From a virus, in IMG/VR virus record IMGVR_UViG_3300027908_000027, positions 1-61,019 of that record: a stretch of DNA of 61,019 nt; one strand, 5' to 3'. How positions within the stretch are numbered: position 1 is the stretch's first letter; every line of letters starts with the position of its first letter. Under the pieces are notes generated by a model. The model had not been told where the DNA came from. It saw nothing but the letters and a program-made list of their open reading frames with translations, and made no database searches. Below are positions 1 to 61,019 of the stretch, in pieces. The position numbers were made by a program, and so were the translations under genes.

Positions 1-99
1 CATCTCGGCCATAGAGGTTTGAGAAAGCCTCATAAGACCATTCAAACGTAGATGCATGTGGGAACGGCGCAATTCGGCTTTTCCGCACGCGCCCAAATC
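1..99. repeat. Left copy of exact 99-bp terminal direct repeat (identical to 60921..61019)
   Basis: catctcggcc...gcccaaatc occurs identically at both window ends; a minus-strand ORF is continuous in frame through the junction. Confidence 0.97.
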
Positions 100-697
100 T
101 AGACGACCCAGTCTTCACAACCTGGATCGCGAGATCCAGTTCATATTCCAGCCTAGGCCAGCAATCAAAGGTAGAGCCGATCTGAACGCGCTCGCCCTTT
201 TCATTGCCCCATTCCGCGACCTCGCCGCAGATCAAAAGGACATTCATGTTCATGCGCGTAAGCCACGATACAAGCTGCCGCATGTAATTGACGGCTGGCT
301 TTTTGTCAGCGCCGAACTCGTTCTTTTTGCCTGCATCCGTAAGCCGTTCGGCTTCACGCGCTATCTCATTAGCGAACAACTTCGTCATGCTATCAATGGC
401 TAATGTCTTGCGATCGTGCGATTCGGTCGCGAGCGCTTTGACCTGGTCAAGCACTACATCAAAAGATGCGGCTCCTTCATCTGGGCCGAGATACAATCCG
501 CCAGCCGCGCGTAGTTTCTCACGATATTCCGGCTGCGTTGCGCCGCCTTCCACATCGATGAAGTAAACATTCGGCCAGTCGAGCGCGAACTGTGTCTTGC
601 CGACGCCGCTTGGACCGTAGATCAAGATCTTTGGTTTACGCGGCTTGATAAGCTCTGGCGATGTGGCCAATAGCTTTGATTTACGCGGCTTCGTCAT
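1..697 (-). CDS. Sak4-like RecA-fold ATPase (AAA_24 type), N-terminal part; continues at 60718..60920 (299 aa in total)
   Basis: ATG at 697-695, open to the window edge. MTKPRKSKLLATSPELIKPRKPKILIYGPSGVGKTQFALDWPNVYFIDVEGG carries a Walker A and the layout typical of phage Sak4/AAA_24 proteins. A DUF669-like SSB gene lies next downstream across the junction. Confidence 0.8.
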   Translation of the reverse strand, partial: MTKPRKSKLLATSPELIKPRKPKILIYGPSGVGKTQFALDWPNVYFIDVEGGATQPEYREKLRAAGGLYLGPDEGAASFDVVLDQVKALATESHDRKTLAIDSMTKLFANEIAREAERLTDAGKKNEFGADKKPAVNYMRQLVSWLTRMNMNVLLICGEVAEWGNEKGERVQIGSTFDCWPRLEYELDLAIQVVKTGSSRFGRVRKSRIAPFPHASTFEWSYEAFSNLYGRD

Positions 698-722
698 GCC
701 ATCCGGCATTGCACATACTCCC

Positions 723-902
723 TTATCTCACCCACAACCACACAACAAACCCCGCGAACGCGCCGACAAGCGCTAACTGCGGCAATTGCCAAAGCGCCCA
801 ACGTTGCAGCCACCACCAGCGCTGTTTCGTTCTGCACCACGCGCGTGCGTCCTCCTGACGCGCGATGGCCGCGACGGTCAGGCGATCGGGTGTGTTCAGC
901 AT
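723..902 (-). CDS. Small hypothetical membrane protein (59 aa)
   Basis: Internal Met of track ORF 723..929. Its ATG overlaps the upstream stop (ATGCTGA). Hydrophobic C-terminus LPQLALVGAFAGFVVWLWV. Confidence 0.4.
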   Translation of the reverse strand: MLNTPDRLTVAAIARQEDARAWCRTKQRWWWLQRWALWQLPQLALVGAFAGFVVWLWVR

Positions 903-1087
903 GGGGGTGGCTCCGGTAGCGGATGCCACATTGAAGGCTCACTTATTCGGCGGCTGTCTTCGGCTCTTCCGTGCGTCGCTAGGTAGCGCCCCTTCTCGTA
1001 GGAAGCTAAGCACTGCTGCCAGCCATCCCAGAGTAGGAACTTCCTACCATCCCTCGGCGCCGTCTCAATCGGCTGCCATTCGCTCAC
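896..1087 (-). CDS. DUF551-like phage protein
   Basis: MSEWQPIETAPRDGRKFLLW matches the W-x-P-I-x-x-x-P-x-D signature of DUF551. GTG start overlaps the upstream stop (GTGA). Confidence 0.6.
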   Translation of the reverse strand: MSEWQPIETAPRDGRKFLLWDGWQQCLASYEKGRYLATHGRAEDSRRISEPSMWHPLPEPPPC

Positions 1088-1263
1088 AGCTCATCTCCCG
1101 CAACGCCATGCCAACGCGCCAACGCCACCAGCAGATCGTCAGCGCGTTCCTGCACGCTGAACAGCGCATCGGCCTCAGCGTCGCGTCCACGCTCAACAGC
1201 GAGTTCCGCGCGCTCCTGTGCGCCGGCTGCCATGCGGCCGAGGGATTCGATGATGTGGGTCAT
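1084..1263 (-). CDS. Hypothetical protein (59 aa, below the ORF-track cutoff)
   Basis: Translated by hand: MTHIIESLGRMAAGAQERAELAVERGRDAEADALFSVQERADDLLVALARWHGVAGDEL. ATGA overlap at the start and GTGA overlap at the stop fill the gap in the coupled gene chain. Confidence 0.45.
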   Translation of the reverse strand: MTHIIESLGRMAAGAQERAELAVERGRDAEADALFSVQERADDLLVALARWHGVAGDEL

Positions 1264-1508
1264 GAGACTTCCCCAGCTGCAATCTGAATCACGCGCACTG
1301 AACGAAACTGTATCTCCGGTTCAATGCTTGCAATTTCGTTGGTCAGATCTATGCAAATATCATCAAGCGTATTTAGCAAGTCGCGAATGGTCGGATCAAC
1401 CTGGCGTAAACGCTGAATGCGTGTGTATGCATCGCGTATAGCCCAGCGCGCTGTAAACAGCGACTCTGGATCATGCACAACTGGCGGCAACGCTCGCACG
1501 TCAGACAT
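1260..1508 (-). CDS. Hypothetical protein (82 aa)
   Basis: Track ORF. Start and stop overlap the neighbouring ORFs in the leftward operon. Confidence 0.6.
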   Translation of the reverse strand: MSDVRALPPVVHDPESLFTARWAIRDAYTRIQRLRQVDPTIRDLLNTLDDICIDLTNEIASIEPEIQFRSVRVIQIAAGEVS

Positions 1509-1689
1509 TGAACTTCTCCATAAGCCGCAGCGCGAACGCCTCTTCCGCCCAGAACCCGCACTCGGCGCACGTCAGATGCAGCCCATCCGCGTGCTCAGAC
1601 TCATGCAACGCGCCGGGGCAGCCGTTCGGGCATTCGGTGACGACTGCGCGCAGGATATCGGCTGGGGTGCTGGCGTTCACCGCTTCCAC
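1501..1689 (-). CDS. Small Cys-rich (zinc-ribbon-like) protein
   Basis: Track ORF with a CxxxC...CxxC pattern (TECPNGC ... TCAECG). Coupled to neighbours. Confidence 0.55.
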   Translation of the reverse strand: MEAVNASTPADILRAVVTECPNGCPGALHESEHADGLHLTCAECGFWAEEAFALRLMEKFNV

Positions 1690-1880
1690 TCCGACTTAAT
1701 CCACACCAGATTTGCGGCGCGTGGCCAAACCGAAATGGCAGCATCACCGCTAATGTGCAGCGCGCCATCTACGACAGAGACCGTAATTCTATTGATACCC
1801 TCGCCAAATTCTATACGCGACGTGGGGGCAACGGCCTGCGTCTTCTCATCATTGAACAAGTCGCATACGGTGATTTTCAT
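1677..1880 (-). CDS. Hypothetical protein (67 aa)
   Basis: Internal Met60 of track ORF 1677..2057 (MKITVCDLFND...). Its ATG overlaps the stop of the upstream lipoprotein gene (ATGA). Confidence 0.5.
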   Translation of the reverse strand: MKITVCDLFNDEKTQAVAPTSRIEFGEGINRITVSVVDGALHISGDAAISVWPRAANLVWIKSEWKR

Positions 1881-2404
1881 TTCCGTGCCTCCGCCATTAC
1901 TTGCGGCATCAACCGATCCGCAATCGCGCCCCACATATTCAGCGGCATCAGCACATGGCCAATGAACGGCAGTGCATCCACGCCCTCTGCCGCTATGTTC
2001 TCCGCGCCGTCGAGATGCCATCCGGTTACGTTGGTGGTGTTGTACCAACTGACGCATTGCGCACCGTCATGGCAGCGCATGCCGGCAATGGCGAACCCAT
2101 CCACGATGAATTCCCAGCGCGGCCCGTGCGCTTTCAATGCAGGCGGCGCGCCCCACGAATGCGCGACCACTACATCGCAGTGATCCAGCGCGGCGGGTTC
2201 AACGCCCATGTCGTGGACTTCGACCGCGTAGCCGAGACTGCGCAGCGTAGGTTCGCCGGCCGTAAGCCATGAGAACACCGGCCCGGTTAAGCCGCGCACC
2301 AGGCATGCTGTGCGTCCATTCGGGGGTTGCTGCGGGATTACGGGCTGCGCGCAGCCGGATAGAGCTACGGTGCAGATGGCGGCGGTTAGAATGGGGCGGG
2401 TCAT
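1877..2404 (-). CDS. Lipoprotein with serine-hydrolase-like nucleophile-elbow motif
   Basis: MTRPILTAAICTVALSGC is a signal peptide with lipobox L-S-G-C. VVVAHSWGAPPA resembles a G/A-x-S-x-G elbow. Confidence 0.65.
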   Translation of the reverse strand: MTRPILTAAICTVALSGCAQPVIPQQPPNGRTACLVRGLTGPVFSWLTAGEPTLRSLGYAVEVHDMGVEPAALDHCDVVVAHSWGAPPALKAHGPRWEFIVDGFAIAGMRCHDGAQCVSWYNTTNVTGWHLDGAENIAAEGVDALPFIGHVLMPLNMWGAIADRLMPQVMAEARK

Positions 2405-2652
2405 GTGTCACCTCCGCCAATCTTCTGTGGCGTAACCCAGCGGCGCACAGTCATTGCTACTTCAACGATGCCGCATTCAGTGACGCATGGGCGTCTCTCT
2501 TTGAGGATTTCCACAGAGGGATAAACTACGGTTGGCGCCGCCTCGCCTAACGTGTGATGCTGCCAGTCCACACCACACATATAGACAATAGCGGTATCAT
2601 CATCTCCTAAACACCAGTCGTAAATATCGCCGCGCTTTACTTCCCTGGTCAT
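2401..2652 (-). CDS. Hypothetical protein (83 aa)
   Basis: Met49 of track ORF 2401..2796 (MTREVKRGDIYDW...). ATGA overlap with the upstream stop. Confidence 0.55.
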   Translation of the reverse strand: MTREVKRGDIYDWCLGDDDTAIVYMCGVDWQHHTLGEAAPTVVYPSVEILKERRPCVTECGIVEVAMTVRRWVTPQKIGGGDT

Positions 2653-2867
2653 GCCGCCGCCCTCCGTTCTCTCGCCGCTTGCGCCAACCGATGCAGTTGC
2701 GCGCGGCTTTCGTGTTTCTGCCGCTGCATGCGCATGAGCAGCCGCTTGGCGCATCGGCGGCATGCGTTGCGCTTGGCGCCAGTTGCGGCTTGCCACTTGT
2801 CCAGCGCTTCGTTCAGCGCCTCAGCGGCCGATATGTCGCGGTAATATTGGGCGAGCCAGTCAGACAT
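2649..2867 (-). CDS. Hypothetical protein (72 aa)
   Basis: Track ORF; helical and basic; coupled on both sides. Confidence 0.6.
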   Translation of the reverse strand: MSDWLAQYYRDISAAEALNEALDKWQAATGAKRNACRRCAKRLLMRMQRQKHESRAQLHRLAQAARERRAAA

Positions 2868-3201
2868 TGGCCGCCTCCGCTAGTGCGATGGCGCGATCGA
2901 AGGCGGCCAAGACTTCAGCGTGCGTGCGCTCGGGCGCGTCATTAAAAGCAGAGACACGCCGCCCCGTCGCGGCGCTTAGATATTGCTCTGCCGCATTGGC
3001 AACCCAGCCCTTCCTACTAATGAGGCTCCCATTAGCTGCGCGCCAAATAGCGCCATCGGCACACCAGCACACTGCTGAACGCGATCCGTAGAAGATACGG
3101 CGCCCGCTTTTGCCACGCGCCATCATGCCCTGCGTCCAGTGCTCAGGCTTCTCAAGCAAAGCTCGCGCCTTACGCAACACCACTGCAGCTTCCGCGCTCA
3201 T
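2860..3201 (-). CDS. Hypothetical phage protein (113 aa)
   Basis: Met28 of track ORF 2860..3282 (MSAEAAVVLRKARALLEKPEHWTQG...FNDAPERTHAEVL). ATGA overlap with the upstream stop. Confidence 0.6.
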   Translation of the reverse strand: MSAEAAVVLRKARALLEKPEHWTQGMMARGKSGRRIFYGSRSAVCWCADGAIWRAANGSLISRKGWVANAAEQYLSAATGRRVSAFNDAPERTHAEVLAAFDRAIALAEAANV

Positions 3202-3317
3202 AGCCGCGCCTCCACAAACACGACGCGCGGCGCTGCGTTCATCTCGCTCTCGAAGCCGTAGACGCACGCGCCGGCCGCCCACGCGACGAGCGCAATGGTG
3301 AAGAGGATGGTGCGCAT
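3198..3317 (-). CDS. Tiny putative exported/lipoprotein-like peptide (39 aa)
   Basis: Met26 of track ORF 3198..3392: MRTILFTIALVAWAAGAC... TAATG overlap with the upstream stop. The lipobox is weak (A-G-A-C). Confidence 0.35.
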   Translation of the reverse strand: MRTILFTIALVAWAAGACVYGFESEMNAAPRVVFVEARL

Positions 3318-3619
3318 TAGTCGTTCCTCGCCATTGGGAATTCGCATTGTGACGGATTGCCTTGCACGCAAGGCTTCTCGCCGCTCTTGCAATACGAACA
3401 GTTATGATCGCGGAAGATGCCGGAGCGCGATGGATCTGGATCGCGCGGGTCTGGCGTTTGCGTGAGCGCTATGTCCTTCAGCATTGATCTTGGGAAGTCG
3501 CTCGCATCTAGCAGAGTGACGCGATAATCATCACTAAGCTCTACCGTCACTTCTTCACGATTGGCCAACCGCTGCAACGTATACCTGCCGATGCAAATCG
3601 TATGATGTTTCTCGTTCAC
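3317..3619 (-). CDS. Hypothetical protein with C-terminal Cys cluster (100 aa)
   Basis: Track ORF; NCSYCKSGEKPCVQGNPSQC; coupled to neighbours. Confidence 0.6.
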   Translation of the reverse strand: MNEKHHTICIGRYTLQRLANREEVTVELSDDYRVTLLDASDFPRSMLKDIALTQTPDPRDPDPSRSGIFRDHNCSYCKSGEKPCVQGNPSQCEFPMARND

Positions 3620-4125
3620 GCCTTCCTCCTCCGCATTGCCGCCAACGCCACAAGCGCCGCGCCCAGCACAGCCACGCCGGCCGGTTCGGGCACATCAGCG
3701 GGCGGCGACTTCTTGCCTTCAACGCACGCCGATCCGTTCCACCAATGCGCGGGCTGACACGGGTGCGGCGCGGGCGTTGTCTCTTCCGTCACCAAGCCGG
3801 GCGTCACCGTAAAAGCGGGGAACGCGCCGTTGGGGATCGGCAGCGAGAACGCCTCCGGCGTTGGCAGGAACTGCAGCGGGGATGGGCCGTAGTCTGGCGT
3901 GGGGGATGGGACATTGATTGTCGTAGGCGACGGGACAACGCCAACTACCGCATGCCATGGTTCCGGGGGGCGTAGGGGCAGTGGCGCACCGAACGCAGGG
4001 CCAGCGCAGTTGAGCGTCGCGACCATCGCCGCTGTGCCAGCGTGCCACGACCAGCCGTGCGCCAGTACTTCGGCCTTGGTGTAGATCGTGCGCCAGCCTC
4101 GAAGACAGTCCCAGGCGCGGGTCAT
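3616..4125 (-). CDS. Pro-rich protein with PEP-CTERM-type C-terminal sorting signal
   Basis: The C-terminus DVPEPAGVAVLGAALVALAAMRRRKA has a PEP motif, a hydrophobic helix and an Arg cluster. The start is uncertain (Met36 of track ORF 3616..4230) and no clear N-terminal signal peptide is seen. Confidence 0.55.
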   Translation of the reverse strand: MTRAWDCLRGWRTIYTKAEVLAHGWSWHAGTAAMVATLNCAGPAFGAPLPLRPPEPWHAVVGVVPSPTTINVPSPTPDYGPSPLQFLPTPEAFSLPIPNGAFPAFTVTPGLVTEETTPAPHPCQPAHWWNGSACVEGKKSPPADVPEPAGVAVLGAALVALAAMRRRKA

Positions 4126-4153
4126 GACAGCACCGCACGAGTGAACAGACCGG

Positions 4154-4351
4154 CTAGCTGCGCCGACGCGGGGAATACGGTGGCGTGCGTTCTGGCGGTA
4201 GCCAGCGATTGAGCTGAGACAGCAGCCCATGCGCTAGGATCTTCGCGTCCTCGATCGTTTCTGTATCCAGAATCGCTTGACACGTTCGGCGCGCGTGTTC
4301 CGCTTCCATGCGGAGCCGATCCCATGACAACCGCGGTGGGGGTTGGGGCAT
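4154..4351 (-). CDS. First ORF downstream of the PL-like promoter (65 aa, hypothetical)
   Basis: Track ORF MPQPPPRLSWDRLRMEAEHARRTCQAILD... Third-position GC is higher than in the overlapping frame 4122..4502. Confidence 0.45.
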   Translation of the reverse strand: MPQPPPRLSWDRLRMEAEHARRTCQAILDTETIEDAKILAHGLLSQLNRWLPPERTPPYSPRRRS

Positions 4352-4439
4352 GGGACAGAAACCTTTCAGGAGTAATTATAACGTCGTTGTCACGCCATTC
4401 ATTGTTGCCAAATGATGACTGTAAGGAGTTATCCTGACA

Positions 4440-4466
4440 GCGCCGCACGCGAACGTGCGTAGGCGC
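4440..4466 (-). promoter_or_regulatory. Stable leader hairpin with UUCG tetraloop in the PL transcript
   Basis: Minus-strand RNA GCGCC-UAC-GCACG-UUCG-CGUGC-GGCGC (10 GC-rich pairs, 3-nt bulge). No U-run follows, so it is not a terminator. Confidence 0.5.
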
Positions 4467-4533
4467 CGTCTGGGTAGCTGATTGGAAAAGGGAATGGACC
4501 ACGACGACACGTCCTCCGGTGTCAACGGAGGCA

Positions 4534-4562
4534 TACTTAAGACATTTAGTCTAAGTCGTCAA
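4534..4562 (-). promoter_or_regulatory. PL-like leftward promoter overlapped by operator-like inverted repeats
   Basis: Minus strand TTGACG (4562-4557), 17-nt spacer, TAAGTA (4539-4534). Overlapped by CTTAAGAC-attta-GTCTAAG (4536-4555) and AAGTC-gtcaag-GACTT (4553-4568). Confidence 0.5.
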
Positions 4563-4585
4563 GGACTTTTTGTCTTAGAGGGAGG

Positions 4586-4613
4586 GAAAGAAAAAGGCGG
4601 CACAGCGGCCGCC
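4586..4613 (-). terminator. Intrinsic terminator of the repressor gene
   Basis: On the minus strand GGCGGC-cgcugu-GCCGCC is followed by UUUUUCUUU, immediately after the repressor stop (4621). Confidence 0.65.
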
Positions 4614-4620
4614 CATTGCG

Positions 4621-4977
4621 TTAAGACCGGGCCTTGCCCTTGCGAGGCTCCTTGTCAGTGGGGCCAGCAAGCTCTGGATGATTTGCGGCGAGACGGATGG
4701 CCAGTTCCCGCTCTACGCCTTCTAGACTGCCCTCCAGCAGATACGCCCTGCTAATCTGCAGTTTAGCGATGAAGCGCGGGGCCTGGAACTCATCAGGCCA
4801 GCGTTTCCCCGCCTCGTACTTGCTCCAAGCCGTTTGATGAATGCCGACGATCTCGGCCATCTCATCTTGCGTTTTGCCAAGCGCCTCGCGCACCCACCGG
4901 AGGCGGGTACCTAAGCGCCGCATCATCACCCTGTCGTCCGCGGTGCGCGGTGGGCGGCCCAATGTCTTTGTTCCCAT
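4621..4977 (-). CDS. XRE/CI-type HTH repressor
   Basis: LREALGKTQDEMAEIVGIHQTAWSKYEAGKRWP is an HTH_3-type motif. The gene is divergent from a Cro-like gene. Start set at Met13 of track ORF 4621..5013, where a -10-like CATAAT ends 6 nt upstream. Confidence 0.8.
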   Translation of the reverse strand: MGTKTLGRPPRTADDRVMMRRLGTRLRWVREALGKTQDEMAEIVGIHQTAWSKYEAGKRWPDEFQAPRFIAKLQISRAYLLEGSLEGVERELAIRLAANHPELAGPTDKEPRKGKARS

Positions 4978-4983
4978 GCACTG

Positions 4984-5013
4984 ATTATGACTTTTTGTCT
5001 GAGTCAGTTCCAA
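4984..5013 (-). promoter_or_regulatory. PRM-like promoter predicting a leaderless repressor mRNA
   Basis: Minus strand TTGGAA (5013-5008), 18-nt spacer, CATAAT (4989-4984), then 6 nt to ATG 4977. No SD is present. The palindrome CTGAGTCAG (4999-5007) lies in the spacer. Confidence 0.45.
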
Positions 5014-5027
5014 CGCCAGAAAATCCC

Positions 5028-5075
5028 TTGACTGTAAGACAATTAGTCATTATCCCATGAGACATGCTGTCTCAT
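5028..5075 (+). promoter_or_regulatory. PR-like promoter/operator region in front of the Cro-like gene
   Basis: TTGACT at 5028-5033. TGACT-N11-AGTCA at 5029-5049. Inverted repeat ATGAGACA-tgc-TGTCTCAT (5057-5075) spans the Cro ATG (5064). No SD upstream of the ATG. Confidence 0.45.
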
Positions 5076-5288
5076 GCCGATCTGATCAAAGCGTTTGGTG
5101 GCAGCCGCCAATTGGCGGAAGCCATTGGTGTCGATCCAAAGTCGGCAATCCACTGGCAGAGGCGCGGCATCCCAGCCAAGTACTGGCCGGTCGTCGAAAC
5201 CACGCAGATCGCCCAAAGTCATGGCATTACCGCTCTTCGACTGAAGGATTTGTCGATCGCGGCGCCGCAAACGGCAGAAGCCGCATGA
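5064..5288 (+). CDS. Cro-like / YdaS-type HTH protein
   Basis: LIKAFGGSRQLAEAIGVDPKSAIHWQRRGIPAKYW is typical of Cro/YdaS-type HTH proteins. Divergent from the repressor. Confidence 0.75.
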   Translation: MLSHADLIKAFGGSRQLAEAIGVDPKSAIHWQRRGIPAKYWPVVETTQIAQSHGITALRLKDLSIAAPQTAEAA

Positions 5289-5560
5289 GCCTCGCTCGCG
5301 CCCAAGCCAGAGCCTCCCTCAAAAGCTGGGCAGCCTCCCTCGTGGGAGATCTGAGCTGTAACGCGATACCAGATCCGATCGTGGCATCGACCCGCAGCAG
5401 CGGGGCGACATCGGCATGGATGCGGCGACGGCAGCGGCCGGCATCGGCGGCGATGGCCGAGTACAACTTCTTCACCTGCCGGCAATGCAACGCGGATGTG
5501 GTCGGAACGTGGTCCGGGCCGCTCCTGTGCAGCATGTGCCGCGCGGAGCGTTGTTCATGA
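5285..5560 (+). CDS. Hypothetical protein with C-terminal zinc ribbon (91 aa)
   Basis: Met77 of track ORF 5057..5560; ATGA overlap with the cro stop; FFTCRQC...CSMC. Confidence 0.55.
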   Translation: MSLARAQARASLKSWAASLVGDLSCNAIPDPIVASTRSSGATSAWMRRRQRPASAAMAEYNFFTCRQCNADVVGTWSGPLLCSMCRAERCS

Positions 5561-5673
5561 CAACGTACACCCTCCTAGACCTCGTGCTGCTCATCTGGGT
5601 CGCGCCGAACGCGCTGCTGATCCTCATGGGCGACGGACTTTACAGACAACGCGCGCGTGGGGAGGCGGGGTGA
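5557..5673 (+). CDS. Small single-TM peptide (38 aa)
   Basis: Met48 of track ORF 5416..5673: MTTYTLLDLVLLIWVAPNALLILMG... ATGA overlap with the upstream stop. Confidence 0.35.
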   Translation: MTTYTLLDLVLLIWVAPNALLILMGDGLYRQRARGEAG

Positions 5674-5849
5674 TGCGGGTGTGGATATGGCTTCTTGCGA
5701 CCAACGCGCTTTTTGTGGGCTGGAATCTTATCTGCGCGATACTGGAGATTGCGGAAGGCGACGGCTGGCTCACCATGATTAGCGTACCGGCCGCTTGCAT
5801 CGGTATCGCTGCCTGTCTGATGTGTGCGCGGCGGATATTCCATGCTTAG
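5673..5849 (+). CDS. Small two-TM membrane protein (58 aa)
   Basis: Met60 of track ORF 5496..5849: MRVWIWLLATNALFVGWNLICAILEI...WLTMISVPAACIGIAACLMCA. TGATG overlap with the upstream stop. Confidence 0.45.
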   Translation: MRVWIWLLATNALFVGWNLICAILEIAEGDGWLTMISVPAACIGIAACLMCARRIFHA

Positions 5850-6008
5850 ACGCTGTCCGTGCGGTTTCCGCGAATTCCTTTGCGATTGTCTATGCCAGGG
5901 TGCGCACGACGCATTCTGGGCAAATCCCCTAGGCGTTGAGAGCGCGCCTGGGCTCGCCCGAGCCCCCTCCCAACCGCTGTCTGCTCTCCATGAGACAGCC
6001 AACTTAGG

Positions 6009-6058
6009 CGCCGCCCGCTCAGCCCTGCCAAGTGCAGCGGGCGGCGTCTCTTTCTCTG
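6009..6058 (+). terminator. Intrinsic terminator (tR1-like) between the Cro block and the replication/regulator block
   Basis: Stem GCCGCCCGCT (6010-6019) pairs with AGCGGGCGGC (6036-6045), followed by the T-rich run TCTCTTTCTCT. Confidence 0.55.
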
Positions 6059-6128
6059 CGATTGTTACTCCTTCCATAAGTGACCCTTCTCTTCCTCGCG
6101 GTCAGGAACCTGAAGGACGAGAGACGCG

Positions 6129-6563
6129 ATGAATAGGAAAATTAATTCTTTTACCGCTCACCAACGTGAGAGCTGGCTACAGGACTGCGTAGCCATGTTC
6201 CGCGATGCTGTGCTCACGAGGCGCGCTGCTACTGGGCAGCCAACGCCTGCCTGCATCGCGCAGGCTGCAATGCAATTCGGCGTCAAGGAATCGCGCGGGA
6301 AGGCACTCTTCTACAACGAGTTGCTAACCATCCGCCGCGAAGCATGGATGTCAATGAAGCTGGCCGCACTCCGTGAGTGCGATGCCAGCGTGCGATTGCT
6401 GCAGGAACGGCTTGAAGCCAGACGCATGCAGCGCCGCCAATACGAACTGGAACTCCGGGGGAATACAGAATGTGGGTCTGGCGAAAGTACTGGGCCGATT
6501 ACTGCGCATGGCGGCTCAAACGGCACCTGGATGCATCTGACAGGTGGGAACTCAGACTACTAG
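6129..6563 (+). CDS. Hypothetical early protein (144 aa)
   Basis: Track ORF; first gene after the terminator-containing gap; no motif recognised. Confidence 0.65.
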   Translation: MNRKINSFTAHQRESWLQDCVAMFRDAVLTRRAATGQPTPACIAQAAMQFGVKESRGKALFYNELLTIRREAWMSMKLAALRECDASVRLLQERLEARRMQRRQYELELRGNTECGSGESTGPITAHGGSNGTWMHLTGGNSDY

Positions 6564-6591
6564 ACGCGCAACTGGGTCTGCGTAGGGCTGT

Positions 6592-6855
6592 TTGGCGGGG
6601 GGCAACGAAGTGAGCGACATAGGCCACAACAAGAGCGTCGCAGACGACATTCGCGAGCGTGTAATCCGGCTAGAAACATCCAAGCGCGAAATGGCAGCGG
6701 ACATCAGAGAGATCCTGAATGTAGAGGCGCCATCACGCGATCTGACGCCCATTCAGATAGCGGGCATTCGGCTCAGTGTGCGCCGCCACTTCCTCGAAGC
6801 CGCTAAGCTGGAGAAGCAGCAGGCTGTTCTGCAGTACGCGCTGTCGTTCGAATGA
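6592..6855 (+). CDS. GapR/DUF2312-like small DNA-binding protein
   Basis: DDIRERVIRLETSKREMAADIREI...RLSVRR...EKQQAVLQYALSF follows the spacing of alphaproteobacterial GapR (..IIDRVERLEVEKAEI..IKEV...RIRK...EEDAILDLYLSAIG). Confidence 0.5.
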   Translation: MAGGNEVSDIGHNKSVADDIRERVIRLETSKREMAADIREILNVEAPSRDLTPIQIAGIRLSVRRHFLEAAKLEKQQAVLQYALSFE

Positions 6856-7235
6856 CCGAGACGTTCGGGAAACGGTTGCGGCGTCTAAGGCAGGCAAATC
6901 GCTTTACTACTCGCGATATGGCGCAGTTTAGTGGCGTTACCCACGCGTCCATTGTTCGCATTGAGAACGGCGAACATAAGCCGCGGTGCGATTCTCTTCC
7001 ACCGATGGCCGAGGCGCTGGGCGTGTCGATCGATTACCTATTGACCGGACGCGATGCAGACGCGGCGCTGTGGCGCGCAATCGGGACCCAGGCGCCGCAA
7101 AGCGCGATGGTCGCGCTTGCGCCATCGCAAGCCACTGCAATGCGCAAGTGCTTGCGTTGTCAGGGGAATTTTAAGTCATCTGGATTCGGTAATCGGGTGT
7201 GTTCCGGCTGCCGAGATGTGGAGCGCTGGCGTTGA
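6852..7235 (+). CDS. XRE-family HTH regulator with C-terminal zinc ribbon
   Basis: FGKRLRRLRQANRFTTRDMAQFSGVTHASIVRIENGEHKP is an HTH_3 motif. C-terminus CLRCQ...CSGC. ATGA overlap with the upstream gene. Confidence 0.75.
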   Translation: MTETFGKRLRRLRQANRFTTRDMAQFSGVTHASIVRIENGEHKPRCDSLPPMAEALGVSIDYLLTGRDADAALWRAIGTQAPQSAMVALAPSQATAMRKCLRCQGNFKSSGFGNRVCSGCRDVERWR

Positions 7236-8131
7236 CCTGGACGCCTGAGCAGGAAGCGGAGCTTTACCGCCTGGTCGCGGATGGCCTGACGCAGACCGCG
7301 ATTGGCCAGAAGATCGGACGATCGCTCAATGCTATCAATAAGAAACTGCGCCGAACCGGCGTTGACACCACCCGCTTAACATGCCGCAACGGTCATCCCT
7401 ATCCCGAAGGCAAGCGCCACTGCTTAGTTTGTCGGCGCGCACAGTGGACACGCTGGCGGCTGTCGCTCACAGATGAGCAACGCACAGCGAGAAACGCTGC
7501 TAGGCGGCAGATTATCCCCAAGGCGCTTCCTGCTCCTAAGCAGACCAAACCAACGTGGATCACGGAGGAGAATGTAACCAAGGCACGCCAGCTTTGGGAC
7601 GAAGGCTGGAGCGATGCGCGTATTGCAGAGGAAATCGGCTGCACTGTCCTGGCGATCTACGGCTACCGGCGCAAGCGCAAATGGCCTCTGCGTGAGGTTC
7701 GCGGGCCGTCCGCCAAGCCTGCTCTCGGCTACAGCCCAGAGCAGGCTGCCAAGATTCGTGAGTTGTGGGAAGCGAAGGTTGATATTGGCTTCATTAGCCA
7801 AACCGTAAACGCAATCGGCCCGGCACAACTCACGATTAAGCAGCTCCGGCACGTAGCGCGGCGCTTCGGACTAAAGCGTCCCTCATTGCGCGGCAACAAG
7901 ATGGGGCTGCGCACGCCTCGGGCGCATACCCCAAAGCCGCCGCGCCTTAAGTCAGCGCCCATCCCCATCCCATTGCGCGAAGTCTACCAGCGCGCGGCGC
8001 AGCTTGAACTGCCCCGCACCAAGCGCGGCGATATTTACGCGCTCAACAATGCGATGAAGCGTGCGCAGCCGGGGCATCCTGGCTTTGTGCTGAATGATTA
8101 CCAGCCAACGAGGCTCACATGGGCGAGTTAA
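7199..8131 (+). CDS. Protein with three GcrA-N-terminal-like HTH repeats (possible replication/regulatory protein)
   Basis: WTPEQEAELYRLVADGLTQTAIGQKIGRS, WITEENVTKARQLWDEGWSDARIAEEIGCT and YSPEQAAKIRELWEAKVDIGFIS each resemble the GcrA N-terminus (sWTdE..lk.LW.eGlSasqIA.qLG). The true start may be TTG 7232, which overlaps the upstream TGA. Confidence 0.6.
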   Translation: MFRLPRCGALALTWTPEQEAELYRLVADGLTQTAIGQKIGRSLNAINKKLRRTGVDTTRLTCRNGHPYPEGKRHCLVCRRAQWTRWRLSLTDEQRTARNAARRQIIPKALPAPKQTKPTWITEENVTKARQLWDEGWSDARIAEEIGCTVLAIYGYRRKRKWPLREVRGPSAKPALGYSPEQAAKIRELWEAKVDIGFISQTVNAIGPAQLTIKQLRHVARRFGLKRPSLRGNKMGLRTPRAHTPKPPRLKSAPIPIPLREVYQRAAQLELPRTKRGDIYALNNAMKRAQPGHPGFVLNDYQPTRLTWAS

Positions 8132-8577
8132 AGACTGGCTACTGGAATACCATCACTTGGACGCCAGAGATGATAGAGCGGCTTGTAGAAGGTCGCAGAC
8201 AGCGCGTCTCGTTCGAGAAGCTTGGCAAGGAATTCGGCATCTCTGATCGCGCCTGCAAGAACCAAATGTGCAGGATGGGACTGCCAACATCTGTCCCGCA
8301 GCCAGATGCGGCTACGCTCCCCCAAATACATGAGCCGCTGCAGCGCACGGACGAACTGGCATTACTCATGCGACAGGCGACGCTTCCGCTCCCGATGCCA
8401 GCGCCCAGTGCCGCGCCGTCACAATGCCAATGGGCGCTTAATGATTCCAGGCCGTGGCAGTTCTGCTATTTACCCACTATACGGCGACGTAGGGCGGATG
8501 GCACGGAGGAACGCACCGCTTGGTGTAGCGAGCATTACAAGCGCGTTTATCAGCCACGTTTCCCGGTGGCCGCATGA
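8119..8577 (+). CDS. GcrA-like cell-cycle regulator homologue
   Basis: N-terminus WTPEMIERLVEGRRQRVSFEKLGKEFGISDRACKNQMCRMGL plus C-terminus CQWALNDSRPWQFC...WCSEHYKRVYQP (GcrA pattern C.WP.g....F.FC....YC..H....YQP). Confidence 0.7.
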   Translation: MGELKTGYWNTITWTPEMIERLVEGRRQRVSFEKLGKEFGISDRACKNQMCRMGLPTSVPQPDAATLPQIHEPLQRTDELALLMRQATLPLPMPAPSAAPSQCQWALNDSRPWQFCYLPTIRRRRADGTEERTAWCSEHYKRVYQPRFPVAA

Positions 8578-8792
8578 CTATTATAGCCGGCCACAACTTT
8601 ACCGATACGGCGGCTGGCCGCGTGTGCCTCGGCTGCGGCAAGCGCTGGACGGACATCACGTTCGCTACACGCGCCAACATTGGCGAGTTGGATATAGCGC
8701 ACACAGGCGCGCTCAATGAGCAAGAGGCAGACGAGATAACCGCTGAGCGCGATCGGATCTGGGAAGCGGTTTCGAAAGTCGCTGCTGGATGA
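8574..8792 (+). CDS. Hypothetical protein (72 aa)
   Basis: Track ORF with ATGA overlaps at both ends; contains CLGC. Confidence 0.55.
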   Translation: MTIIAGHNFTDTAAGRVCLGCGKRWTDITFATRANIGELDIAHTGALNEQEADEITAERDRIWEAVSKVAAG

Positions 8793-9322
8793 CCCTCCAA
8801 CGCAAGCCCGAATGGAGCCTGCAGGCGTGGTTGGATAAGTTCCTCCACGCCGTTGTGCTTGAACCGCGCGAAATCCGCGGCATCGATCAATCTGGCGCAC
8901 ACCAAGCGAACGACAACGCACGGCTTATGGCCATTGCGCGGGGCTGCCGTCCGGGTACCGCTGACGTTTTGGTATGCCAAGGCTCTCCCACGCGCGTCCT
9001 ATGGATCGAATGCAAGCGCCCGGACGGGCAGGGACACGCATCGCCAGCGCAAACGGCCGCAGCGGACGCCTACGCGGCGTGTGGCATTCCGACCGTTCGT
9101 GAGTGCGTCTCCATCGCGCAGGCGCTGGACGGGCTGCGCAGCGCAGGCATTCGCGTGTCGGACAATGCGGATGTGGTGGCGCGGGTTTACGCGGAACACG
9201 TGGCGGCAAGTGAGCGGGAGCGGGCGGCGGGTGTGGCGAAGCGCAAGGTAGCGGCGCCACGGGCCATGCGTGCAAGCGCTGCGCAGATTAAGCGTGGGCA
9301 TAAGGTGCGGCTTTGGGGATGA
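8789..9322 (+). CDS. VRR-NUC domain nuclease
   Basis: ARGCRPGTADVLVCQGSPTRVLWIECKRPDGQGHASPAQ matches the VRR-NUC core (G.pD....-EvK-....Q). Confidence 0.65.
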   Translation: MTLQRKPEWSLQAWLDKFLHAVVLEPREIRGIDQSGAHQANDNARLMAIARGCRPGTADVLVCQGSPTRVLWIECKRPDGQGHASPAQTAAADAYAACGIPTVRECVSIAQALDGLRSAGIRVSDNADVVARVYAEHVAASERERAAGVAKRKVAAPRAMRASAAQIKRGHKVRLWG

Positions 9323-9507
9323 CCAACCACACCGGCAAAATGCGCAAAGACGTTGACGGCGTAATCCGCGGTGAGCTGCGTGACAAGTTTGGCTGGGGAC
9401 TGTCGTTCGTCGCCACACCCGATCCCGCTGGTGGCTACACGCTGGTTGGTGAGTTCGTGCGACCATCGTGGGACCCGGATATTCCGGGTGTGGATGTGAC
9501 GCTGTGA
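9313..9507 (+). CDS. Hypothetical protein (64 aa)
   Basis: Track ORF overlapping its neighbours in the same operon. Confidence 0.5.
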   Translation: MGMTNHTGKMRKDVDGVIRGELRDKFGWGLSFVATPDPAGGYTLVGEFVRPSWDPDIPGVDVTL

Positions 9508-9755
9508 CCCAGTTCGAACAGCAGTTCGGCGAACTCGTCATCCCACGTCTGCATAACCTAGTGCGCGCTGAGGCTGTGTGTGTCGCACATCAGGTCGAAA
9601 GCTATTCTGGCGCCTGGGATGTGGTCATGCATCACGCGCGCCTATTAGGCGCTCTGCACCTTCCCGAAGACGGCTTCGATGCTTTGGAGGACTGGATTTC
9701 TACCACGCTTCTTAACGAGATCGTAGAAGCGGAACGGGTACGTGCCGAGAGATGA
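9504..9755 (+). CDS. Hypothetical protein (83 aa)
   Basis: GTG (Val13 of track ORF 9468..9755) overlaps the upstream TGA (GTGA). Confidence 0.5.
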   Translation: MTQFEQQFGELVIPRLHNLVRAEAVCVAHQVESYSGAWDVVMHHARLLGALHLPEDGFDALEDWISTTLLNEIVEAERVRAER

Positions 9756-10851
9756 CCCAGGCAATCCGTGGAACAAATACAGCAAATCCAGCGGCAATGC
9801 GCAGGACGTGCCGCCACCTTCGCGCATACTCACTGGCGCCGCCTTCATGGCAACATTCACGCCACCAGATTACATTATCGACGGGCTGGTGCAGCGAACC
9901 AGGATCTACGCCTGCACATCAAAAACCGGCCACGGCAAGACGGCGGTTTGGCTCTATCTCGGATGCATGGTGCAGAACGGCCGGTACATCGGCCAGCTTG
10001 AAACCACACAGGGGGATGTAATCTTTCTAGCAGGCGAAAACCCAGACGACCTGTGCGGCCGCATGCATGCGGCCTGTAAGGAGTATGGCTTGTCCGCCGC
10101 GCAGATGCCTCATGTGTTACCACGCAACTTCCCGCTAACCCCGGAAGCGACAGAAGAACTCGCATCAGAGATCGATGCGCTCGGGCTTAACCCAGTTCTC
10201 ATCATTGGCGACACGGTAGCCGCGTTCTTTCCTGGCGATGATGAGAACAACAACGTTCAGATGGGTGAATTCGGTCGCACCCAGCGCATTCTGACGCGCT
10301 GCAAAGGCAATCCGGCCGTTGTGTTCTTATCCCACCCCGTCAAAAACGCAGATCGTGAAAACCTGGTCCCACGTGGCGGCGGCTCGTTCCTCAACGAGCT
10401 GGATGGCAACCTGACGCTGTGGTCGGATGCCATGGGCGAGTCCACCACGATGCATTGGCAAGGCAAGCTGCGTGGAGCTGACTTCGATCCTATCCCATTC
10501 ATCCTGCGTCCTGTCCGCGTACCAACGCTCACGGACGCCAAGAAGCGCCCGCTGGTATCAGTGGTGGCTGAGATCCAGTCGCCGGAGGGCGCCGCCAACC
10601 ATGCCAAGCAGGCGCTTAGCGACGAGGATGCGGTGCTGTTCTGGCTGAAGGCGCGACCGGGCGCCTCGTTGGCAGACATAGCCCGCGAGACTGGGTGGAT
10701 TAACGAGCGTGGCGATCCGCTCAAGGCACGAGTGCAACGCTGCCTTGAGCGGTTGAAGGCCGACAAGCTCGTCAAGATTCACCGTCGCAAATGGGTGATT
10801 ACCGATGGCGGGAAGGCTGAATTGGGGAGGGCTAACGGCGATGCCAGTTGA
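9742..10851 (+). CDS. AAA_25/RepA-DnaB-like RecA-fold ATPase with C-terminal winged-helix (replication protein)
   Basis: YIIDGLVQRTRIYACTSKTGHGKTAVWLYL (Walker A), VLIIGDTVAAFF (Walker B-like), C-terminus LERLKADKLVKIHRRKWVIT. An iteron array follows. Confidence 0.75.
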   Translation: MPRDDPGNPWNKYSKSSGNAQDVPPPSRILTGAAFMATFTPPDYIIDGLVQRTRIYACTSKTGHGKTAVWLYLGCMVQNGRYIGQLETTQGDVIFLAGENPDDLCGRMHAACKEYGLSAAQMPHVLPRNFPLTPEATEELASEIDALGLNPVLIIGDTVAAFFPGDDENNNVQMGEFGRTQRILTRCKGNPAVVFLSHPVKNADRENLVPRGGGSFLNELDGNLTLWSDAMGESTTMHWQGKLRGADFDPIPFILRPVRVPTLTDAKKRPLVSVVAEIQSPEGAANHAKQALSDEDAVLFWLKARPGASLADIARETGWINERGDPLKARVQRCLERLKADKLVKIHRRKWVITDGGKAELGRANGDAS

Positions 10852-10853
10852 TC

Positions 10854-11170
10854 CGATACGTTTCTCGATACGTAACGATGTTTTTATGGCTATTAGCGTA
10901 GTTGTATCAATGGCTTGCAAGCCCAACACACAACGCGACCAGCGACGCAGGAATCGTTCCGTATCATCAAACGTATCGGCTGGGCACCTAGAGAAAGGCC
11001 GGGCAGCACACAAAAGCGCTACCCGTATCGATTATTCGCATGTTCCAATGAACTCGATACGAATTACCCCATTGTTACGGAGACGTGGTATGCTAACTCA
11101 TTGTAATAACACACAGTATCGCGATACGTTGCCGATACGTCTCAGCCCTAGGAGAGACCGTATCGTATCG
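10854..11170. repeat. Iteron array: about 10 copies of CGATACG/CGTATCG (candidate ori or multi-site regulator target)
   Basis: CGATACG at 10854, 10866, 11055, 11122, 11133. CGTATCG at 10972, 11024, 11159, 11164. Variant CGTATCA at 10960. 12-bp palindrome GTATCGCGATAC at 11116-11127. Confidence 0.8.
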
Positions 11171-11185
11171 GTCTCTCTACTAGGG
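11146..11185 (+). promoter_or_regulatory. 15-bp interrupted hairpin containing two iterons and occluding the SD of gene 11191
   Basis: CCCTAG-GAGAGACCG (11146-11160) pairs with CGGTCTCTC-ta-CTAGGG (11169-11185) around the loop tatcgtat. The right arm overlaps GGGAGAG upstream of ATG 11191. Confidence 0.55.
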
Positions 11186-11190
11186 AGAGT

Positions 11191-11535
11191 ATGAGAGGAC
11201 AAACGCGGATGACCGTTGAAAACAAGCCGCCTCAACGCAAGCCTGGCGGTATCACTGGCAAGGGTTTCCAGAAAGGCGTTTCCGGCAACCCAGGAGGGCG
11301 CCCAGCCGGTCAGGCTGAGTTCACCGAGCTCATGCGCGCTAACAGCCCAGAGGCTGCCAGGAAGCTCTCAGAGGCCGTAGCGGAGGGCAAGCCGTGGGCG
11401 ATTGAACTGACACTGGCCTATGCGTGGGGCAAGCCAACGCAGCGGCAGGAGCAGACCGGGGCTGATGGCGGACCTGTGGTGAGCGAGGTGGTTTACCGTT
11501 GGCAAGCGCCGGAGGAGGGGAAGGATGGCAAGTGA
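11191..11535 (+). CDS. DUF5681-like protein (first gene of the rightward late block)
   Basis: GKGFQKGVSGNPGGRPAG is the F-x-K-G-x-SGNP-x-GRP signature of DUF5681 phage proteins. Confidence 0.6.
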   Translation: MRGQTRMTVENKPPQRKPGGITGKGFQKGVSGNPGGRPAGQAEFTELMRANSPEAARKLSEAVAEGKPWAIELTLAYAWGKPTQRQEQTGADGGPVVSEVVYRWQAPEEGKDGK

Positions 11536-11698
11536 GACCAGCGGTAGCCCCATTGCTAGGGCTGTGTGTCTCTTTGGCGGCTTACTGGCGATGGTAATGG
11601 GGGCGTTTGATTGGGGCGGTTATCCGGCTGCCATGTTTGTCGCTGGCTTATGGGCCACGCTGGCCGCCACCGTTGGGGACGCAGCACATGGCACTTGA
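11525..11698 (+). CDS. Small two-TM membrane protein (57 aa, below the track cutoff)
   Basis: Hand translation MASETSGSPIARAVCLFGGLLAMVMGAFDWGGYPAAMFVAGLWATLAATVGDAAHGT. Overlaps both neighbours by 11 nt. Confidence 0.35.
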   Translation: MASETSGSPIARAVCLFGGLLAMVMGAFDWGGYPAAMFVAGLWATLAATVGDAAHGT

Positions 11699-12302
11699 CG
11701 CCGCGCCGGGCCATGCGCTACACACCTCCAACTCGTGGCCGCCTGCCCTGTGCGACCGGAGTGATGGCGCGTGCTCCTCGCCTTGGATGGTCGTTCAGAC
11801 CGAACCCGCCCGCGAATTCGAAGCGCTCTTCCGAGTCTCAACCCTTCCCCACATCCGCGCGTGGCTGGCCACTGAGGTGCGCCGCCGTGTGGCGCTCCGC
11901 AACGGACGGCCGGTGATTGAGAACGGGCATCGCAAGCGCGATGAAGCGTTGGTTCCGCTGTTTCGCGGTTACCTGTTCGTCTGCGGACCTGGATGGGGGC
12001 CATTGCTGCGTTGGAACCGTGAGATGCGCACGACGCGGCTGTTGACGGATACGGGGCTTCGGCCATTGCTCATGCCGCGTGGCGCCGTAGAGGCGCTGCA
12101 AGCCCGTGGGAGGGCTGGTGACGGAGCAATCGACCTGGAGGCGCCTGCGTTCGGTCCTGTGGCTGTAGGCGCCTGTGTGCGCGTTGGTGGCCCGTTCGGG
12201 GATATTGAGGGGCTGGTGCGTTGGACGGATCAGCAGCGTGTGGAGGTTATGATGGGCATGCTGCGGGTGACGGTGGATCGCGCGATGGTTGAGGTGGTGT
12301 GA
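11688..12302 (+). CDS. NusG/RfaH-like transcription antitermination factor (NGN + KOW)
   Basis: WMVVQTEPAREFEA (compare WYvvqT.p..E), PLFRGYLFV (compare PLFPGYlFV), KOW-like GACVRVGGPFGDIEGLVRW...VEVMMGMLRVTV. The start is uncertain within track ORF 11607..12302. Confidence 0.65.
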   Translation: MALDAAPGHALHTSNSWPPALCDRSDGACSSPWMVVQTEPAREFEALFRVSTLPHIRAWLATEVRRRVALRNGRPVIENGHRKRDEALVPLFRGYLFVCGPGWGPLLRWNREMRTTRLLTDTGLRPLLMPRGAVEALQARGRAGDGAIDLEAPAFGPVAVGACVRVGGPFGDIEGLVRWTDQQRVEVMMGMLRVTVDRAMVEVV

Positions 12303-12518
12303 TGGCACTGTGTATCCCCCGATGGCTTTAAGCCCACTTACGAGGACTTATACGAGTTGGCTCTGACCGTGGGCGCCGACCTGTGGGTGACTAAACCTGC
12401 TAATGATGCGGCGCGCATTGAGGCGCTGCGGTTTTACCTACGTTCCAACAGGTATTGGGCGCGCAACGTGCTTGAGGGGAAGCGCTGGACAGATCCCCGC
12501 GAGGACGAGGTGGTGTGA
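12302..12518 (+). pseudogene. Small gene whose coupled ATG frame closes after 9 codons and continues in the +1 frame at a C5 run (frameshift, sequencing error or recoding)
   Basis: ATG 12302 lies in the context gaggtggtgTGATGg, which is identical to that of the next gene. ATG GCA CTG TGT ATC CCC CGA TGG CTT TAA closes that frame. The +1 frame from the CCCCC run (12316-12320) stays open to 12518: ...PDGFKPTYEDLYELALTVGADLWVTKPANDAARIEALRFYLRSNRYWARNVLEGKRWTDPREDEVV. Confidence 0.4.
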
Positions 12519-12985
12519 TGGGCGGTTTTTACATGCACGACACGGACTACGGCGAGCAGTGCGCGGACACGGATGGGCTGGCGTTGAAAATGGTTGTGTT
12601 GGCCGATAAAGCCGCGCGCCGTTTAGACAGCCAAGCACGCTGCTGGCATGCGTTTGACGGCGGTGTTTGCGTGAGATGCGGCGCTCAGCGCGTCACTGAC
12701 GCATCCCGCAGTAGCCAAGCCAACACGATACTCACCGAGCGCCTGCTGGCGACGGAAGCCAAGCTGGCCGCCGCCATGATCGACATGGGCGCGCTGCAGT
12801 CGCGTGTTGTCACGGCCGAGCAGGCAACGCGGGACATCATGGTCGAGACGCAGCGGTTGTCGGACCTGTGCATCAGTCAGGCGGCAGAGCTGGCACAACG
12901 TCCGCAGTTGCCGGCGCCAGAGGTTACAGAACCCCGCGGTAATCCGTTTGCGTATGGGTGGGCTACGAACTGGAGAATGCGGTAA
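12518..12985 (+). CDS. Hypothetical coiled-coil protein (155 aa)
   Basis: Track ORF 12515..12985. ATG 12518 overlaps the upstream TGA (TGATG). Central heptad-like region TERLLATEAKLAAAMIDMGALQSRVVTAEQ. Confidence 0.6.
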   Translation: MGGFYMHDTDYGEQCADTDGLALKMVVLADKAARRLDSQARCWHAFDGGVCVRCGAQRVTDASRSSQANTILTERLLATEAKLAAAMIDMGALQSRVVTAEQATRDIMVETQRLSDLCISQAAELAQRPQLPAPEVTEPRGNPFAYGWATNWRMR

Positions 12986-13215
12986 TGGCAGATGATGTAA
13001 CGGAGATCCGCGATAAGGAGTTCGTTCTTATCACCAACTGTAAGCGCATCCAAATCATTGATTGCGAGATGGTTGAGATACACACGAGCGATAACGTGGT
13101 GGTGTGCGATAGTAGCGACGTGCGCGTGCGGCGTTCTTTCATCGTAGAAATACGCGAGTGCATGACTGACCCACGCGAACCGCAGGAACCGTTATCGGGC
13201 ATCGGATACGAATAA
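12985..13215 (+). CDS. Hypothetical protein (76 aa) in a lower-GC patch
   Basis: Met10 of track ORF 12958..13215 (MADDVTEIRDKEF...). TAATG overlap with the upstream stop. Confidence 0.5.
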   Translation: MADDVTEIRDKEFVLITNCKRIQIIDCEMVEIHTSDNVVVCDSSDVRVRRSFIVEIRECMTDPREPQEPLSGIGYE

Positions 13216-13430
13216 TGGCTAAACTCTCCACCAAGAAGCGTGATGCGCTGCCGAAGCAGGACTTTGGCGAGCCTGGCAAGCGCGCCTATCCGATGCCGGA
13301 TAAATCTCACGCAGCCAATGCTAAGGCGCGCGCATCGCAGGCTGTAAACGCTGGCCGCATGTCCAAAAGCACTGAAGAGAAGATCGACGCCAAGGCTGAC
13401 CGCAAGCTTGGCAACGGTAAGAAGCGGTAG
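13215..13430 (+). CDS. Small basic protein (71 aa)
   Basis: Track ORF; KRAYPMPDKSHAANAKARASQ motif; TAATG overlap at the start. Confidence 0.6.
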   Translation: MAKLSTKKRDALPKQDFGEPGKRAYPMPDKSHAANAKARASQAVNAGRMSKSTEEKIDAKADRKLGNGKKR

Positions 13431-13433
13431 GTC

Positions 13434-13463
13434 CGCCGCTGGGTTTCAAACGGCGTTTTATTT
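13434..13463 (+). terminator. Weak terminator-like hairpin upstream of the packaging genes
   Basis: CGCCG (13434-13438) pairs with CGGCG (13451-13455) around a 12-nt loop, followed by TTTTATTT. The stem is short. Confidence 0.3.
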
Positions 13464-13479
13464 GACAGGAGTATTTTAA

Positions 13480-14004
13480 ATGGCTGGATGGACGACGCCG
13501 GGTTTCCCGAACCCCGGCCCCGCTACCGTGAATGGTGTGGCGCAGGTTGCGCCCGCCGGCACCTATCCGCAGCTGTCTGCGTTGGCTGAGATTTCGGCTG
13601 ACACTGAGCAGGGCGCTGGCGCTTACCCGCAGACTGTCGCGGCGTTTGCTGCGCAGATTGCGATGCTTGCGTGCGCGATGGTTCACAACACGCAGACCAG
13701 CACTGTGCATGCGGCCACAAGCAACACCTTTTCGGGTCAGGTTGTGACTGAGGCGCTGACCACTGCGGCTGGCGCGGTTTACACCTTCACGTTGACCAAC
13801 TCGCTGATTGCAGCCACGACGAATCTGGCGACGCCAGCGTATGCGAACATCGTGTTCGACATCCGCTCGCTCACCAACACGGTGCCAGGCATGACGCCGA
13901 CAAGCGCGACGGCTGGCGCTGGTTCGACGGTGCTGACGTTCACCAACAACGGCACAGCGGCGTTGAATGGCACGATGATCATTGGGTGGCATCTGGCTCC
14001 GTGA
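13480..14004 (+). CDS. Thr/Ala-rich beta-type protein in the slot normally held by the small terminase
   Basis: Track ORF with SD ACAGGAG. No HTH or oligomerisation helix recognisable. Function unknown. Confidence 0.6.
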   Translation: MAGWTTPGFPNPGPATVNGVAQVAPAGTYPQLSALAEISADTEQGAGAYPQTVAAFAAQIAMLACAMVHNTQTSTVHAATSNTFSGQVVTEALTTAAGAVYTFTLTNSLIAATTNLATPAYANIVFDIRSLTNTVPGMTPTSATAGAGSTVLTFTNNGTAALNGTMIIGWHLAP

Positions 14005-14111
14005 TGATATGGGGCCTCCTGATTGGTGCTGGAGCCGCTATGTGCTATACGCTAGGCTTTTTAGCGGGCGGCGCTCATGCTGCAGGTGGTAGGTGTCCGC
14101 CAAAGTCATAA
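14004..14111 (+). CDS. Possible hydrophobic micro-ORF (35 aa) bridging to terL
   Basis: ATG overlaps the upstream TGA (TGATG). MIWGLLIGAGAAMCYTLGFLAGGAHAAGGRCPPKS. Overlaps the terL GTG start. Confidence 0.25.
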   Translation: MIWGLLIGAGAAMCYTLGFLAGGAHAAGGRCPPKS

Positions 14112-15433
14112 CCCTGCCATTTTCGCCTCGCCCGTGGCAGGAGCCGTTGATTGAGTGCCAGAGCCGTTCGATTGTAGCGGTTGTCCACCGACGTGCAGGC
14201 AAGTCCACAGCGTTTGTGTGGCGCGGCCTGCGTAAGGCTTTGACTGAGGATAGGCGCCATATTCCAGCAGCGCGTCGTAACCTCAAGTCAGATCCACCGC
14301 GCGTGGTTCACGTGCTGCCTGCGCAGGTCATGTGGAAGCGCACGGGGCTTTGGGACAAGGTAACGCGGGCGGCTGAGACTATCCCCGGCGCCGTGGTGTT
14401 CAAGTCGGAAATGCGGGTGGTGCTGCCTAATGGGGGCATTTACCAGGCAGGCGGCATGGACAAGCCAGATTCCTGGCGCGGCGGCTATGCTGATGAGGTG
14501 ATTGAAGACGAGGCCGACGACGTTATCGCCACAGGGCTTGACATGGTTGTTGAGCCAATGCTGGCGGATTACGGTGGCTCGCGTGTCAAGATCGGCACGC
14601 CCAAGGGCAACGGGCGTCTGAAGAAGGCTTACGAGGACGCGTCGCCTGATTCGCGCTTCTTGCTGCCGTATCAGAAGACCAACGCGATACCCGCTGATGA
14701 GGTAGAAGAACTACGCCGCAAGCTGGACCCGGAAGAGTTCGCGCAAGAGCTGGAATGCTCGTTCACTGCGCCAAATTCCGGCTCATATTTCGGCAAATGG
14801 TTAGATGAGGCGCTCGCAGATGAGCGCATTTGCCGTGTGCTGTATGACCCGGCGCTGCCTGTTCATACGTGCTGGGATCTGGGCATTGATGACTCGACTG
14901 CCATTTGGTGGTTCCAGCGTTCGGCTGGCGGCGAATGGCGTTGGCTAGAGTATTACGAGGATGCCGGTCCAGGATTGGACGAATACGCGCGGATAGTTCT
15001 CAGCAAGCCATACATTTATGGCAGGCACTATCTGCCGCATGACGTTGAGAACCGCGAACTGACGTATCAAGGCAAGTCGCGTCGGCATTTCCTGAACGCG
15101 CACGGCATCAAGCCGGTGGTTGTGGTTCCGGCGGCTAATCCAGCCGATCGCATTCACGCAGCACGCACGATTATGCCGCGTGCGTGGTTCGACGCAGAGG
15201 GATGCCAGAAGGGGCTGGAATTGTTGAGGCTCTATCGGCGTCAATGGAACGAGACGATGGGCGTGTGGCGCGCTGAGCCCTTACATGATGGCGCTTCGCA
15301 TTGTGCGGATGCGTTTGGGACGGGTGTGCAGGGCTCGCGGAGCCCGGAGAACGACACGGGGCCGAAGCTTCCTGCGCTTTTGCCTCCTTTGAGGCATACG
15401 ACACGGCCTGGCGGCGCTTGGCTTGGACGGTAA
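14093..15433 (+). CDS. terL: Terminase large subunit
   Basis: AVVHRRAGKST (Walker A-like), YADEVIEDEADD (Walker B), nuclease-domain motifs WDLGIDDSTAIWWFQ and HYLPHD. Sits upstream of the portal gene. Confidence 0.85.
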   Translation: MSAKVITLPFSPRPWQEPLIECQSRSIVAVVHRRAGKSTAFVWRGLRKALTEDRRHIPAARRNLKSDPPRVVHVLPAQVMWKRTGLWDKVTRAAETIPGAVVFKSEMRVVLPNGGIYQAGGMDKPDSWRGGYADEVIEDEADDVIATGLDMVVEPMLADYGGSRVKIGTPKGNGRLKKAYEDASPDSRFLLPYQKTNAIPADEVEELRRKLDPEEFAQELECSFTAPNSGSYFGKWLDEALADERICRVLYDPALPVHTCWDLGIDDSTAIWWFQRSAGGEWRWLEYYEDAGPGLDEYARIVLSKPYIYGRHYLPHDVENRELTYQGKSRRHFLNAHGIKPVVVVPAANPADRIHAARTIMPRAWFDAEGCQKGLELLRLYRRQWNETMGVWRAEPLHDGASHCADAFGTGVQGSRSPENDTGPKLPALLPPLRHTTRPGGAWLGR

Positions 15434-15447
15434 CAGAGGAACTAGAG

Positions 15448-15618
15448 ATGCCAGAGACGCAGATTAGTCTGCATAATTTGCCGCTGGACGATCTCGAAGG
15501 TGTTTTGCTTTCGTGCCTGCTTGACGCGGGATTCCAGCTAGATTTGGCAGCCGCTGCTGCTAAGCAAATGGCAGCAGACCCTGATCTTCTAGAGGCCGTG
15601 CGGTCGGCGGCTAATTAG
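15448..15618 (+). CDS. Hypothetical acidic protein (56 aa)
   Basis: Met50 of track ORF 15301..15618; SD GAGGAA upstream. Confidence 0.45.
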   Translation: MPETQISLHNLPLDDLEGVLLSCLLDAGFQLDLAAAAAKQMAADPDLLEAVRSAAN

Positions 15619-15637
15619 TTAGTTTTTGGAGTAAAAC

Positions 15638-15865
15638 ATGGCAACCAAAGGTAGTCGTCCGGCTCAGCCGAATTACCCTGCGCGGGGCGGTGGAGACGGC
15701 ATGAAGACAGCGTGGCAGTCGCCTGCGAAGGGCCACAGCAGCGGTCAGAAGGCGCCTAAGTCGCCGCCCGCGAAGGGCGATGGCCTGAAGCAGGCGTGGG
15801 CTGATCAGACACGTCGGCCGAGCGAGCTGACGGATATGGCGGCTGCGAAGAAGAAGGTGCGGTGA
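15638..15865 (+). CDS. Small basic, low-complexity protein (75 aa)
   Basis: Track ORF, Lys/Pro/Gly-rich. Confidence 0.5.
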   Translation: MATKGSRPAQPNYPARGGGDGMKTAWQSPAKGHSSGQKAPKSPPAKGDGLKQAWADQTRRPSELTDMAAAKKKVR

Positions 15866-16347
15866 CATCTGGCGCAGGTGCCCGGATGGTCGAGCAGCCC
15901 ATGTCTGTGGCTCCTGTTTCCTCGGCGGCTCAGCTATTGGAGGAGGTTGCGCTTCGGCCGCCTCCGCTATTGGCTCAATACATGCAGCACTGGCTGGCGG
16001 TTGATGACGGGGAAGGAGCTGAGTTCTTAGTATGCTGGTATGATGCGTTGGCGGACCTCTGGTGGCCGCCGCTCAGTGCGGCGGAGTACACTCCGTCGGA
16101 GATGATTGAGGCAGGCTTCAGTTACCTTGGGCCTGCAGATTGGGCAACGGCTGAAGTGCTCAACGCTGCCTTTCGTGGGAAAGACGACATTATCCAGGCG
16201 CAGTATGCTGAGATTCAGGAGCTTCGGCGTCATTTGGATCTTGCGACTGAGGGCGTGAAGCACTGGATGCGTCTGGCTAATGCTGGTAGCGCGATCTCGT
16301 TCAGCGATGGGCGTGGTAGCAAGGTGGATGTGGGGACTGAGGTATGA
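15862..16347 (+). CDS. Hypothetical protein (161 aa)
   Basis: Track ORF; GTG overlaps the upstream TGA. Confidence 0.55.
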   Translation: MTSGAGARMVEQPMSVAPVSSAAQLLEEVALRPPPLLAQYMQHWLAVDDGEGAEFLVCWYDALADLWWPPLSAAEYTPSEMIEAGFSYLGPADWATAEVLNAAFRGKDDIIQAQYAEIQELRRHLDLATEGVKHWMRLANAGSAISFSDGRGSKVDVGTEV

Positions 16348-16535
16348 GCACGCTTGACCGTCAGCCGCGCAATGTGTCTCGCGACAAGCCATCGCCACTG
16401 TATGAGCGCCGCGTTGATCCGGGTGTGAACACGCTTACGCCGCAGCGTGTTGATCCGCCGTCGAAGCTCGCGCCAGCGCCGCCGCGCGGCGTGGATATGA
16501 CGGGGCCTGAAAAGCGGATGCCGGTTAAGCGGTAA
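16344..16535 (+). CDS. Hypothetical Pro-rich protein (63 aa)
   Basis: Track ORF; ATGA overlap. Confidence 0.45.
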   Translation: MSTLDRQPRNVSRDKPSPLYERRVDPGVNTLTPQRVDPPSKLAPAPPRGVDMTGPEKRMPVKR

Positions 16536-16538
16536 CCA

Positions 16539-18707
16539 GTGGCCGACGACGTTGACCTGACTGACAGCAGTAGCATTGACGCAACGGACCCGATTGTCCG
16601 TCGCGCGCATAAGCGTTTTCGTAAGTGCGAAGAGTGGGAATCGCAGGCTCGGCAGAACTGGGCAGAGGATTACAAGTTCGCGCACGGCGATGCGTACAAC
16701 AACTACCAGTGGCCGGCGGACGTTTACCAGGACCGTGGATCGCGCCCAAGCCTAACGGTGAATGAAACCCGTCAGCACAATCTGCACGTCATCAATGAGG
16801 CGCGGCAGAATAAGACGGAAGTGAAGTACCGCCCGACTGGCGGTGGATCGACGGAAGCGGCGGCTGAGGTTTACGAGGGGTTGTATCGTCATATAGCGAA
16901 CCACTCCAACGCGCAGATGGCGCAGATTCAGGCCGTTGGGTTTCAGGTGCAGGCTGGATTGGGTTGGACGGTCATTGAGGCCGATTACATCGCGCCAGCG
17001 CCTAAGCCTGGCCCGGATGCGTTCAACCAGGAGATCTACATTCGCGGGGTAGAAAACCCGATGAATGTCTACCTGGATTGTGATTGCACTGAGCTTGACG
17101 GCACAGGCGCTCGATATGGGTTCATCTTCGCTGATCGCCCGAAGGACGAGGTTGAGGAAGAATACCCTGAACTGAAGGGTAAGTTGGCAATTGCCAATGC
17201 GGTTGATGGCGAGGACGCGGGCTGGATTCGTGAAGACCACGTTCGCGAGGCTCGCTACTACGAGGTGACCGAGGATCGCGATGAGCTGCTAGGCGATGAT
17301 GTTGGCACAACGACTTATGCCAGTCAGGTGCCTCGCGAGCTGATTAAGCTGTGGGAAGAACAACATAAAGCCGCCGGCTCAATCCTCAAGCGCCGTCCGG
17401 TCATTCGCAAAGAGGTCAAGTGTCATCTGATTATCGGCAATGACGTTGTGAAGACGACGGATATTCCCGGCACGGCGGTGCCTATTGTGCCGTGGGTTGG
17501 TGAAGTTACGGTCATTGACAGGCAGATGGATCGCAAGGGCCATACGCGGGCGATGATCTCTGCTCAGCAGATGATCAACTATAACTGGTCCGCAGCCGTT
17601 GAGTATGGCGCGCTGCAAAGTAAGTCGCCGTGGGTGCTGCCAGTAGCGGCTACGGAGGGTGTTGAGCCGTACTGGGGCACCGCGAACGAGACGAACCACT
17701 CCTATTTGCCGTGGAAGCACCGGGACGACGAGGGAAATGATATTCCCCCTCCGCAAAAGGCGCAGCCGCCAGCGTCGTCACCTGTCTACCTCGAAGGCGT
17801 GCAAATGGCGCGCCAGTTTATGATGGTGTCGTCCGGCCAGTATGAAGCTGAGTTAGGCGAGCAAGGTAACGAGAAGTCCGGTAAGGCTATCAACGAACGT
17901 CAGCGGCAGGGCGATCGGGCCACTTACCACTTCATTGACAACCAGGGATTGGCGATTCGCCGTCAGGGCGCGATCATCAAGGACTGGATACCGGTTATTT
18001 ACGACACGCAGCGTGTTGCGAAGATTATTGACGTTGCCGGGGAAGAGGGTGAGGTCATGATTGACCCGGACTCGCCGGAAGCGCACCACGAAAGGCGCAT
18101 TCAGTCCGCTGTACAGCGGATATTTAACCCGAATGTGGGCACTTATGCCGTTGTTTCGGACATTGGACCGGATTACGCGACGCGACGCCAAGAGGCGTTC
18201 AACGCGATTATCCAGATCCTTACGCAGGCACCGCAGCTTATCCCGATAATCGGGGATCTCCTGTTTAAATCGGCTGATTTCCCGCAGGCTGAGGAGATTG
18301 CCGAACGGCTGAAACCGGGGATGGACCCTGAGCATGCTAAGAAGCTGATTGGGGACCTGCAGACACAGCTTCAGAAGCTGACCAAAGTGCAGGGCGAGAC
18401 CATGCAGGCGCTGGCGGAAGAGCGTCTGAAGGTGCGTAACGACAACAACGATCAGATCATTAAGGCGTTTGACGCCGACACGAAGCGTATGGCGGTGTTT
18501 AAGGATGCGCTGCAGTTGGACCCACAAGGTGCCTCGGCTGCGGTTCATGAGACGATCCGCCAGCTGCTGCAGGACAATCTAGGGCCGGCTGTGGCGCATC
18601 TGATGACGAGCCTACAGGCTCCGGCCAACGACGCGGGCGGCGGTGGGCCAGCGCAGGGCTTTGAGCCGGTGAAGGCGCCGGCAATTCAGACGGGGTTAGC
18701 GACATGA
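16539..18707 (+). CDS. Portal protein (P22 gp1-like)
   Basis: 722 aa (P22 gp1 is about 725 aa). ...RQNKTEVKYRPTGGGSTEAAAEVYEGLYRHI...GLGWTVIEADY parallels P22 gp1 ...[30 protein letters not shown]...GVGAWRLVTDY. Confidence 0.85.
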   Translation: MADDVDLTDSSSIDATDPIVRRAHKRFRKCEEWESQARQNWAEDYKFAHGDAYNNYQWPADVYQDRGSRPSLTVNETRQHNLHVINEARQNKTEVKYRPTGGGSTEAAAEVYEGLYRHIANHSNAQMAQIQAVGFQVQAGLGWTVIEADYIAPAPKPGPDAFNQEIYIRGVENPMNVYLDCDCTELDGTGARYGFIFADRPKDEVEEEYPELKGKLAIANAVDGEDAGWIREDHVREARYYEVTEDRDELLGDDVGTTTYASQVPRELIKLWEEQHKAAGSILKRRPVIRKEVKCHLIIGNDVVKTTDIPGTAVPIVPWVGEVTVIDRQMDRKGHTRAMISAQQMINYNWSAAVEYGALQSKSPWVLPVAATEGVEPYWGTANETNHSYLPWKHRDDEGNDIPPPQKAQPPASSPVYLEGVQMARQFMMVSSGQYEAELGEQGNEKSGKAINERQRQGDRATYHFIDNQGLAIRRQGAIIKDWIPVIYDTQRVAKIIDVAGEEGEVMIDPDSPEAHHERRIQSAVQRIFNPNVGTYAVVSDIGPDYATRRQEAFNAIIQILTQAPQLIPIIGDLLFKSADFPQAEEIAERLKPGMDPEHAKKLIGDLQTQLQKLTKVQGETMQALAEERLKVRNDNNDQIIKAFDADTKRMAVFKDALQLDPQGASAAVHETIRQLLQDNLGPAVAHLMTSLQAPANDAGGGGPAQGFEPVKAPAIQTGLAT

Positions 18708-18835
18708 AAAAGAAAGTCGAGATAGCCGCAATGCGGCGCGACATGCTGGAACGCAAGGGCGGCAAAGAGCGCGCGAAGGACCGTGAGGCGGACAAGGTTG
18801 TGCGTCGCATGTCCATGCCTAAGAAGGTGAAATGA
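18704..18835 (+). CDS. Small basic protein (43 aa)
   Basis: Hand translation MKKKVEIAAMRRDMLERKGGKEREKDREADKVVRRMSMPKKVK. ATGA overlaps at both ends. Confidence 0.35.
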   Translation: MKKKVEIAAMRRDMLERKGGKERAKDREADKVVRRMSMPKKVK

Positions 18836-19023
18836 ACGGCTTTCTGAAGATGCTGCACGCGAAGACCATTGAGCCTAGGAAGCGCTTGGTGGCTGGCCAA
18901 TATGGCTGGGCACATCATCGTTTCCCGATCAAGGGTGGCATTTCAATCCGTGACACTTGGCACCAAGATATTGCCATGAAGAGAAATTCGCTACTTGATA
19001 TGGTTGTGGTGAAGGCGTCGTGA
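18832..19023 (+). CDS. Hypothetical protein (63 aa)
   Basis: Track ORF coupled on both sides. Confidence 0.45.
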   Translation: MNGFLKMLHAKTIEPRKRLVAGQYGWAHHRFPIKGGISIRDTWHQDIAMKRNSLLDMVVVKAS

Positions 19024-19439
19024 GCCTCAAGGACGACCTAGCGAACGGCGTTGCTACGCCTCACATCCGTACCAAGCGGCTGGTTGAGCCTGCGCGGATG
19101 GGGCCGGGACTTAATGCGCATCGGCTAGTGGCGGAAACTGCCGTCAAGATCGCGCAGGAGTACTGGGAAGCCTACATGGGCGCGAACAACGAGCTGTATC
19201 GCTCGTTCATGAGCGCGCATCGCAATCAGAAGGAAGCCATGAAAACGTTCGTGGCTTTGGTTGCGCCGAACTGCCTGGAAGATGCGCGGTTAGCGCTGAC
19301 GGCGTGCTTGTCGAAGCCGGACGACGTGGTGCCCGTGAGCATGAAGGACGAGATTGCGGAGGCGCTGATTCTTGATGCGCCGCTGCGGGCCAACCGGAAG
19401 AAGGCGCCGGAGCATATGCCGTCTTCGCTGCTGCACTGA
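19020..19439 (+). CDS. Hypothetical head-module protein (139 aa)
   Basis: Track ORF; GTGA overlap at the start. Confidence 0.55.
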   Translation: MSLKDDLANGVATPHIRTKRLVEPARMGPGLNAHRLVAETAVKIAQEYWEAYMGANNELYRSFMSAHRNQKEAMKTFVALVAPNCLEDARLALTACLSKPDDVVPVSMKDEIAEALILDAPLRANRKKAPEHMPSSLLH

Positions 19440-19565
19440 CGAGCCAAGGAGGAACGCCGCTCGGATCTTCTGGTTTGTCCCGGAATCCATTCCAGGCGTG
19501 ACTGGCGGGAGAGGCCGCTATCGACACCGACCGGGGCGGTATCCCCGAGCGACTAAAGGAAGACC

Positions 19566-20354
19566 ATGAGCGAGACAACCGAGGCGCCCATTCCAGAGGC
19601 GCCAGAGCCCGCTACGCAGCCGATAGAAGCGCCGGCTACTACAGAACCGGTTCAGCAGACTGAGGCTGCTGAGGCGCCCGCTGAGACGCCGCAACCGGTA
19701 GCCGAAGAGCCGAAGAAGCCGAAGCCTGCGGATCGGCGTTTTGCGCATCTGTCAGCTAAGCTGGCATCGGAAGCGCAGCGCGCAGAGGAGGCTGAACGCC
19801 GGGCGGCAGCGGCAGAAGCGCTGCTACAGCAGCGTCAGGCGCCGGAAGGTGAAGCGCCTACGCCACGTCCACTGCCGCAGGGGGATTTGGAAGCTCGGGC
19901 TGCGCAGCTGGTTGCGGAGCGGGAGTTCAACCAGCGGCTGACGCAGATTGATGCGTCGGGCAAGAAGGACATCGGCGCTGAGGCATGGGAATCCGCCAAG
20001 CAGATCATGACTGGCTTGGGCGCTACCAAAAACGCGGCTTTTCTGGCGGCTCTGGCCGAAGCCGAAAACCCCGCGCAGATCTTTGCTGACCTGGCAGAAG
20101 ATACTGACACGCTGATTGAACTGCTCAACAAACCGCCGGCAGCTATGGCGGCACGGATTGGACGCATGGACGCAAAGTTGAGTCAGCCTAAGACGCCGGT
20201 TGTGTCGAAGGCGCCACCTCCTGCCCCCAAGGTGGGCGGCACGCAAGTTGTGCCGGAGCCTAGCGTTTATGACGAGAAGCTGAGTATGAGTGAGTGGGTG
20301 AAGCAGTTTGACAAGGAATACCCGCATTTGACGGGGCGTCGGCCGCTTAGGTAG
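19566..20354 (+). CDS. Scaffolding protein (by position and composition)
   Basis: Lies between the portal and coat genes. Acidic Pro/Glu/Ala N-terminus and long helical Ala/Glu/Arg/Gln segments. Confidence 0.6.
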   Translation: MSETTEAPIPEAPEPATQPIEAPATTEPVQQTEAAEAPAETPQPVAEEPKKPKPADRRFAHLSAKLASEAQRAEEAERRAAAAEALLQQRQAPEGEAPTPRPLPQGDLEARAAQLVAEREFNQRLTQIDASGKKDIGAEAWESAKQIMTGLGATKNAAFLAALAEAENPAQIFADLAEDTDTLIELLNKPPAAMAARIGRMDAKLSQPKTPVVSKAPPPAPKVGGTQVVPEPSVYDEKLSMSEWVKQFDKEYPHLTGRRPLR

Positions 20355-21069
20355 CGGTTGCGGCTTTGGCCGCTCTACGGCGTGCATGGGCTGCTCGTAT
20401 GGCATCGGCACGCTTTTGACGAACAACAGGATCTGCCCATGCGGCAGATCGCGAGGCTCGCTGTCTTTCTCGATATTCCGGATCTTCCCAGTTCGCGCGT
20501 TGGCTAGCTGATTGCGCTGCTCGATGTGCCGGATCGCGCCAGAGTTCTTTGAAGTGCCTGCCGACTGATTTGCGTACTTCTGGGGTAGATTTTGCCGCCT
20601 TTACTGCGGCGTCTCGTTGTGCTTTCCACGCCGGATCAAGATAAAGTGCTTTAGTGGCGGCGCTGCGTTGCGCGCGAAATTCTGGAGTCCACCGTTCTTT
20701 ATTGATGTCAGAAAGAAGAGCGCGTGTATCAGAGGACACGATGAGGCGCTCGTCGCCAGCTTCGTTGATGTTGTAAGGATCTTTAAGATTGCACAAAGCG
20801 GCGTGCTCAATCCGGGTCATCGCATCGGCCAGATCTGGAAGTGCTACGTGGCTTAGTTCTGTGTGGATAGCAAAGATGTAGGCGTCCTCACCAAATTGGT
20901 TCCAATCGCTTTGTAAGCGCCAGTTTCGATGCACGCCAAGACGTAAGGTGCGGCGATGGTTATACCATCTTTCTCGGAAGTTGTTTGTCTGCCCCACGTA
21001 AACTCGGCCGGTTACAGAGTTAGTAATCGTGTAAATGCCGGGAACGCTCAACAGGCTTCGTTTGCTCAT
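20347..21069 (-). CDS. GIY-YIG homing endonuclease, free-standing, antisense to the late operon
   Basis: GIYTITNSVTGRVYVGQTNNFRERWYNH is the GIY-X10-YVG motif plus the conserved Arg. The C-terminus is repetitive and basic (W/RDP..R..QS repeats). The patch is lower in GC. The 3' end overlaps the scaffold gene by 8 nt. Confidence 0.85.
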   Translation of the reverse strand: MSKRSLLSVPGIYTITNSVTGRVYVGQTNNFRERWYNHRRTLRLGVHRNWRLQSDWNQFGEDAYIFAIHTELSHVALPDLADAMTRIEHAALCNLKDPYNINEAGDERLIVSSDTRALLSDINKERWTPEFRAQRSAATKALYLDPAWKAQRDAAVKAAKSTPEVRKSVGRHFKELWRDPAHRAAQSASQRANWEDPEYRERQRASRSAAWADPVVRQKRADAIRAAHARRRAAKAATAT

Positions 21070-21268
21070 TTCTGCAGCCTAACAGAGCGTAGTAGTTTTG
21101 ACAATAGAAATGAGCGGTTCCGGCACCTAAACCGCGTGACGTGCCCAAAAGCTAGCGGCGTGCGACTAATATATTTCCGCCACGAGCTGTATTGCCTCTC
21201 CAAGGTCGAGAACTCAATGGAGTGAGACTAGAGGGGAAGTATTAAATACAGTATTAGGAAATATTAAC

Positions 21269-22477
21269 GTGGCTAATTCTCTCATCACTATTGACATGGT
21301 GACCCGTATTGCTGTAAGACTCTGGAAGAATACTAACGCTTTCATGAGAAATATTTCAACGCAATACGACGACCAATACGCCCGCACTGGCGCCAAGATT
21401 GGCTCGCAACTGCGTATTCGCCTCCCGGTGGACTTCGTTGTTGGCACTGGTCAGGCTGTATCCTTCCAGGATGTGTCCGAGCAGTTTACTACCCTGACGC
21501 TTGCCACGCAGAACAACGTCGGCATGTCGTTCCCGCAGATTGACCTCACATTGAAGGTTGATGACTTCGCTGAGCGCTACATTGCGCCAAGCGTGAACAA
21601 CCTCTGCGGTAAGGTCGCCGTGGGCGTTATGTCTGGCGCTGAGGGCGGCGTTTGCAACTACGTGGACAACGAGTCGGCCGGCGCGCTGATTTCTCCGTCC
21701 AACATCACGATCCTGACCGCAAATGCGATCCTGCACACGCAGTCGGCGCCCGCGCTGAACCACCGTCTGGTGGTGAATCCGTTCACCGATGCTCGTGTTG
21801 CCGGCTCCTTGGCTGGGCTGTTCAACCCGGCGACTGACATCAGCGAGCAGTATCGCTCGGGCTCGATGAAGAACGCGCTCGGCTTTGACTGGATGATGGA
21901 CCAGACGGTCATCATGCACACGTCGGGCACATTCTCGGCGGGTACTGTGTCGGGCGCTGGCCAGACTGGGACTACGATCACCACCAACGCCATCACCGGC
22001 ACGCTGACCGCAGGTGATATTATCACCTTTGCTGGCGTGAACGGCGTGAACCGGATTGAAAAGCAGTCCTATGGGCAGCTTCGTCAGTTTGTGGTTCTGG
22101 CGAACGTGGCGAGCGGCGGAACTTCCATCAGCATCTACCCGGCACTGATTCCGGCCGCTGCTGGTGGTGTGAACGTGCAGTACCAGACGGTGGACGTATC
22201 GCCAGCCAACAGCGCAGCAATTACACTGGTGTCGCCGGCTTCGACCACCTACCGCAAGAACATCGCCTTTGTGCCGGATACCGTCACGATGGCGACTGCG
22301 GATCTAGAAATTCCGCCGAACACTGAAGCGGCGCGTCATGAACTGGACGGCGTTTCGATGCTGATGACACGGCAGTACATCATCGGCACTGGCCAGACTG
22401 GCACCCGCTTGGATGTGGTTTGGGGGGCGTTGTGGGTCCGACCAGAGTGGGCCTGCGTGATCGCGGACGTAATCTGA
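21269..22477 (+). CDS. Major capsid (coat) protein, P22-coat-like
   Basis: 402 aa, downstream of the scaffold gene. N-terminus ITIDMVTRIAVRLWKNTNAFMRNISTQYDDQYARTGAKIGSQLRIRLP resembles the P22-coat-family N-arm. Followed by a strong terminator. Confidence 0.75.
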   Translation: MANSLITIDMVTRIAVRLWKNTNAFMRNISTQYDDQYARTGAKIGSQLRIRLPVDFVVGTGQAVSFQDVSEQFTTLTLATQNNVGMSFPQIDLTLKVDDFAERYIAPSVNNLCGKVAVGVMSGAEGGVCNYVDNESAGALISPSNITILTANAILHTQSAPALNHRLVVNPFTDARVAGSLAGLFNPATDISEQYRSGSMKNALGFDWMMDQTVIMHTSGTFSAGTVSGAGQTGTTITTNAITGTLTAGDIITFAGVNGVNRIEKQSYGQLRQFVVLANVASGGTSISIYPALIPAAAGGVNVQYQTVDVSPANSAAITLVSPASTTYRKNIAFVPDTVTMATADLEIPPNTEAARHELDGVSMLMTRQYIIGTGQTGTRLDVVWGALWVRPEWACVIADVI

Positions 22478-22484
22478 GGCTATT

Positions 22485-22514
22485 GGGGGCGGCTTCGGCC
22501 GTCCCCTTTCGTTT
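22485..22514 (+). terminator. Intrinsic terminator after the coat gene
   Basis: GGGGCGGC-uucg-GCCG(u)CCCC hairpin with a UUCG loop, followed by TTTCGTTT. Confidence 0.7.
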
Positions 22515-22523
22515 GGAGGCTTG

Positions 22524-23189
22524 ATGTCAGGTACAATGCAAGTGCAGCCGGCCAATCTCTCGCGTGAGATGGCGATGAAGGCGCAGACAGACTTCATGAT
22601 GCGCGGGGGCACCTATGAGATTGCCCTGGCTCAGCATATGGCTACTGGCCATGTGCAGAAGCAGTACGTGTACCGCGAGTATCCAAAGATGCTCTACCTC
22701 AATCCGCGCGAGATCGAGGAAGTGCGGCTTGTTGACACATGCGACGGGCGCAAGCTCGAAAGCCGCGAAAAGCGTACGGTATTCGACCAGTTCGTAGTCC
22801 ATTCCGAAGAGGAAGAGGAGCGCGTGCTGGCTGGTGGACGTTCCAGCGTTGAGCTGGAAGAGGAGCGCCAGACACTATTTGCGCGCGCACGGGCGTTGAA
22901 CATCAAGGCTGATCCTGCGTGGTCCATCGTGCGCCTGAAGCGCGAAATGGGCGATGTGATGGACGCCGCGCCCGGCGATGAGATGGCAAAGCTTGAGGCT
23001 GAGCTGACGAACCTGCGCAAGCTGGCGGCCATGCAGAAGGAAATCGAGGATCTGCGGGCGCAATTGGGCTCGACGGCTGATGATCCTGCAGATTTGCGGT
23101 CGCAGCTTACGGCGTTGGGCGTGACGGTGGACAAGCGCTGGGGCACTGCGCGCCTGCGCGAGGAATTGGACCGCGCGACGGCTCCGTGA
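22524..23189 (+). CDS. Hypothetical head-associated protein with two HeH/SAP-like motifs
   Basis: Track ORF 22521..23189. ATG 22524 is preceded by GGAGG. Repeats KADPAWSIVRLKREM and VDKRWGTARLREEL. Confidence 0.6.
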   Translation: MSGTMQVQPANLSREMAMKAQTDFMMRGGTYEIALAQHMATGHVQKQYVYREYPKMLYLNPREIEEVRLVDTCDGRKLESREKRTVFDQFVVHSEEEEERVLAGGRSSVELEEERQTLFARARALNIKADPAWSIVRLKREMGDVMDAAPGDEMAKLEAELTNLRKLAAMQKEIEDLRAQLGSTADDPADLRSQLTALGVTVDKRWGTARLREELDRATAP

Positions 23190-23308
23190 TGGATGCGGAC
23201 GAATTCCAAGCTCTTGTTGACTGGTGGCGCGCTGAAGAAGCGGCGCGTGCGCTTGAGCAGCATGAGGAACTTATGCGTCTAGCTGGACGCGCTGACGAAT
23301 GTCCCTGA
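23189..23308 (+). CDS. Possible small ORF (39 aa)
   Basis: Hand translation MDADEFQALVDWWRAEEAARALEQHEELMRLAGRADECP. Overlaps both neighbours. Confidence 0.3.
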   Translation: MDADEFQALVDWWRAEEAARALEQHEELMRLAGRADECP

Positions 23309-24027
23309 CTACACCTCAGGATATCATCACTTTTGCCCTCAAAGCCATCGGCGTTATCGGCGTCGGGCAAACGGCGCTTGCTGAGGACAATAGCGACGCA
23401 TTCTCCGCTCTTAACGCCATGTTGGGGCAGTGGAGTCGGCGTCGTTGGCTGATCTGGCACTTGCTTGATGAGTCAGTGCCGACTACCGGGCAGAAGACCT
23501 ATACCGTGGGGCCCGGTGGTGACTTCAATGTGCCGCGGCCGGATCGGCTGGAGGCGGCCTACTTCGTGCAGCTCGTAAACAGCGAGCCCAATCAGGTGAG
23601 TTTCCCGCTCACGCTGCTGGAAAGCATGGAGGACTACGCGCAGATTGCACTGAAGGGCCTTGTTTCGTGGCCACAGGCGATTTTCTACGATCCAGCTATC
23701 CCGCTTGGCGTTGTCTATCCGGTTCCGATCCCGCAGGCCGATAACTACCAGCTGCACATCCTCATCAAAGACACGCTGGCGGCGTTCACGTCTTATTCGC
23801 AGGCGATCAATCTACCGCCCGAGTACTTTGAAGCGCTGTGGACCAATCTGGCTATCAGGTTGTGTGCGATTTATCCCGGCGCGGTCGCGGGTGATGAGGT
23901 TAAGGGGCTTGCGAAAGCGGCGCTGACGACAATTCGCCAAGAGAACGCTGCGGTGCCTCGTTTGCGGATGCCGCCGATTTTGGTGCGGCCGCCTTTGTAT
24001 AACATTTTCTCAGGCCAGACTTATTAG
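23299..24027 (+). CDS. Head-to-tail adaptor, P22 gp4-like
   Basis: DIITFALKAIGVIGVGQTALAEDNSDAFSALNAMLGQW parallels P22 gp4 [40 protein letters not shown]. Confidence 0.5.
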   Translation: MSLTTPQDIITFALKAIGVIGVGQTALAEDNSDAFSALNAMLGQWSRRRWLIWHLLDESVPTTGQKTYTVGPGGDFNVPRPDRLEAAYFVQLVNSEPNQVSFPLTLLESMEDYAQIALKGLVSWPQAIFYDPAIPLGVVYPVPIPQADNYQLHILIKDTLAAFTSYSQAINLPPEYFEALWTNLAIRLCAIYPGAVAGDEVKGLAKAALTTIRQENAAVPRLRMPPILVRPPLYNIFSGQTY

Positions 24028-24044
24028 AGGTTCAGGAGTAACCA

Positions 24045-25463
24045 ATGGCTAATATGGACCGCGCAAGCATTCTTGCAACGCGCGAGGCGATGCTCCGTCA
24101 ATGGGCAGAGGAAGATGCTGCGCGGTCGCGAGATCCAGCAGAACTGCTGTCTTTGCGTGCGGAATTGCGCAATGCTCGTGCTGCATTATTGCAGCGGTGG
24201 GCAGTAGAAGATGCCGCGAGGAGTGCGCGGCGGGCGGCTGAGTTGGCGCGGTTTGATCAGGGCATTGCGGATCATATTGAAGCTACAGGCATTCCCGATG
24301 AGACGACGATTGTAGGCGTTAACGCCGGATTAAATCTGTCTTCGGCAGCATCCGAGGCCACAATTATCGGTGACCATGCAGGCGGTTCGGGCGGCGTCGG
24401 CATGACGGGGCCTGAAAACACCCTCGTCGGATGGCATTCCGGCGCATTTATGACCAGCGGCCAATTCAATACTGCCGTTGGCGTTAACGCGATGGGAACC
24501 GAAACCACAGGCGTTAACAACGTCGCCGTTGGCACCGATGCCATGCGAGACACCACGTTGGCACAGAATAACGTGGCAGTCGGCGCCGGCGCGATGCGAG
24601 ATGGAACAAGTCAGCAAGGTAACGTCGCGATAGGTAGTGGGGCCCTAAAAGGCGCCGCAGATGAAAGTTCCACCGCGTCCAATAACGTAGTAATCGGCAC
24701 GAACGCAGCAAATGGTGCATCTCTGAGCACCGCTCAGAATAACGTCCTAATCGGTAACAATGCTGGTGCTGCGATTACGTCAGGCGCCTCCAACGTCGGT
24801 ATCGGCAATGGCGCTCTCATTGCCATTACCTCGGCCACGAATAGTGTGAGCGTTGGGGCTGGGGCCTTGGGGGCCGTGACCACGGGCGCGGGGAACACTG
24901 GTATCGGTCTCAGTGCTGGAGCCGCGATCACAACATTCGGGGACAATACGTTTCTCGGCCAAGCGGCGGGCATATCTTATACTGGCGGATCAGCGACTGG
25001 CCTCGGCTCTCACGCTCTAGCGGGGGCGACAGCTTCTGGGAACTTCAATCTTGCCATTGGCTTTACGACGGGAAATCACGTAACGACTGGCGCTTCCAAC
25101 ACTCTTATAGGTTCCAGAGTAGCTAGCACTACTCTTACCACCGGTTCGGATAACATCCTTATCGGAGTTGATAGTAACTGCGATGTTGGATCAGCCAGCG
25201 ACAGCAACACCCTGCGTATTCAAGGATCGGGGGCTACTCCTACCATTCTTGCTACCGCAACCAATGGTACGCCATTAGTCACTTTCCCAGGTGCCAGTGT
25301 TGCTATTGGAGCTACAGGTAACCCGACCATAACGTCAGGATCTGGTGCGCCAGCCGCAACACAGCCGAACGGTTCGATTTATCTTCGCACTGATGGGGCG
25401 GCCAACACTCGGCTATATGTGAGTGAAGGCGGGGGCACTTGGGCTGCCATTACATCAAGCTAA
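24045..25463 (+). CDS. Tail fibre with YadA-head (Hep_Hag)-like N-x-V-A-[IV]-G repeats
   Basis: About 10 repeats (NNVAVGTDAM, NNVAVGAGAM, GNVAIGSGAL, NNVVIGTNAA, NNVLIGNNAG, SNVGIGNGAL, NSVSVGAGAL, ...). C-terminus GSIYLRTDGAANTRLYV. Confidence 0.65.
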   Translation: MANMDRASILATREAMLRQWAEEDAARSRDPAELLSLRAELRNARAALLQRWAVEDAARSARRAAELARFDQGIADHIEATGIPDETTIVGVNAGLNLSSAASEATIIGDHAGGSGGVGMTGPENTLVGWHSGAFMTSGQFNTAVGVNAMGTETTGVNNVAVGTDAMRDTTLAQNNVAVGAGAMRDGTSQQGNVAIGSGALKGAADESSTASNNVVIGTNAANGASLSTAQNNVLIGNNAGAAITSGASNVGIGNGALIAITSATNSVSVGAGALGAVTTGAGNTGIGLSAGAAITTFGDNTFLGQAAGISYTGGSATGLGSHALAGATASGNFNLAIGFTTGNHVTTGASNTLIGSRVASTTLTTGSDNILIGVDSNCDVGSASDSNTLRIQGSGATPTILATATNGTPLVTFPGASVAIGATGNPTITSGSGAPAATQPNGSIYLRTDGAANTRLYVSEGGGTWAAITSS

Positions 25464-25479
25464 ATGGGGAATTGTATAT

Positions 25480-25953
25480 ATGTCCACCACACCTGATACC
25501 CTTGTCGTCACAGGACCGGTTCTGCAGCAAGTCAGCGTTGATCAGCTTTACGCTACTCCCCTTGGCGGCGCACAGACAAAGTTACAGAGCCTGTTGAATG
25601 GTGGCACCGTAGCGGCCGGTGGCTTGCTGGTGAACTTCTCCAGCATTACTCCGGCTGGCTCTACCGCAGCCACGGCGACCGTCATTAACGCCGTGACCAC
25701 ACAGCTTGGCACAGCGGCCAGCACAACGGGCGCGGTATTCCCGCCTGCTGGGCCGCTGGTTGGGCTCACACCTCCGCTGCTGATCATCAATGATGGCACT
25801 GCGGCGATCCACGTCTATGCCAACGGCACGGACACCATTGACAACACGGCTGGCACGACCGGCGTGACGCTGACCAACGCGCATCGCTGCTTCTTTACGC
25901 CCGTGGCTGCTGGCAAGTGGTCGTCTGGCCCAGAGGGCGGCGTTACGTCGTAA
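25480..25953 (+). CDS. Hypothetical structural protein (157 aa)
   Basis: Met20 of track ORF 25423..25953; Thr/Ala/Gly-rich beta-type sequence. Confidence 0.55.
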   Translation: MSTTPDTLVVTGPVLQQVSVDQLYATPLGGAQTKLQSLLNGGTVAAGGLLVNFSSITPAGSTAATATVINAVTTQLGTAASTTGAVFPPAGPLVGLTPPLLIINDGTAAIHVYANGTDTIDNTAGTTGVTLTNAHRCFFTPVAAGKWSSGPEGGVTS

Positions 25954-26122
25954 GTGGTCGCTCAGCGCGCTTTGTTGCCGCAAATTCTGCGGATTCTTTA
26001 TTCAGCCTTTCCCAGATTTGGGACGAGATAGGGAAGTCTTTTTTCATGTCGCCGCATGATTCGGTCGCGGTGAATGAGTAAAGAAGCCAGATCTCGTTTT
26101 CTAACTCGGCTGTGAGTTCCAA
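25943..26122 (-). CDS. Possible antisense small ORF (59 aa) in an AT-rich island
   Basis: TTG start 7 nt after GGAG. (M)ELTAELENEIWLLYSFTATESCGDMKKDFPISSQIWERLNKESAEFAATKRAERPLTT. Below the track cutoff. Confidence 0.3.
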   Translation of the reverse strand: MELTAELENEIWLLYSFTATESCGDMKKDFPISSQIWERLNKESAEFAATKRAERPLTT

Positions 26123-26158
26123 GGCTACGCTCCATTATGTCAATGCCGGCAATTTAAA

Positions 26159-27769
26159 TTGCGCATCTCCCTAACGCAAGGCGCCTACTCCACTCGCTCG
26201 ATTATTGCGAGCGCTCAGCGCTGCGTGAACCTCTATCCTGAGTCGAATCCCTCCGGCACTATCCTTGAGCTACAGGCCGCCAGCGGCGCGTCCCCATACG
26301 CCACTGGTGGCTCATCCTCAGTCGGCGCTCCCCGGACTTACTATCCGGCTCCTGGCTTGCGTCCGTTGGCTTCCCCGCCTACCGCAGGCCCAGCGCGCGG
26401 GTTGTACTGGGCGAACTCCGGCCAGCTTTTCTACGTGTGCGGGACCAGCGTTTATATCGTCGCGTCCAACTGGACGATGACCAACATTGGTTCGATTGCC
26501 TATCGCACAACGCCGGTTTCGATGGCCGATAATGGTTCAACGCTGGTGCTGGTTGACGGGACTACGGCAGGTTATCAGGTGCGTTTCGGTACCAGCACGC
26601 TTGTCCCCATCAGTGAATCAACCAACTCGCCAACCGTAAGTGGCGCCGTGTTCGCCTTTTATGGTGCCGATCGCGCCGATGTGCTGGACGGGTATTTACT
26701 GTTCAATCAGCCTGGCACGCGGAATTTCTATTCGACATACAACAACGAAGTCGTGTTTGACGCGCTATTTTTCGCTGCGAAGAACGGCTACTCGGACAAC
26801 CTGGTTGCCGTTGCCGTAACGCGCCGTGAGATCTGGCTGATTGGCCAGCGCACCACGGAAGTCTGGTATGACGCAGGCGGTGCGGCTTTTCCGTTTCAGA
26901 TCATTCCCGGTCCGTTTGTCCAGCATGGATGCGTGGCTAAGTATTCGATCGCGCAGGTTGACGGCTCCGTATTCTTTCTTTCGCAGGACCAAGCCGGACA
27001 GAACATCCTTCTGCGCACGCAGGGCAATGAGGTTGTGCGCACTTCGAACCATGCGATTGAGACCGAGTGGAGCACTTACGCGACCACGACGGATGCGGTT
27101 GGGTTTTGTTTTCAGCAGAACGGCCATCCTTTTTATCAGATTAATTTCCCGACTGCCGATAAGTCATGGCGCTACGATCAGTCTACTGACGAGTGGCATG
27201 AGCCAGTGTGGCTGGATGATGAAGGTGTTGAGCATCGCCATCGCGCCCAGGTTGCGGCGTTCGCATACGGCGTGAACGTGGTTGCTGATTGGCAGACCGG
27301 CGATCTGTATGCGCTTGATCCGACTGTATACACGGATGCCGGCGCTCCTATGTATTGGGAGCGCGGATGGCCGCACCTCATGAACGATGGGAAGCGCGTG
27401 CGCTATACGGCGTTCACTGCAGATATGGAGTGCGGGGATTATACGGGCTATCCGTGGATGCCGCGTCCTGATGCGCCTACTGGGCCGAGTGATATTGGCG
27501 ATTTTATCATCGGTCTTAGCCCTATTGGTGGTGTGGCGCCGTTTATTCCGGACCAGCCTACGGCGCAGCTTTCCTGGAGTGATGATCGGGGGCGCACCTT
27601 TGGCAATCCAGTGCAGCAAACAGTTGGCGCTACTGGAAAGTATCTGACGCAGCCAAAATGGAACCGCTTGGGGATGGCGCGAGATCGCGTGTTCAAGCTG
27701 TCTGGTACTGTGCCGGGTCCTATGGCGTTGAACGGGGCGTTTATTGAAGTGCAGGGATTGGCAACGTGA
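26159..27769 (+). CDS. Tail hub / packaged-DNA stabilisation protein (P22 gp10-like)
   Basis: 536 aa. N-terminus LTQGAYSTRSIIASAQRCVNLYPE is typical of gp10-type stabilisation proteins. Lies downstream of the gp4-like gene. TTG start. Confidence 0.5.
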   Translation: MRISLTQGAYSTRSIIASAQRCVNLYPESNPSGTILELQAASGASPYATGGSSSVGAPRTYYPAPGLRPLASPPTAGPARGLYWANSGQLFYVCGTSVYIVASNWTMTNIGSIAYRTTPVSMADNGSTLVLVDGTTAGYQVRFGTSTLVPISESTNSPTVSGAVFAFYGADRADVLDGYLLFNQPGTRNFYSTYNNEVVFDALFFAAKNGYSDNLVAVAVTRREIWLIGQRTTEVWYDAGGAAFPFQIIPGPFVQHGCVAKYSIAQVDGSVFFLSQDQAGQNILLRTQGNEVVRTSNHAIETEWSTYATTTDAVGFCFQQNGHPFYQINFPTADKSWRYDQSTDEWHEPVWLDDEGVEHRHRAQVAAFAYGVNVVADWQTGDLYALDPTVYTDAGAPMYWERGWPHLMNDGKRVRYTAFTADMECGDYTGYPWMPRPDAPTGPSDIGDFIIGLSPIGGVAPFIPDQPTAQLSWSDDRGRTFGNPVQQTVGATGKYLTQPKWNRLGMARDRVFKLSGTVPGPMALNGAFIEVQGLAT

Positions 27770-29724
27770 AGCGACTGCTGGCAGCATTGCTGGGGAGCTT
27801 GTGGGCCGTTTCTGCTTTTGCTCAGTCATCTCCTGGTTTTGTCCAGGGGCAAATTCCAAGCGCGCCGCAGTGGAACGGGTATTTCACCGGGAAGCTGGAT
27901 GTTAACAACGGCTGGGCTACAGGGCTGACGCTGAATGGTGGCGCGCTCAGTGGGTCTTTATCGGGAACGCCGACGATTACTGGATCGTGGTTATTTAATG
28001 CTGCGCCTAACCTTGCCGCAGGCGCGACGTTGAGCGGCACGCTAGCGGGTAGCCCTACAGCAAGCGGTTCTTGGAAGTTTGCGAACCCGCTAGCAATCGG
28101 CATCTCCGGCACCAACAACACATTGACCGTTACGCCGGGGCTAGGTCCGACCCAGCCGATTGATCTGACGCAGAGCGGGACTGGAGGTGTTGTTATCGCG
28201 CCGGAGCTGTTCCTGACTGGCGCGGGCACGGGGCTGTTGGTGACGAATGCGACAACATTGAGCGGAGGTGGTGCCTTCAGCGGCACGTTCTCTGGCAACC
28301 ACACCTATTCGGGTGTCGTCACGTTTTCCGGTGGGGTCGGCGGTACGCTGGCGGGAAACATTGTCGAGGTGAACAGCATCAACACCTACGGCAATACGAT
28401 CACGTTGTCTGGCTCGACTGTCCCGACCTACATGGGGAAATATGTAGCCAATTGGGCTGGGACATCGACGGTTGCTGGCAATACCAGCCTAGCGGCGTTC
28501 AACATCGGCACCGCGTCAGACAATGCAGCGATTGCGAATGGAACGCGTAATGAACTGCTGATCACCGGGAACTATGGCGGCGGGACCTTCGACGGATTCC
28601 GCCAAGGCGTCATGGTGCAGATGAACTTTAACACCGCATCGACTCTATCGAGTTCAACTGGAGGCGCAGGCGGCCTGGAATCCAAGGTTGTTCCGAGCGC
28701 TAATTTCGGAGGTTCGTCAGCGAGCAATCTGAAGGGGGCATTCTTCGGGGCTAATCCATGGGCCGATTGCAAAACAGGCGCGACGTTCCTGTCTCAGTGC
28801 GTCGGCACAGAAATCGACGTTGCTCTCCAGACGGGAGCGAGCGCGGGCAATGTCACTGGGTTGCAGGTTGTTCTTACATCCGACCACGCGACACACGGAA
28901 TCTTTGCGGATAACGGCTATGCGCTGGTGGCGCAGTCCGCCGCTACGGCCGGTCTCCGCAAGGGGTTTGTTATTGGCTCGTACCAAGCCACATGGCCGAT
29001 AGACCCCAATGGGTATCTGTATCCGATCGAGACCAGCAGCAACTACAGCGTGAACCCAGATTTAGCGGCTGGTGGTAACGATTATCTTCAGGTCACGTTT
29101 AACGGTTCAGGCGCGAACGGTGGGAATTTCGCCTTTCGCACACAGGGTGCGTCCAGCAGCGTGTCAGCGACGGCAATTGATGGCCTCGGCGCGCTCAAGC
29201 TTGGCTCGGCTTATTTGAATCCATCGTCAGCATCGACGCTAACGCTCGACACCGGCTTATTTGCCTTCAATGGGATTTCCTCGGTCGTCAGTGGGGGCAC
29301 GAACTTCACGACTGGCGATCTTGTGGACGATGGTTATGGAAATATCTTTTCGGTCACGGCGTCTGCTGGTGTCGTCTCGTCTCTTGCCCTGAAGTATCGG
29401 GCGGAAGGGCGCACTTCGGCTCCAGCGGTTTCTTCCTTGGCGTTCAACACTCTCATGAACACGGCCAATGGCACGACGCGGGGCTCTGGCCTGACTGTGA
29501 CGGAGAACGCTTGGACCCAACAAGGTACGACGCTGAACTTTGGTACGACGACAGCCACCACGCTCAATATAGGCCGTAGCGCGGGGAGCCTTGGCTTCTA
29601 CGGAGCCACGGCAATCGTAAAGGCGACACCAACCGGTGCATGCGCAGGCAACACTGGATGTCAAGCGCTGCGTGACGCGCTGGGCAATCTGGGGCTTATT
29701 AACACCGGGAGCATCACGAATTGA
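27766..29724 (+). CDS. Tail fibre-like protein with signal-peptide-like N-terminus
   Basis: MKRLLAALLGSLWAVSAFA/QSS, then GFVQGQIPSAPQWNGYFTGKLDVNNG (fibre N-terminal type motif). GTGA overlap with the upstream gene. Confidence 0.6.
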   Translation: MKRLLAALLGSLWAVSAFAQSSPGFVQGQIPSAPQWNGYFTGKLDVNNGWATGLTLNGGALSGSLSGTPTITGSWLFNAAPNLAAGATLSGTLAGSPTASGSWKFANPLAIGISGTNNTLTVTPGLGPTQPIDLTQSGTGGVVIAPELFLTGAGTGLLVTNATTLSGGGAFSGTFSGNHTYSGVVTFSGGVGGTLAGNIVEVNSINTYGNTITLSGSTVPTYMGKYVANWAGTSTVAGNTSLAAFNIGTASDNAAIANGTRNELLITGNYGGGTFDGFRQGVMVQMNFNTASTLSSSTGGAGGLESKVVPSANFGGSSASNLKGAFFGANPWADCKTGATFLSQCVGTEIDVALQTGASAGNVTGLQVVLTSDHATHGIFADNGYALVAQSAATAGLRKGFVIGSYQATWPIDPNGYLYPIETSSNYSVNPDLAAGGNDYLQVTFNGSGANGGNFAFRTQGASSSVSATAIDGLGALKLGSAYLNPSSASTLTLDTGLFAFNGISSVVSGGTNFTTGDLVDDGYGNIFSVTASAGVVSSLALKYRAEGRTSAPAVSSLAFNTLMNTANGTTRGSGLTVTENAWTQQGTTLNFGTTTATTLNIGRSAGSLGFYGATAIVKATPTGACAGNTGCQALRDALGNLGLINTGSITN

Positions 29725-29948
29725 AGCAAGTCCTTCTCGCGGCCGCCCTCGCGCTGGCGCCAACGCTAGCCTTCGCACAAGAGGCGCCGAACGCTCAAGC
29801 TTCAGCGGCGCAATCAGCGGTCATGGATCAGTTCCAGTTGCTGATTGCCAAGAATGCCCAGATTGCCGCGCTTCAAGCGCAGGTTTCTGACCTACAGGCC
29901 AAGCTGACAGCGGCCACAAAACCCGTCGAGGCTCCTTCGTCCAAATGA
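29721..29948 (+). CDS. Small coiled-coil protein with signal peptide
   Basis: MKQVLLAAALALAPTLAFA/QEA, then a heptad-like segment IAALQAQVSDLQAKL. TTG overlaps the upstream TGA. Confidence 0.5.
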   Translation: MKQVLLAAALALAPTLAFAQEAPNAQASAAQSAVMDQFQLLIAKNAQIAALQAQVSDLQAKLTAATKPVEAPSSK

Positions 29949-30322
29949 GCGCCACCGTCACTCCGGCACAAATCCAGATCCAGCTACCGCCGCCAGAGGT
30001 CCCGTTTACGGATCGGCGTGGCTATCTGATGCGTGAGTGGCGTTATGTGCTGATTGGTTTGCTCCAGCGTACCGGTGGCGGCTCGGGCGGCGATTTCGCG
30101 ACGCTTCAGGGGGAGATCAATGATCTCGGCGTGCTGGTTGGCGTGGATTCCGTTCCGCCGCCCGGTGCGGCCTTTCCCGATCCTTTGACGGCAATGTTGG
30201 CGATGCCGCCCGCTGTCCCCGCTGCATTGAACCCTTTCAACCCTACGATGATTCCACCGCCTGACCGCGTGATTTTCGACCAAGCGGTGTTGCTTGCACA
30301 GGCCATACAGGTACCGGAATGA
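29945..30322 (+). CDS. Hypothetical tail-module protein (125 aa)
   Basis: Track ORF; ATGA overlap; Pro-rich C-terminal half. Confidence 0.55.
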   Translation: MSATVTPAQIQIQLPPPEVPFTDRRGYLMREWRYVLIGLLQRTGGGSGGDFATLQGEINDLGVLVGVDSVPPPGAAFPDPLTAMLAMPPAVPAALNPFNPTMIPPPDRVIFDQAVLLAQAIQVPE

Positions 30323-30666
30323 GTATTACGCCGACCACTCTTCAACCGGGCATCGTTCTCGCTAATGGAACGCCGGGCGCTCTGATTACGGGTGCGGTAA
30401 ACGCTACGACAGTGATTACCCGTGCAGTGGCGTCGAACGTCTCGGGGGGCGCCGTTACGTTGACGCTTTACCGGGTGCCAAGTGGTGGTGCTCCGGGCGC
30501 TGGGAATGCCATTGTTAATGGTCGTTCGATTGCGGCTTCCCCTACGACCGACCTATGCCCCGAGCTTGCTGGCATGGTGTTAGCACCGGGAGACACGATC
30601 CAAGGTGACGCAAACGCTGCGAGCGCCATTAACTTTTTTGCCAGCGGGTACACGGTTACGACGTGA
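30319..30666 (+). CDS. Hypothetical tail-module protein (115 aa)
   Basis: Track ORF; ATGA overlap. Confidence 0.55.
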   Translation: MSITPTTLQPGIVLANGTPGALITGAVNATTVITRAVASNVSGGAVTLTLYRVPSGGAPGAGNAIVNGRSIAASPTTDLCPELAGMVLAPGDTIQGDANAASAINFFASGYTVTT

Positions 30667-31727
30667 CCGCGCCGTTTGTCATTTATGCGCTACCGCGAAG
30701 CCGCACCTACTGGCTTTCGCGCTTCCTCACGTATGGTGAATGGACGTGCGGCCATGATGAAATCCGGCATTTGCGGTCGCTCCATGATGCGCGTGCGTGG
30801 TTTGAGCAGGCGCGCGTGGGCACTATTGAGACCGCAGCAGCGCCTTTCTGGCGTTCGCTGCGTGAATATGCGCCAGAAGCCAGAATTGCGGTAGTCCGAC
30901 GCCCCGTAGAGGATGTGTTGGAAAGCCTGAGCGGGATTGGACTGCAATTCGATCCGGCGTTTATGCGGAGCCACCTTACGCGACTTGATTGTAAGCTGGA
31001 TCAGATCGAAGCGCGTGTTCCTGAGTGTCTGTCACTGACGTTTAATGAACTGCAAACTGTGGCGGGATGCGTCAAGATATTCGAGCATTGCCTGCCGTAT
31101 AGGTTTGACGCTGGCTGGTGGTCACACCTCGCGCCAATCAATCTGCAGATCAACTTCGCAGCGATGCTGCGTTACTATCGAGCATATCAACCTCAGCTAG
31201 AAAAGCTTGCGCTTACCGCCAAACAACGAACATTGGCTGCGATGGTGCGTAAGCCGGCCGAAATGGACGGTGTGACCATTCAGGCTGAGCCGTTCGACAC
31301 ATTTTATCAAGACGGCCACGGGCTATTTGCTGAACATTTGGTTCAGGTCGGGGAAGCGCCGGACGCTTTTGCCGAGAAGAATATTGAGCTGATGCAGGTT
31401 TTGGACCGGCTGGGGTGCATGCACATTGTTACCGCTCGCAGCAACGGACGCATGTTCGGTTATCTGATGTCGATATTAAGTCCGTCGCTTGAGAAGCGCG
31501 ATCTGATGACGGCAGTGCAAACAGCATTTTATGTATCGCCTGATTTTCGCGGGTTAGGGCCGAAGATGCAGCGCTGGTCAATTGATGATCTGCGCAGTCG
31601 TGGGGTTGGCGAGATTTATATGCGAGCCGGCACACGTGGCTCGGGACCTCGGATGGGATCTTTGTACCGCCGGATGGGCGCGACGAACACCGGCGAGCTT
31701 TTCATGATTGATTTGAAAGCAGCTTAA
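30663..31727 (+). CDS. Two-domain enzyme: sulfotransferase-like N-domain fused to a GNAT acetyltransferase-like C-domain
   Basis: YALPRSRTYWLSRFL (compare the 5'-PSB loop PKSGTTW) and VVRRPVEDVLES (compare the 3'-PB R-D/N-P..) in the N-domain. FYVSPDFRGLGPKMQRWSIDDLRSRGVGEIYM (GNAT motif A-like) in the C-domain. Confidence 0.55.
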   Translation: MTAPFVIYALPRSRTYWLSRFLTYGEWTCGHDEIRHLRSLHDARAWFEQARVGTIETAAAPFWRSLREYAPEARIAVVRRPVEDVLESLSGIGLQFDPAFMRSHLTRLDCKLDQIEARVPECLSLTFNELQTVAGCVKIFEHCLPYRFDAGWWSHLAPINLQINFAAMLRYYRAYQPQLEKLALTAKQRTLAAMVRKPAEMDGVTIQAEPFDTFYQDGHGLFAEHLVQVGEAPDAFAEKNIELMQVLDRLGCMHIVTARSNGRMFGYLMSILSPSLEKRDLMTAVQTAFYVSPDFRGLGPKMQRWSIDDLRSRGVGEIYMRAGTRGSGPRMGSLYRRMGATNTGELFMIDLKAA

Positions 31728-31730
31728 CAG

Positions 31731-32534
31731 ATGGGTATCGGAGCCGCAGTTGGGATTGGGAGCGCTGTAGCGGGGCTTGGCGGCGCGCTAATCTCTAGCA
31801 GCGCGTCCAAGTCTGCTGCCGACACGCAGGCGGCGGCGGCGCAACAGGCATCGCAGAACGCGCTGGCTCAATATCAGCAAACGCGCGCGGATGTCATTCC
31901 TTACAGCAGCCAGATTGGCTATCCGGCTGGGCTGCAGCTTTCAGCCATGCTGCAAAATTTGCCGAGCATTATCGGTGGATATGCGAAAGGCGGTCTGACG
32001 TTTCAGCCAACGCAGGCTCAGTTGGCAGCGACGCCTGGGTATCAGTTTGATCTAGGTCAGGGATTGCAAGCGGTTCAGAATTCCAATGCGGCTCAGGGGC
32101 TTGGTGTTTCAGGCGCAGCGCTGAAGGGCGCCGCCAATTATGCGACTGGACTTGCAAACAACACCTTGACGACGCAGCAGGGTATTTTCCAGCAGAACTT
32201 AGCCAACCAGCTTAGCCCGCTTTACGCGCAACTTTCTGGTCTACAGAATCTTGCCAGCCTTGGGGAAAATGCCGGCGTTCAGTCTGGCCAGCAGGGCGTC
32301 CAGGCTGTGGGCAATGCGAACCAGTATCTTACTGGCGGCGCGGCGGCGCAGGCTGCGGGGCAGGTGGGTTCTGCAAATGCGTTATCGTCTGGTTTGAGCT
32401 CGTTGAGCAACGGCGCGACAAACTATCTGCTATATAATCAGCTGTTCGGCAGCGGTGGCGGCGGTGGTTATGCTGGCTCTCCCGCCCAGCTCCAGACGCA
32501 ATTTGGTGCCGGCTCGGATCAATACGTGCCATGA
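31731..32534 (+). CDS. Ejection/internal virion protein 1 (Gly/Ala/Gln-rich)
   Basis: N-terminal hydrophobic Gly-zipper MGIGAAVGIGSAVAGLGGALI. Low-complexity Q/A/G body. Lies upstream of two larger ejection-type genes. Confidence 0.55.
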   Translation: MGIGAAVGIGSAVAGLGGALISSSASKSAADTQAAAAQQASQNALAQYQQTRADVIPYSSQIGYPAGLQLSAMLQNLPSIIGGYAKGGLTFQPTQAQLAATPGYQFDLGQGLQAVQNSNAAQGLGVSGAALKGAANYATGLANNTLTTQQGIFQQNLANQLSPLYAQLSGLQNLASLGENAGVQSGQQGVQAVGNANQYLTGGAAAQAAGQVGSANALSSGLSSLSNGATNYLLYNQLFGSGGGGGYAGSPAQLQTQFGAGSDQYVP

Positions 32535-34054
32535 GCGGCACAACGGGACTCAATCCGGCGATCTCGCTGCAAGCTGGCGCTCAGTTGCAGCAGCAGCAGC
32601 AGCAGCAAAACCCGCTCCAAACGTTCGGGCAGGTTTTGCAGACGAAGAACGCGCTGAACCAGCTGCAGTTATTCCCTGGCCAGATGCAGCAGCAGCAGCT
32701 TGCCATCCAGGGGCAGGATCTAGCTAACCAGATGGCGCAGTTGCAGCAGCATCAGCAGCGGCTAACTTACTTTGCGGGGTTGATGCTGCCTGAGCTGGTG
32801 GACGCAAACGGCCAGCCGACGACTGGTGTTGCGGGGAAGGATATTGCCAAGTCTTTGGCGACTGCCGTGTCGGACGGATACCTACAGCCGAGTGAAGCGG
32901 TGCAACTGCAAACGAGCCTTCCGGGTGGCGCTCAAGACGATCCGGTGGCGAATCGCAGGTGGGTGCTTCAGCACTTTGCGGCCAATCAGGTGGCTGGTGG
33001 GCATATCAATGAGATTTTGGGGGCGCTAGGACGCTCTCCGTCCACCGTTGCTACAGGCGGCGGCACAATAGCCGGGTCTACAGCTGGTCCGCTTGCGCAA
33101 GGCGCCGGCTCCTTTCAGCCGCAGAGTTACGTTCCGAACACCGTTGGACCCGGGCAAGCGGCTGCGCCAGAGACCAGGATTGGTCCAGACGGGAAGCCTA
33201 TTATTGCGCCAGCCGGTGCTTATATGCCGCCGAATCTTGTGTCGCCGCAGGGTGTGCAGCAGCTTACACCACAGTCTCAGGGTCTAGGTGGCGCACAGGC
33301 GCCTGGGGCTGCGCCCCCCGGCACTCAATTGCCGCTTCCCAGTCCGGCTGCTCCGCCACGCTTGCCTGGTGCTGGGGGCGCCCCGATGGCTGGAATGCCG
33401 GTTGGAACGCCGGAATATATGGCAGCCACTGCTGGCGATGCACGCTCCGCCAACCAGCGTGCAGCGACATTTGCCAGTGATATGTTCCCGCTCACTCAGG
33501 CGCAGCAAGCATTGGCTAATGCGCCAACTGGCAAGGGCTCGCAGGCCGCGCACGATGTCAGTTCGTATCTGAATACCTTTGCACCTGAATGGCTAAACAA
33601 GGCGCTGTCGTTCGTCTCTCCGGTTATGACGAAGGACGAGGTGGCGGCCTATGATGAAGCCAAGAAGTACCTGACCCAAGGCCAGCTTGGCGTCTCCGGT
33701 GCAACACGAAGCAACGAGGGGCTATCCACAGCCGGCGCCGCAAGCCCGAGCACGCAGATTTCGAAGGAAGCGGCACAACTTGTGCTCAAGGGCATGATTG
33801 GTCTGCGACGAATGGAACAAGAAGGAACGCTGGAATTTAACAACAGCGGCCTACCGCCAGCCGACTACGGCAAATTTTCAGCGAACTTTGCTACCAAGGC
33901 CGATCCGCGCGTTTACACATTTGACCAATATACGCCTCAGCAGCGAAGCGATGTTCTCGCGTCCATCAAAGATCCGCAGAAGCGCACGCAGTTCATGGCT
34001 CAGGTTGAGCGCGCAGAGCAAAACGGCATTCTGTCTCCGCCCAATGGCCCTTGA
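32531..34054 (+). CDS. Ejection/internal virion protein 2 (Gln/Pro-rich)
   Basis: Track ORF; ATGA overlap; poly-Q start (QQQQQQNPLQ); Pro/Ala-rich centre. Confidence 0.55.
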   Translation: MSGTTGLNPAISLQAGAQLQQQQQQQNPLQTFGQVLQTKNALNQLQLFPGQMQQQQLAIQGQDLANQMAQLQQHQQRLTYFAGLMLPELVDANGQPTTGVAGKDIAKSLATAVSDGYLQPSEAVQLQTSLPGGAQDDPVANRRWVLQHFAANQVAGGHINEILGALGRSPSTVATGGGTIAGSTAGPLAQGAGSFQPQSYVPNTVGPGQAAAPETRIGPDGKPIIAPAGAYMPPNLVSPQGVQQLTPQSQGLGGAQAPGAAPPGTQLPLPSPAAPPRLPGAGGAPMAGMPVGTPEYMAATAGDARSANQRAATFASDMFPLTQAQQALANAPTGKGSQAAHDVSSYLNTFAPEWLNKALSFVSPVMTKDEVAAYDEAKKYLTQGQLGVSGATRSNEGLSTAGAASPSTQISKEAAQLVLKGMIGLRRMEQEGTLEFNNSGLPPADYGKFSANFATKADPRVYTFDQYTPQQRSDVLASIKDPQKRTQFMAQVERAEQNGILSPPNGP

Positions 34055-36438
34055 TGGCGTCTCCTCAGCAACAGCAGTTTGTGCAGACCTACGGCCCGAT
34101 CGCGCAGGATATTTCCAAGGCGACGGGACTAGATCCGTCTGTCGTGCTTGGACAAATAGCGCAGGAGACAGGCTGGGGCACGCATCTGGCTGGGGGTGGC
34201 AGCAATGCGTTCGGCATTTCCAAACCTGGCACGGACAGCCCAGCGTCGTATCCGTCCGTGGGCGCAAGTGGTCAAGCTTACGTCGATCTCATCAATCGGC
34301 GTTACCGGGATGCGGCATTGCAGTCTACGCCGGAAGCGCAGGCGCGCTCGATTGCGGCCGCAGGCTACAATACCAATCCAGCCTATGCGCCAGCCGTGGC
34401 TGACAACGCAGCAACTGTTCGGAGCATCACGCAATCACAGCAAGCGTCGGATGATTTCAACGCTCGCTGGGGCATCTCGGCGCCAGCGAATGATAAGGCG
34501 GCTCCTGCTGCACCAGCTTCACCGCCGGATGAGTCATCCTTCACGCAGCGTTGGGGCGTCGCGCCGTCTGCAACGACAGCAACGCCATCTGCCGCGCAGA
34601 CTCCTGCCGCAGCACCAACTCCGGCACCGACTACCGCCGCTGCGCCAACTTCTTCAGGGCCAGACTACACGGGATGGGATAATCCCTATGGTCCTCCCGC
34701 GCCAGTTGATCCGAACAACCGTAATCCACTGACGTTCGGTGGTCTGCGCAACATCCTGGCTCCTGCGCCAAACACGATTTACGGCAACGTTCTCCCCATC
34801 GCTACAGATACCAAGACGGGCCAAATGCGCGCCGCGCTCCCTATGGGAATGCGCGACTTCGCAGAGGGCGTTGTGGACCTGATGCAAGGCCCGCAGACTG
34901 GTCAAGTGACGCCGCGCGCCACCATGGCGTTGGCGGGGCTTGTGCCAGGTCTCATGGCGTCGCCTGCGGCACACACGGGCTTGCCTATCGCATTGGCCAG
35001 TCGGGAAGCCCCGGCTGCTGTGGAGGCTCCTGCCGCGGCTCCGCTGACAGCGCCGAATCCGCTAGCCACAGACCGACCGGCCTTTATCCCGCCCAATGCA
35101 GCTGCGCCATCCAATCCATTGGCCGCTCAAGTCACGACACCAGCTGCAAATCCTCTTTCTAACGCGCCGGCTGCCGGTTCTGCTGCGCCAGCAGCTGCAG
35201 CGACTCCGGCAGCTCTGTCGGCGCGAGAAGCCGCTGAATACGCGGCCATTCCTGAAAGCCTTCCGCCAGCGCCTAAGATTCCGCCACTCACGCAGGGTTC
35301 TGCTGACGCACGAGCTGATCAGCTTATCCAACACTTCGCCGCGCGTAATGGCGCGCCTCCTGATCAGGATTTGGTGCCTGGATTTGTTCCAACGCTAGCA
35401 CAGCGCACGAACGACCCTGGGATTGCGACACTTGAGCGCGGCGTTCAGGCGGCTAATCCCGGCGCTCTGGATCTTCGCAAGGAGGCCAATCAAGCGGCTA
35501 TTCGCGACTTCACCAGTTCACTTGTCGGAACGCCAGAAGACATTGCAGCAGCTCAAGCAGAACGTGAGCGAGTTACGGCGCCCATGCGCGACGCGGCATT
35601 TGCAAACAAGACTGATGTGGATGCTTCGCCTATTGAAACATCAATCCAGCAGACCCTAGCTGGTCCGGACGGCAAGCGTGCAGCGGTTCGTAAGACGCTG
35701 AATGATGTGCAGGCGTCGCTTCACGTAGGGCAAGATATGGACGCTCCGTTGGAGACCGACCCAGAACAGCTCTATGGCGTCCGCAAGCACATCAATGATC
35801 TTTTATCGCCGGCTGCTCAACGAGATAATCCAGAGCTACAGCGCGCCGCCTCTAGTCTATCCGACGTGAAGAACCAATTGGACGACGTGATCGAGGCTGG
35901 AGCGCCAGGGTTCAAGGATTATGTGTCGCAGTATGCGAATCTTTCGCGTCCGATTGACGAAAAGCAGTACCTTCAGGGTTTGAATTTGACGGATCAGGCC
36001 GGAAATGTAACTGGCGCCAAGATCGATTCCGCTTTGAAGGCCATTGCAAAGCAGCAGAACGCGACGGGCAGCAATAAGGCCATGTCGATAAGTGACGATA
36101 CGCTGAATGGCCTTCAGAAGCTACGCAACACGCTACAAGTGGCGCGCTTTTCAGATACTGCTGGCAAGCCGTTGGGCAGCAACACATTCCAGAACCTGGC
36201 CACCAACTCTACGGTAGGGGCTGTGGCTGGTAATCCCCTCATCCACCTCGGGGTGACGGGTATGGGGTCGCTTGTCGGTGGCGTGCCTGGTGCTCTGATC
36301 GGGGCTGGCACGCAGATGGCGGCTCGGGGGATTACCAACAACGCAGAATCAATGGTGCGCCGCGCAATGATTGAGCGGCTGCTTAATCTGCAAGGTAAAG
36401 GTGAAGCCGCTCTCGGCGGCGGCGCACGGACGCCATGA
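34051..36438 (+). CDS. Ejection protein 3 with N-terminal glucosaminidase/lysozyme-like murein hydrolase domain
   Basis: VLGQIAQETGWGTHLAGGGSNAFGISK resembles the FlgJ-type glucosaminidase motif (ETGWG...N.FGIK). 795 aa. The C-terminus has hydrophobic Gly-rich segments. Confidence 0.7.
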   Translation: MMASPQQQQFVQTYGPIAQDISKATGLDPSVVLGQIAQETGWGTHLAGGGSNAFGISKPGTDSPASYPSVGASGQAYVDLINRRYRDAALQSTPEAQARSIAAAGYNTNPAYAPAVADNAATVRSITQSQQASDDFNARWGISAPANDKAAPAAPASPPDESSFTQRWGVAPSATTATPSAAQTPAAAPTPAPTTAAAPTSSGPDYTGWDNPYGPPAPVDPNNRNPLTFGGLRNILAPAPNTIYGNVLPIATDTKTGQMRAALPMGMRDFAEGVVDLMQGPQTGQVTPRATMALAGLVPGLMASPAAHTGLPIALASREAPAAVEAPAAAPLTAPNPLATDRPAFIPPNAAAPSNPLAAQVTTPAANPLSNAPAAGSAAPAAAATPAALSAREAAEYAAIPESLPPAPKIPPLTQGSADARADQLIQHFAARNGAPPDQDLVPGFVPTLAQRTNDPGIATLERGVQAANPGALDLRKEANQAAIRDFTSSLVGTPEDIAAAQAERERVTAPMRDAAFANKTDVDASPIETSIQQTLAGPDGKRAAVRKTLNDVQASLHVGQDMDAPLETDPEQLYGVRKHINDLLSPAAQRDNPELQRAASSLSDVKNQLDDVIEAGAPGFKDYVSQYANLSRPIDEKQYLQGLNLTDQAGNVTGAKIDSALKAIAKQQNATGSNKAMSISDDTLNGLQKLRNTLQVARFSDTAGKPLGSNTFQNLATNSTVGAVAGNPLIHLGVTGMGSLVGGVPGALIGAGTQMAARGITNNAESMVRRAMIERLLNLQGKGEAALGGGARTP

Positions 36439-36667
36439 TGCGGTGGCGGTCGTGCCAATAGGTCGGTAGCCCGGCAAAAAGCCAGCAGCCGGCGACGAAC
36501 AGGGCACAGAAGGTGCCCAGCACAAAAACGCTTGAGTCATTGCCGGGGAAATTTTTCCCACCGAGCAAGACGCCTGCAGGCAGCGATCCAACGAAGACGA
36601 TTACTCGCGCGAACCAATGGCCGCGTAGCCAGAGGTAAGCGAGCGGCAGCATCAGCAGATACCACAC
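36383..36667 (-). CDS. Three-TM membrane protein, antisense cassette gene 2
   Basis: GTG start with AAGGA upstream. WYLLMLPLAYLWL, FARVIVFVGSLPAGVLLGG, SVFVLGTFCALFVAGCWLFAGL. The 3' end overlaps the ejection gene by 56 nt. Confidence 0.45.
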   Translation of the reverse strand: MWYLLMLPLAYLWLRGHWFARVIVFVGSLPAGVLLGGKNFPGNDSSVFVLGTFCALFVAGCWLFAGLPTYWHDRHRIMASVRRRRERLHLYLAD

Positions 36668-36686
36668 AGGATTTTAGTCCTTAAAG

Positions 36687-36734
36687 ATGGCTTCCGCGCC
36701 TATCCTACCACTTCCGCGCGCCGTTTTCTACGGG
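36687..36734 (+). pseudogene. Fossil 5' end (16 codons) of a tailspike gene
   Basis: MASAPILPLPRAVFYG versus the intact tailspike N-terminus MALASILPMPRAVFYD (37419): 11/16 identical residues with many synonymous differences. Similarity is lost after codon 16, and the region is antisense to the HNH-like gene's 3' end. Confidence 0.55.
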
Positions 36735-37388
36735 AGCGCTAGAGACGCTCTTTTGGAGCGCGATCTGGTCGATGGCGTCTTGCAAAGAAATGCCGCGCCT
36801 CGTCGCCCTATCGGGCGGCGTGCTGGGGTCAACCCCAAGCCGTTTGGATGCCTCTCTGAGAGATATCGTCTCTCCCGCCAAATTAACGAAACGTGTCGTT
36901 CGCTTATTCAGGCCCTGAATAGCAGCTGTGGCCCATCGGCAATTGCTAGGTTCGTAGCCCTTAGAATTATCGATCCGGTCAAGAGTGGTTCCTTGAGGGC
37001 GCGGGCCCATGTCGGTGACAAAAAGAACAAAGTCTTCCCAGCGTGCGCAAACAGTGATTCCTCTGTCACGATAAACGCGCGCCACCTTGGGGCGGGGGTC
37101 GACGACTCTTTCTCGCATCGCCTGCCACGATCTATAAGTCGGGGTGCGAGTCATTCCGTGCGTTGTATGGTCTGTCTCGGCCGCTACCTCTCTGTGGAAA
37201 CAGCCACAAGACGTGGTGTTGCCGCTGCGCATCGAGGAGAGCGGAACAATAAGTTCCGTACCGCAATCGCATTTTACACAGAAGCATCTCTGAGTCTGCC
37301 CAGACGGAGAAGTGTGCTTTTGGGCCTCTGAAACTATTACCAGTCGGCCGTAACGGTCTCCGGCATTTACTAGAACTTTCGCTACCAC
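36705..37388 (-). CDS. HNH-like/homing-endonuclease-like DNA-binding protein, antisense cassette gene 1
   Basis: YGRLVIVSE...CFCVKCDCGTELIVPLSSMRSGNTTSCGC (Zn-ribbon), TYRSWQAMRERV, RGITVCARWEDFVLFVTDMGPRP, LDRIDNSKGYEPSNCRWAT. This ORF type recurs in phages and is usually annotated as HNH/homing endonuclease. GTG start with AGAGGA SD. Confidence 0.55.
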   Translation of the reverse strand: MVAKVLVNAGDRYGRLVIVSEAQKHTSPSGQTQRCFCVKCDCGTELIVPLSSMRSGNTTSCGCFHREVAAETDHTTHGMTRTPTYRSWQAMRERVVDPRPKVARVYRDRGITVCARWEDFVLFVTDMGPRPQGTTLDRIDNSKGYEPSNCRWATAAIQGLNKRTTRFVNLAGETISLREASKRLGVDPSTPPDRATRRGISLQDAIDQIALQKSVSSAPVENGARKW

Positions 37389-37418
37389 ATGATCCTCTTA
37401 ATTTAGGTCTATACATAT

Positions 37419-39416
37419 ATGGCCTTGGCCTCCATTTTACCAATGCCTCGTGCAGTTTTTTATGATGCCAATGGCAATCAGCTGGGCGCAGGGCTGGTCT
37501 ACACCTATGTCCCGAACACAACCACGCCCAAAACGACGTGGCAGGACTCGGGCGAGGTCACGCCAAACGCCAACCCGATCACCTTGGACGCGGCCGGTTC
37601 GTGCCTTTTGTACGGCGCCGGCAGTTACACGCTGAACGTTACTGACTCGCTCGGGAACGCAATCCCAGCTTATAGCGGGCTGACATTCGACGCTGCGACC
37701 AGTGCCGGCATTTCCCCGGTCATGGTGCCGGTTGTGGGCGCCGCGACGATCGCCATTGCTCAGGCGGCCATGAATGTGGCCGGCGTCTACAACATACAAA
37801 ATACGAGCTATGCCGGGGGCGCTGATCCTAGCGGTCTCGCGGACAGTACTATGGCTATCAATGCAGCAATAACAGCGTGCCAAAATGCCGGCGCCGGTAT
37901 CGTGTGGTTCCCCCCAGGCACGTATTTAGTGAGCGGCACGATTTCAGTGACGGCCAGTGGCGTGCAGCTTCTTGGCGCCGGTCTTAACGCCACCGTTCTT
38001 CAGTTTACTAATGGTACGAATGATTGCATTGTTTTCGCGGGCGTTAGTCAGTTTTCTACCATCCAGGGATGCAGTCTGCGGAATATGACGTTGAACCACT
38101 CTGGCAAGAGTGGAGGGCGCACGGTTTATGGTGCTTATGTCACAAATATACTCGTCGAAAATCTGATTGTCTTGAATGCGTGGAACGGCTTTGAGTTCTT
38201 TGTTTTCAACACATTGTATATACGAGACATCTGGGGCGAAATCATTTTTGCACCTGGTGGATTTATGCTGTTTATCCATGCGCCGGGAGACGGCGTAAGT
38301 GGTCGCAATGATTACTGCGCGGTGGACAGATTCACGTGGAATGCGCAATACGGTCTAGCAACCTCTGGCGCTGCGAATGGGATCGTTATCGACGGGTATG
38401 GCGGTACGTTCCTGTTTAATGATTGCAACATTCTGCAAACTGGCGTGGGCTTTTTCATTGGCAACTCTGCGAACACTGCTTTTACACCGTCGTTTATCCA
38501 TGTCCGGGGCATGTCAATGGAAGGCTGTCAGGTCTGTGGATTTACCCTGAACACTGGGTCGTTCTTCAAGATGTCTGACTCGGACATCAGTGTTGATAAT
38601 GGGCAGTTAAATCAGGGTAACGCTGACGTTGGCGCGTTTATCGTTAATCCAGGAACTGGTGGAGACATCATTCGTAGTGTCAAAGTTTCAAACTGCACAT
38701 TCTTTGGCACCGTACAAGATCCAGTCCAGATCAATGCAATCAACGTCACATTTGTGGGGTGCGAGGTTTCAAGTTGGCCAACAACCGTGCCGGATACCAC
38801 AACTGGATTTTTCGTTGGGGCATCTGCTTCTGATGTGCTGATTATGGGCTGTCAGACATTCATCTTTGGCGCGTCGAATAATCTGGGCAACGGTGTCGCG
38901 GTAGCGGTTGGCGCTAGTCGAGTGCAGGTCATTGGCAATGACCTGGTGTTCGCCCAGAACGTGCCGGTGCTTTGGGAATCGACTGATCCGCATTCGATTA
39001 GTGCCCTGAACATGAACTCAGGCAATGGCTTGACGAATAATCCAAGCCTCAACCCCATTCCGACAGGAGTTGCGGCCGGCGTAACTATTACTGGGGCCGG
39101 CCAGGTTCTTACCGGCGAGGAAATGGTCAATGGTGTGTTGGAGTTTGGCGGCACGGCCGGTGCGCAAACGGTCACCACGTGCACTGCGGCATCCCTTTGT
39201 CTATCTGCGGCCAATATCGTTCCAACGAGTCAGATATACTTGTCAATAGTCAACAATAATAATGGGACTATAACACTTGCCGTAGACCCGTCCATAGCAG
39301 CTGGTGGATCTTCTGCATCATTTAGTATCGCTAGTGGAGCGGTTTCTAGATTCATGTTTCAGATTACTAACCCGATTCCTACGGTATCTGCCGTTGTGGC
39401 GATTTACGGAATTTAG
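37419..39416 (+). CDS. Tailspike with right-handed beta-helix (pectate-lyase-like) depolymerase domain
   Basis: N-terminus PRAVFYDANGNQLGAGLVYTYVPNTTTPKTTWQD (fibre/spike anchor type). GGADPSGLADSTMAINAAITACQNAGAGIVWFPPGTYLVSGTI (Pectate_lyase_3-type start). Confidence 0.75.
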   Translation: MALASILPMPRAVFYDANGNQLGAGLVYTYVPNTTTPKTTWQDSGEVTPNANPITLDAAGSCLLYGAGSYTLNVTDSLGNAIPAYSGLTFDAATSAGISPVMVPVVGAATIAIAQAAMNVAGVYNIQNTSYAGGADPSGLADSTMAINAAITACQNAGAGIVWFPPGTYLVSGTISVTASGVQLLGAGLNATVLQFTNGTNDCIVFAGVSQFSTIQGCSLRNMTLNHSGKSGGRTVYGAYVTNILVENLIVLNAWNGFEFFVFNTLYIRDIWGEIIFAPGGFMLFIHAPGDGVSGRNDYCAVDRFTWNAQYGLATSGAANGIVIDGYGGTFLFNDCNILQTGVGFFIGNSANTAFTPSFIHVRGMSMEGCQVCGFTLNTGSFFKMSDSDISVDNGQLNQGNADVGAFIVNPGTGGDIIRSVKVSNCTFFGTVQDPVQINAINVTFVGCEVSSWPTTVPDTTTGFFVGASASDVLIMGCQTFIFGASNNLGNGVAVAVGASRVQVIGNDLVFAQNVPVLWESTDPHSISALNMNSGNGLTNNPSLNPIPTGVAAGVTITGAGQVLTGEEMVNGVLEFGGTAGAQTVTTCTAASLCLSAANIVPTSQIYLSIVNNNNGTITLAVDPSIAAGGSSASFSIASGAVSRFMFQITNPIPTVSAVVAIYGI

Positions 39417-39422
39417 ATTTCT

Positions 39423-40562
39423 ATGAATTGGAGAAATGGAATGCGCTGGTTTTTGGCGGCGCTTGCGTGCGTCATTGCGATGGGCATCAGCAATGCCCAC
39501 GCGCAAGGCGCGCAAAAGATCACGACTTGCGGAACTGGCGCGCCTCCAGCGGGGCTTTCGCCGCTTTACATGGATGCGAATGGCAACCTGTGTGTATCGA
39601 GTGGAGGGGGAGGAGGTGGCAATGTCACTGTCGTAGCGCCTATCGGCTCTAAGAATACTGCGGCATCTGTCGGGGTGGCGATTGCGACGGATCAGGTGGC
39701 CATTCCGACCAATTCCACGATCGTGGCCCCGCTCGGGCAGACTACATCATCCGGCTCGCTCCCTGTTGTCCTTCCAAGCGACATGGGCGCCTTGGCGGTT
39801 AAGCAGCCGGATGTGACATCAACCGGGAACACCATCAACTCGGCCTCTACCTCAAACGGCTATGCTATTACGCTCGGCAACGGCGTTCAGACTGTTGGGT
39901 TCAGCGTTACTGGGTTAACGGCTTCTGGCGCCACTCTTACCATTCAGGGATCGGCGGACGGGGGTACCACATGGACGATGCCTGTGGTTGGCTTCGCCGC
40001 ATCAAGTCCTCAATCCGCTGGGTTTACAACCCTTACAACCGATCAGGGATTCACAGTTAATACCGGCGGCCTCACGAATGTAAGGCTGCAAGTTACTTCG
40101 ACCGGAAGCGGCACGATCACCGTGGCGAGCGTTGCCACTGTTTCTAATTCTTCGGTTGTGGTGGCGCCGTCAACGGTAGCTGATCCGTGCGCGAGCGTTA
40201 ACACAAAGTCCACAGCCAGCTTTTCATCCAGTACAAGTGGCGGTTCAATTGTCACTGCTGTTTCGAGCAAGAAAATCTACGTCTGTCAGGTAACGGTTGT
40301 CACCTCGACTGCCGCAGCGGTGAGCTTTGAAGAGGGCACTGGATCAAGTGTCTGCACTGGCGGCACGCCAGCCGCAGACTGGTTGAATACTGGCACAACG
40401 GCGGCGAATGGCGCGTCCTTCGGAGCCAATGGCGGTGTAAGTGCCGGGTCAGGTTCTGGCACGGTGTTCCATACTGCGACGGCAAACCAAAACTTATGTC
40501 TGCTGTTCACTACCACGAATACGCCCACCGTCGTGGCGTCTGTCAGCTACGTCCAACAGTGA
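39423..40562 (+). CDS. Secreted beta-rich protein 1 (signal peptide)
   Basis: (MNWRNG)MRWFLAALACVIAMGISNAHA/QGA. The second ATG (39441) has GGAG 7 nt upstream. Thr/Ser/Gly-rich with paired Cys residues. Confidence 0.6.
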   Translation: MNWRNGMRWFLAALACVIAMGISNAHAQGAQKITTCGTGAPPAGLSPLYMDANGNLCVSSGGGGGGNVTVVAPIGSKNTAASVGVAIATDQVAIPTNSTIVAPLGQTTSSGSLPVVLPSDMGALAVKQPDVTSTGNTINSASTSNGYAITLGNGVQTVGFSVTGLTASGATLTIQGSADGGTTWTMPVVGFAASSPQSAGFTTLTTDQGFTVNTGGLTNVRLQVTSTGSGTITVASVATVSNSSVVVAPSTVADPCASVNTKSTASFSSSTSGGSIVTAVSSKKIYVCQVTVVTSTAAAVSFEEGTGSSVCTGGTPAADWLNTGTTAANGASFGANGGVSAGSGSGTVFHTATANQNLCLLFTTTNTPTVVASVSYVQQ

Positions 40563-41476
40563 CCCGCCTTTTCGTAATCCTTGCGCTCCTTCTGGGCGCG
40601 TCGCCGTCATACGCGCTGCCTGGAGATATGATGTTGCTGGGGGTTTCAGCCCCAGCCGCAGGGGCGACATACACGGGTGTTGGCGATGTGGTGGCTTTCA
40701 CGGTCTATTACTCGTGCACGTGGGCCTACAAAGCGACATACGCCGCAGCCACTGGTAAGCTCTGCGGGATCACCCGCGCATCAGATAGCGAAACCTGTGA
40801 TCTGCTGGCGGCGACCACCGGCGGGGAGGGGCTGACTGCCAACTGCTCCGGCGCCGATAACGGCAAGCCACTCGCCACATTCCTCACGGCGACCACTGGG
40901 ACATGGACGAAAGCCTATAATCAGGTGGCGAACGGCACTTTGGACCTACCAGCTTCGGCTACCCAGCCGACAATTGTGCTGAATTGTTTGGGCAGCCTGA
41001 CCTGTGTACAGGTGAGTGCGAATGGCGTCAATTTCGCGTCCACCACGAACATTACCCCTTCAAACGGACAGGGGACCATGCTCGGGTACAGCAACCGAGT
41101 GAGCGGAACCGGCGTATCAGCGGACGTTGAGGACAATGCCGCTGGTGGCCTTAGTGAACTCCGGCGCACCACCGGGACAGGCAACTCATGCACCCTCGCC
41201 GGCTCAAGCGGGACCTTCAACGCAACCTGTTCCGACAACGCTTGGCATGCCCTGCTTAGCGGCACTGGGTCTGGCACGAATAACAGCCTCATCAGCGTGG
41301 ACGGCACCGAGACTCCGGGAACCGTCACCGGCAACACTTCGGCGGGGCATGTCGAGGTAGCGATCGGGGCGAACTCCACCACGTTCAAGTGGATTGAGGC
41401 CGGGGTGATTGATGGCAGCGTGGTCAATTCCACCGTCCGCGCCGCGCTGATAGCAAACATGCAGGCGAGGAACTGA
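40559..41476 (+). CDS. Secreted beta-rich protein 2 (signal peptide)
   Basis: GTG (Val22 of track ORF 40496..41476) overlaps the upstream TGA. VTRLFVILALLLGASPSYA/LPG. Confidence 0.55.
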   Translation: MTRLFVILALLLGASPSYALPGDMMLLGVSAPAAGATYTGVGDVVAFTVYYSCTWAYKATYAAATGKLCGITRASDSETCDLLAATTGGEGLTANCSGADNGKPLATFLTATTGTWTKAYNQVANGTLDLPASATQPTIVLNCLGSLTCVQVSANGVNFASTTNITPSNGQGTMLGYSNRVSGTGVSADVEDNAAGGLSELRRTTGTGNSCTLAGSSGTFNATCSDNAWHALLSGTGSGTNNSLISVDGTETPGTVTGNTSAGHVEVAIGANSTTFKWIEAGVIDGSVVNSTVRAALIANMQARN

Positions 41477-41478
41477 GC

Positions 41479-44400
41479 ATGAAGCGGATTCTCGCAGCTA
41501 CGCTGGCCCTGCTCATGGCCCTGGAACCTGCTGCATGGGCTCGGCCGGGGAGCGGGCCTGGTAGTGGAATTGTGCAGTCGGTTCAGATCACCGGTATCGC
41601 ACCGACACCTAACCCGTGCGCGGGGACTACCGCGTCTGCCCAAGGCGTTCCGGTCTGCTCACTGGCAGCGACCACGGCAAACGGACAGGCGCTGAACAAT
41701 CCGGTGTTCGTTCTGGTGAATGACGCCGGAACCGGGGTCACGCTGAGCGGCAGCACTCTCTCGGTCGGGTCCACGCCTCTTGTGTTGGGCTCGTACAGCC
41801 TCACCGTTTCGGTCACCGGATCGAACTGCACCGGCTGCACGCCAGCGCCGCAATACACCGTGCCACTTACGGTCTCGTCTACCGTCTCGATCACCGGTAT
41901 TAGCACCAGCCCAAGCCCAGTCACTACGACGGTGGGGACTGCACCGGGGACAATCATCGCAGCACTGACACCAACATCCAGCGGCGGCGCACTGACAGGC
42001 GCCACGATAGCCTGTGCGAACTGCCTCTCGAATGAGTTCCAGATAGGCGGCACCAACCCGTTCAACCTGGAGGTGGGCAGCGCCGGGGTCACTGCGGGTA
42101 CGCCAGCGCCGACATTCACGGTCACCGCGACGAATGCGACCAACAGCCCGCAGACCTATCCGATCACGGTGACGGTCAGCAGCGCCCCGATCAACCTTGT
42201 CAGCCCGGTGACCTGCACTGCCATCGCGACTGGGTGCAATGGCACGGTTGGGGATGCGCAGGCCACACAGCTTGGCACGCTGGTCCCCTCCCAGAGCGGC
42301 GGAAGCGCAGGAGCTATTACCTGCAACACCACCATGCCGAATAACGCCGGCGGCCGCTTCCAGATCACCGCAGGCTGTGTCCTGGAGGCGGGGGCGACGC
42401 CTTACACGGCCGGCTCCTACTCGGTAACCGCGGCATTCAGCGGAGCGTCCGCAAGCGCCAATCCGTACAACCTCAGTTTCTCCGTGGCCGTGAATCCATC
42501 GGGGAGCGTGTCGCAGGTTCAGGCGCGGACCCTGACCAACTTCGGCGGTTCGACGACTCCAGCGGGCTTCTGGCTGGACGTGGGTCAACCGTTTGCACAA
42601 GGGCAGGTCCCCGCCGGGGATGGCGTCCTGTGGAAGACCGGCGGCGGGACCACGATCAACTCGCAGTCCGACGATTGCTCGCATTGGCCGGATGGCAGCC
42701 TGCGGTTCTGCTCGTTCACTCTGCTGTATCCAACCGCTCTTGGGGTCAAAGCCCAAGACACGAATCTGGGGGCGTTCGATAACCCCGGAGCCGGTGCGAA
42801 CAACACCTGTTTCAGCGGCACGCCAACGACACTGATTACCAGCCATGACTTCCGGCTAGAGATTACTCCACCTGCTGCGACATTTACTGGCACGATCTCG
42901 AATGGAACGGTGGGGCAGGCTGGCACGACGCTGACGGTCGGCACGGTGACCAGTGGTACCATCGCGATCGGCCAAACGGTGTTTGGCGTCGGCATCACTG
43001 CGGGAACCACAATCACCGGAGGCAGCGGCACAAGCTGGACGGTCAGCGTTTCACAAAGCTACCAGTTCCAAGGCGCACCCGAACCGCTGGCCAGCGGGAC
43101 CGGCGGCACGACCTACACCATGAGCGCCAACAACGAGTTCACCAACGAGCCCACCACTCACGTCATCATGTATCGTAGTGGGCCAGAGGTTTGCTCGTAT
43201 GTGATCTCGGGGCTGTTCTGGGCCTCGAACACCTGGGGGGGCACCTTGATGCCGGGTAAGGCATGGGGTGCGCTCTACATCGATGCGCGGGTGGATGGAA
43301 CGTATCGCGTCTGGCCCAAGGTGTTCAACTGCCAGCCCATGTCTACATCAACCACCCAACAGGCATCCTGCCCCATCATCGGCTTTGCTCCTGATGCCAA
43401 CGGGGACGCCTACTCGATCAAAGATTACTCGCTGGGCACGCCAATCCTGATGGGGTGCGCGTACAGCGCATCTACAACCGTAACGGCAGCCTGCGTAAGC
43501 GGCGGCCACGCTACCTCCGGCCTGGGGGGCGTACTTGTCTACGGCTCAGCTATGGAAGCCCTCACGCCAGATGGGTGGCCATACGACAGTCAGGCCAGCG
43601 ACACGCATCAGGTCCTTCCAGCGTTCCCGCTTCTGGTCTCGGCCAACCCGCTAACCCGTGGCTGGTATGACGCAATGCTGTCCGAGAACATTGGTTATAC
43701 CGCTGGCGAACTCGCGGACATCTACGCATCGACATACACCGAGGGCTCTTACGGCCCGAACAACTGCGCAAGTTTCCAGACCGTTGGATGTGACTTCGGT
43801 TCAACCGGAGCGAGCGCCTTCATCGGCCTGATCTCGTTCGATTGGGCACAGTGCCTGCTTGCCGGTCAGAACACCTCAGCCGGGTGGCGGGTGTGCAACA
43901 ACGACCGCCAGCAAGCCCTGACGATGGATGCCGTCCAGATGAACTGGCGGGACCAACTGACCGGGCGTGAGGTCAACCTGAGTTCGGCCTACACCCCGCC
44001 GACTGGCACTATGAATACGTTCACCACCGGAGGGTGGGGAGGGCTGCCGTCGAGCGGTCAGATCACCTCAACATCCTGTGGCGGCATAGCGCAGTGCCAG
44101 ATTTCCAACCACCTTCAGACCATCAACCACCAGCCGAATTTCGCTGAGGGCCAGTGTATTCTGACCGGACAGCGGCCGATGTGCGATATGGTGATGGACC
44201 AGGCGAACCATGACATCGGAAGCCAGAACCAAGGCTTCCGCAATACCACCCTGAACAGCCACACGTATTCTGCCATCGCGCAGCTTGTCCCTCAGTTCAG
44301 ACAGAACGCTTGGCTGGAGCGGGACATCTCGAACGCCTACTGGCTCGCCCCAGACTTCCTGGTCGATCAGGTCACCGCGAACCCGCAGAAGGGGTATCTG

Positions 44401-45525
44401 GCGGCGCTGGTGACGGGCATCGAGGGCACGCTGGCCTACTACAACGACAACTGGTCACCGCCGCTGTACAACTCCGCCAACAACCCCCTTGGCATCGGGC
44501 CGACAGCAATCACCAGCGGGGTCACCACTGCCAGCTTGCCAGAGGCGATCTATTGGCAGGCCGGATACTGGATGAACGTCCTTTATCTCGATGCCGCTCG
44601 GGGCCTGTTCAATTCGACCAACTGCCGGAACGGTTCCTTCACCACGGCCGTGGCTTCTTGCAACATTCTGGTGAACTACGCGCACAACTTCTTTTACGGT
44701 GCTGCGGTCAATGGCTGCATGGCATTTGCCGCCGCAACCTATGCGCTCTCGACCACTACCGCAGCCAATCCGTACGCGGTCAACAACACAGGGATCTTGG
44801 CTCAGACGTTCTCTGATATGTACAGCGGCGATGTGGAATCGAACTCCGTTGATACCAACGGGTTTGCGCTAGGCACTCAGACGGCCGGAAGTACGATCAG
44901 CCTGACCTATTCGGGGGCGCCCGTTCCTGTGCCTCCGACAGTGGGCATGAACATCAACTTCGGCCGAGGTCAATCCTACACCAAGTCGGGGATCACCATT
45001 CCGGTTGGCGACACCGTGACCAGCGTGACGAGTTGCGGGTCCAATTGCTACACGCTGGGTCTTTCTGCTCCGATGACGGGGGGAACGATACCGACCGGCT
45101 TGGCATTCCTGTTCGTGACCTGGAACGCCGACTCCTGCTCGAACAATGGCTGTCAGCCGCCGATCATCCCATTCCCGCTGGTGAACGCGCTCTGTCCAAC
45201 TGAGGGGATGCTGGCGAATGCCAACATCTCCAGTCCCGGTTCAGTCCAGACCCACACGCTCTACTTCTACTCTGGGGCTATCGCGGGCGATCGGGTTGGA
45301 GAGCCATACGCAACCCAGGTCAGGACCTATTTCGAGAACTTCAGCCAGAGCCCGAACCCTGGAGGGGTAGTGAAAACCGGGCAGTGCGCCGGGGGTGTCG
45401 CGAATTGGGACGCGGCCAACACGTTCTGGCCTAGCGACGCACAGAACGCCAACCTGCCACAATGGCGCACGTATCCTGTAGGTGCGCCGCTCACGGTTGG
45501 CGGCGTATCTACGGGATGTAATTAG
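41479..45525 (+). CDS. Giant secreted protein (1348 aa): signal peptide, three Ig-like modules, large uncharacterised C-terminal region
   Basis: MKRILAATLALLMALEPAAWA/RPG. There are three modules of about 90-100 aa ending YSLTVSVTG / YPITVTVSS / YNLSFSVAV. About 1000 aa follow with no motif I recognise. Confidence 0.7.
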   Translation: MKRILAATLALLMALEPAAWARPGSGPGSGIVQSVQITGIAPTPNPCAGTTASAQGVPVCSLAATTANGQALNNPVFVLVNDAGTGVTLSGSTLSVGSTPLVLGSYSLTVSVTGSNCTGCTPAPQYTVPLTVSSTVSITGISTSPSPVTTTVGTAPGTIIAALTPTSSGGALTGATIACANCLSNEFQIGGTNPFNLEVGSAGVTAGTPAPTFTVTATNATNSPQTYPITVTVSSAPINLVSPVTCTAIATGCNGTVGDAQATQLGTLVPSQSGGSAGAITCNTTMPNNAGGRFQITAGCVLEAGATPYTAGSYSVTAAFSGASASANPYNLSFSVAVNPSGSVSQVQARTLTNFGGSTTPAGFWLDVGQPFAQGQVPAGDGVLWKTGGGTTINSQSDDCSHWPDGSLRFCSFTLLYPTALGVKAQDTNLGAFDNPGAGANNTCFSGTPTTLITSHDFRLEITPPAATFTGTISNGTVGQAGTTLTVGTVTSGTIAIGQTVFGVGITAGTTITGGSGTSWTVSVSQSYQFQGAPEPLASGTGGTTYTMSANNEFTNEPTTHVIMYRSGPEVCSYVISGLFWASNTWGGTLMPGKAWGALYIDARVDGTYRVWPKVFNCQPMSTSTTQQASCPIIGFAPDANGDAYSIKDYSLGTPILMGCAYSASTTVTAACVSGGHATSGLGGVLVYGSAMEALTPDGWPYDSQASDTHQVLPAFPLLVSANPLTRGWYDAMLSENIGYTAGELADIYASTYTEGSYGPNNCASFQTVGCDFGSTGASAFIGLISFDWAQCLLAGQNTSAGWRVCNNDRQQALTMDAVQMNWRDQLTGREVNLSSAYTPPTGTMNTFTTGGWGGLPSSGQITSTSCGGIAQCQISNHLQTINHQPNFAEGQCILTGQRPMCDMVMDQANHDIGSQNQGFRNTTLNSHTYSAIAQLVPQFRQNAWLERDISNAYWLAPDFLVDQVTANPQKGYLAALVTGIEGTLAYYNDNWSPPLYNSANNPLGIGPTAITSGVTTASLPEAIYWQAGYWMNVLYLDAARGLFNSTNCRNGSFTTAVASCNILVNYAHNFFYGAAVNGCMAFAAATYALSTTTAANPYAVNNTGILAQTFSDMYSGDVESNSVDTNGFALGTQTAGSTISLTYSGAPVPVPPTVGMNINFGRGQSYTKSGITIPVGDTVTSVTSCGSNCYTLGLSAPMTGGTIPTGLAFLFVTWNADSCSNNGCQPPIIPFPLVNALCPTEGMLANANISSPGSVQTHTLYFYSGAIAGDRVGEPYATQVRTYFENFSQSPNPGGVVKTGQCAGGVANWDAANTFWPSDAQNANLPQWRTYPVGAPLTVGGVSTGCN

Positions 45526-45530
45526 CGAAC

Positions 45531-45776
45531 ATGAGCGACCACAACGGCATTCCAATGCAGGTTGGTGAAGTGCGCGGACGCCTAACCGCCCTGGAAGAGC
45601 GGGTAGGGCGTCATGAGACGTTCGTTGGCGAATACCTCAAGAAGATAGACGACAAGCTAGACCGCGCTCTGATCATTCAGGAACAGGGCATCACGATCCA
45701 GCGGATTTGCCGATGGGTGTTGGGTCTCGCGATTGCGGCGTCCGGTTGGGTTGCAATGTGGCGTGGGCATACATGA
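45531..45776 (+). CDS. Tail-anchored membrane protein with N-terminal coiled coil (81 aa)
   Basis: VGEVRGRLTALEERVGRHETFVGEYLKKIDDKLD, then the C-terminal TM ICRWVLGLAIAASGWVAMW. Confidence 0.55.
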   Translation: MSDHNGIPMQVGEVRGRLTALEERVGRHETFVGEYLKKIDDKLDRALIIQEQGITIQRICRWVLGLAIAASGWVAMWRGHT

Positions 45777-45792
45777 AACGTGGAGCGCGTTA

Positions 45793-46863
45793 ATGGCTGG
45801 TGAGCACAGCGCCGAAGCTTTGCGCGCAACCGCAGCGGCAGTGAAAGCTGCGGGGAGTATCCGCGCTGCCGCCGACAAGTTGGGTGTCAATTACCACACG
45901 ATGAAAGATCGCGTTCAACAGGTGCGGCGGCATATGCCGGATGCATTACCTGCGGTTGGCAATCAGCCAGGCTGGGCACAGACCGAAGCGCCACAATACG
46001 AGGACTGCATAGCGCCAAGCATTGAAGGCGCCGATGAAGACCTGGACGCCATTATGGACCGCCTGGCGCAGGAAGATGAGCGAAATGAAAAGACGCGGGC
46101 TTCGCTGGAATGGATGGAGTATCAGGTTAAGGGTCGCGAGCCGTTTGCCTTGGTGTTCGTCGGAGATCCACACGCCGATACATGCGCCGTTCGCCTGCTT
46201 CTGAAGCACTTGGACATTATCGAGAAGACACCGCGTATGTGGGCGGTTGGTCTGGGGGACTGGATCAACCAATGGCAGCCTAAACTGCGAGGGCAATATG
46301 CCTTCCAATCCACAACGGAGCGCACGGCGCTCCGTATTGTTGAGTGGATGTTTCAAAAACCCATCTGGTGGGCGATCATTCTCGGCAATCACAACGGCGG
46401 CCGGTGGCATGGTGACGGCTCCGCGCTGAAGTGGATGCGTAATACGTCGCTGACGCCAGTTCAGGAATGGCAGGTCAAGTTTACCGTGCGATGCGGAGAT
46501 GCGTCGTGGAAGGTGTGGGCAGCCCATAACTTTCCGGGCAACTCCATATACAACGCTAACCATGGCCCGGATCGTCGGGCCATTTTTACAGGTGCCATAG
46601 CTGACCTGTTCGTTGCCGGCGATAGGCACACGTACAAGCTGTCGCACGATCAGCATGAGCACACAGGACGCATGTTCTGGACGGCGCGAGCCAAGGGCTA
46701 CAAGCGGCTGGATCTGTATGCTGAGGAGCTGGGCTTTAGCGGGAAGCAGAACATCGGCCATTCGATAGGCGCAGTGTTCGATCCGCGCGATGGCTCGCTG
46801 CAGTGCTTTTCGGATGTGGAGAAGACAGCGAGCTATCTAGAGTTTTTACGGGGGCGGCAATGA
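45793..46863 (+). CDS. HTH + calcineurin-like metallophosphoesterase
   Basis: Met21 of track ORF 45733..46863, GGAG SD. N-terminus SIRAAADKLGVNYHTMKDRVQQVRR. Phosphoesterase motifs VFVGDPHAD, GLGDWIN, LGNHNG, AAHNFPG, VAGDRHTY. Confidence 0.7.
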   Translation: MAGEHSAEALRATAAAVKAAGSIRAAADKLGVNYHTMKDRVQQVRRHMPDALPAVGNQPGWAQTEAPQYEDCIAPSIEGADEDLDAIMDRLAQEDERNEKTRASLEWMEYQVKGREPFALVFVGDPHADTCAVRLLLKHLDIIEKTPRMWAVGLGDWINQWQPKLRGQYAFQSTTERTALRIVEWMFQKPIWWAIILGNHNGGRWHGDGSALKWMRNTSLTPVQEWQVKFTVRCGDASWKVWAAHNFPGNSIYNANHGPDRRAIFTGAIADLFVAGDRHTYKLSHDQHEHTGRMFWTARAKGYKRLDLYAEELGFSGKQNIGHSIGAVFDPRDGSLQCFSDVEKTASYLEFLRGRQ

Positions 46864-47198
46864 AGAAGTCTGGCGCCCTCCGCATTAAAGTCAATCACGT
46901 TGACTATTACGTGCTGCCGCTCGGGGCTGAATCCACAGAGGAGGCTGTAGGCTGGCATCAGCCGAAGGAACAGACAATCTATATTGATCCAGGGCACCCG
47001 CCGTCAGAGCAGGTGCGTATCTTATTTCATGAGTTAATCCACGCATTTTGGTGGGCGTATAATCTTACAGAAGAAATGCGAGACGAGGAGAAGGTATGTG
47101 ACGCGCTTGAAAGCCCTCTAGCAGCATTATTTCGCGATAATCCAAGGCTTGGACAAATAATCAGAGGCGCATTCTCTGGCAAACCATTGGTGAAATAG
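46860..47198 (+). CDS. Small HExxH zinc-metallopeptidase-like protein
   Basis: Met20 of track ORF 46803..47198; ATGA overlap; ILFHELIHAFWW. Confidence 0.55.
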   Translation: MKKSGALRIKVNHVDYYVLPLGAESTEEAVGWHQPKEQTIYIDPGHPPSEQVRILFHELIHAFWWAYNLTEEMRDEEKVCDALESPLAALFRDNPRLGQIIRGAFSGKPLVK

Positions 47199-47324
47199 AT
47201 GCACTGGACTTGTAAATGCGGCTCGCGTGTATTAAACAATGTGCCGTATTGCGCGAGCTGCGGTGCATTGCGTCCCGCGCCGCCACCGGAGAAGCCGCCG
47301 TCAGATCAGCCGAGGAAAGAGTAG
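47199..47324 (+). CDS. Zinc-ribbon micro-protein (41 aa)
   Basis: ATG abuts the upstream TAG. MHWTCKCGSRVLNNVPYCASCGALRPAPPPEKPPSDQPRKE (CxC-N11-CxxC). Confidence 0.35.
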   Translation: MHWTCKCGSRVLNNVPYCASCGALRPAPPPEKPPSDQPRKE

Positions 47325-47338
47325 TGGATCAGGACGCC

Positions 47339-47539
47339 ATGATACCGAATGAAACCGGCGAGCTTCCGTTAGCATTCTCTTTTGAAGTCGCGCGCAAGCC
47401 GAATGGCTGGTGGCACGTCACTGCGAAAAATCATCATGTCGGGTGTTACCTTATCGGTATGGATCTCGGCGCATTGCTGCATGAGGCGCCTTACGTGTTG
47501 AACCATCTGTTGAAATTGGACGGACCTAAACCAGCATGA
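47339..47539 (+). CDS. Hypothetical protein (66 aa)
   Basis: Met42 of track ORF 47216..47539 (alternative GTG 47324 overlaps the upstream TAG). Confidence 0.45.
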   Translation: MIPNETGELPLAFSFEVARKPNGWWHVTAKNHHVGCYLIGMDLGALLHEAPYVLNHLLKLDGPKPA

Positions 47540-48003
47540 GGCGGGAATGCCATTTGTTCGGTGGATCATGCAATTGTCCGGTTGGCGATTGCCGCGTTGC
47601 GCCGGCTAGTGATGGCGATTGGATGCCAGGCATGCCGCGTCCGACCGGCCCGGTGCCAGCTGAGCCTGCAGGCGAATTTACGCAGGAAATGCACACGCGC
47701 GGCGGCCTACGCTATGACGATGACAAGCCGCGCTTTGACTTACTGCCGCCAGAAGCCATGGAAGCACTTGCTCGGCACTATTTGGCTGGTGCGCAAAAGT
47801 ATGACGCCCGCAATTGGGAAAAAGGCATGGCGTGGGGGCGGTGCTTTGGCTCCATGATGCGCCACGCATGGGCTTGGATGCGTGGTGAGGACATCGACCA
47901 AGAGACTGGCAATCACCACATGATCGCTGTCGCGTGGAACGCCATTGCGTTGTTCACCTACGCGACGCGACATATTGGAGAGGACGATAGGCCGAAGCTA
48001 TGA
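47536..48003 (+). CDS. dATP/dGTP diphosphohydrolase-N-terminal-like (DUF5664-type) protein
   Basis: LRYDDDKPRFDLLPPEAMEALARHYLAGAQKYDARNWEKGMAW...RHAWAWMRGEDIDQETGNHHMIAVAWNAIALF matches the k.D.gKpr.dLlp...GA.KY..rNW.kG...RH...G...D.esG..Hl pattern. ATGA overlap. Confidence 0.55.
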   Translation: MRRECHLFGGSCNCPVGDCRVAPASDGDWMPGMPRPTGPVPAEPAGEFTQEMHTRGGLRYDDDKPRFDLLPPEAMEALARHYLAGAQKYDARNWEKGMAWGRCFGSMMRHAWAWMRGEDIDQETGNHHMIAVAWNAIALFTYATRHIGEDDRPKL

Positions 48004-48374
48004 AAATCTATGTCGCAGGCCCCATGCGTGGTCTTCCTTACTTTAACTTCCCAGCGTTCCATGAAGCAGCAGATAAGCTGCGCTCTCTAGGCCACGATGT
48101 ATTTAGCCCGGCAGAACGCGACAATGACCGACACGGTAAGGATATCTCCGCCGGCAATGTTGCTGGCTGCGAGGCGGTGGCCGCCGCCGAGCATGGCTTC
48201 AATCTACGTGAAGCGCTTGCAGAGGATCTGGAATTCATCTGTTGGCATGCTGATGCAATAGCGCTTTTGCCTGGATGGGAACGCAGCAAGGGCGCAACAG
48301 CAGAACGGGCCGCAGGATTGGCGTTGGGTCTTATGGTCGCGCCGATTGCTGATCTGACGAGGGAAGAGCCGTGA
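48000..48374 (+). CDS. DUF4406 / nucleoside 2-deoxyribosyltransferase-like protein
   Basis: MKIYVAGPMRGLPYFNFPAFHEAADKLRSLGHDVFSPAE...LPGWERSKGATAERAAGLALGL. ATGA overlap. Confidence 0.55.
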   Translation: MKIYVAGPMRGLPYFNFPAFHEAADKLRSLGHDVFSPAERDNDRHGKDISAGNVAGCEAVAAAEHGFNLREALAEDLEFICWHADAIALLPGWERSKGATAERAAGLALGLMVAPIADLTREEP

Positions 48375-48577
48375 GGCCGCTGACTGAACGATCGCTTCAA
48401 AATACTATCGGAGGCCAACCTTTATGGTGCCGCGTAGCCATTACGCGGAATTGGAAAAGGTACCGACTATGGTGGCGCACCAATAATGCCTCTGTGAAAT
48501 GTCGCGGTTCTCTTAGGCACGCATTGTCTTATCGGTCTGATTATGTGCTTGGAGCAAGGGGCTTACCATTACCATGA
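48371..48577 (+). CDS. Basic Trp/Arg-rich ORF (68 aa) spanning an otherwise empty 200-bp gap
   Basis: Track ORF. The GTG start overlaps the upstream TGA (GTGA) and the stop overlaps the downstream ATG (ATGA). Third-position GC is low, so coding status is uncertain. Contains the hairpin CCGCGTA-gccat-TACGCGG (48430-48448). Confidence 0.35.
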   Translation: MRPLTERSLQNTIGGQPLWCRVAITRNWKRYRLWWRTNNASVKCRGSLRHALSYRSDYVLGARGLPLP

Positions 48578-49182
48578 CCAACGCTTACCCTGAAAAGCCA
48601 ACAGTTCCATACGAGCGTACATCTGTAGCAATGGCTGCTGTAATCTCGTACCTGCAGGCAGCGTCTTCGCCCGTAGAAGTTAAACGCTCAGCTTACATCA
48701 TGTTCCGGGTTGAATCGGCCAATGGCGCATCTGGCATCAATAACAATTATGTGGGCTGCCAGGCAGACGTTGGCCGCTGGGCTGCGAAGTTTGATGCGCT
48801 GATTACTGGCATTGTCGAAGTGCAGGAGAACGGTACCGGCCGCGATAGGCTGTTTGTAGCATTCGACCGCTGGCAGTCGTGTGTGGATTTTCTGCTGGAT
48901 CGCGTGGAGCATCGCGGTATCTACATCGGCGGCGTGGCCATTCCGATCAGCAACATGATGGTTGCGACAGAGACTGACCTCTGCGCCGCCTATGTGCGCG
49001 AGTGGGCAACGGGACAGCACGCAGCGCAACCGACTGCACAGCAACTCGCGGACTGGCGCTCTATGTATGGGCAGGCAACGGGGCTGTTTCGGCATGGAGC
49101 GCAAGTAGGGGCGCCCGCGTCGGAGCCGATGGCGGATGATCTGAACGCTGCGGAATTGACGAAAGTGGAGACGAGTACATGA
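48574..49182 (+). CDS. Hypothetical protein, possible murein hydrolase (endolysin candidate by position)
   Basis: FRVESANGASGINNNYVGCQAD loosely resembles the E-S-x-x-G...NN-x-G glucosaminidase/lysozyme motif. Followed by a two-TM ORF and lipoprotein ORFs. Confidence 0.35.
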   Translation: MTNAYPEKPTVPYERTSVAMAAVISYLQAASSPVEVKRSAYIMFRVESANGASGINNNYVGCQADVGRWAAKFDALITGIVEVQENGTGRDRLFVAFDRWQSCVDFLLDRVEHRGIYIGGVAIPISNMMVATETDLCAAYVREWATGQHAAQPTAQQLADWRSMYGQATGLFRHGAQVGAPASEPMADDLNAAELTKVETST

Positions 49183-49427
49183 ACCCAACGGTTACGGGCG
49201 GCCTGACGCTTGCTGGATCGCAGGTGGGACCGGTTGTCCAGTATTTCTTCCAGATCATTCACGTCGCGCCGCCATCAGATAACGTGGCTGCGTTGATCGG
49301 CGTGGGGCTGCTGACTGGCACACATGCATTGTGGGTGTTCGTCAACAACCGCTTGCCGGCAAAGACGCCCCCGGCTGCTGTTGCGCCTGCTGCTGCGCCA
49401 CAAGCACCAGCACCGGCTGCCCAGTAA
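49179..49427 (+). CDS. Two-TM membrane protein (holin candidate)
   Basis: GGLTLAGSQVGPVVQYFFQII and VAALIGVGLLTGTHALWVFV, with a Pro/Ala-rich tail. ATGA overlap. Confidence 0.45.
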   Translation: MNPTVTGGLTLAGSQVGPVVQYFFQIIHVAPPSDNVAALIGVGLLTGTHALWVFVNNRLPAKTPPAAVAPAAAPQAPAPAAQ

Positions 49428-49636
49428 TGCGGAAAACGTACAAAATAAATGGCGGCAAATTGATTGCCACTCGTGCCGACAAGGGTTGGATATGTGAGTT
49501 CCTTGCCAGCAACAAGGACTCATACCAATTGCCCAATGGCTGGTGGGTATGGGGCGCTAGCACCTACTGGTGCCTTTGGTTTCCTGCTCTCAGTGATGCG
49601 CGTCGCATGGCTCATAAGACATTCCGATGCGCATAG
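49427..49636 (+). CDS. Hypothetical Trp-rich protein (69 aa), lower-GC patch
   Basis: Met33 of track ORF 49331..49636; TAATG overlap. Confidence 0.45.
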   Translation: MRKTYKINGGKLIATRADKGWICEFLASNKDSYQLPNGWWVWGASTYWCLWFPALSDARRMAHKTFRCA

Positions 49637-49731
49637 CTGCTGCTCTCATCCTACTCGCCGCCTTTGCGCTGGCCGGATGTATGTCCGACGCCGGGCAATG
49701 CCGTCCGCATACGTTCCAACTCGGATGCTAA
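49627..49731 (+). CDS. Mini-lipoprotein (34 aa; 17-aa mature peptide with 3 Cys)
   Basis: Hand translation MRIAAALILLAAFALAGCMSDAGQCRPHTFQLGC. The lipobox L-A-G-C is perfect. Overlaps the upstream ORF by 10 nt. Confidence 0.45.
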   Translation: MRIAAALILLAAFALAGCMSDAGQCRPHTFQLGC

Positions 49732-49748
49732 CCAGGAGAACACACCAC

Positions 49749-50285
49749 ATGCTTACTCGTCGCACTCTCGTTGCTGCCGCGCCGTCTGTTGGCCTTGTCG
49801 GCATAGTTGCCGCTTGCTCTGGCACAACCACCACGCCCGCTCAGATCGTCACTGACGTTCAGAACGCGGTATCCGCTCTCGCCAATTCGTTCAGCGCAGT
49901 TGTGGCGCAGGCGCCGAACGTCGTGCCAGTCAACACATCGGCGCAGATCACCAGCGCGCTTGCGCAGGCATCGTCTGTGCTTGGCTCGCTATCCACCAAC
50001 TTGGCGGCCAATGTCGCAGCGCCAATCGTGCAGCAGGTCGAGGGGGCGCTAAATACCGTTATCAGTGCGGCATCTGCCGTGCCGCTGATCCCGCCTCCGT
50101 TCTCCACCGCGCTCGCTGCGGCATCCATAGTGCTGCCGATTGTCGAGGCGTGGTTGAACAGTGTGCTGCCAGCAACGTCTGGCGCTGCGCCGGCCATGAT
50201 GGCGGCTCGCGCGAAGATGGCCGCGCTTGCTCCGATGAGTTCGGCTCAGGCTGAGGCGACACTGGCGCAGCTGGCGGGAAAGTAA
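49749..50285 (+). CDS. Ala-rich helical lipoprotein with Tat-like RR motif
   Basis: Met96 of track ORF 49464..50285, SD AGGAGAA. MLTRRTLVAAAPSVGLVGIVAAC (lipobox V-A-A-C). A late hydrophobic segment FSTALAAASIVLPIVEAWL is present. Confidence 0.6.
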   Translation: MLTRRTLVAAAPSVGLVGIVAACSGTTTTPAQIVTDVQNAVSALANSFSAVVAQAPNVVPVNTSAQITSALAQASSVLGSLSTNLAANVAAPIVQQVEGALNTVISAASAVPLIPPPFSTALAAASIVLPIVEAWLNSVLPATSGAAPAMMAARAKMAALAPMSSAQAEATLAQLAGK

Positions 50286-50325
50286 GCGACTGGGGAAGGT
50301 GGGCATTAAATGACGGGGTGCAAGA

Positions 50326-50877
50326 GTGAGTAAAACGAGAAGCGACGGCACACCGATCACCTTGGACTGGCTTCGTTCGGTTTCTATCCCAGAGCCAAAT
50401 AGTGGTTGTTGGCTCTGGGATCTATACGTTACCCATGACGGATACCCTCGCGTTCACACGGTCAGAGGACGACTTGGTTTGGCTCATCGCGAGTCATACA
50501 AGCTTGCTAAGGGCGCGATACCAGATGGCAGTCACATTGACCATCTGTGCCGAGTGCGGAGCTGCATAAATCCCGACCATTTAGAAATTGTCTCGCCAGC
50601 CGAAAATCGTCGCCGCAGCAGTTTAGATGCTCTCTTTAGGATGCCAACTCATTGTCGGAAGGGACATCCTTTTGGTCAGGATAACCCGCCGGGGAAACGA
50701 GGCGCTTGCAAAATTTGCAGATCACTAATCGTAAAGAAATGGAATGACATTCAAAACGGAGCCAGGAAAAAGAACTGGACCCCAGAGCAATTTTCCGCTC
50801 GTAGCAGAATAAATTGCGCCAGACTTTGGGGGAAAGAACCTGACCCAGCCGATCTCGCGCTAACTGGTATGAGATGA
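50326..50877 (+). CDS. HNH homing-endonuclease-type protein
   Basis: GCWLWDLYVTHDGYPRV...LAHRESYKLAKGAIPDGSHIDHLCRVRSCINPDHLEIVSPAENRRR. Lower-GC patch. GTG start. Confidence 0.75.
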   Translation: MSKTRSDGTPITLDWLRSVSIPEPNSGCWLWDLYVTHDGYPRVHTVRGRLGLAHRESYKLAKGAIPDGSHIDHLCRVRSCINPDHLEIVSPAENRRRSSLDALFRMPTHCRKGHPFGQDNPPGKRGACKICRSLIVKKWNDIQNGARKKNWTPEQFSARSRINCARLWGKEPDPADLALTGMR

Positions 50878-50880
50878 TAT

Positions 50881-51591
50881 ATGCCCTTTTGTCTCGGTAG
50901 GCTGCCGCATTCCCCGGAACGTCTAGCGCGAGGGCTCATGGCGGCTCCCGCTCCAATGCTTTACCGCTACCAGCTTGATCGTTCAGCTATAGATTACCAA
51001 CCGGGACTTTTTGGTAACGGGACGATTCCTGACTGCACATGCGCGGGCGTTGCCAACGCAGCCATAGCATCGGGGTTACTCCGCAGCGCCGCGCCGGTAA
51101 TCGCGGACGGTAAGCCGCAACGCTTGTATGCCGACGTAATCGGGCAACCGAACGCAAGCGATGCACAGCTTGCGGCGACTAACGGTGCTGTGGCCATGGA
51201 TGTGCTAAATGATGTTGCCACGCATGGGTTCGATGCTGGTGAACAGGTGCCGTTGGTACCGATTCCCCGCACCGTGCCTAACTCTCGTGAGGCCATTGCT
51301 GGCCTGATGTGCAATCGGGCTCTAGGTGTCGCGTATCTTGGTATCCGACTCTACCAAAAGGACATTGACACGTTTGGAGAAGCGCCATGGACCGCAGCGA
51401 TAGCGGATTCCGGCGCCATGGTGGGCGGCCATGTGTTGTTGGCATGGGACTATCCGGTTGGGTTGAGCGATACAAACCTGGCGCGCCTCGCGACTTGGGG
51501 CGCGTTACAACCCGCCTCATGGGCGTGGTTGATGGAGAGGCTTGACGAGGCGCATGGGCTGGAGTGGCCGCAACTGAAGGGTGCGGCGTGA
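50881..51591 (+). CDS. Papain-like cysteine peptidase
   Basis: NGTIPDCTCAGVANA (nucleophile Cys context), MVGGHVLLAWDY (catalytic His context), LATWGALQPASWAW (compare papain NSWG..WG). Confidence 0.55.
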   Translation: MPFCLGRLPHSPERLARGLMAAPAPMLYRYQLDRSAIDYQPGLFGNGTIPDCTCAGVANAAIASGLLRSAAPVIADGKPQRLYADVIGQPNASDAQLAATNGAVAMDVLNDVATHGFDAGEQVPLVPIPRTVPNSREAIAGLMCNRALGVAYLGIRLYQKDIDTFGEAPWTAAIADSGAMVGGHVLLAWDYPVGLSDTNLARLATWGALQPASWAWLMERLDEAHGLEWPQLKGAA

Positions 51592-51665
51592 GCGATATTC
51601 TTCTGGTCGCAGTCATCATGCTGCTGTTTCTCGTCGGGCTCGCATATGCTTTAGCAATTCCATAA
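51588..51665 (+). CDS. Possible hydrophobic micro-ORF (25 aa)
   Basis: GTG overlaps the upstream TGA. MSDILLVAVIMLLFLVGLAYALAIP. Confidence 0.25.
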   Translation: MSDILLVAVIMLLFLVGLAYALAIP

Positions 51666-51679
51666 TAAAAGGAACTCCC

Positions 51680-52072
51680 ATGCGTAGGTTCAATCTCGCT
51701 TTTGCGTTGCTGGCATTCTTTGTTGGCAGCGCCGCACTGGCGCAAAGCGCGCCTCCGGTAACCGTCACCTTCACGTTCGCCGTTCCCTACACGGGCCTCA
51801 CGATGACGGGGACTGGCCCATGTTCTGGGACGCTCACCGGCACCCCGACGAATAACGTCGCTGGGCCGTTCTCCTGCGGTAGCCAGACCATCCCCGCTGG
51901 CACCGTGATCGCTACCATGTCGGTTGCCCCCACCGGCTGGGCCGGCGGCATCGGAACCTCCGGGACCGGTGCTGGATTGGTGACCGTGACGGGCAGCAGC
52001 CCCAACTATACCGTTACTACGGCACAGGCGGTGAGTTCTTCCTTCACCGTTGGTTTCCAGCCCACCCCATGA
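51680..52072 (+). CDS. Small secreted Thr/Gly-rich protein (signal peptide)
   Basis: Met34 of track ORF 51581..52072, SD AAAGGAA. MRRFNLAFALLAFFVGSAALA/QSA. Confidence 0.55.
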   Translation: MRRFNLAFALLAFFVGSAALAQSAPPVTVTFTFAVPYTGLTMTGTGPCSGTLTGTPTNNVAGPFSCGSQTIPAGTVIATMSVAPTGWAGGIGTSGTGAGLVTVTGSSPNYTVTTAQAVSSSFTVGFQPTP

Positions 52073-54054
52073 GATTTCTGCCGCTCCTCTTGGTGGCCCT
52101 CCTGGCATCATGCGGGGCGGCACCAATCACTGCGACGTTCGTGATATCCGGCCAAGGGACCGGCCCGGGCGCCTTGCTGACGCCCAGCCGTGACGCCAGC
52201 GCCAACTGGGCCAAGGCAGGTCTGCTGTCCATTGGCGGCATTCCCACCCGCACCACGCAATGCGGCCCCACGCTGTCTCCCAGCGGCGGGGACGATACCA
52301 GTGCCATACAGGCGGCCATCAACGCCTGCCCTGTGGGGCAAGTCGTGGTGCTCGGCGCGGGCACGTTCCTGGAATCGGGGCACGGGACCACTGCCCGGAT
52401 CAACAAAAGCATCTCCGTGCGTGGGCAGGGGCCGGGCGTGACCATCGTTCACTCGCCCAACGGGGCCGTGCTGAACAACGTCAACCCCGGCACGCACGTC
52501 AGCACGATATTCCAGCTCGGCGGCTCGGCTAGCGTGACGACGGTAGCGAACCTCACAGCAGATGGAGCGAAGGGTGCTAACTCAATTCAAGTCGCCTCCA
52601 CCAGTGGATTTTCGGTTGGCGGGCTCGTGCTCGTGGACGAACTGGCACTCGGAAAGGCCATGCCGGATTGTTGCTTCAACAACGGCACGGGCACCGTATG
52701 GGCAGAGCCTGATTATCGAGTTGAGTGGAACCAACACAGTCCTGCCGTCGCCTTTTTTGACAGCGCCTGTAACGGCTATGCAAATGCCAACAACTTCGCC
52801 TGCGGAACTAATGGTGACGAGTGTGCTTATTCGATCCGATGCGGCGGGGTCACAGAAGAGCTACATCTCATTACCGCCATCAGCGGCAACACGATCACCT
52901 TCGATTCCCCACTGACTATCTCCTATCGAGTAGCCAACACAGCGCAGGCTCACTCCTACGCCCCCGGAAACCTAGTCACCCAAGCCGGGCTGGAAAACCT
53001 CACCGTCTCGAATGGCGACGAGGGCAATATCGTGTTCTCGGCCTGTGTCTACTGCTGGGCACACAACGTCGAATCAACGCAATGGCTCAACGCTGGCGGT
53101 GTGGCGTTCTACCAAGCCGCTTTCCGGGATCAGGTAGACGGGTCGTGGGTGCATGACGCGGCGTGGCCAGTGAATGGCGGTGGTGGCTATGCGATCAATG
53201 CCACGTACGGAGCCTCAGAGTTCCTTGTCACAAACAACATCATCATGAAGGCCAACAAGGTTGACGTGGTTCGGGCGAGCGGATCTGGAGCCGTGTTCGG
53301 CTACAATTACATGGACGACGGCTACATCAACGGGGAGAACTCGTGGATTGAGACTGGGCCGAATGGCTCGCACCTGGCAGGCTCTCATCACGTTCTATTC
53401 GAAGGTAACCAGACCTGGAACGTTGACAGCGATTTTACCCACGGCTCGTCCACGCACAATACGTTCTTTCGGAACTGGATGACAGGGTTCCGCGCCCCGT
53501 TCACAGCCCTCAATGGTGCCACGATCAATGACCAGACGCAGACTGCGAATGGCCCTAAGCGCGCAATCGCAGATCACGCATACTCGTACTGGGATTCGTT
53601 CGTGGGGAATGTGGCCGGCACGCAGGGTCTGGTCAGTAACTGGACGCTCAGGTGCGAGGCCGGGAACGCGGACTCGGGGTGTGCTCCGGCAATCTACAAC
53701 CTCGGATGGAATGATACCTCCGTGGCCGGGAGCCTTGGGGATGCCAGCATGGCGATCGACTACCCCGCACTACCCACGAACACGATCACCGGGCCGGGGT
53801 GTCTGACCAGCGGGGAATCGTGCGCGCCGATCAGGGATGGGAACTTTGACTTCAAGACCAGCGCCATTCAGTGGGCGAGCAATGATACTGCCCATACGCT
53901 GCCCCCCAGCTTCTATCTCACAAGCGCGCCAGCGTTCTTCTCAGCCGGGAAGGGCTACGCTTGGCCGTGGGTTACGCCCAATGGGCCGACGCCACTGGCG
54001 ACGCTTCCAGCTAAGGCTCGATGGGACGCTGGTACGCCGTTTCAGCAGCCGTGA
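52069..54054 (+). CDS. Lipoprotein with right-handed beta-helix (pectate-lyase-like) glycan-degrading domain
   Basis: MRFLPLLLVALLASC (lipobox L-A-S-C). SGGDDTSAIQAAINACPVGQVVVLGAGTF is the same D-x-T-x-A-I-x-A-A-I start as the tailspike. ATGA overlap upstream. Confidence 0.65.
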   Translation: MRFLPLLLVALLASCGAAPITATFVISGQGTGPGALLTPSRDASANWAKAGLLSIGGIPTRTTQCGPTLSPSGGDDTSAIQAAINACPVGQVVVLGAGTFLESGHGTTARINKSISVRGQGPGVTIVHSPNGAVLNNVNPGTHVSTIFQLGGSASVTTVANLTADGAKGANSIQVASTSGFSVGGLVLVDELALGKAMPDCCFNNGTGTVWAEPDYRVEWNQHSPAVAFFDSACNGYANANNFACGTNGDECAYSIRCGGVTEELHLITAISGNTITFDSPLTISYRVANTAQAHSYAPGNLVTQAGLENLTVSNGDEGNIVFSACVYCWAHNVESTQWLNAGGVAFYQAAFRDQVDGSWVHDAAWPVNGGGGYAINATYGASEFLVTNNIIMKANKVDVVRASGSGAVFGYNYMDDGYINGENSWIETGPNGSHLAGSHHVLFEGNQTWNVDSDFTHGSSTHNTFFRNWMTGFRAPFTALNGATINDQTQTANGPKRAIADHAYSYWDSFVGNVAGTQGLVSNWTLRCEAGNADSGCAPAIYNLGWNDTSVAGSLGDASMAIDYPALPTNTITGPGCLTSGESCAPIRDGNFDFKTSAIQWASNDTAHTLPPSFYLTSAPAFFSAGKGYAWPWVTPNGPTPLATLPAKARWDAGTPFQQP

Positions 54055-54078
54055 GTGTCGTTTTGTTCATCGTGGATA

Positions 54079-54426
54079 TCAGTCATCGGTGATCTCCACA
54101 TGGGCGAACCGCGCTGCGATCTCTGGTGCCAACGGTTCGTTGCCAATAGCCACTAGATTGTCTGGGTGATAGGATCTCCCCTGCGTGTTCCCGTCGAATT
54201 TTACCCCCACACAGTCGGGGGATGGACGCCACACCACGACACCCTCACGTCCGCGGAAAGAGACGCGCGCCCCAACCGGGAACATGGTCGTTTTAGATTT
54301 GGCCGCTCGGTTCTTCTCTGCTAGCGCGAAGCACCCGGGGCATAGGACTGTTGTGCTCGGCTTATCGCACGTCAAGCAATGCGTCTGGGCATGGACTTCG
54401 ACATCCGTCGTATCATTCTGGGTCAT
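54079..54426 (-). CDS. Hypothetical Zn-ribbon protein (115 aa)
   Basis: Met83 of track ORF 54079..54672 with AGGAAG upstream; HCLTCDKPSTTVLCPGC. Confidence 0.5.
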   Translation of the reverse strand: MTQNDTTDVEVHAQTHCLTCDKPSTTVLCPGCFALAEKNRAAKSKTTMFPVGARVSFRGREGVVVWRPSPDCVGVKFDGNTQGRSYHPDNLVAIGNEPLAPEIAARFAHVEITDD

Positions 54427-54569
54427 GTTGATCTTCCTGTCGCTCTGCAATATACCAACCCACAACCCATGCAGTCCGCTGCGGACTTGGTTCGTAGGGA
54501 CAGACATCAACCGGAAGTCCAGCTTCCTTTGCCCGCATGCCTTCGACGCCGGGATTGGTCGTTTTGTTC

Positions 54570-54899
54570 TCACTCGGCATGGTGAAATACCTTCTCGATA
54601 TCCAGCGCCATGTAGTGGCGGTATGAGACTTCTGTTTCGCCTGATGCTAGGCGCTCCAGTGCTGCGTCGCATTGTTCTTGCGTCTCAAACCCCATGCCGA
54701 AAATCAGGTTCTCTCGCCCTCGCACGTCGCGCTGCAAATCGACAATGGTGTAGATCGTCGTGTGAAGCGCGTTCATTAGCTTGGTGCAAACTGCATATCG
54801 CTCGTTGGCCGCCATCACACGATAGCGCACCCGCTCGCTGGCGAACTTGATAAGGTCGCCCCTGGCAATTCGCTCGGTCGTCTGATTCTGGTCAGCCAT
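54570..54899 (-). CDS. Hypothetical protein (109 aa)
   Basis: Met42 of track ORF 54570..55022 (MADQNQTTERIARGDLIKF...). Overlaps the upstream ORF end by 8 nt. Confidence 0.55.
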   Translation of the reverse strand: MADQNQTTERIARGDLIKFASERVRYRVMAANERYAVCTKLMNALHTTIYTIVDLQRDVRGRENLIFGMGFETQEQCDAALERLASGETEVSYRHYMALDIEKVFHHAE

Positions 54900-55188
54900 G
54901 ATTTGCAAGGTCCTCACTCGCCTTGTCCCAGCCGTGTTGCCACGCCGCACGTTCCCATTGGTCATTCGTATATGGGTTGTCATACTCGCTGGCGTCGCAC
55001 ATCCGGTCTCGATATCCCTCATTAAACGGATGAACGACGATGGGCGGCTTGACGGATGGCGATGCCGCTGCGTTCGCCTGCGGGGTTCTGCCTCTGGTTA
55101 TGCAATCTGCCGCACGGTCTACGAGGCACGCGCTCATGCCATCTGTCAACTCTGGGTCTCGGGTCGTTTGGAATTTTCCGTCAGCCAC
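54892..55188 (-). CDS. Hypothetical protein with Rmf-like C-terminal motif (98 aa)
   Basis: GTG (Val16 of track ORF 54892..55233) lies 7 nt after AAGGAG. EGYRDRMCDASEYDNPYTNDQWERAAWQHGWDKA. Confidence 0.5.
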   Translation of the reverse strand: MADGKFQTTRDPELTDGMSACLVDRAADCITRGRTPQANAAASPSVKPPIVVHPFNEGYRDRMCDASEYDNPYTNDQWERAAWQHGWDKASEDLANHG

Positions 55189-55199
55189 GAGCGATCTCC

Positions 55200-55352
55200 T
55201 TACTTTCTGCCACGGGGCTGCCTCTTGAGCCACTCGGAAACGATTCTCTCGACCATGGATGAGATAGACCGTCCGTCTTTCTCAGCCGCCTTGGCCAGAG
55301 CTTCTTTGGTCTGCGCGTCCAAGCGCACAGCTATTCTCTCGTCTTTTGCCAT
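55200..55352 (-). CDS. Ribbon-helix-helix (CopG/Arc/MetJ-type) regulator (50 aa, below the track cutoff)
   Basis: Hand translation MAKDERIAVRLDAQTKEALAKAAEKDGRSISSMVERIVSEWLKRQPRGRK: a beta-strand (IAVRL) followed by two helices. First gene of a leftward operon. Confidence 0.6.
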   Translation of the reverse strand: MAKDERIAVRLDAQTKEALAKAAEKDGRSISSMVERIVSEWLKRQPRGRK

Positions 55353-55357
55353 GGCGT

Positions 55358-55448
55358 AACCTACTTTGCTCCGAGGAAAATGTCAACGCACTGTTGACGG
55401 ATGTTGACATCAATCTCGGTAGCCGGTAAATAGGGTGGTGTCAACGCA
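55358..55448. promoter_or_regulatory. Divergent promoter/operator region with four GTTGAC/GTCAAC boxes
   Basis: TGTCAACGCA at 55381-55390 and 55439-55448. GTTGAC at 55393 and 55403. Rightward TTGACA (55404-09), 17-nt spacer, TAAATA (55427-32). Leftward TTGACA (55386-81), 17-nt spacer, TAGGTT (55363-58), which ends 5 nt before the RHH ATG. Confidence 0.55.
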
Positions 55449-55484
55449 AGATAGCCGTTGGCGAACGGAACCCCGGAGACGAAG

Positions 55485-55661
55485 ATGACACATCTAGCTA
55501 AGCGTGCCCCAGAGTTCTTACCGGACCGGTCTGGCGTCTATTTGCAGGGCGTCTACACGTTCGACGAATTGCTGGCGATCTCGATCGACAACAGACTTTC
55601 ACCGAACGCGGTTGATGCATTGATCGAAAAGCAGCAAGCGGCCCATACGGAGATAACATGA
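55485..55661 (+). CDS. Hypothetical protein (58 aa)
   Basis: Met10 of track ORF 55458..55661, preceded by GGAGACGAAG. Confidence 0.5.
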   Translation: MTHLAKRAPEFLPDRSGVYLQGVYTFDELLAISIDNRLSPNAVDALIEKQQAAHTEIT

Positions 55662-55927
55662 GCTACGAAGCATGGGGCGATGGTGGAGACGAGGATATCG
55701 GCTTCACGGAAGATCGCGTAGGCGAGATTGGAATGGAGTGCTTCCGGCGCGGCGTCCAGATGTGCCGTGAGATGATGGCACGTTTTGTCGAACAGGGCGG
55801 CGACGCCACTACGGCAGGAAGCATTCGCGCTAACTGGAACCCAGCATGGGGTGATGATCCAGGCAAGCCAACCGATGCGGACTATGACCAGGACCGCACA
55901 GGCTTCGACCCCTTCGCCTGCGCGTAA
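55658..55927 (+). CDS. Hypothetical acidic protein (89 aa)
   Basis: Track ORF; ATGA overlap. Confidence 0.55.
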   Translation: MSYEAWGDGGDEDIGFTEDRVGEIGMECFRRGVQMCREMMARFVEQGGDATTAGSIRANWNPAWGDDPGKPTDADYDQDRTGFDPFACA

Positions 55928-55948
55928 TCAAACCCCGGATAGCGCTCC

Positions 55949-56317
55949 ATGCCCGAACTATCGCACACAATCGCTTATCGAGCCGTCGTAGGCGCGGTGC
56001 ACAATACAGTGCATGCACATCCGCGCTGGTCTATCCCACGTGATTTTGCGCGCTCCGTTGCTAAGCGCGCTGCCGGGACACTGTTGGCGCATAGCGGCCA
56101 CTCAGTGTTGGCCGCCTCCGGGCGGTCAGATCGGAAACGGAAGCTAGCTACTTCTGTTCTGGGGCAGGCGACGGGTACCAGAGAACGTCGCCTGCTTTCC
56201 CGCATGCAGACCGAACTGACGCGGATGATCGGGCGTCCTGGCGGAGACGAGGAAAAACGAACAGAGCTGATTGCTGCGGCGCGCGCGATAAAGCTGTGCG
56301 TCAAGCGCGTAACGTAA
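55949..56317 (+). CDS. Hypothetical basic protein (122 aa)
   Basis: Track ORF. Confidence 0.5.
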   Translation: MPELSHTIAYRAVVGAVHNTVHAHPRWSIPRDFARSVAKRAAGTLLAHSGHSVLAASGRSDRKRKLATSVLGQATGTRERRLLSRMQTELTRMIGRPGGDEEKRTELIAAARAIKLCVKRVT

Positions 56318-56322
56318 CACCG

Positions 56323-56658
56323 ATGACGCGCATTTATACTAGTGATGGCACTTTTGATGCGGAGCCCCCGCAGCGTAAACGTCGGGCCAAACCTCGCGCC
56401 CTTCGCTTTAGTGACATTAAGGTTGGCAATGAGCTGTCAAAGCGCATGACGTGGCATGGAGAGCGGGCGGTGACATTCTATGTGGTAACGGATTTATGGT
56501 TCGATCCGGTGGCCGGTCAGAGAGATCATGAGGCGGGTAACATGGTGGCGGTTCGTAGAATTGAACCGTTCCCAACCGACAGGAAGGAACCTCACACCAG
56601 GCGGGGGCTGGCCAGTCAAGGCTTTCGCTATCGCTATTCCGACATGCGCAACGCCTAA
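56323..56658 (+). CDS. Hypothetical protein (111 aa)
   Basis: Met10 of track ORF 56296..56658. Confidence 0.5.
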   Translation: MTRIYTSDGTFDAEPPQRKRRAKPRALRFSDIKVGNELSKRMTWHGERAVTFYVVTDLWFDPVAGQRDHEAGNMVAVRRIEPFPTDRKEPHTRRGLASQGFRYRYSDMRNA

Positions 56659-56677
56659 ACCCTCCGGAGAAGACGAG

Positions 56678-56962
56678 ATGATGAAGCCTCAGTATGTGCC
56701 GAAGGATCGCAACCAACGCTTGTTCAAGTTGGTCGAAGAACTCGGCGAGTTACAGGCGGCGCTTGGTAAGGCTGGTCGGTGGGGAATGCTTAGCGTCAAT
56801 CCCGAGTTGCCCGTTGAGCAGCAGGAGACGAACGCAGCGTGGATACTGCGCGAAATGGATGACGTGCAGGATGCGATCAAGGCGTGTCGTGAGGACGTGC
56901 GGGCTGAGTTGGATGAGATTGACGCTCGACGGTTCGCCTGGACTGAAACCGATCCCTTCTGA
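56678..56962 (+). CDS. Small MazG-like nucleotide pyrophosphohydrolase
   Basis: Met51 of track ORF 56528..56962. RLFKLVEELGELQAALGK...EMDDVQDAI follows the MazG EExxE/helix pattern. Confidence 0.5.
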   Translation: MMKPQYVPKDRNQRLFKLVEELGELQAALGKAGRWGMLSVNPELPVEQQETNAAWILREMDDVQDAIKACREDVRAELDEIDARRFAWTETDPF

Positions 56963-57075
56963 CGCTGAACCGAAACCCCAAGTTCGGGCCTCGGTCATGG
57001 TAACGCCGAGGGCCTTTAGCAGCACAGCTACCGGCGCTGCCCCGACCGAACGAAACCCCGAACTAGGAACGCACG

Positions 57076-57261
57076 ATGCGAGTTATCTTGAATCTCCCGC
57101 GTGAGGAGCCGCCGAGCAACGTCAGAGAAGCTCTGCGCATCGTCATGATGTGGCTTCGAGAAGTTGAGGCGAGGGAGAAAGAAGTGGAAGAGCGCTACCG
57201 CGAGATGCAACAAAGGTTGCAGAACACTCCTCCCGTCCGCGACTGGCGCGACGAACTCTAA
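57076..57261 (+). CDS. Hypothetical helical protein (61 aa)
   Basis: Track ORF. Confidence 0.45.
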   Translation: MRVILNLPREEPPSNVREALRIVMMWLREVEAREKEVEERYREMQQRLQNTPPVRDWRDEL

Positions 57262-57267
57262 ACCCCG

Positions 57268-57429
57268 ATGAGAGTAGTGGCCGCTATCATCGTGCTTCTG
57301 GTATCTGGTGCGATCAGCCGATCAATCGCTCACGACCTGTCGTTCGCAACCTGGGTGGCGACTTCCCTAGCGCTATGGGCTGGGAAGGGAATTTCCGACT
57401 GGCTAACGTCTGATCCAGGTCGGCGCTAA
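57268..57429 (+). CDS. Small two-TM membrane protein (53 aa)
   Basis: Hand translation MRVVAAIIVLLVSGAISRSIAHDLSFATWVATSLALWAGKGISDWLTSDPGRR. Confidence 0.35.
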   Translation: MRVVAAIIVLLVSGAISRSIAHDLSFATWVATSLALWAGKGISDWLTSDPGRR

Positions 57430-57456
57430 GACCCTCCGGTAGGCGCCCCGCACCCC

Positions 57457-57651
57457 ATGCCAGAATTTGACCTAGGGCACTTCAGATGGATCGCCGCAAA
57501 TCCTTTGGGGTTGATGGCGCCAGCGCTTCGATGGGGCAGCGTCAGGTGCTGCTACGAGCAGTCGTGGGAGCGTAGTGCAATGTGCGGCGAGCTGGTGATG
57601 CCGCCAACGGCAGAGGCGTACGTTGCGGCGATTCGGGCGGGGGTGGCGTAG
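57457..57651 (+). CDS. Possible ORF (64 aa) next to the attachment region
   Basis: Track ORF. By hand count about 72% G/C at third positions, similar to confirmed genes. No SD and no motif. Confidence 0.35.
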   Translation: MPEFDLGHFRWIAANPLGLMAPALRWGSVRCCYEQSWERSAMCGELVMPPTAEAYVAAIRAGVA

Positions 57652-57659
57652 GGGCCAGA

Positions 57660-57845
57660 AGGTTTGCCACTCCACTCGAAATGCCCCGTAAACGTGCGGT
57701 GGATAAACTTGGGGGTTGTCAGTCTAAGGCGCTGATTACCCACAAACGTGGCGCTCCCCTCAGCTCCACCACCGTCCCGCATAAGTCATTGAAAACTAAA
57801 CGGAAAATGGAAAGGTTTGTCACTTTCCTGGCTTAGGTTTGCCAC
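57660..57845. repeat. Three direct copies of AGGTTTG(C/T)CAC flanking or overlapping the int 3' end (candidate arm-type sites in attP)
   Basis: aggtttgccac at 57660-57670, aggtttgtcac at 57813-57823, aggtttgccac at 57835-57845. Confidence 0.45.
57790..57828 (-). terminator. Intrinsic terminator overlapping the int stop codon
   Basis: Minus-strand GGAAAG-ugacaaac-CUUUCC (57828-57809) is followed by AUUUUCCGUUUAGUUUUC. The loop contains the int UGA. Confidence 0.55.
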
Positions 57846-58866
57846 CCATCATGCCGATCGCTGTGCGCGCCATGTTCTCCTGATCCACGTCGCGAGTGTA
57901 TCGCTCGGCCTCTGACAGCGTGCGGTGGCCAGTCACGGCCATGATCTGGCGAGCTGTCCCGCCGCCTTCTGCCACACGCCTGGCCGCCGCCTTGCGCAGT
58001 CCGTGTGGCGACTTTGCCACGCCGGACGCTCGGGCGCAGTCGATGAACCAGTTGTAGAAGGCATTCCCCGACGCGAACGGATCGCCGCGCTGGGTGATGA
58101 GGAACGTCGTGTTGCCGGTCAGGCCGCATGCCTTGATCGCAGCCAATAGCTCGGGATGCACCATCAGCAGCAGCGGCTCCTTGGTCTTTTGCTGCACCAC
58201 AGCAATCGTGTCGCCTGTAACATGCTGCGGCCCCATGCGGATCACGTCTGACCGGCGCTGGGCTGTGTAGAGCAGAAGGGCCAGTGCCAGCCGCGCACGT
58301 GTGCCGAGCGGCCATTTGGCCTCGAATGCAGCTATGTCCGCCTCAGTCCATGGCGCGAAGCCCTTCTTGTCATAGTGCACGCGGTCGATGTGCACGGTGG
58401 GGTCGTCCTCGCGCACCTCCTCCCGAATGGCGTGCGCCATCATCAGGTGCAGCACAGACAGAAGCCGATTTGCCGCGGCGGGGGTTGTGGCCTTCTGGTC
58501 GATCATGCGGGCGACATGGCGGCGCTCGATCAGCCTGGCCGGTTTGTCGCCATGGGCAGCGGTCAGGCTATCCAAGATCCGGCGATACACCGCCTTGGTG
58601 GATGCTGACAGGTTGGTGAACGACGCCGAAGCCCGCCAGGACGCCGCCAGTTCTGCGATCGTGCTGGCCTTCCCGATCGGCGCCGGAGTGGTCTCTTTGA
58701 TGCCCTGGAGCGCGGCCTGATATGCTGCCATGAACTCGCTCGAGCCTGGGGCGCCTGGTAGGGGAATGCGCTTACCGCGCCGCCGAAAGTAGAAGCGCAG
58801 CCGGCCGTGGCGATCGTAGAAGCGGTTGACGTACTGCAGGCTTAGGAGGGTCACATCTCGTCCCAA
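57820..58866 (-). CDS. int: Tyrosine integrase
   Basis: 348 aa. ALLLYTAQRRSDVIRM (Arg), SPHGLRKAAARR (H-x-x-R), MAVTGHRTLSEAERYTR (His, Tyr). Adjacent to an Xis-type gene and a non-coding stretch. Confidence 0.9.
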   Translation of the reverse strand: MGRDVTLLSLQYVNRFYDRHGRLRFYFRRRGKRIPLPGAPGSSEFMAAYQAALQGIKETTPAPIGKASTIAELAASWRASASFTNLSASTKAVYRRILDSLTAAHGDKPARLIERRHVARMIDQKATTPAAANRLLSVLHLMMAHAIREEVREDDPTVHIDRVHYDKKGFAPWTEADIAAFEAKWPLGTRARLALALLLYTAQRRSDVIRMGPQHVTGDTIAVVQQKTKEPLLLMVHPELLAAIKACGLTGNTTFLITQRGDPFASGNAFYNWFIDCARASGVAKSPHGLRKAAARRVAEGGGTARQIMAVTGHRTLSEAERYTRDVDQENMARTAIGMMGGKPKPGK

Positions 58867-59105
58867 GGGTTTCGTTCCGCCTCAGTAGGCAACGCTTCGA
58901 AGGCGGCGTCCAGCGCAACCCGATCCCATACCCGCCTGGCGCCAATGTGCTTCGGCCGTGGCATCAGGCCGACGGCGATCATCTCGTCGAACTTGGTGGT
59001 GCCCACGCCGACGTATTCAGCCGCCGCCTCGCGTCCCATGCCACGCGGCAGCGCGCCAGCCGGCAGGGCGCTGGGCCTTGGCAGAACGGCTGTGCGCTCA
59101 GGCAT
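58851..59105 (-). CDS. xis: Excisionase / AlpA-type HTH protein
   Basis: GMGREAAAEYVGVGTTKFDEMIAVGLMPRPKHIGARRVWDRVALD is an HTH_17/MerR-like excisionase pattern. Overlaps the int start. Confidence 0.7.
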   Translation of the reverse strand: MPERTAVLPRPSALPAGALPRGMGREAAAEYVGVGTTKFDEMIAVGLMPRPKHIGARRVWDRVALDAAFEALPTEAERNPWDEM

Positions 59106-59424
59106 GCGCCACTATCCATGACAAAAGCAGGGCACCAAGGCATTGATCGTGCCAGTTCAATTCCTCGTGGCAGCGCTTGCACAGCGGACGCAGATTGTGG
59201 ATCTCGTCACTCCCGCCATGGCGTTTCGGGCAAATGTGGTCGATTGTCATGTTGCGGATGGGCAGATCACAGGAACAGATGGCGCAATGTCCGCCCCATC
59301 TGTCCCACAGCGTCTCTCTCGTGCGCCGCAACCAAGCGGCTCGTTCGATACGGAGTGCCAGAAAGTATGCGTGTTGCTGCTTCCCGGTGTTCTCCCACGC
59401 TTGTTCGGAGGCTGACTCACCCAC
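59098..59424 (-). CDS. HNH endonuclease
   Basis: CAICSCDLPIRNMTIDHICPKRHGGSDEIHNLRPLCKRCHEELN. Start set at GTG (Val25 of track ORF 59098..59496). Confidence 0.8.
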   Translation of the reverse strand: MGESASEQAWENTGKQQHAYFLALRIERAAWLRRTRETLWDRWGGHCAICSCDLPIRNMTIDHICPKRHGGSDEIHNLRPLCKRCHEELNWHDQCLGALLLSWIVAHA

Positions 59425-59608
59425 CCCGCACTGCCTCCCGCTCCAGCACGGGCCGCACATCGTCATGCGTCCACAGCTCGCATGTCGTGCGCCCAACCAT
59501 ATCGAACTGGTCGCTCGCGCAATGCGGACAGCACATGCGCGATGTCTCGCAGACGACCAGATGAATGCAGGCGCGGCAGATCATGGTGGCGGTTGTATCA
59601 TTCGGCAT
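59417..59608 (-). CDS. Cys-rich small protein (63 aa)
   Basis: Met8 of track ORF 59417..59629; ICRACIHLVVCETSRMCCPHC. Confidence 0.5.
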   Translation of the reverse strand: MPNDTTATMICRACIHLVVCETSRMCCPHCASDQFDMVGRTTCELWTHDDVRPVLEREAVRGG

Positions 59609-59771
59609 CGGGTTGATCTCCAAGCGCATACTTCATTGCCGCGAGTAGGCTTCTGTATCGCATCTCCATGCTCTCCCAGCGCCTGATATCGTCTTGCGTG
59701 GCGTAACGGCACAGCTTCGTCTCGCTATCTACCACCAGCGGATGCGGCGGGATCGTCTCATTCTTTGGCAT
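59598..59771 (-). CDS. Hypothetical protein (57 aa, below the track cutoff)
   Basis: Hand translation MPKNETIPPHPLVVDSETKLCRYATQDDIRRWESMEMRYRSLLAAMKYALGDQPDAE. Overlaps both neighbours. Confidence 0.4.
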   Translation of the reverse strand: MPKNETIPPHPLVVDSETKLCRYATQDDIRRWESMEMRYRSLLAAMKYALGDQPDAE

Positions 59772-60060
59772 GGTGATTTTCCATAATGCGCTTCATGGCT
59801 ATGCTATACTGGCTACCACCACGTGTTCGCGTGAACTGATAATGCTTGCCTCCCTTGTCTATCATGAAAGCCCGCAGTTTCTTCTCACGATCGGTATCCA
59901 CATCGCAAAGTATCTCGCCCTTGTATGGCGTCATGTCGTCTGCCATCGGGGCGAACCAGGACCGCAGGACATCCTTGGATGCTTCGCTGTGGAGTGACAC
60001 GCCAGTCCAGTAGGATTTCGGCCTGCGCCGTTTGGTCGTATCGGTTTTGCTATTTGTCAC
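59758..60060 (-). CDS. Hypothetical protein (100 aa)
   Basis: Track ORF; GTG overlaps the upstream TGA. Confidence 0.55.
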   Translation of the reverse strand: MTNSKTDTTKRRRPKSYWTGVSLHSEASKDVLRSWFAPMADDMTPYKGEILCDVDTDREKKLRAFMIDKGGKHYQFTRTRGGSQYSIAMKRIMENHHAKE

Positions 60061-60236
60061 CGAAAGTCCTCCGTGACTGGCGGTAGCTTCACCCGCCCTA
60101 TGCTGATTGCCACCTTGATTGCGACGGCGCGGACAAACTCGGCATCATCTGCATCCTTCGATTGTCCCATAAGCCGGAGTGTGTCTCGCACGAACTCTTC
60201 GGTGCGAGCCAGTTTGTCGTTCCACGCAAGTGTCAT
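60057..60236 (-). CDS. Hypothetical protein (59 aa, below the track cutoff)
   Basis: Hand translation MTLAWNDKLARTEEFVRDTLRLMGQSKDADDAEFVRAVAIKVAISIGRVKLPPVTEDFR. TAAATG junction upstream and GTGA downstream. Confidence 0.45.
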   Translation of the reverse strand: MTLAWNDKLARTEEFVRDTLRLMGQSKDADDAEFVRAVAIKVAISIGRVKLPPVTEDFR

Positions 60237-60704
60237 TTAGAACGGAATTTCGTCGTCTAGATCGACTGCTGGCGCTTTTGCGCGCGTAGGGGTGCGTGCA
60301 ACCGGCTGTGACTCGGACGTTCCCGAAGCCTTGATATATCCACGGATTACATTCTTCGCCGGATAACCATCCTTGGCGGCTTGTGTGCCAATGGTGCAAC
60401 GACCGACACGATCGATCATCTCGCCTTCTTCCAGCGTGCCATTCTCGTAAGATCGCAGCAGACCACATGATGCCGCAAAGTGTCGGATCTTCCATGCCGA
60501 CTTCTCTGCATTCACCAAATAATCAAACAGCATTTTGCGATTTCCGTCGCTATCGAAAATCCATACCTCCAATGCAAACATATCATTGCCACTGGAGCTT
60601 TCTTTCTCTTCCGCAGATTTGACCTGGAAATCGTAATCACCGTCAGACCAGAGATTGGAGGATTGTTCGTCGGCTTCTTTTTCGGAAAGGGGTGTAACGC
60701 GCAT
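60237..60704 (-). CDS. Phage SSB-like protein (DUF669 type) with acidic DDEIPF tail
   Basis: C-terminus ...APAVDLDDEIPF is an SSB-type protein-interaction tip. N-terminus WSDGDYDFQVKSAEEKESSSGNDMFALEVWIFD is typical of DUF669 proteins, which accompany Sak4-like ATPases. Confidence 0.65.
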   Translation of the reverse strand: MRVTPLSEKEADEQSSNLWSDGDYDFQVKSAEEKESSSGNDMFALEVWIFDSDGNRKMLFDYLVNAEKSAWKIRHFAASCGLLRSYENGTLEEGEMIDRVGRCTIGTQAAKDGYPAKNVIRGYIKASGTSESQPVARTPTRAKAPAVDLDDEIPF

Positions 60705-60717
60705 GATGGTTCTCCTT

Positions 60718-61019
60718 TTATGCCGCCAAGCGGCCTTTCAGATGATCAATAGCCTTTGTCATTCTCTCGCTTGGCATCTCGTCCCATGATGAAACGTTGG
60801 CTGTCGCCAGCCATTTCTCGACGGTGCCTTCTTCGAGCTTTACTACCTCAAGCAATCGGTTGATTTCGGCAACCTGCTCGGGCGTGGCCAAGTCGATTGG
60901 GACGCTTGCCTCTTCCACAACATCTCGGCCATAGAGGTTTGAGAAAGCCTCATAAGACCATTCAAACGTAGATGCATGTGGGAACGGCGCAATTCGGCTT
61001 TTCCGCACGCGCCCAAATC
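60718..61019 (-). CDS. C-terminal part of the Sak4-like ATPase gene (joins 1..697 through the terminal repeat)
   Basis: Track ORF 60718..61008 is in frame with the open minus-strand frame at 1..697. Bases 60921-61019 duplicate 1-99. Confidence 0.8.
   Translation of the reverse strand, partial: FGRVRKSRIAPFPHASTFEWSYEAFSNLYGRDVVEEASVPIDLATPEQVAEINRLLEVVKLEEGTVEKWLATANVSSWDEMPSERMTKAIDHLKGRLAA
60921..61019. repeat. Right copy of exact 99-bp terminal direct repeat
   Basis: Identical to 1..99. Confidence 0.97.

Follow-up and report, generated by a model that had tools for sequence, protein, structure and literature searches.

Three genes with export signals downstream of the tailspike of a P22-like soil phage: a candidate exported, non-virion module

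Introduction

Exported proteins of phages include Lom and Bor of lambda and Llp of T5. Other examples are the endolysin Lys44, which carries a Sec signal (PMC6116005), and the T4 antiholin RI (PMC8385771). Phage depolymerases are usually viewed as virion-bound or as passively released from the cytoplasm. Signals of the kind present in cellular homologues are typically missing from phage glycanases (PMC4595243), and free enzyme forms of the depolymerases give rise to plaque halos (PMC6116005). Signal peptides are borne by 5% of 64,678 prophage CAZymes (PMC13507307).

Here we describe three consecutive genes (P1, P2 and P3) in a stretch of 61,019 nucleotides, referred to as the window, which is a complete temperate P22-like podovirus of ∼61 kb from soil. 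The trio resembles the phage depolymerases in that it is phage-encoded, lies beside receptor-binding genes and has a glycan-enzyme-like architecture; moreover, the P3 core and the P2 domain have relatives in fibre modules that lack signals. However, the known depolymerases are cytoplasmic and either virion-bound or lysis-released, whereas P1–P3 all have predicted Sec signals, are rich in Cys, form a multi-gene cassette and are not linked by sequence to any depolymerase family described so far. With the exported phage proteins (Lys44, SAR endolysins, T4 RI, spanins, Lom/Bor and Llp), some of which are late-expressed and some of which adjoin tail genes, the trio shares what appear to be genuine export signals. 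Those are single small proteins with roles in lysis, exclusion or the outer membrane; none is a multi-domain trio of 0.3–1.3 kaa, and none is homologous to P1–P3. The CAZyme auxiliary genes of soil viruses and prophages have in common with the trio the soil phage origin, CAZyme-like domains and, in a minority, signal peptides. They belong to recognised CAZy families and are scattered single genes, whereas the trio falls outside the curated families and forms a syntenic, apparently late-operon cassette with a conserved, non-catalytic-looking head domain.

Results

Organization of the locus

The genes of the locus are:

37419..39416, + strand: tailspike with a pectate-lyase-like β-helix, 24 nt upstream of P1
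39441..40562, + strand: P1, 373 aa; predicted Sec signal, Gly run, ∼30-aa repeats, conserved middle β domain and conserved C-terminal domain
40559..41476, + strand: P2, 305 aa; GTG start, predicted Sec signal, predicted ConA-like/GH54-N-like β-sandwich, 8 Cys
41479..45525, + strand: P3, 1348 aa; predicted Sec signal, three ∼100-aa tandem modules, ∼1000-aa core, 36 Cys
45531..45776, + strand: 81-aa tail-anchored membrane protein, beginning 5 nt past P3

The ORFs of P1, P2 and P3 are all present on the + strand, co-directional and tightly packed: P1 follows the tailspike after 24 nt and overlaps P2 by 4 nt, P3 starts 2 nt past P2, and the gene after P3 lies 5 nt away. The trio spans 6103 nt, or 10.0% of the window. 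The initial annotation had reported a GTGA overlap at 40559, a 2-nt gap at 41477–41478 and a share of about 10% of the genome, all of which agree with the ORFs and junctions. The first ORF that it listed exists as well; its proposed start at 39423 is an in-frame upstream ATG, and the ATG at 39441 is preferred because it has a GGAG 6 nt upstream and is the choice of the gene callers. The signal peptide of P1 is identical from either start. The GTG start of P2 at 40559, which overlaps the P1 stop, is supported by the P2 homologues, which open straight with the signal. The 2 nt after the P2 stop are followed by the P3 ATG, which is preceded by GAGGA.

The GC content of the trio was 0.60–0.62, as against ∼0.59 for the genome. 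Neither promoter-like sites (6 versus 4.2±1.9 expected, for a sigma-70 consensus that may not fit the host) nor terminator-like sites (5 versus 7.9±2.9 expected) were enriched, and no such sites, under a consensus that may not be the host's, bracketed the trio. The marks of a moron or lysogenic-conversion unit, i.e. its own promoter and terminator and a distinct composition, were not found for the trio. The window contains an integrase (57820–58866) and an RstR-like repressor, and no recognisable endolysin/holin/spanin set was present in it. The 81-aa membrane protein gave no family match. A diderm that has an exosortase system is the probable host.

Export signals

N-terminal signals were screened with a mechanical heuristic (n-, h- and c-regions plus the −3/−1 residues) and not with SignalP; a Sec signal required, within the first ∼35 aa, a positive n-region, an uncharged hydrophobic h-region of 8–15 residues and small residues at −3/−1. 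Five of the 86 non-nested ORFs of the window passed, P1 and P3 among them, and P2 passed when the GTG start was used; besides the trio, three other ORFs of the 86 were positive. The predicted signals comprise aa 1–21 of P1 (MRWFLAALACVIAMGISNAHA/QGA), aa 1–19 of P2 (VTRLFVILALLLGASPSYA/LPG) and aa 1–21 of P3 (…EPAAWA/RPG).

By the same heuristic, signals were found in 38 of 47 homologues of P1, 9 of 11 of P2 and 10 of 12 close homologues of P3. The negatives were mostly 5'-truncated gene calls or signal-like N-termini that failed the charge or start-site rule (P0012, P0027 and P0051), and signals persist in almost every full-length homologue, at identities as low as ∼33%. Sec or canonical twin-arginine (Tat) signals also occur in the proteins encoded at equivalent cassette positions of related phage contigs, for example those of 876 aa (L012/L019), 287 aa (L009), 687 aa (L027) and 643 aa (L030), and a subtilisin (L002). 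The mature proteins contain 6 (P1), 8 (P2) and 36 (P3) Cys residues, even numbers that mostly fall in closely spaced pairs. Their Cys content is 1.9–2.7%, compared to 0 in the ejection proteins, and the density is roughly halved in P3-core relatives that lack a signal. Four Cys in the C-terminal domain of P1 and many in P3 are invariant.

The conservation in homologues, the Sec or Tat signals at equivalent positions and the paired-Cys pattern make it very unlikely that the signals arose by chance. Judged from sequence, the host cell most likely exports P1, P2 and P3; Sec export by itself takes proteins only as far as the periplasm in a diderm host. The three textbook Sec signals and the conserved Cys pairs of P1 and P2 in the initial annotation are thereby borne out.

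P1 and its C-terminal domain

40155..40559, + strand: P1 C-terminal domain, ∼135 aa, with 4 invariant Cys, ending in YVQQ

This domain is 41–74% identical to that of 16 homologues with unrelated N-terminal parts (alignment A2), and on ∼20 metagenomic or viral contigs it heads similar exported runs as their constant first gene. Across the compared cassettes the P1 C-terminal domain is the only constant element, P2- and P3-type genes being replaceable. The tailspike has a conserved N-terminal part of ∼120 aa and a C-terminal part that is swapped in the relative L014. In this relative the N-terminal ∼100 aa of P1 co-diverge with the tailspike specificity domain, and the remainder of P1 is unchanged although the specificity differs. 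No PDB sequence match was obtained for P1.

P2

P2 is predicted to be a ConA/GH54-like β-sandwich. The P2 family profile matched residues 22–87 of the GH54 arabinofuranosidase AbfB (E 3e-5). The PF09206 cutoff was exceeded by three P2 homologues, which matched only positions 14–96 of this profile of a catalytic β-sandwich of ∼315 aa. P2 of the window itself had no Pfam match. The likeness to arabinofuranosidase B concerns one small domain; the GH54 catalytic region did not align with the P2 family. Signal-less P2-family domains are also found inside large fibre-like proteins.

P3

41569..42486, + strand: tandem β modules, aa ∼31–336, period ∼101 aa
42580..42720, + strand: match to PcRGLX_1st (RIFT barrel, PF19501), aa 368–414, 24 bits versus a cutoff of 22.1
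43693..44745, + strand: helix-rich core, aa ∼739–1089, with ∼12 helices modelled

Three tandem modules of ∼90–100 aa had been proposed for P3, and they were recovered: the module motif ends at aa 106, 227 and 330, and the period of ∼101 aa is supported by a double, shifted match of P0005 (P3 35–235 and 136–487) and a weak three-way alignment. The number of modules differs between homologues, being 3 in P3 of the window, ∼2 in P0005 and ∼1 in P0006. The region, putatively Ig-like in fold, gave no Pfam match.

The ∼1000-aa core is very rare, being found in no more than 18 clusters (E≤1e-30) among 1.84 billion. Examination of the core by structure modelling and Foldseek had been suggested. A usable AF2 model (pLDDT 74, pTM 0.80) was obtained, showing a β domain, ∼12 helices and a second β domain, with no β-helix evident in the secondary structure, but no PDB fold matched it at E<1e-3; a profile search of P3 against PDB sequences was also negative. 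Within the helix-rich core H884, R921 and R941 are invariant and Y758, R810, W945, R948, D959 and R1041 near-invariant; the motif reads (N/S)-H-x-P … TGxEWWLD … RN. PcRGLX_1st, the only Pfam match of the core, was matched by 5 of 24 members of the P3 family (E≤0.05). P3 was considered as a full member of PL26 (exo-rhamnogalacturonan lyase, PcRGLX): the N-terminal RIFT barrel is matched just above the cutoff, but the second and third PcRGLX domains gave no Pfam match in the P3 family at E≤0.1 and fold similarity was lacking; the resemblance is limited to one small domain. One signal-less homologue of the core sits between collagen-like fibre genes and beside a β-helix gene on a P22-like contig.

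Related cassettes in other phages

Many uncultured phages have runs of exported proteins that resemble this one. These runs lie within or beside structural or lysis operons of unrelated podovirus backbones (L001, L006, L007 and L027): after the adaptor in L001, between the capsid and tail-completion genes in L006, strung together with the genes of a Hydrolase_2 endolysin and of small membrane proteins in L007, and followed by small membrane proteins in L027. Other cassettes contain subtilisin or BNR-repeat proteins. Conservation behind different tailspikes, which had been put forward as a check, was seen in L014, which retains the cassette downstream of a swapped tailspike. Clear tail-fibre homology would have spoken against the proposal, and P1–P3 gave no tail or fibre match in PHROG, Pfam or NCBIfam. 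BLAST detected no resemblance of P1–P3 to the conserved N-terminus of the tailspike, no match to the trio occurred among 50,697 phage records, and no PADLOC defence model matched at E≤0.01.

Discussion

We favour, with a probability of roughly 0.55, the reading that the trio forms a non-virion module of exported proteins, which is expressed together with the late genes and directed at glycans in the manner of a free depolymerase. Each of P1–P3 would be synthesised with a cleavable Sec signal, translocated into the host periplasm and cleaved after AHA (P1), SYA (P2) or AWA (P3), and disulfide bonds would stabilise the proteins there. P3 would be the effector: an enzyme of the depolymerase type that acts on glycans, built of a β domain, a helical toroid-like core and another β domain, and carried on three putative Ig-like spacer modules. 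P2 may act as a carbohydrate-binding or glycosidase β-sandwich of the ConA/GH54-like type, and P1 as a β-rich binding or targeting protein whose conserved C-terminal domain is the shared head of the cassettes. Upon release by lysis or host secretion, the set would degrade or bind polysaccharide in the envelope or matrix of the infected cell and of neighbouring cells, helping the progeny to escape and spread and limiting re-adsorption to debris. The signals and their conservation, the synteny of the cassettes, the Cys pattern and the similarities at the level of domains are observed, and actual export, late expression, the glycan substrate and the biological role of the trio are what we infer from them; the non-virion status is drawn from a single premise, namely that tailed phages assemble in the cytoplasm.

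That the proteins are exported and no conventional part of the virion, as the initial annotation had it, is supported by the conserved signals of divergent homologues, the Tat signals of cassette genes, an enrichment of paired Cys that is specific to signal-bearing forms, and the retention in L014. Its guess of a glycan-active function is weakly upheld by the PcRGLX match, the helix-rich model, the GH54/ConA-like P2 and the signal-less relatives amid fibre genes, but membership of the trio in an enzymatic family could not be established. The position in structural operons, and the fact that the P1 N-terminus diverges along with the tailspike specificity domain, could instead indicate a virion- or receptor-linked role.

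Morons adjoin tail genes in lambda (lom) and P22 (gtr), and from this classical site the trio might serve as lysogenic-conversion or auxiliary-metabolic cargo, prophage-expressed secreted enzymes feeding the lysogen on plant or microbial polymers; it would then count among the CAZyme auxiliary metabolic genes of soil viruses. The phage is temperate, so the trio may be expressed from the prophage; what weak similarities there are involve pectin-side-chain enzymes (PL26 RIFT barrel, GH54), other cassettes hold subtilisin or BNR-repeat proteins, and signal-bearing prophage CAZymes are documented (PMC13507307). We nevertheless consider cargo unlikely. The trio is tightly coupled to the structural genes, with neither a separate promoter-/terminator-like signature (again for a sigma-70 consensus that may not fit the host) nor a compositional difference; the gene order is constant over very different phage backbones, inside structural operons, which is unusual for sporadic cargo; and what this phage really carries as lysogeny-side cargo, a PEP-CTERM protein and a lipoprotein, lies away from the trio on the opposite strand. 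Exclusion proteins such as T4 Sp and Imm and T5 Llp suggest another function in the envelope: periplasmic proteins could strip or mask the surface polysaccharide that serves as receptor, stop its export, or block incoming phage ejection machinery, and so protect the lysogen or infected cell against superinfection. The predicted periplasmic location, the adjacent tailspike with which the P1 N-terminus co-diverges, and exported or periplasmic precedents in exclusion and lysis control such as T4 RI (PMC8385771) fit this function. Such a function is quite unlikely: no PADLOC model matched; 6.1 kb and a 1348-aa multi-domain putative enzyme far exceed known exclusion proteins; and where tailspike specificity changed, P1 outside its N-terminus, and presumably P2 and P3 too, stayed constant, which disfavours the receptor as target.

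Exported enzymes pre-placed in the periplasm might also weaken an outer envelope layer (capsule, S-layer or outer-membrane-linked polymer) as accessories of lysis or egress. Sec-exported endolysins are a precedent (PMC6116005), the L007 cassette is strung with an endolysin and small membrane proteins, such proteins follow the L027 cassette, and the window has no recognisable lysis set of its own; but P1–P3 have no similarity to peptidoglycan hydrolases or spanins, their sizes are atypical of lysis factors and the cassette position relative to lysis genes varies, so that we judge a lysis role improbable. It would be very surprising if P1–P3 were unusual virion fibres, with hydrophobic N-termini unused for export, or proteins that join particles after lysis. 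The cassettes inside structural operons (L006, L001), the fibre-like composition (rich in Thr, Ser, Gly and Asn, with few charges), the signal-less P2- and P3-family domains in large fibre-like proteins and a fourth signal-bearing protein, of 652 aa, after the head-closure gene speak for fibres. Against them stand the canonical AXA cleavage sites, the cytoplasmic assembly of tailed phages, the absence of a tail PHROG match and of a virion-attachment domain shared with the tailspike N-terminus, and the Tat signals of equivalent genes, which make it impossible to read these N-termini as structural helices. A further, improbable reading has the P1 C-terminal domain leading interchangeable Sec- or Tat-exported enzymes that fold oxidatively in the periplasm and either form an extracytoplasmic enzyme complex, built by the phage, on the host surface or are acquired by particles following lysis. 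If true, such a conserved targeting or anchoring domain would represent a previously unrecognised class of phage machinery, and pick-up by particles would mean decoration or maturation of tailed-phage virions outside the cytoplasm.

Should the exported, glycan-directed module be correct, phages would routinely use host export and oxidative folding to deploy free envelope- or matrix-active proteins, and soil-virus 'CAZyme' genes would read as tools of egress or spread and not as aids to metabolism. Three uncharacterised protein families would be gained, among them the very rare ∼1000-aa enzyme-like core, and the module would offer candidate biofilm- or EPS-degrading enzymes that are stable and secretion-competent.

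The phage encodes more predicted exported proteins, namely the signal-bearing 652-aa ORF at 27766, which comes after the head-closure gene, two lipoproteins and the PEP-CTERM protein.

Gene layout of the trio

The three signal-bearing genes P1, P2 and P3 (the trio) are co-directional, span 6103 nt (10% of the window) and follow the tailspike gene:

37419–39416, tailspike, pectate-lyase-type (Pfam PF12708 and tail-spike PHROGs), directly upstream of the trio
39441–40562, P1, 373 aa, start ATG at 39441
40559–41476, P2, GTG start, GTGA overlap with the P1 stop
41479–45525, P3, 1348 aa, beginning 2 nt past the P2 stop and preceded by GAGGA

An ORF check of the window showed the coordinates, junctions and N-terminal sequences of the initial annotation to be correct. 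It had started P1 at 39423, where an in-frame ATG indeed exists, but the ATG at 39441 is the better start, having GGAG 6 nt upstream and being the choice of the gene callers. The gaps tailspike/P1, P1/P2, P2/P3 and P3/next gene are 24, −4, 2 and 5 nt, respectively. Promoter- and terminator-like sites were neither enriched around the trio nor bracketing it (searched with the sigma-70 consensus, which may not apply to the host). The GC content of the trio is 0.60–0.62, like that of the genome, and lower (0.52) in the tailspike region. The layout, the lack of a separate promoter or terminator signal and the genome-like GC would fit expression from the late operon. An autonomous moron unit, being without promoter or terminator support, was rejected.

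Export signals and cysteines

Signals were screened with a mechanical rule of our own (charged n-region, uncharged hydrophobic h-region and small residues at −3/−1). Five of the 86 non-nested ORFs of the window were positive: P1, P3, a 652-aa ORF (27766–29724) and two lipobox proteins; P2 passes when its GTG start is used. Among homologues, 38 of 47 for P1, 9 of 11 for P2 and 10 of 12 close ones for P3 passed. Most of those failing are 5'-truncated gene calls (the signal of P0055 sits upstream of the called start), and P0012, P0027 and P0051 have signal-like N-termini that fail the charge or start-site rule. The P3 signal is still present at 33% identity of the mature part. The Sec signals initially noted on all three proteins are borne out by the screen and, as stronger evidence, by this conservation. 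Genes at equivalent positions in related contigs carry Sec or textbook twin-arginine signals, e.g. MLGKLSRRSFLLGSASALAISRADA.

Cysteine counts in mature P1, P2 and P3 are 6, 8 and 36, and most of these residues form closely spaced pairs, as had been noticed for P1 and P2; the ejection proteins are free of cysteine, and the portal and capsid proteins contain 3–4. Many of the trio cysteines are invariant among homologues, and P3-core relatives without a signal have about half the Cys density. From the screen, the signal conservation, the Sec and Tat signals at equivalent positions and the Cys pattern together, we infer that genuine export of the trio to an oxidising compartment is the only economical reading of the sequences.

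Domain composition of P1, P2 and P3

P1 had no match in Pfam, NCBIfam, PADLOC or PDB sequences. Its C-terminal domain (P1-CTD, 40155–40559, plus strand), the last ∼135 aa, contains four invariant Cys and ends in YVQQ; it shares 41–74% identity with 16 aligned homologues, in which the part N-terminal to it varies from ∼30 to ∼1000 aa. The P2 family profile matches residues 22–87 of GH54 arabinofuranosidase B (E 3e-5) and, weakly, neurexin LNS domains, and three P2 homologues exceed the PF09206 cutoff in their N-terminal quarter only; on these matches P2 is a predicted ConA-like β-sandwich. Curated families accommodated none of P1, P2 and P3, and tblastn with the trio and the 652-aa protein as queries found no match among 50,697 phage records.

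After its signal, P3 has three ∼100-aa β-type modules with motif ends at aa 106, 227 and 330, which agrees with the three tandem, putatively Ig-like modules described initially; the shifted double match of the homologue P0005 yields a period of ∼101 aa. The number of modules differs among P3 homologues (about 3, 2 or 1). The ∼1000-aa remainder (P3 core) represents a very rare family, with 6 clusters among 5.8 billion proteins in a word-seeded search. In an exhaustive search with a profile, 18 of 1.84 billion representatives matched at E≤1e-30 and 168 did so at E≤1e-3, and many of the weak matches cover only a widespread ∼75-aa β domain inserted in the core. More than 100 weak matches map to this domain (window ∼42880–43100, aa ∼467–540), which is 41–44% identical to a domain of phage ‘pectate lyase superfamily’ proteins from BFVD; the homologues P0005 and P0006 carry it in repeated form.

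Pfam detected only the PcRGLX N-terminal RIFT barrel in P3 (24 bits, cutoff 22.1), which is found in 5 of the 24 family members; neither of the other two PcRGLX domains was detected by Pfam in P3 or these 24 members. Membership of P3 in PL26 was rejected, the RIFT barrel being the sole match and solved structures giving none by fold or by sequence. A first AlphaFold2 model from 5 sequences was unusable (pLDDT 26), and a model from a 24-sequence alignment (pLDDT 74, pTM 0.80) was used instead. It shows a β-rich N-terminal part, ∼12 helices at fragment residues 400–750 and a β-rich C-terminal part. Foldseek against the PDB gave nothing at E<1e-3 (best, a GH15-type dextran dextrinase, E 0.04), and the sole match at E<1e-3 in the viral library was an uncharacterised phage protein. 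Residues H884, R921 and R941 (P3 numbering) in the helical part are invariant, Y758, R810, W945, R948, D959 and R1041 are near-invariant, and the motif reads (N/S)-H-x-P … TGxEWWLD … RN. A His/Tyr/Arg/Asn set in an alpha/alpha toroid resembles uronate lyases, which offers a lead for P3.

The cassette in other contigs

One to four further signal-bearing genes always lie directly 3' of the P1-CTD gene in the informative loci (L006, L007, L009, L010, L011, L012/L019, L015-L018, L021 and L030). The full order P1-CTD, P2, P3 family is present in the window and in L007, where P2 is duplicated. Within the limits of its fragmentary gene calls, locus L003 shows P2 and P3 following a P1-like fragment; L001 has P2 and P3 behind a divergent P1-like gene, and L027 a P2 and P3-like pair. 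Comparison by hhalign showed that the genes in second and third place in L006, L012 and L017 have no relationship to P2 and P3. The view that the trio is always conserved as a unit was therefore rejected, and what stands of it is the P1-CTD as the constant head. The cassette of L012 includes a BNR-repeat Tat protein, and L002 encodes a run of six exported proteins, one of them a Tat-signal subtilisin.

The cassette backbones are different podoviruses, with P22-like and SU10-like portals or adaptors, and the position of the cassette varies: behind the adaptor in L001, between capsid and tail-completion genes in L006, ahead of an endolysin in L007 and behind ejection-protein genes in L027. In L013 a signal-less P3 core lies between collagen-like fibre genes, adjoining a β-helix gene and a P22 portal, and in L035-L038 a signal-less P2 domain is part of 788–1435-aa proteins. 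Since signal-less forms of both also exist in phages, the P2 and P3 families appear to be deployed in two modes, one exported and one without a signal, the latter presumably cytoplasmic or associated with virions. In L007, a gene at 6844–7251, upstream of the exported cassette, encodes a protein of the Acb2/Tad1-hairpin family (anti-CBASS/Thoeris sponge family).

The close relative L014 is 94% identical to the window in DNA through the ejection gene and is without the HNH gene. Its tailspike keeps the N-terminal ∼120 aa, the C-terminal part being just 30–45% identical; the divergence extends over the N-terminal ∼100 aa of P1, where there is also an indel of a 29-aa repeat unit, and starting at window position 39752 the sequences are again ∼94% identical in DNA and ∼100% in protein. 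Retention of the cassette behind a different tailspike, a check proposed initially, is borne out in L014 for P1, through which the comparison runs. Three independent assemblies of this relative (L025, L026 = L014 and a third JGI contig) end right after the P1 homologue, probably because the downstream sequence is common to co-occurring strains. At window 36670–36735, ∼65 bp remain of the 5' end of an older tailspike, nearly identical to the L014 tailspike start.

36705–37388, minus strand, HNH endonuclease gene, between the tailspike remnant and the present tailspike

The exchange of the tailspike seems connected with a homing-endonuclease insertion. A second HNH endonuclease is encoded by ORF 50326–50877 (PHROG match), and the N-terminus (…GIYTITNSVTGRVYVGQT…) of a 240-aa ORF just before the major head gene (20347–21069, minus strand) resembles a GIY-YIG motif; if this ORF is a GIY-YIG enzyme, the genome would carry several homing endonucleases.

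Genome, lifestyle and host

The window is a P22-like podovirus genome (large terminase, portal, major head, head-closure, ejection proteins and tailspike), in which the portal is closest to that of Pseudomonas phage PAE2 (40% identity) and one ejection protein carries a glucosaminidase domain. Several soil metagenomes independently yielded this ∼61-kb genome (contigs of 61,047, 61,061 and 61,533 bp), and the window genome is therefore probably complete. The presence of an integrase and a repressor indicates that the phage is temperate.

57820–58866, minus strand, integrase
4621–5013, minus strand, RstR/cI-like repressor
3616–4230, minus strand, PEP-CTERM protein (C-terminal VPEP, hydrophobic helix and RRRKA; TIGR02595 score above cutoff)

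The PEP-CTERM protein is phage-borne cargo, and we take its signal to point to an exosortase-bearing diderm host tied to exopolysaccharide production. A P1-CTD scan of 185,579 species genomes gave one contig of 3.5 kb, binned to Ca. Sulfotelmatobacter, which is too weak a basis for assigning a host.

Possible role of the trio

Direct observations are the signals, which are conserved, the synteny and the Cys pattern, together with similarities at the domain level; they support the initial proposal of an exported, non-virion module. We put the probability at roughly 0.55 for the best-supported reading, that the trio is a disulfide-stabilised module of this kind, binding or degrading glycans and made with the late genes. 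Export itself, expression timing, substrate and role are inferred. In this reading P3 would act as a depolymerase-type effector carried by spacer modules, and P2 as a β-sandwich of lectin or glycosidase type; P1 would serve in binding or targeting, its C-terminal domain forming the head that such cassettes share. Once freed by lysis or host secretion, the set might clear envelope or matrix polysaccharide and so aid escape and spread.

In a temperate phage the trio could also represent lysogenic-conversion or AMG exo-enzymes, which we consider unlikely for genes with a late-operon layout. The same exported proteins might form an exclusion or receptor-removal system, a role that we regard as slightly more doubtful. 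No endolysin, holin and spanin set was recognised in the whole window, where the sole peptidoglycan-hydrolase domain is the N-terminal glucosaminidase of the 795-aa ejection protein (34051–36438); there is a small chance that the trio is an accessory to lysis. That the proteins are unusual virion fibres is the least probable: a P3 core does occur among fibre genes, in signal-less form, and the Tat motifs of the cassettes cannot be explained as structural hydrophobic helices.

Lom/Bor and Llp are among the exported phage proteins. Sec-signal endolysins, SAR endolysins and T4 RI are others (PMC6116005, PMC8385771), and free phage depolymerases are known (PMC6116005). About 5% of soil-prophage CAZymes have signals (PMC13507307), and phage glycanases are typically without the signals of their cellular homologues (PMC4595243). 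In the literature searched, a syntenic cassette of several exported genes within a late operon, headed by a conserved domain, was not described.

Other predicted exported proteins of the window

The Gly/Thr/Ser-rich 652-aa protein begins with a canonical Sec signal (MKRLLAALLGSLWAVSAFA/QSS) and matched no family in Pfam, PHROG or NCBIfam. Its gene lies within the structural operon, where the start codon overlaps the head-closure stop. On the lysogeny side of the genome, a predicted 175-aa lipoprotein (1877–2404, minus strand; LSGC lipobox) had no family match, and an adjacent i-spanin-like partner was not recognised. A predicted 661-aa lipoprotein in the early/replication region (52069–54054; lipobox LLASC, 15 Cys) matched the BT3328 hyaluronate endo-lyase family only faintly and below threshold (E 4e-4).

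Follow-up and report, generated by a model that had tools for sequence, protein, structure and literature searches.

An overlapping DUF5664–DUF4406 gene pair in an accessory mosaic at the late-operon end of a P22-like temperate phage

DutZ or DUF5664-1, together with the NDT-like DmtZ, converts dATP to dAMP and then to adenine, and these two activities are fused in 77 of the 85 PurZ0 phage genomes (PMC12884076). Pyrophosphohydrolase activity has been measured for one DUF5664 protein that stands alone; this protein, from phage Wayne, uses dATP, dUTP and dGTP with the fastest turnover for dATP (PMC12884076). We analyzed the IMG/VR virus record IMGVR_UViG_3300027908_000027 over a stretch of 61,019 nt (the window), in which adjacent DUF5664 and DUF4406 genes mirror the scheme of the Z-genome phages, whose pyrophosphohydrolase and DmtZ convert a dNTP to a dNMP and then to the base and deoxyribose-5-phosphate. 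Genes for PurZ, a polymerase or base modification are all missing from the window. A sequence-only reading had proposed that seven chained ORFs here form one functional module. We suggest instead, and consider somewhat better than an even bet, that the region is a mosaic of three layers with a translationally coupled DUF5664 and DUF4406 two-enzyme cassette that was gained or swapped as a unit. The pair represents a variant form of a pathway already described for phages in 2026, and there is no new seven-gene machine.

The source phage is P22-like and temperate; the window scan found P22-like portal, coat and head-closure genes as well as a tailspike and an integrase. The chain is flanked by tail/exported-protein genes on one side and lysis-like genes on the other, a placement that was proposed earlier and that the neighboring gene families bear out, and the region is an accessory mosaic closing the late operon, with the tail/depolymerase genes before it and the lysis cassette after it. 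Consensus scans of 45000-50500 turned up neither a sigma-70-like promoter nor a surplus of terminator-like sites, in keeping with a single transcription unit. All ORFs and junctions reported earlier are present in the sequence: ATGA overlaps at 46860, 47536, 48000 and 48574, a GTGA overlap at 48371, a TAG/ATG junction at 47198/47199, and a gap of 14 nt at 47324/47339, where an in-frame GTG at 47324 would give a TAGTG overlap. Such 4-nt start/stop overlaps are not peculiar to the chain: in the working gene list (+ strand, 14093-54054, 39 junctions) they occur at 15 junctions, five of the seven within the chain and 10 of the 32 outside it.

The seven chained ORFs are not supported as one module, and the three layers of the region have separate histories. 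The phosphoesterase nearly always occurs without the other chain genes, the HELIH and zinc-ribbon genes are found in close relatives only, and the closest DUF4406 and DUF5664 homologues are mostly alone in replication modules. In the closest relative (L005, phosphoesterase 84% identical), a DUF3310 domain takes the place of the DUF5664 core together with DUF4406 and the basic ORF. The window and L005 share three blastn homology blocks, at 45792-47322 (77%), 47534-47701 (89%) and 48580-49369 (92%), with no blastn homology between them, and the boundaries of the swapped cassette against L005 are exact (Table 1).

Table 1. Features of the accessory region and its flanks (window coordinates; L005 is the closest relative)
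Feature	Position	Strand	Basis or remark
81-aa tail-anchor-like protein	45531..45776	+	ORF with C-terminal hydrophobic segment
HTH-metallophosphoesterase, 356 aa	45793..46863	+	phrog_7339, invariant residues, AlphaFold model
112-aa HExxH (HELIH) protein, putative small metallopeptidase-like	46860..47198	+	PHROG matches, conserved motif
41-aa CxC...CxxC zinc-ribbon micro-protein	47199..47324	+	sub-threshold Pfam, conserved Cys
orf66	47339..47539	+	alternative start GTG at 47324
DUF5664 N-terminal leader, residues 1-55, four Cys	47536..47700	+	89% DNA identity with L005
DUF5664/dGTP_diPhyd_N core, predicted dNTP pyrophosphohydrolase	47701..48003	+	PF18909, phrog_801
Swapped cassette	47702..48579		DUF5664 core, DUF4406 and spacer versus 274-nt DUF3310 core (L005)
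DUF4406, NDT-superfamily fold	48000..48374	+	PF14359, phrog_355, AlphaFold/Foldseek
Basic ORF, 68 aa	48371..48577	+	doubtful; treated as 199-nt spacer of the swapped cassette
202-aa protein and 82-aa membrane protein	48574..49427	+	probable lysis cassette start

In the phosphoesterase, a linker and a long helix (residues 84-106) lie between a three-helix HTH (residues 7-47) and a calcineurin-like domain (about 108-356). This fusion, already proposed from the letters, is upheld by the AlphaFold model (pLDDT 88.8), which has both the N-terminal three-helix HTH and the calcineurin-like fold, and by residues D125, H127, D156, N159, N199, H200, H245 and H279, which are invariant in 32 homologues. 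These homologues are 330-390 aa long and start at the same ATG. The protein matches phrog_7339 (5e-18) and no Pfam family, and Foldseek returned generic metallophosphoesterases (LpxH, PP5, lambda phosphatase, Mre11 and the Pol delta B subunit; target-normalised TM-scores 0.24-0.52). Relatives are present in 55 protein clusters and on at least 198 viral contigs. In a sample of 84 loci (80 viral contigs and four contigs of homologues), the 149 ORFs at positions +1 and +2 included GTA_holin_3TM (22), Peptidase_M15_4 (10), GH108 (5), Phage_lysozyme (4), DNA methylases (9) and dGTP_diPhyd_N (1), and a relative in FBPa42, a lambdoid Pseudomonas phage, lies 3' of RusA, shortly 5' of the lysis genes. 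The family is widespread among phages and uncharacterised, and it nearly always holds a conserved slot directly upstream of holin/endolysin genes. The phosphoesterase may be a phosphodiesterase or nuclease that is produced late in infection and is either bound to DNA or directed at nucleotides. The phosphoesterase is accompanied by neither DUF5664, DUF4406 nor DUF1937 in 83 of the 84 loci and in all 53 metagenome loci.

The small genes for the HELIH protein, the zinc ribbon and orf66 are each either clade-specific or unique; the first two are confined to close relatives, whose phosphoesterases are at least 71% identical. Their earlier assignments hold for the motifs, which are conserved in relatives, and not for Pfam, where support stays below threshold (HELIH protein: DUF6782, 19.8 bits against 27, and M78, 18.2 against 22; zinc ribbon: Zn_Ribbon_1, 17.4 bits against a cut-off of 25). 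The HELIH protein matches phrog_1233 (3e-13) and phrog_87 (4e-5), shares 60% identity with its counterparts in L005/L174 and 43-44% with those in L176/L177, and has its motif intact in L005. The zinc-ribbon protein keeps 88% amino-acid identity and all four Cys in L005, L001 and L174. For orf66, no family match and no relative was found in anything examined, and 47323-47533 has no DNA homology to L005, where the slot is taken by a Cys-rich ORF (about 76 aa) that is unrelated but likewise ends in an ATGA overlap. The basic ORF, counted earlier as the seventh chain gene, is probably a non-coding spacer: its GC runs 0.43/0.49/0.59 over codon positions 3/1/2 (overall 0.50), the reverse of real genes here, it has no family or Rfam match and an RNA folding z-score of −0.58, and it is missing from the syntenic loci L172, where the next gene begins 5 nt after DUF4406, and L005.

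The previous call of a dATP/dGTP diphosphohydrolase-like protein is confirmed by PF18909 (E 3e-32; 111 bits, cut-off 27) and phrog_801, "dATP/dGTP pyrophosphohydrolase" (5e-42), and the family-invariant residues K88, Y89, G97, R109 and H110 are all present. In L005 the same leader is fused to a different domain, DUF3310; P0130, which carries PF11753, bears on this fusion. Of the 18 leader differences from L005, 15 lie at codon position 3, a bias seen in no other frame, and the codon changes are 13 synonymous and 3 non-synonymous, from which we place the start at the ATGA at 47536. A start at Met33, as in the 123-aa database entry P0056, is ruled out.

The DUF4406 protein matches PF14359 (E 1e-18) and phrog_355 (8e-25). 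Its AlphaFold model (pLDDT 90.9) has nucleoside 2'-deoxyribosyltransferases and MilB as its top Foldseek matches in the PDB, with DNPH1 and BlsM lower in the list, and the Tyr/Asp/Glu triad Y4, D76 and E102 is invariant; its placement in the nucleoside 2-deoxyribosyltransferase superfamily is therefore correct. It is predicted to be a dNMP N-glycosidase (dNMP to base and deoxyribose-5-phosphate) or a transferase. We found no enzyme assay of any DUF4406 or DUF1937 protein in the literature.

The two genes overlap by 4 nt (ATGA), and both domains occur in single fused proteins (P0138, P0142, P0147 and L162). The same overlap joins DUF5664 to a downstream DUF1937 in L002 and in L173, whose DUF5664 is the closest homologue once the window's own database entry is set aside; L090 shares this gene order, and L172 has a DUF5664-like gene and then DUF4406 (85% identical). 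The DUF1937 and DUF4406 profiles match (hhalign E 3.6e-4) with their Tyr/Asp/Glu positions aligned. The data directly show how the genes are built, which families and fold they belong to, that catalytic residues are conserved, that fusions exist and where the mosaic boundaries lie, whereas we infer the substrates, sequential coupling and purpose of the pair as follows. DUF5664 would hydrolyze a dNTP to dNMP and PPi, and DUF4406 would then cut the N-glycosidic bond of the dNMP to give the free base and deoxyribose-5-phosphate or, alternatively, hand the deoxyribose-5-phosphate to another base. Acting together, they would irreversibly take a particular deoxynucleotide out of the pool, and pool sanitation or biasing is the most likely purpose. 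The earlier idea of nucleotide-pool manipulation finds support for this pair and not for the other chain genes; two adjacent nucleotide enzymes do exist, one with activity measured in a homologue and the other with the NDT/DNPH1/MilB fold.

It is possible, though unlikely, that the two are independent housekeeping-type enzymes and chance neighbors with no sequential pathway, DUF5664 being a MazG-like dNTP-pool cleaner and DUF4406 having an unrelated nucleoside/nucleotide role. Each mostly occurs without the other, and 4-nt overlaps are frequent in this genome. DUF4406 is adjacent or fused in two of 80 sampled DUF5664 viral loci (a third, L090, has a downstream DUF1937-like gene), and the closest DUF4406 homologues (71-73% identical) are solitary, adjoining RusA and SNF2 helicase genes. 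DUF5664 genes are mostly solitary in replication modules, and therefore the two enzymes clearly can work independently. However, the domains are fused in at least four proteins, overlapping DUF5664 and NDT-like pairs recur with two different NDT-like families (DUF4406 and DUF1937), the pair moved as a single cassette relative to L005, and two-step chemistry of this kind has a biochemical precedent (PMC12884076). The late-operon site is odd for enzymes serving replication, which counts against our main reading.

It appears rather improbable that the phosphoesterase, DUF5664 and the NDT-like enzyme form one unit for taking DNA or deoxynucleotides apart late in infection. In such a unit the phosphoesterase would release dNMPs or use dNDP/dNTP as substrates, while dNTPs would be drained by the pyrophosphohydrolase and dNMPs destroyed by the N-glycosidase, possibly to starve superinfecting phages or to clear away dNMP-type alarm signals. 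The order phosphoesterase, DUF5664 and in part DUF1937/DUF4406 occurs in L002, L090, L129 and L159 as in the window, although these four loci have phosphoesterases only 28-63% identical to the window's, and this recurrence could mean that reading the layers as separate underrates a functional link. A phosphoesterase lies immediately upstream in three of the 80 DUF5664 viral loci against about 0.005 expected (independent placement, 198 of 2.9 million contigs), an enrichment that is not a probability because the contigs are phylogenetically non-independent. Calcineurin-type dADP-to-dAMP enzymes also act in an m6-dAMP-triggered dNTP-depleting cascade (bioRxiv 10.64898/2026.01.15.699771). However, DUF5664 accompanies the phosphoesterase in only one of the 84 loci, none of the 53 metagenome loci and neither of the two genome loci, and the slot 3' of the phosphoesterase also takes unrelated genes (methylases, DUF6321), which fits an insertion hotspot over a functional link.

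Returning to the two-enzyme cassette, we find it very improbable that all seven genes instead form a counter-defence unit destroying cyclic-oligonucleotide or NAD-derived signals (CBASS, Pycsar, Thoeris, type III CRISPR), as had been suggested. Phage accessory regions frequently carry anti-defence genes, and one operon here holds a phosphoesterase and two nucleotide-handling folds. The mycobacteriophage metallophosphoesterase gp48 is anti-defence, via host genomic DNA damage (PMC12287305). However, the chain genes do not co-occur outside the closest relatives, the phosphoesterase is fixed before lysis genes in well over 100 examined contigs without the other chain genes, and the assayed DUF5664 relative uses dNTPs and is inactive on the ribonucleoside triphosphates tested (PMC12884076). 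PADLOC gave no meaningful match, and in Pfam and PHROGs, DUF5664 and the NDT fold apart, none of the chain proteins could be assigned to a named phosphodiesterase family or to any other enzyme family that has been characterised. The least credible possibility is that the pair serves a modified base, DUF4406 loading a non-canonical base and DUF5664 removing the competing canonical dNTP, as DmtZ with DutZ or DUF5664-1 does in PurZ0 phages (2-aminoadenine; PMC12884076) and as the conserved NDT triad would allow, since the closest relative wholly lacks the pair, the phage is temperate with an integrase and no polymerase gene and so presumably replicates by host polymerases, and Pfam scans of the ORFs across the rest of the window confirmed the reported lack of base-modification genes (no PurZ/PF00709, DNA polymerase, thymidylate-synthase-like or other such family).

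Downstream of the chain, the 202-aa protein probably carries a peptidoglycan-acting domain; its family comprises 125 representative clusters, with some members fused to CHAP+SH3_3 or Tlde1 domains and others forming the C-terminus of 1,100-2,400-aa proteins. The 82-aa protein has a hydrophobic segment (Kyte-Doolittle score 1.78). At the other end, the 81-aa protein reaches a maximum 19-aa Kyte-Doolittle score of 1.46 at residues 59-77, has no family match in Pfam or PHROGs, and is not kept in L005, where homology begins only at 45792. Small ORFs 5' of the phosphoesterase are also present in L004, L005 and L090, and the one in L090 has a C-terminal hydrophobic stretch.

The window carries two translationally coupled genes, encoding a DUF5664 protein and a DUF4406 protein of the nucleoside 2-deoxyribosyltransferase (NDT) superfamily. 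We suggest that they represent a dNTP-catabolic pair that occurs outside the Z-genome phages and makes use of different NDT-like families. The pair is lodged in a late operon beside a widespread HTH-metallophosphoesterase, for which there is no characterised homologue. The phage is P22-like and temperate: the window has a match to the P22 portal (2e-131), a P22 coat protein, and an Hc3 head-closure protein, as well as ejection-protein-like and tailspike-like genes, and its minus strand encodes a tyrosine integrase. No tRNA gene was found in the search for tRNA genes and attachment sites. It has no annotated relative, since DNA comparison with 50,697 phage records gave only a single 81-nt match.

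Open reading frames of the chain and the gene directly downstream (window coordinates)
Feature	Coordinates	Strand	Type
81-aa protein, hydrophobic C-terminus	45531-45776	+	ORF
HTH-metallophosphoesterase, 356 aa	45793-46863	+	ORF
HELIH protein, 112 aa	46860-47198	+	ORF
Zn-ribbon, 41 aa	47199-47324	+	ORF
orf66, 66 aa	47339-47539	+	ORF
DUF5664 protein, 155 aa	47536-48003	+	ORF, PF18909
DUF4406 protein, 124 aa	48000-48374	+	ORF, PF14359
'basic ORF', 68 aa	48371-48577	+	ORF, probably non-coding
202-aa protein, next gene downstream of the chain	48574-49182	+	ORF

The ORFs of the chain, their ATGA and GTGA overlaps and the TAG/ATG abutment are all present as the sequence-only reading described them, one ORF being doubtful. 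However, start/stop coupling is not peculiar to the chain: 4-nt overlaps account for 15 of the 39 same-strand junctions in the working plus-strand gene list (14093-54054), that is, 5 of 7 in the chain and 10 of 32 outside it. Because a consensus scan found no sigma-70-like promoter inside the chain region and terminator-like sites were only at background level, we read the chain as the downstream end of a long operon.

The DUF5664 protein matches PF18909 (3e-32; 111 bits against a gathering cut-off of 27; residues 57-152) and phrog_801 (5e-42), and it has the family-invariant residues K88, Y89, G97, R109, and H110, which do not vary in 36 DUF5664 sequences. The DUF5664 core comprises residues 55-155, and residues 1-55 form a Cys-rich leader. 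The same 55-aa leader (MRRECHLFGGSC[N/D]CPVGDC...) is encoded at 47536-47700 in the window and at 11846-12011 in L005, the closest relative (84% identical phosphoesterase), and is joined in frame to DUF5664 in the former and to DUF3310 in the latter. Between the two, codon position 3 accounts for 15 of the 18 nucleotide differences, with 13 synonymous and 3 non-synonymous codon changes (the figures reported for the other two frames are 1 and 15), and the leader is under purifying selection. It is genuinely translated from the ATG at 47536, and the window's own database entry (P0056, 123 aa, starting at Met33) is too short, since the leader frame shows the position-3 bias and the synonymous excess. 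The leader resembles a portable N-terminal module and may be a zinc knuckle or a targeting peptide. The DUF3310 of L005 was considered as a truncated DUF5664 homologue and rejected, as hhalign detected no similarity (probability 0.2%).

The protein shares the DUF5664 (dGTP_diPhyd_N) domain with MazZ of Acinetobacter phage SH-Ab 15497, a DUF5664-DUF550 dATP/dGTP diphosphohydrolase. It is not a MazZ, however: it carries PF18909 alone behind the Cys-rich leader, has no DUF550/MazG-like C-terminal catalytic domain, and lies outside a Z-genome cluster. Conversion of dNTP to dNMP and PPi has been measured only for the DUF5664 protein of phage Wayne and for the SH-Ab 15497 fusion (PMC12884076), and by analogy the window protein is a predicted dNTP pyrophosphohydrolase. 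Its relatives occur in at least 571 viral stretches. In the best 80 of these loci, the neighbouring genes encode DNA polymerase A, SNF2 and other helicases, PhoH, dCMP deaminase, ThyX, ribonucleotide reductase, and similar proteins, which amounts to a replication and nucleotide module. A T4-like contig (L168, 2023-4375) carries a DUF5664 homologue (P0060, core 77% identical) and also has a Pribosyltran gene and a NAMPT/NAPRTase gene adjacent to each other, and the latter two resemble published NAD+ reconstitution (NARP-type) counter-defence pairs.

The DUF4406 protein matches PF14359 (1e-18; 67.9 bits against a cut-off of 22) and phrog_355, 'nucleoside 2-deoxyribosyltransferase' (8e-25). Its AlphaFold model (pLDDT 90.9) has the flavodoxin-like NDT fold, and each of the top 25 Foldseek matches in the PDB is an NDT or MilB; DNPH1 and BlsM rank lower. 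Y4, D76, and E102 are invariant in 31 DUF4406 sequences, fusions included, and align with KIYLA, NDLE, and GTAWE of the NDT 6evs in a weak HMMER alignment. They occupy the positions of the NDT catalytic triad, namely, the Tyr of the N-terminal strand, the Asp/Asn, and the Glu nucleophile. The domain calls made earlier for both proteins are thus confirmed by Pfam scores above cut-off and, for DUF4406, by the fold match. The protein has the fold of DNPH1/Rcl, MilB, BlsM, and the nucleoside 2'-deoxyribosyltransferases (target-normalised TM-scores of 0.43-0.51 in Foldseek), with Tyr, Asp, and Glu at the expected positions, but it shares only 16-29% sequence identity with them, belongs to a separate Pfam family, and may be either a hydrolase or a transferase, with either a nucleotide or a nucleoside as substrate. 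The family is large (more than 2,400 database clusters), and its closest stand-alone members (71-73% identical) lie beside RusA and an SNF2-like helicase in early regions of temperate phages.

Among the best 80 DUF5664 loci, a DUF4406 domain is adjacent in one (L121) and fused in one (L162). These counts come from a domain-envelope search; an iterative HMM placed DUF4406 in all 80 loci, an artefact that arose because the model drifted into DUF5664 through a fusion protein. Nevertheless, several lines of comparison suggest that DUF5664 and an NDT-like partner form a unit. Both domains are found in the single proteins P0138, P0142, and P0147 as well as in L162. The gene for P0057 (L173), the closest DUF5664 homologue apart from P0056, is followed by a DUF1937 gene with a 4-nt overlap, the same arrangement recurs in L002, and L090 shares the gene order. 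The alignment of DUF1937 to the DUF4406 profile spans the full domain and pairs the Tyr, Asp, and Glu positions (hhalign E 3.6e-4, probability 37%), and both families touch PDB entry 1t1j. The DUF4406 homologue nearest to that of the window (85% identical) is in L172; immediately upstream of it, again with a 4-nt overlap, lies a divergent DUF5664-like gene (E 5e-18), and the ORFs directly after it have C-termini that by eye resemble the window's 202-aa and 82-aa proteins. Finally, 47702-48579, comprising the DUF5664 core, DUF4406, and a spacer, behaves as one cassette relative to L005, where a 274-nt DUF3310 core takes its place as an in-frame fusion to the same leader.

This arrangement is the same as that of DutZ or DUF5664-1 with DmtZ in the PurZ0 actinophages Ghobes and Wayne, in which a dNTP pyrophosphohydrolase is paired, and often fused, with an NDT-superfamily dNMP hydrolase (Poubanne et al., NAR 2026, PMC12884076); the activities of the window enzymes are predicted. 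In that study, a pyrophosphohydrolase was fused to an NDT-like enzyme in 77 of 85 PurZ0 genomes. The stand-alone DUF5664 protein of Wayne converted dATP, dUTP, and dGTP to dNMPs with Mn2+, its kcat for dATP being about ten times that for dGTP, and DmtZ cleaved dAMP to adenine and deoxyribose-5-phosphate and could pass the sugar-phosphate to 2-aminoadenine (PMC12884076). The window DUF5664 protein and the assayed Wayne enzyme belong to the same Pfam family, PF18909, and the NDT Tyr/Asp(Asn)/Glu triad is also conserved. The NDT-like partner differs, being DUF4406 here and DUF1937 in relatives rather than DmtZ, with which it was compared by description; DmtZ has no Pfam match, and its HMM was made by hand by the authors (PMC12884076). 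The window also lacks PurZ, DpoZ, and DatZ, and its pair, instead of belonging to a nucleotide-metabolism cluster, sits in the late operon of a P22-like temperate phage, ahead of the lysis genes. By analogy with the PurZ0 enzymes, the DUF5664 protein would first convert dNTP to dNMP and PPi, and the DUF4406 protein would then split dNMP, its predicted substrate, into base and deoxyribose-5-phosphate, as a hydrolase or a transferase. The most economical purpose would be sanitation or biasing of the nucleotide pool. DNPH1 and MazG are models for such sanitation.

A Z-type or otherwise modified phage genome is unlikely, because neither PurZ, a polymerase, nor another base-modification family recognisable by Pfam was found among the ORFs scanned, which bears out the earlier remark that base-modification genes are lacking. 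The combination that marks a Z-genome, PurZ (PF00709) with DatZ, MazZ, or a DpoZ-type polymerase, is missing from the 61,019-nt window, the longest record carrying the window's proteins being 61,533 nt. The adenylosuccinate-synthetase, polymerase, and HD/YfbR families gave no match among the 60 remaining working-list ORFs, the chain, and ten large ORFs (by Pfam) or among the other large tail and downstream ORFs (by PHROGs).

The 356-aa neighbour of the pair was described in the sequence-only reading as a calcineurin-like phosphoesterase with all five metal motifs and an N-terminal HTH, and this description stands. The superfamily is defined by DxH, GDxxD/N, GNH[D/E/N], H, and GxH on a beta-alpha-beta-alpha-beta sandwich; the protein has this fold and all five motifs, and 32 homologues show no variation at D125/H127, D156/N159, N199/H200, H245, or H279. 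Its AlphaFold model (pLDDT 88.8) shows a three-helix HTH (residues 7-47) that a disordered linker and then a long helix separate from the calcineurin-like domain. Foldseek returned only generic matches: LpxH, PP5, lambda phosphatase, Mre11, and phage 'calcineurin-like' proteins. In Pfam, Metallophos and Metallophos_2 did not match the protein (E up to 0.1), and none of 55 homologues has a precomputed Metallophos match; the family has diverged too far for these models. Sequence and profile searches against the PDB gave nothing except a chance HTH match, and NCBIfam gave no match for any protein of the chain.

The phosphoesterase shares the calcineurin-like fold and all metal-binding motifs with lambda NinI, mycobacteriophage A10ZJ24 gp48, and other phage metallophosphoesterases, and like NinI and gp48 it is encoded by a non-structural accessory gene. 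A PPP-type Ser/Thr phosphatase of the lambda NinI or PrpA kind, which the sequence-only reading had named as the ordinary alternative, was not seen: since GDPHAD, GLGDWIN, and GNHNG replace the signatures GDxHG, GDxVDRG, and GNHE, the protein is not NinI-type by sequence, and Foldseek matches it to 1g5b no more closely than to unrelated metallophosphoesterases. It further differs from NinI in its N-terminal HTH and long helix, in escaping Pfam Metallophos, and in its place in the late operon, which suggests late rather than early expression. A10ZJ24 gp48 is a metallophosphoesterase nuclease that disrupts host genomic DNA (PMC12287305), and the host defence PUA-Calcineurin-CE + HAD contains a calcineurin-type enzyme in a multi-enzyme, dNTP-depleting dNTP-to-dNMP cascade (bioRxiv 10.64898/2026.01.15.699771). 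The latter has a PUA sensor and an HAD partner and is likened to the window protein by description only. In view of these two precedents, a nucleotide or DNA substrate is plausible.

Relatives of the phosphoesterase number 55 protein clusters. The contigs that carry one include at least 198 viral and 53 metagenomic ones, and 2 MAGs (one Reyranella and one betaproteobacterial) are the only species-representative genomes with it. Only three cultured phages have a relative, all Pseudomonas phages at approximately 30% identity. In one of these, FBPa42, it comes after RusA and shortly precedes the lysis genes, a slot that in the lambda gene order is the NinI position. Among 149 ORFs scanned at positions +1 and +2 downstream in 84 phosphoesterase-bearing loci, which comprise 80 viral contigs and four contigs of homologues, the neighbours are mostly lysis genes (GTA_holin_3TM 22, Peptidase_M15_4 10, GH108 5, and Phage_lysozyme 4), together with DNA methylases (9) and DUF6321 (11); upstream are tail-fibre-like proteins. 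The phosphoesterase is therefore a conserved pre-lysis gene, and the slot behind it takes varied cargo. The top-ranked papers from literature searches pairing calcineurin-like phosphoesterases with holin, endolysin, or prophage included none on a phosphoesterase beside a lysis cassette.

Does the phosphoesterase belong with the pair? The order phosphoesterase, DUF5664 (and then the NDT-like gene) recurs in L002, L090, L129, and L159, whose phosphoesterases are 63%, 28%, 30%, and 30% identical to that of the window. L090 repeats the whole layout: a tail-fibre-like gene, a small membrane protein, the HTH-phosphoesterase, DUF5664, DUF1937, and an NlpC/P60-like protein (by eye), then a GH108-type endolysin (motif by eye; phosphoesterase neighbours include GH108 by Pfam), a membrane protein, and a lipoprotein. 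This recurrence across divergent phosphoesterases could point to a true functional triad. However, profile HMMs detected DUF5664 and a DUF1937-type gene in only one of the 84 loci, L002 in both cases, and DUF4406 in none, and none of the three was near the phosphoesterase in the 53 metagenome loci, 19 of which extend at least 2 kb downstream. As the phosphoesterase usually occurs without these partners and unrelated cargo also lands in the same slot, we favour the pre-lysis slot as an insertion hotspot and consider a triad improbable. Still less probable is that the three genes form a late three-enzyme unit, present in very divergent phages with ordinary DNA, that would demolish DNA-derived deoxynucleotides to free bases and might thereby erase dNMP- or dNTP-type danger signals or starve competing phages, a strategy of counter-defence or exclusion not yet described. 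One such signal could be m6-dAMP, which is sensed by PUA-Calcineurin-HAD systems (bioRxiv 10.64898/2026.01.15.699771). In L090 (4971-5665), the DUF5664 frame extends about 140 nt beyond the usual '...DDRP' end and overlaps the DUF1937 start, which may be a frameshift introduced in sequencing, a real long overlap, or a gene-fusion intermediate.

The co-occurrence analysis also bears on the wider claim that seven chained genes form one module. The phosphoesterase almost always occurs without the pair, apart from the limited recurrence in four loci, and the HELIH and Zn-ribbon genes are confined to its close clade, so the module is not supported; the accompanying idea of nucleotide-pool manipulation is retained for the DUF5664/DUF4406 pair and dropped for the chain. 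Counter-defence against signalling nucleotides found no backing either, as PADLOC 2.0 (2023) gave no meaningful match for 10 proteins and only a 9-bit chance match for the Zn-ribbon.

The HELIH protein and the Zn-ribbon have the motifs noted earlier and are conserved in relatives, but their Pfam scores are below threshold. The HELIH protein scores 19.8 for DUF6782 (cut-off 27) and 18.2 for M78 (cut-off 22), and its motif is kept in L005. It shares with ImmA/IrrE (M78) and DUF6782 proteins an HExxH in a similar local context and a gene position after an HTH-encoding gene, but it is short, spanning positions 11-107 of the 306-position phrog_1233, and no cognate repressor is evident. It accompanies the phosphoesterase only where the latter is 84% or 71% identical, and the Zn-ribbon, conserved despite a Pfam score below cut-off, is found only in the 84% relatives. 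orf66 has no relative, and its slot in L005 (11620-11846) is taken by a Cys-rich ORF of about 76 aa (…CACWRD…CSLGGCCGNPRN…) that is unrelated to it and likewise ends in an ATGA overlap with the leader ORF, so the slot holds interchangeable small genes. The 'basic ORF' is probably non-coding, because its codon-position GC pattern is inverted, its GC is low, and it is missing from both syntenic comparators. The 199 nt between DUF4406 and the next gene (48375-48573, GC 0.50) are likewise missing in the syntenic loci, and a structured RNA was rejected there (no Rfam match, no tRNA, folding z-score -0.58).

If the pair does convert dNTP to free base, such 'dNTP demolition' would not be tied to 2-aminoadenine DNA and would extend to ordinary temperate phages whose hosts are Gram-negative (probably Pseudomonadota), and two large DUF families would gain their first functions. 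In the exact cassette swap between the window and a close relative, a natural isogenic comparison is available. The HTH-metallophosphoesterase, almost absent from cultured phages and fixed in its pre-lysis place, is a well-defined target in the search for a new late phage function.

The position assigned earlier to the chain, between exported-protein and lysis-like genes, holds, since a PcRGLX-like candidate lies upstream and a peptidoglycan-acting candidate and a membrane protein lie downstream. The upstream gene (41479-45525), at the end of the tail genes and just before the chain, encodes a protein of 1,348 aa whose N-terminus resembles a signal peptide and is wholly unlike the gene at the same place in L005. 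This protein is probably the source of the one PcRGLX-like (polysaccharide-lyase-type) Pfam match in the window, which comes from a pooled ORF scan that assigns no ORF; its likely identity is a tail-associated depolymerase. The family of the 202-aa protein comprises 125 representative clusters and has no Pfam or PHROG model. Elsewhere its domain occurs in fusion with CHAP+SH3_3 or Tlde1, or at the C-terminus of proteins of 1,100-2,400 aa, and we therefore read it as a probable, so far undescribed domain that acts on peptidoglycan. Its gene is followed by a small membrane protein and then by an ORF with a lipoprotein-type signal, as read from the translation. Just downstream of the lysis-like genes is an HNH endonuclease (50326-50877; phrog_826, 6.5e-35), and one other window ORF, left unassigned by the pooled scan, has a GIY-YIG Pfam match; both are possible homing elements that could contribute to the mosaicism. 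A 310-aa protein (7199-8131) matches GcrA, a cell-cycle regulator, and HTH_23; the GcrA match, together with the phosphoesterase of the Reyranella MAG and the GTA-type holins beside the phosphoesterase in many relatives, hints at an alphaproteobacterial host.
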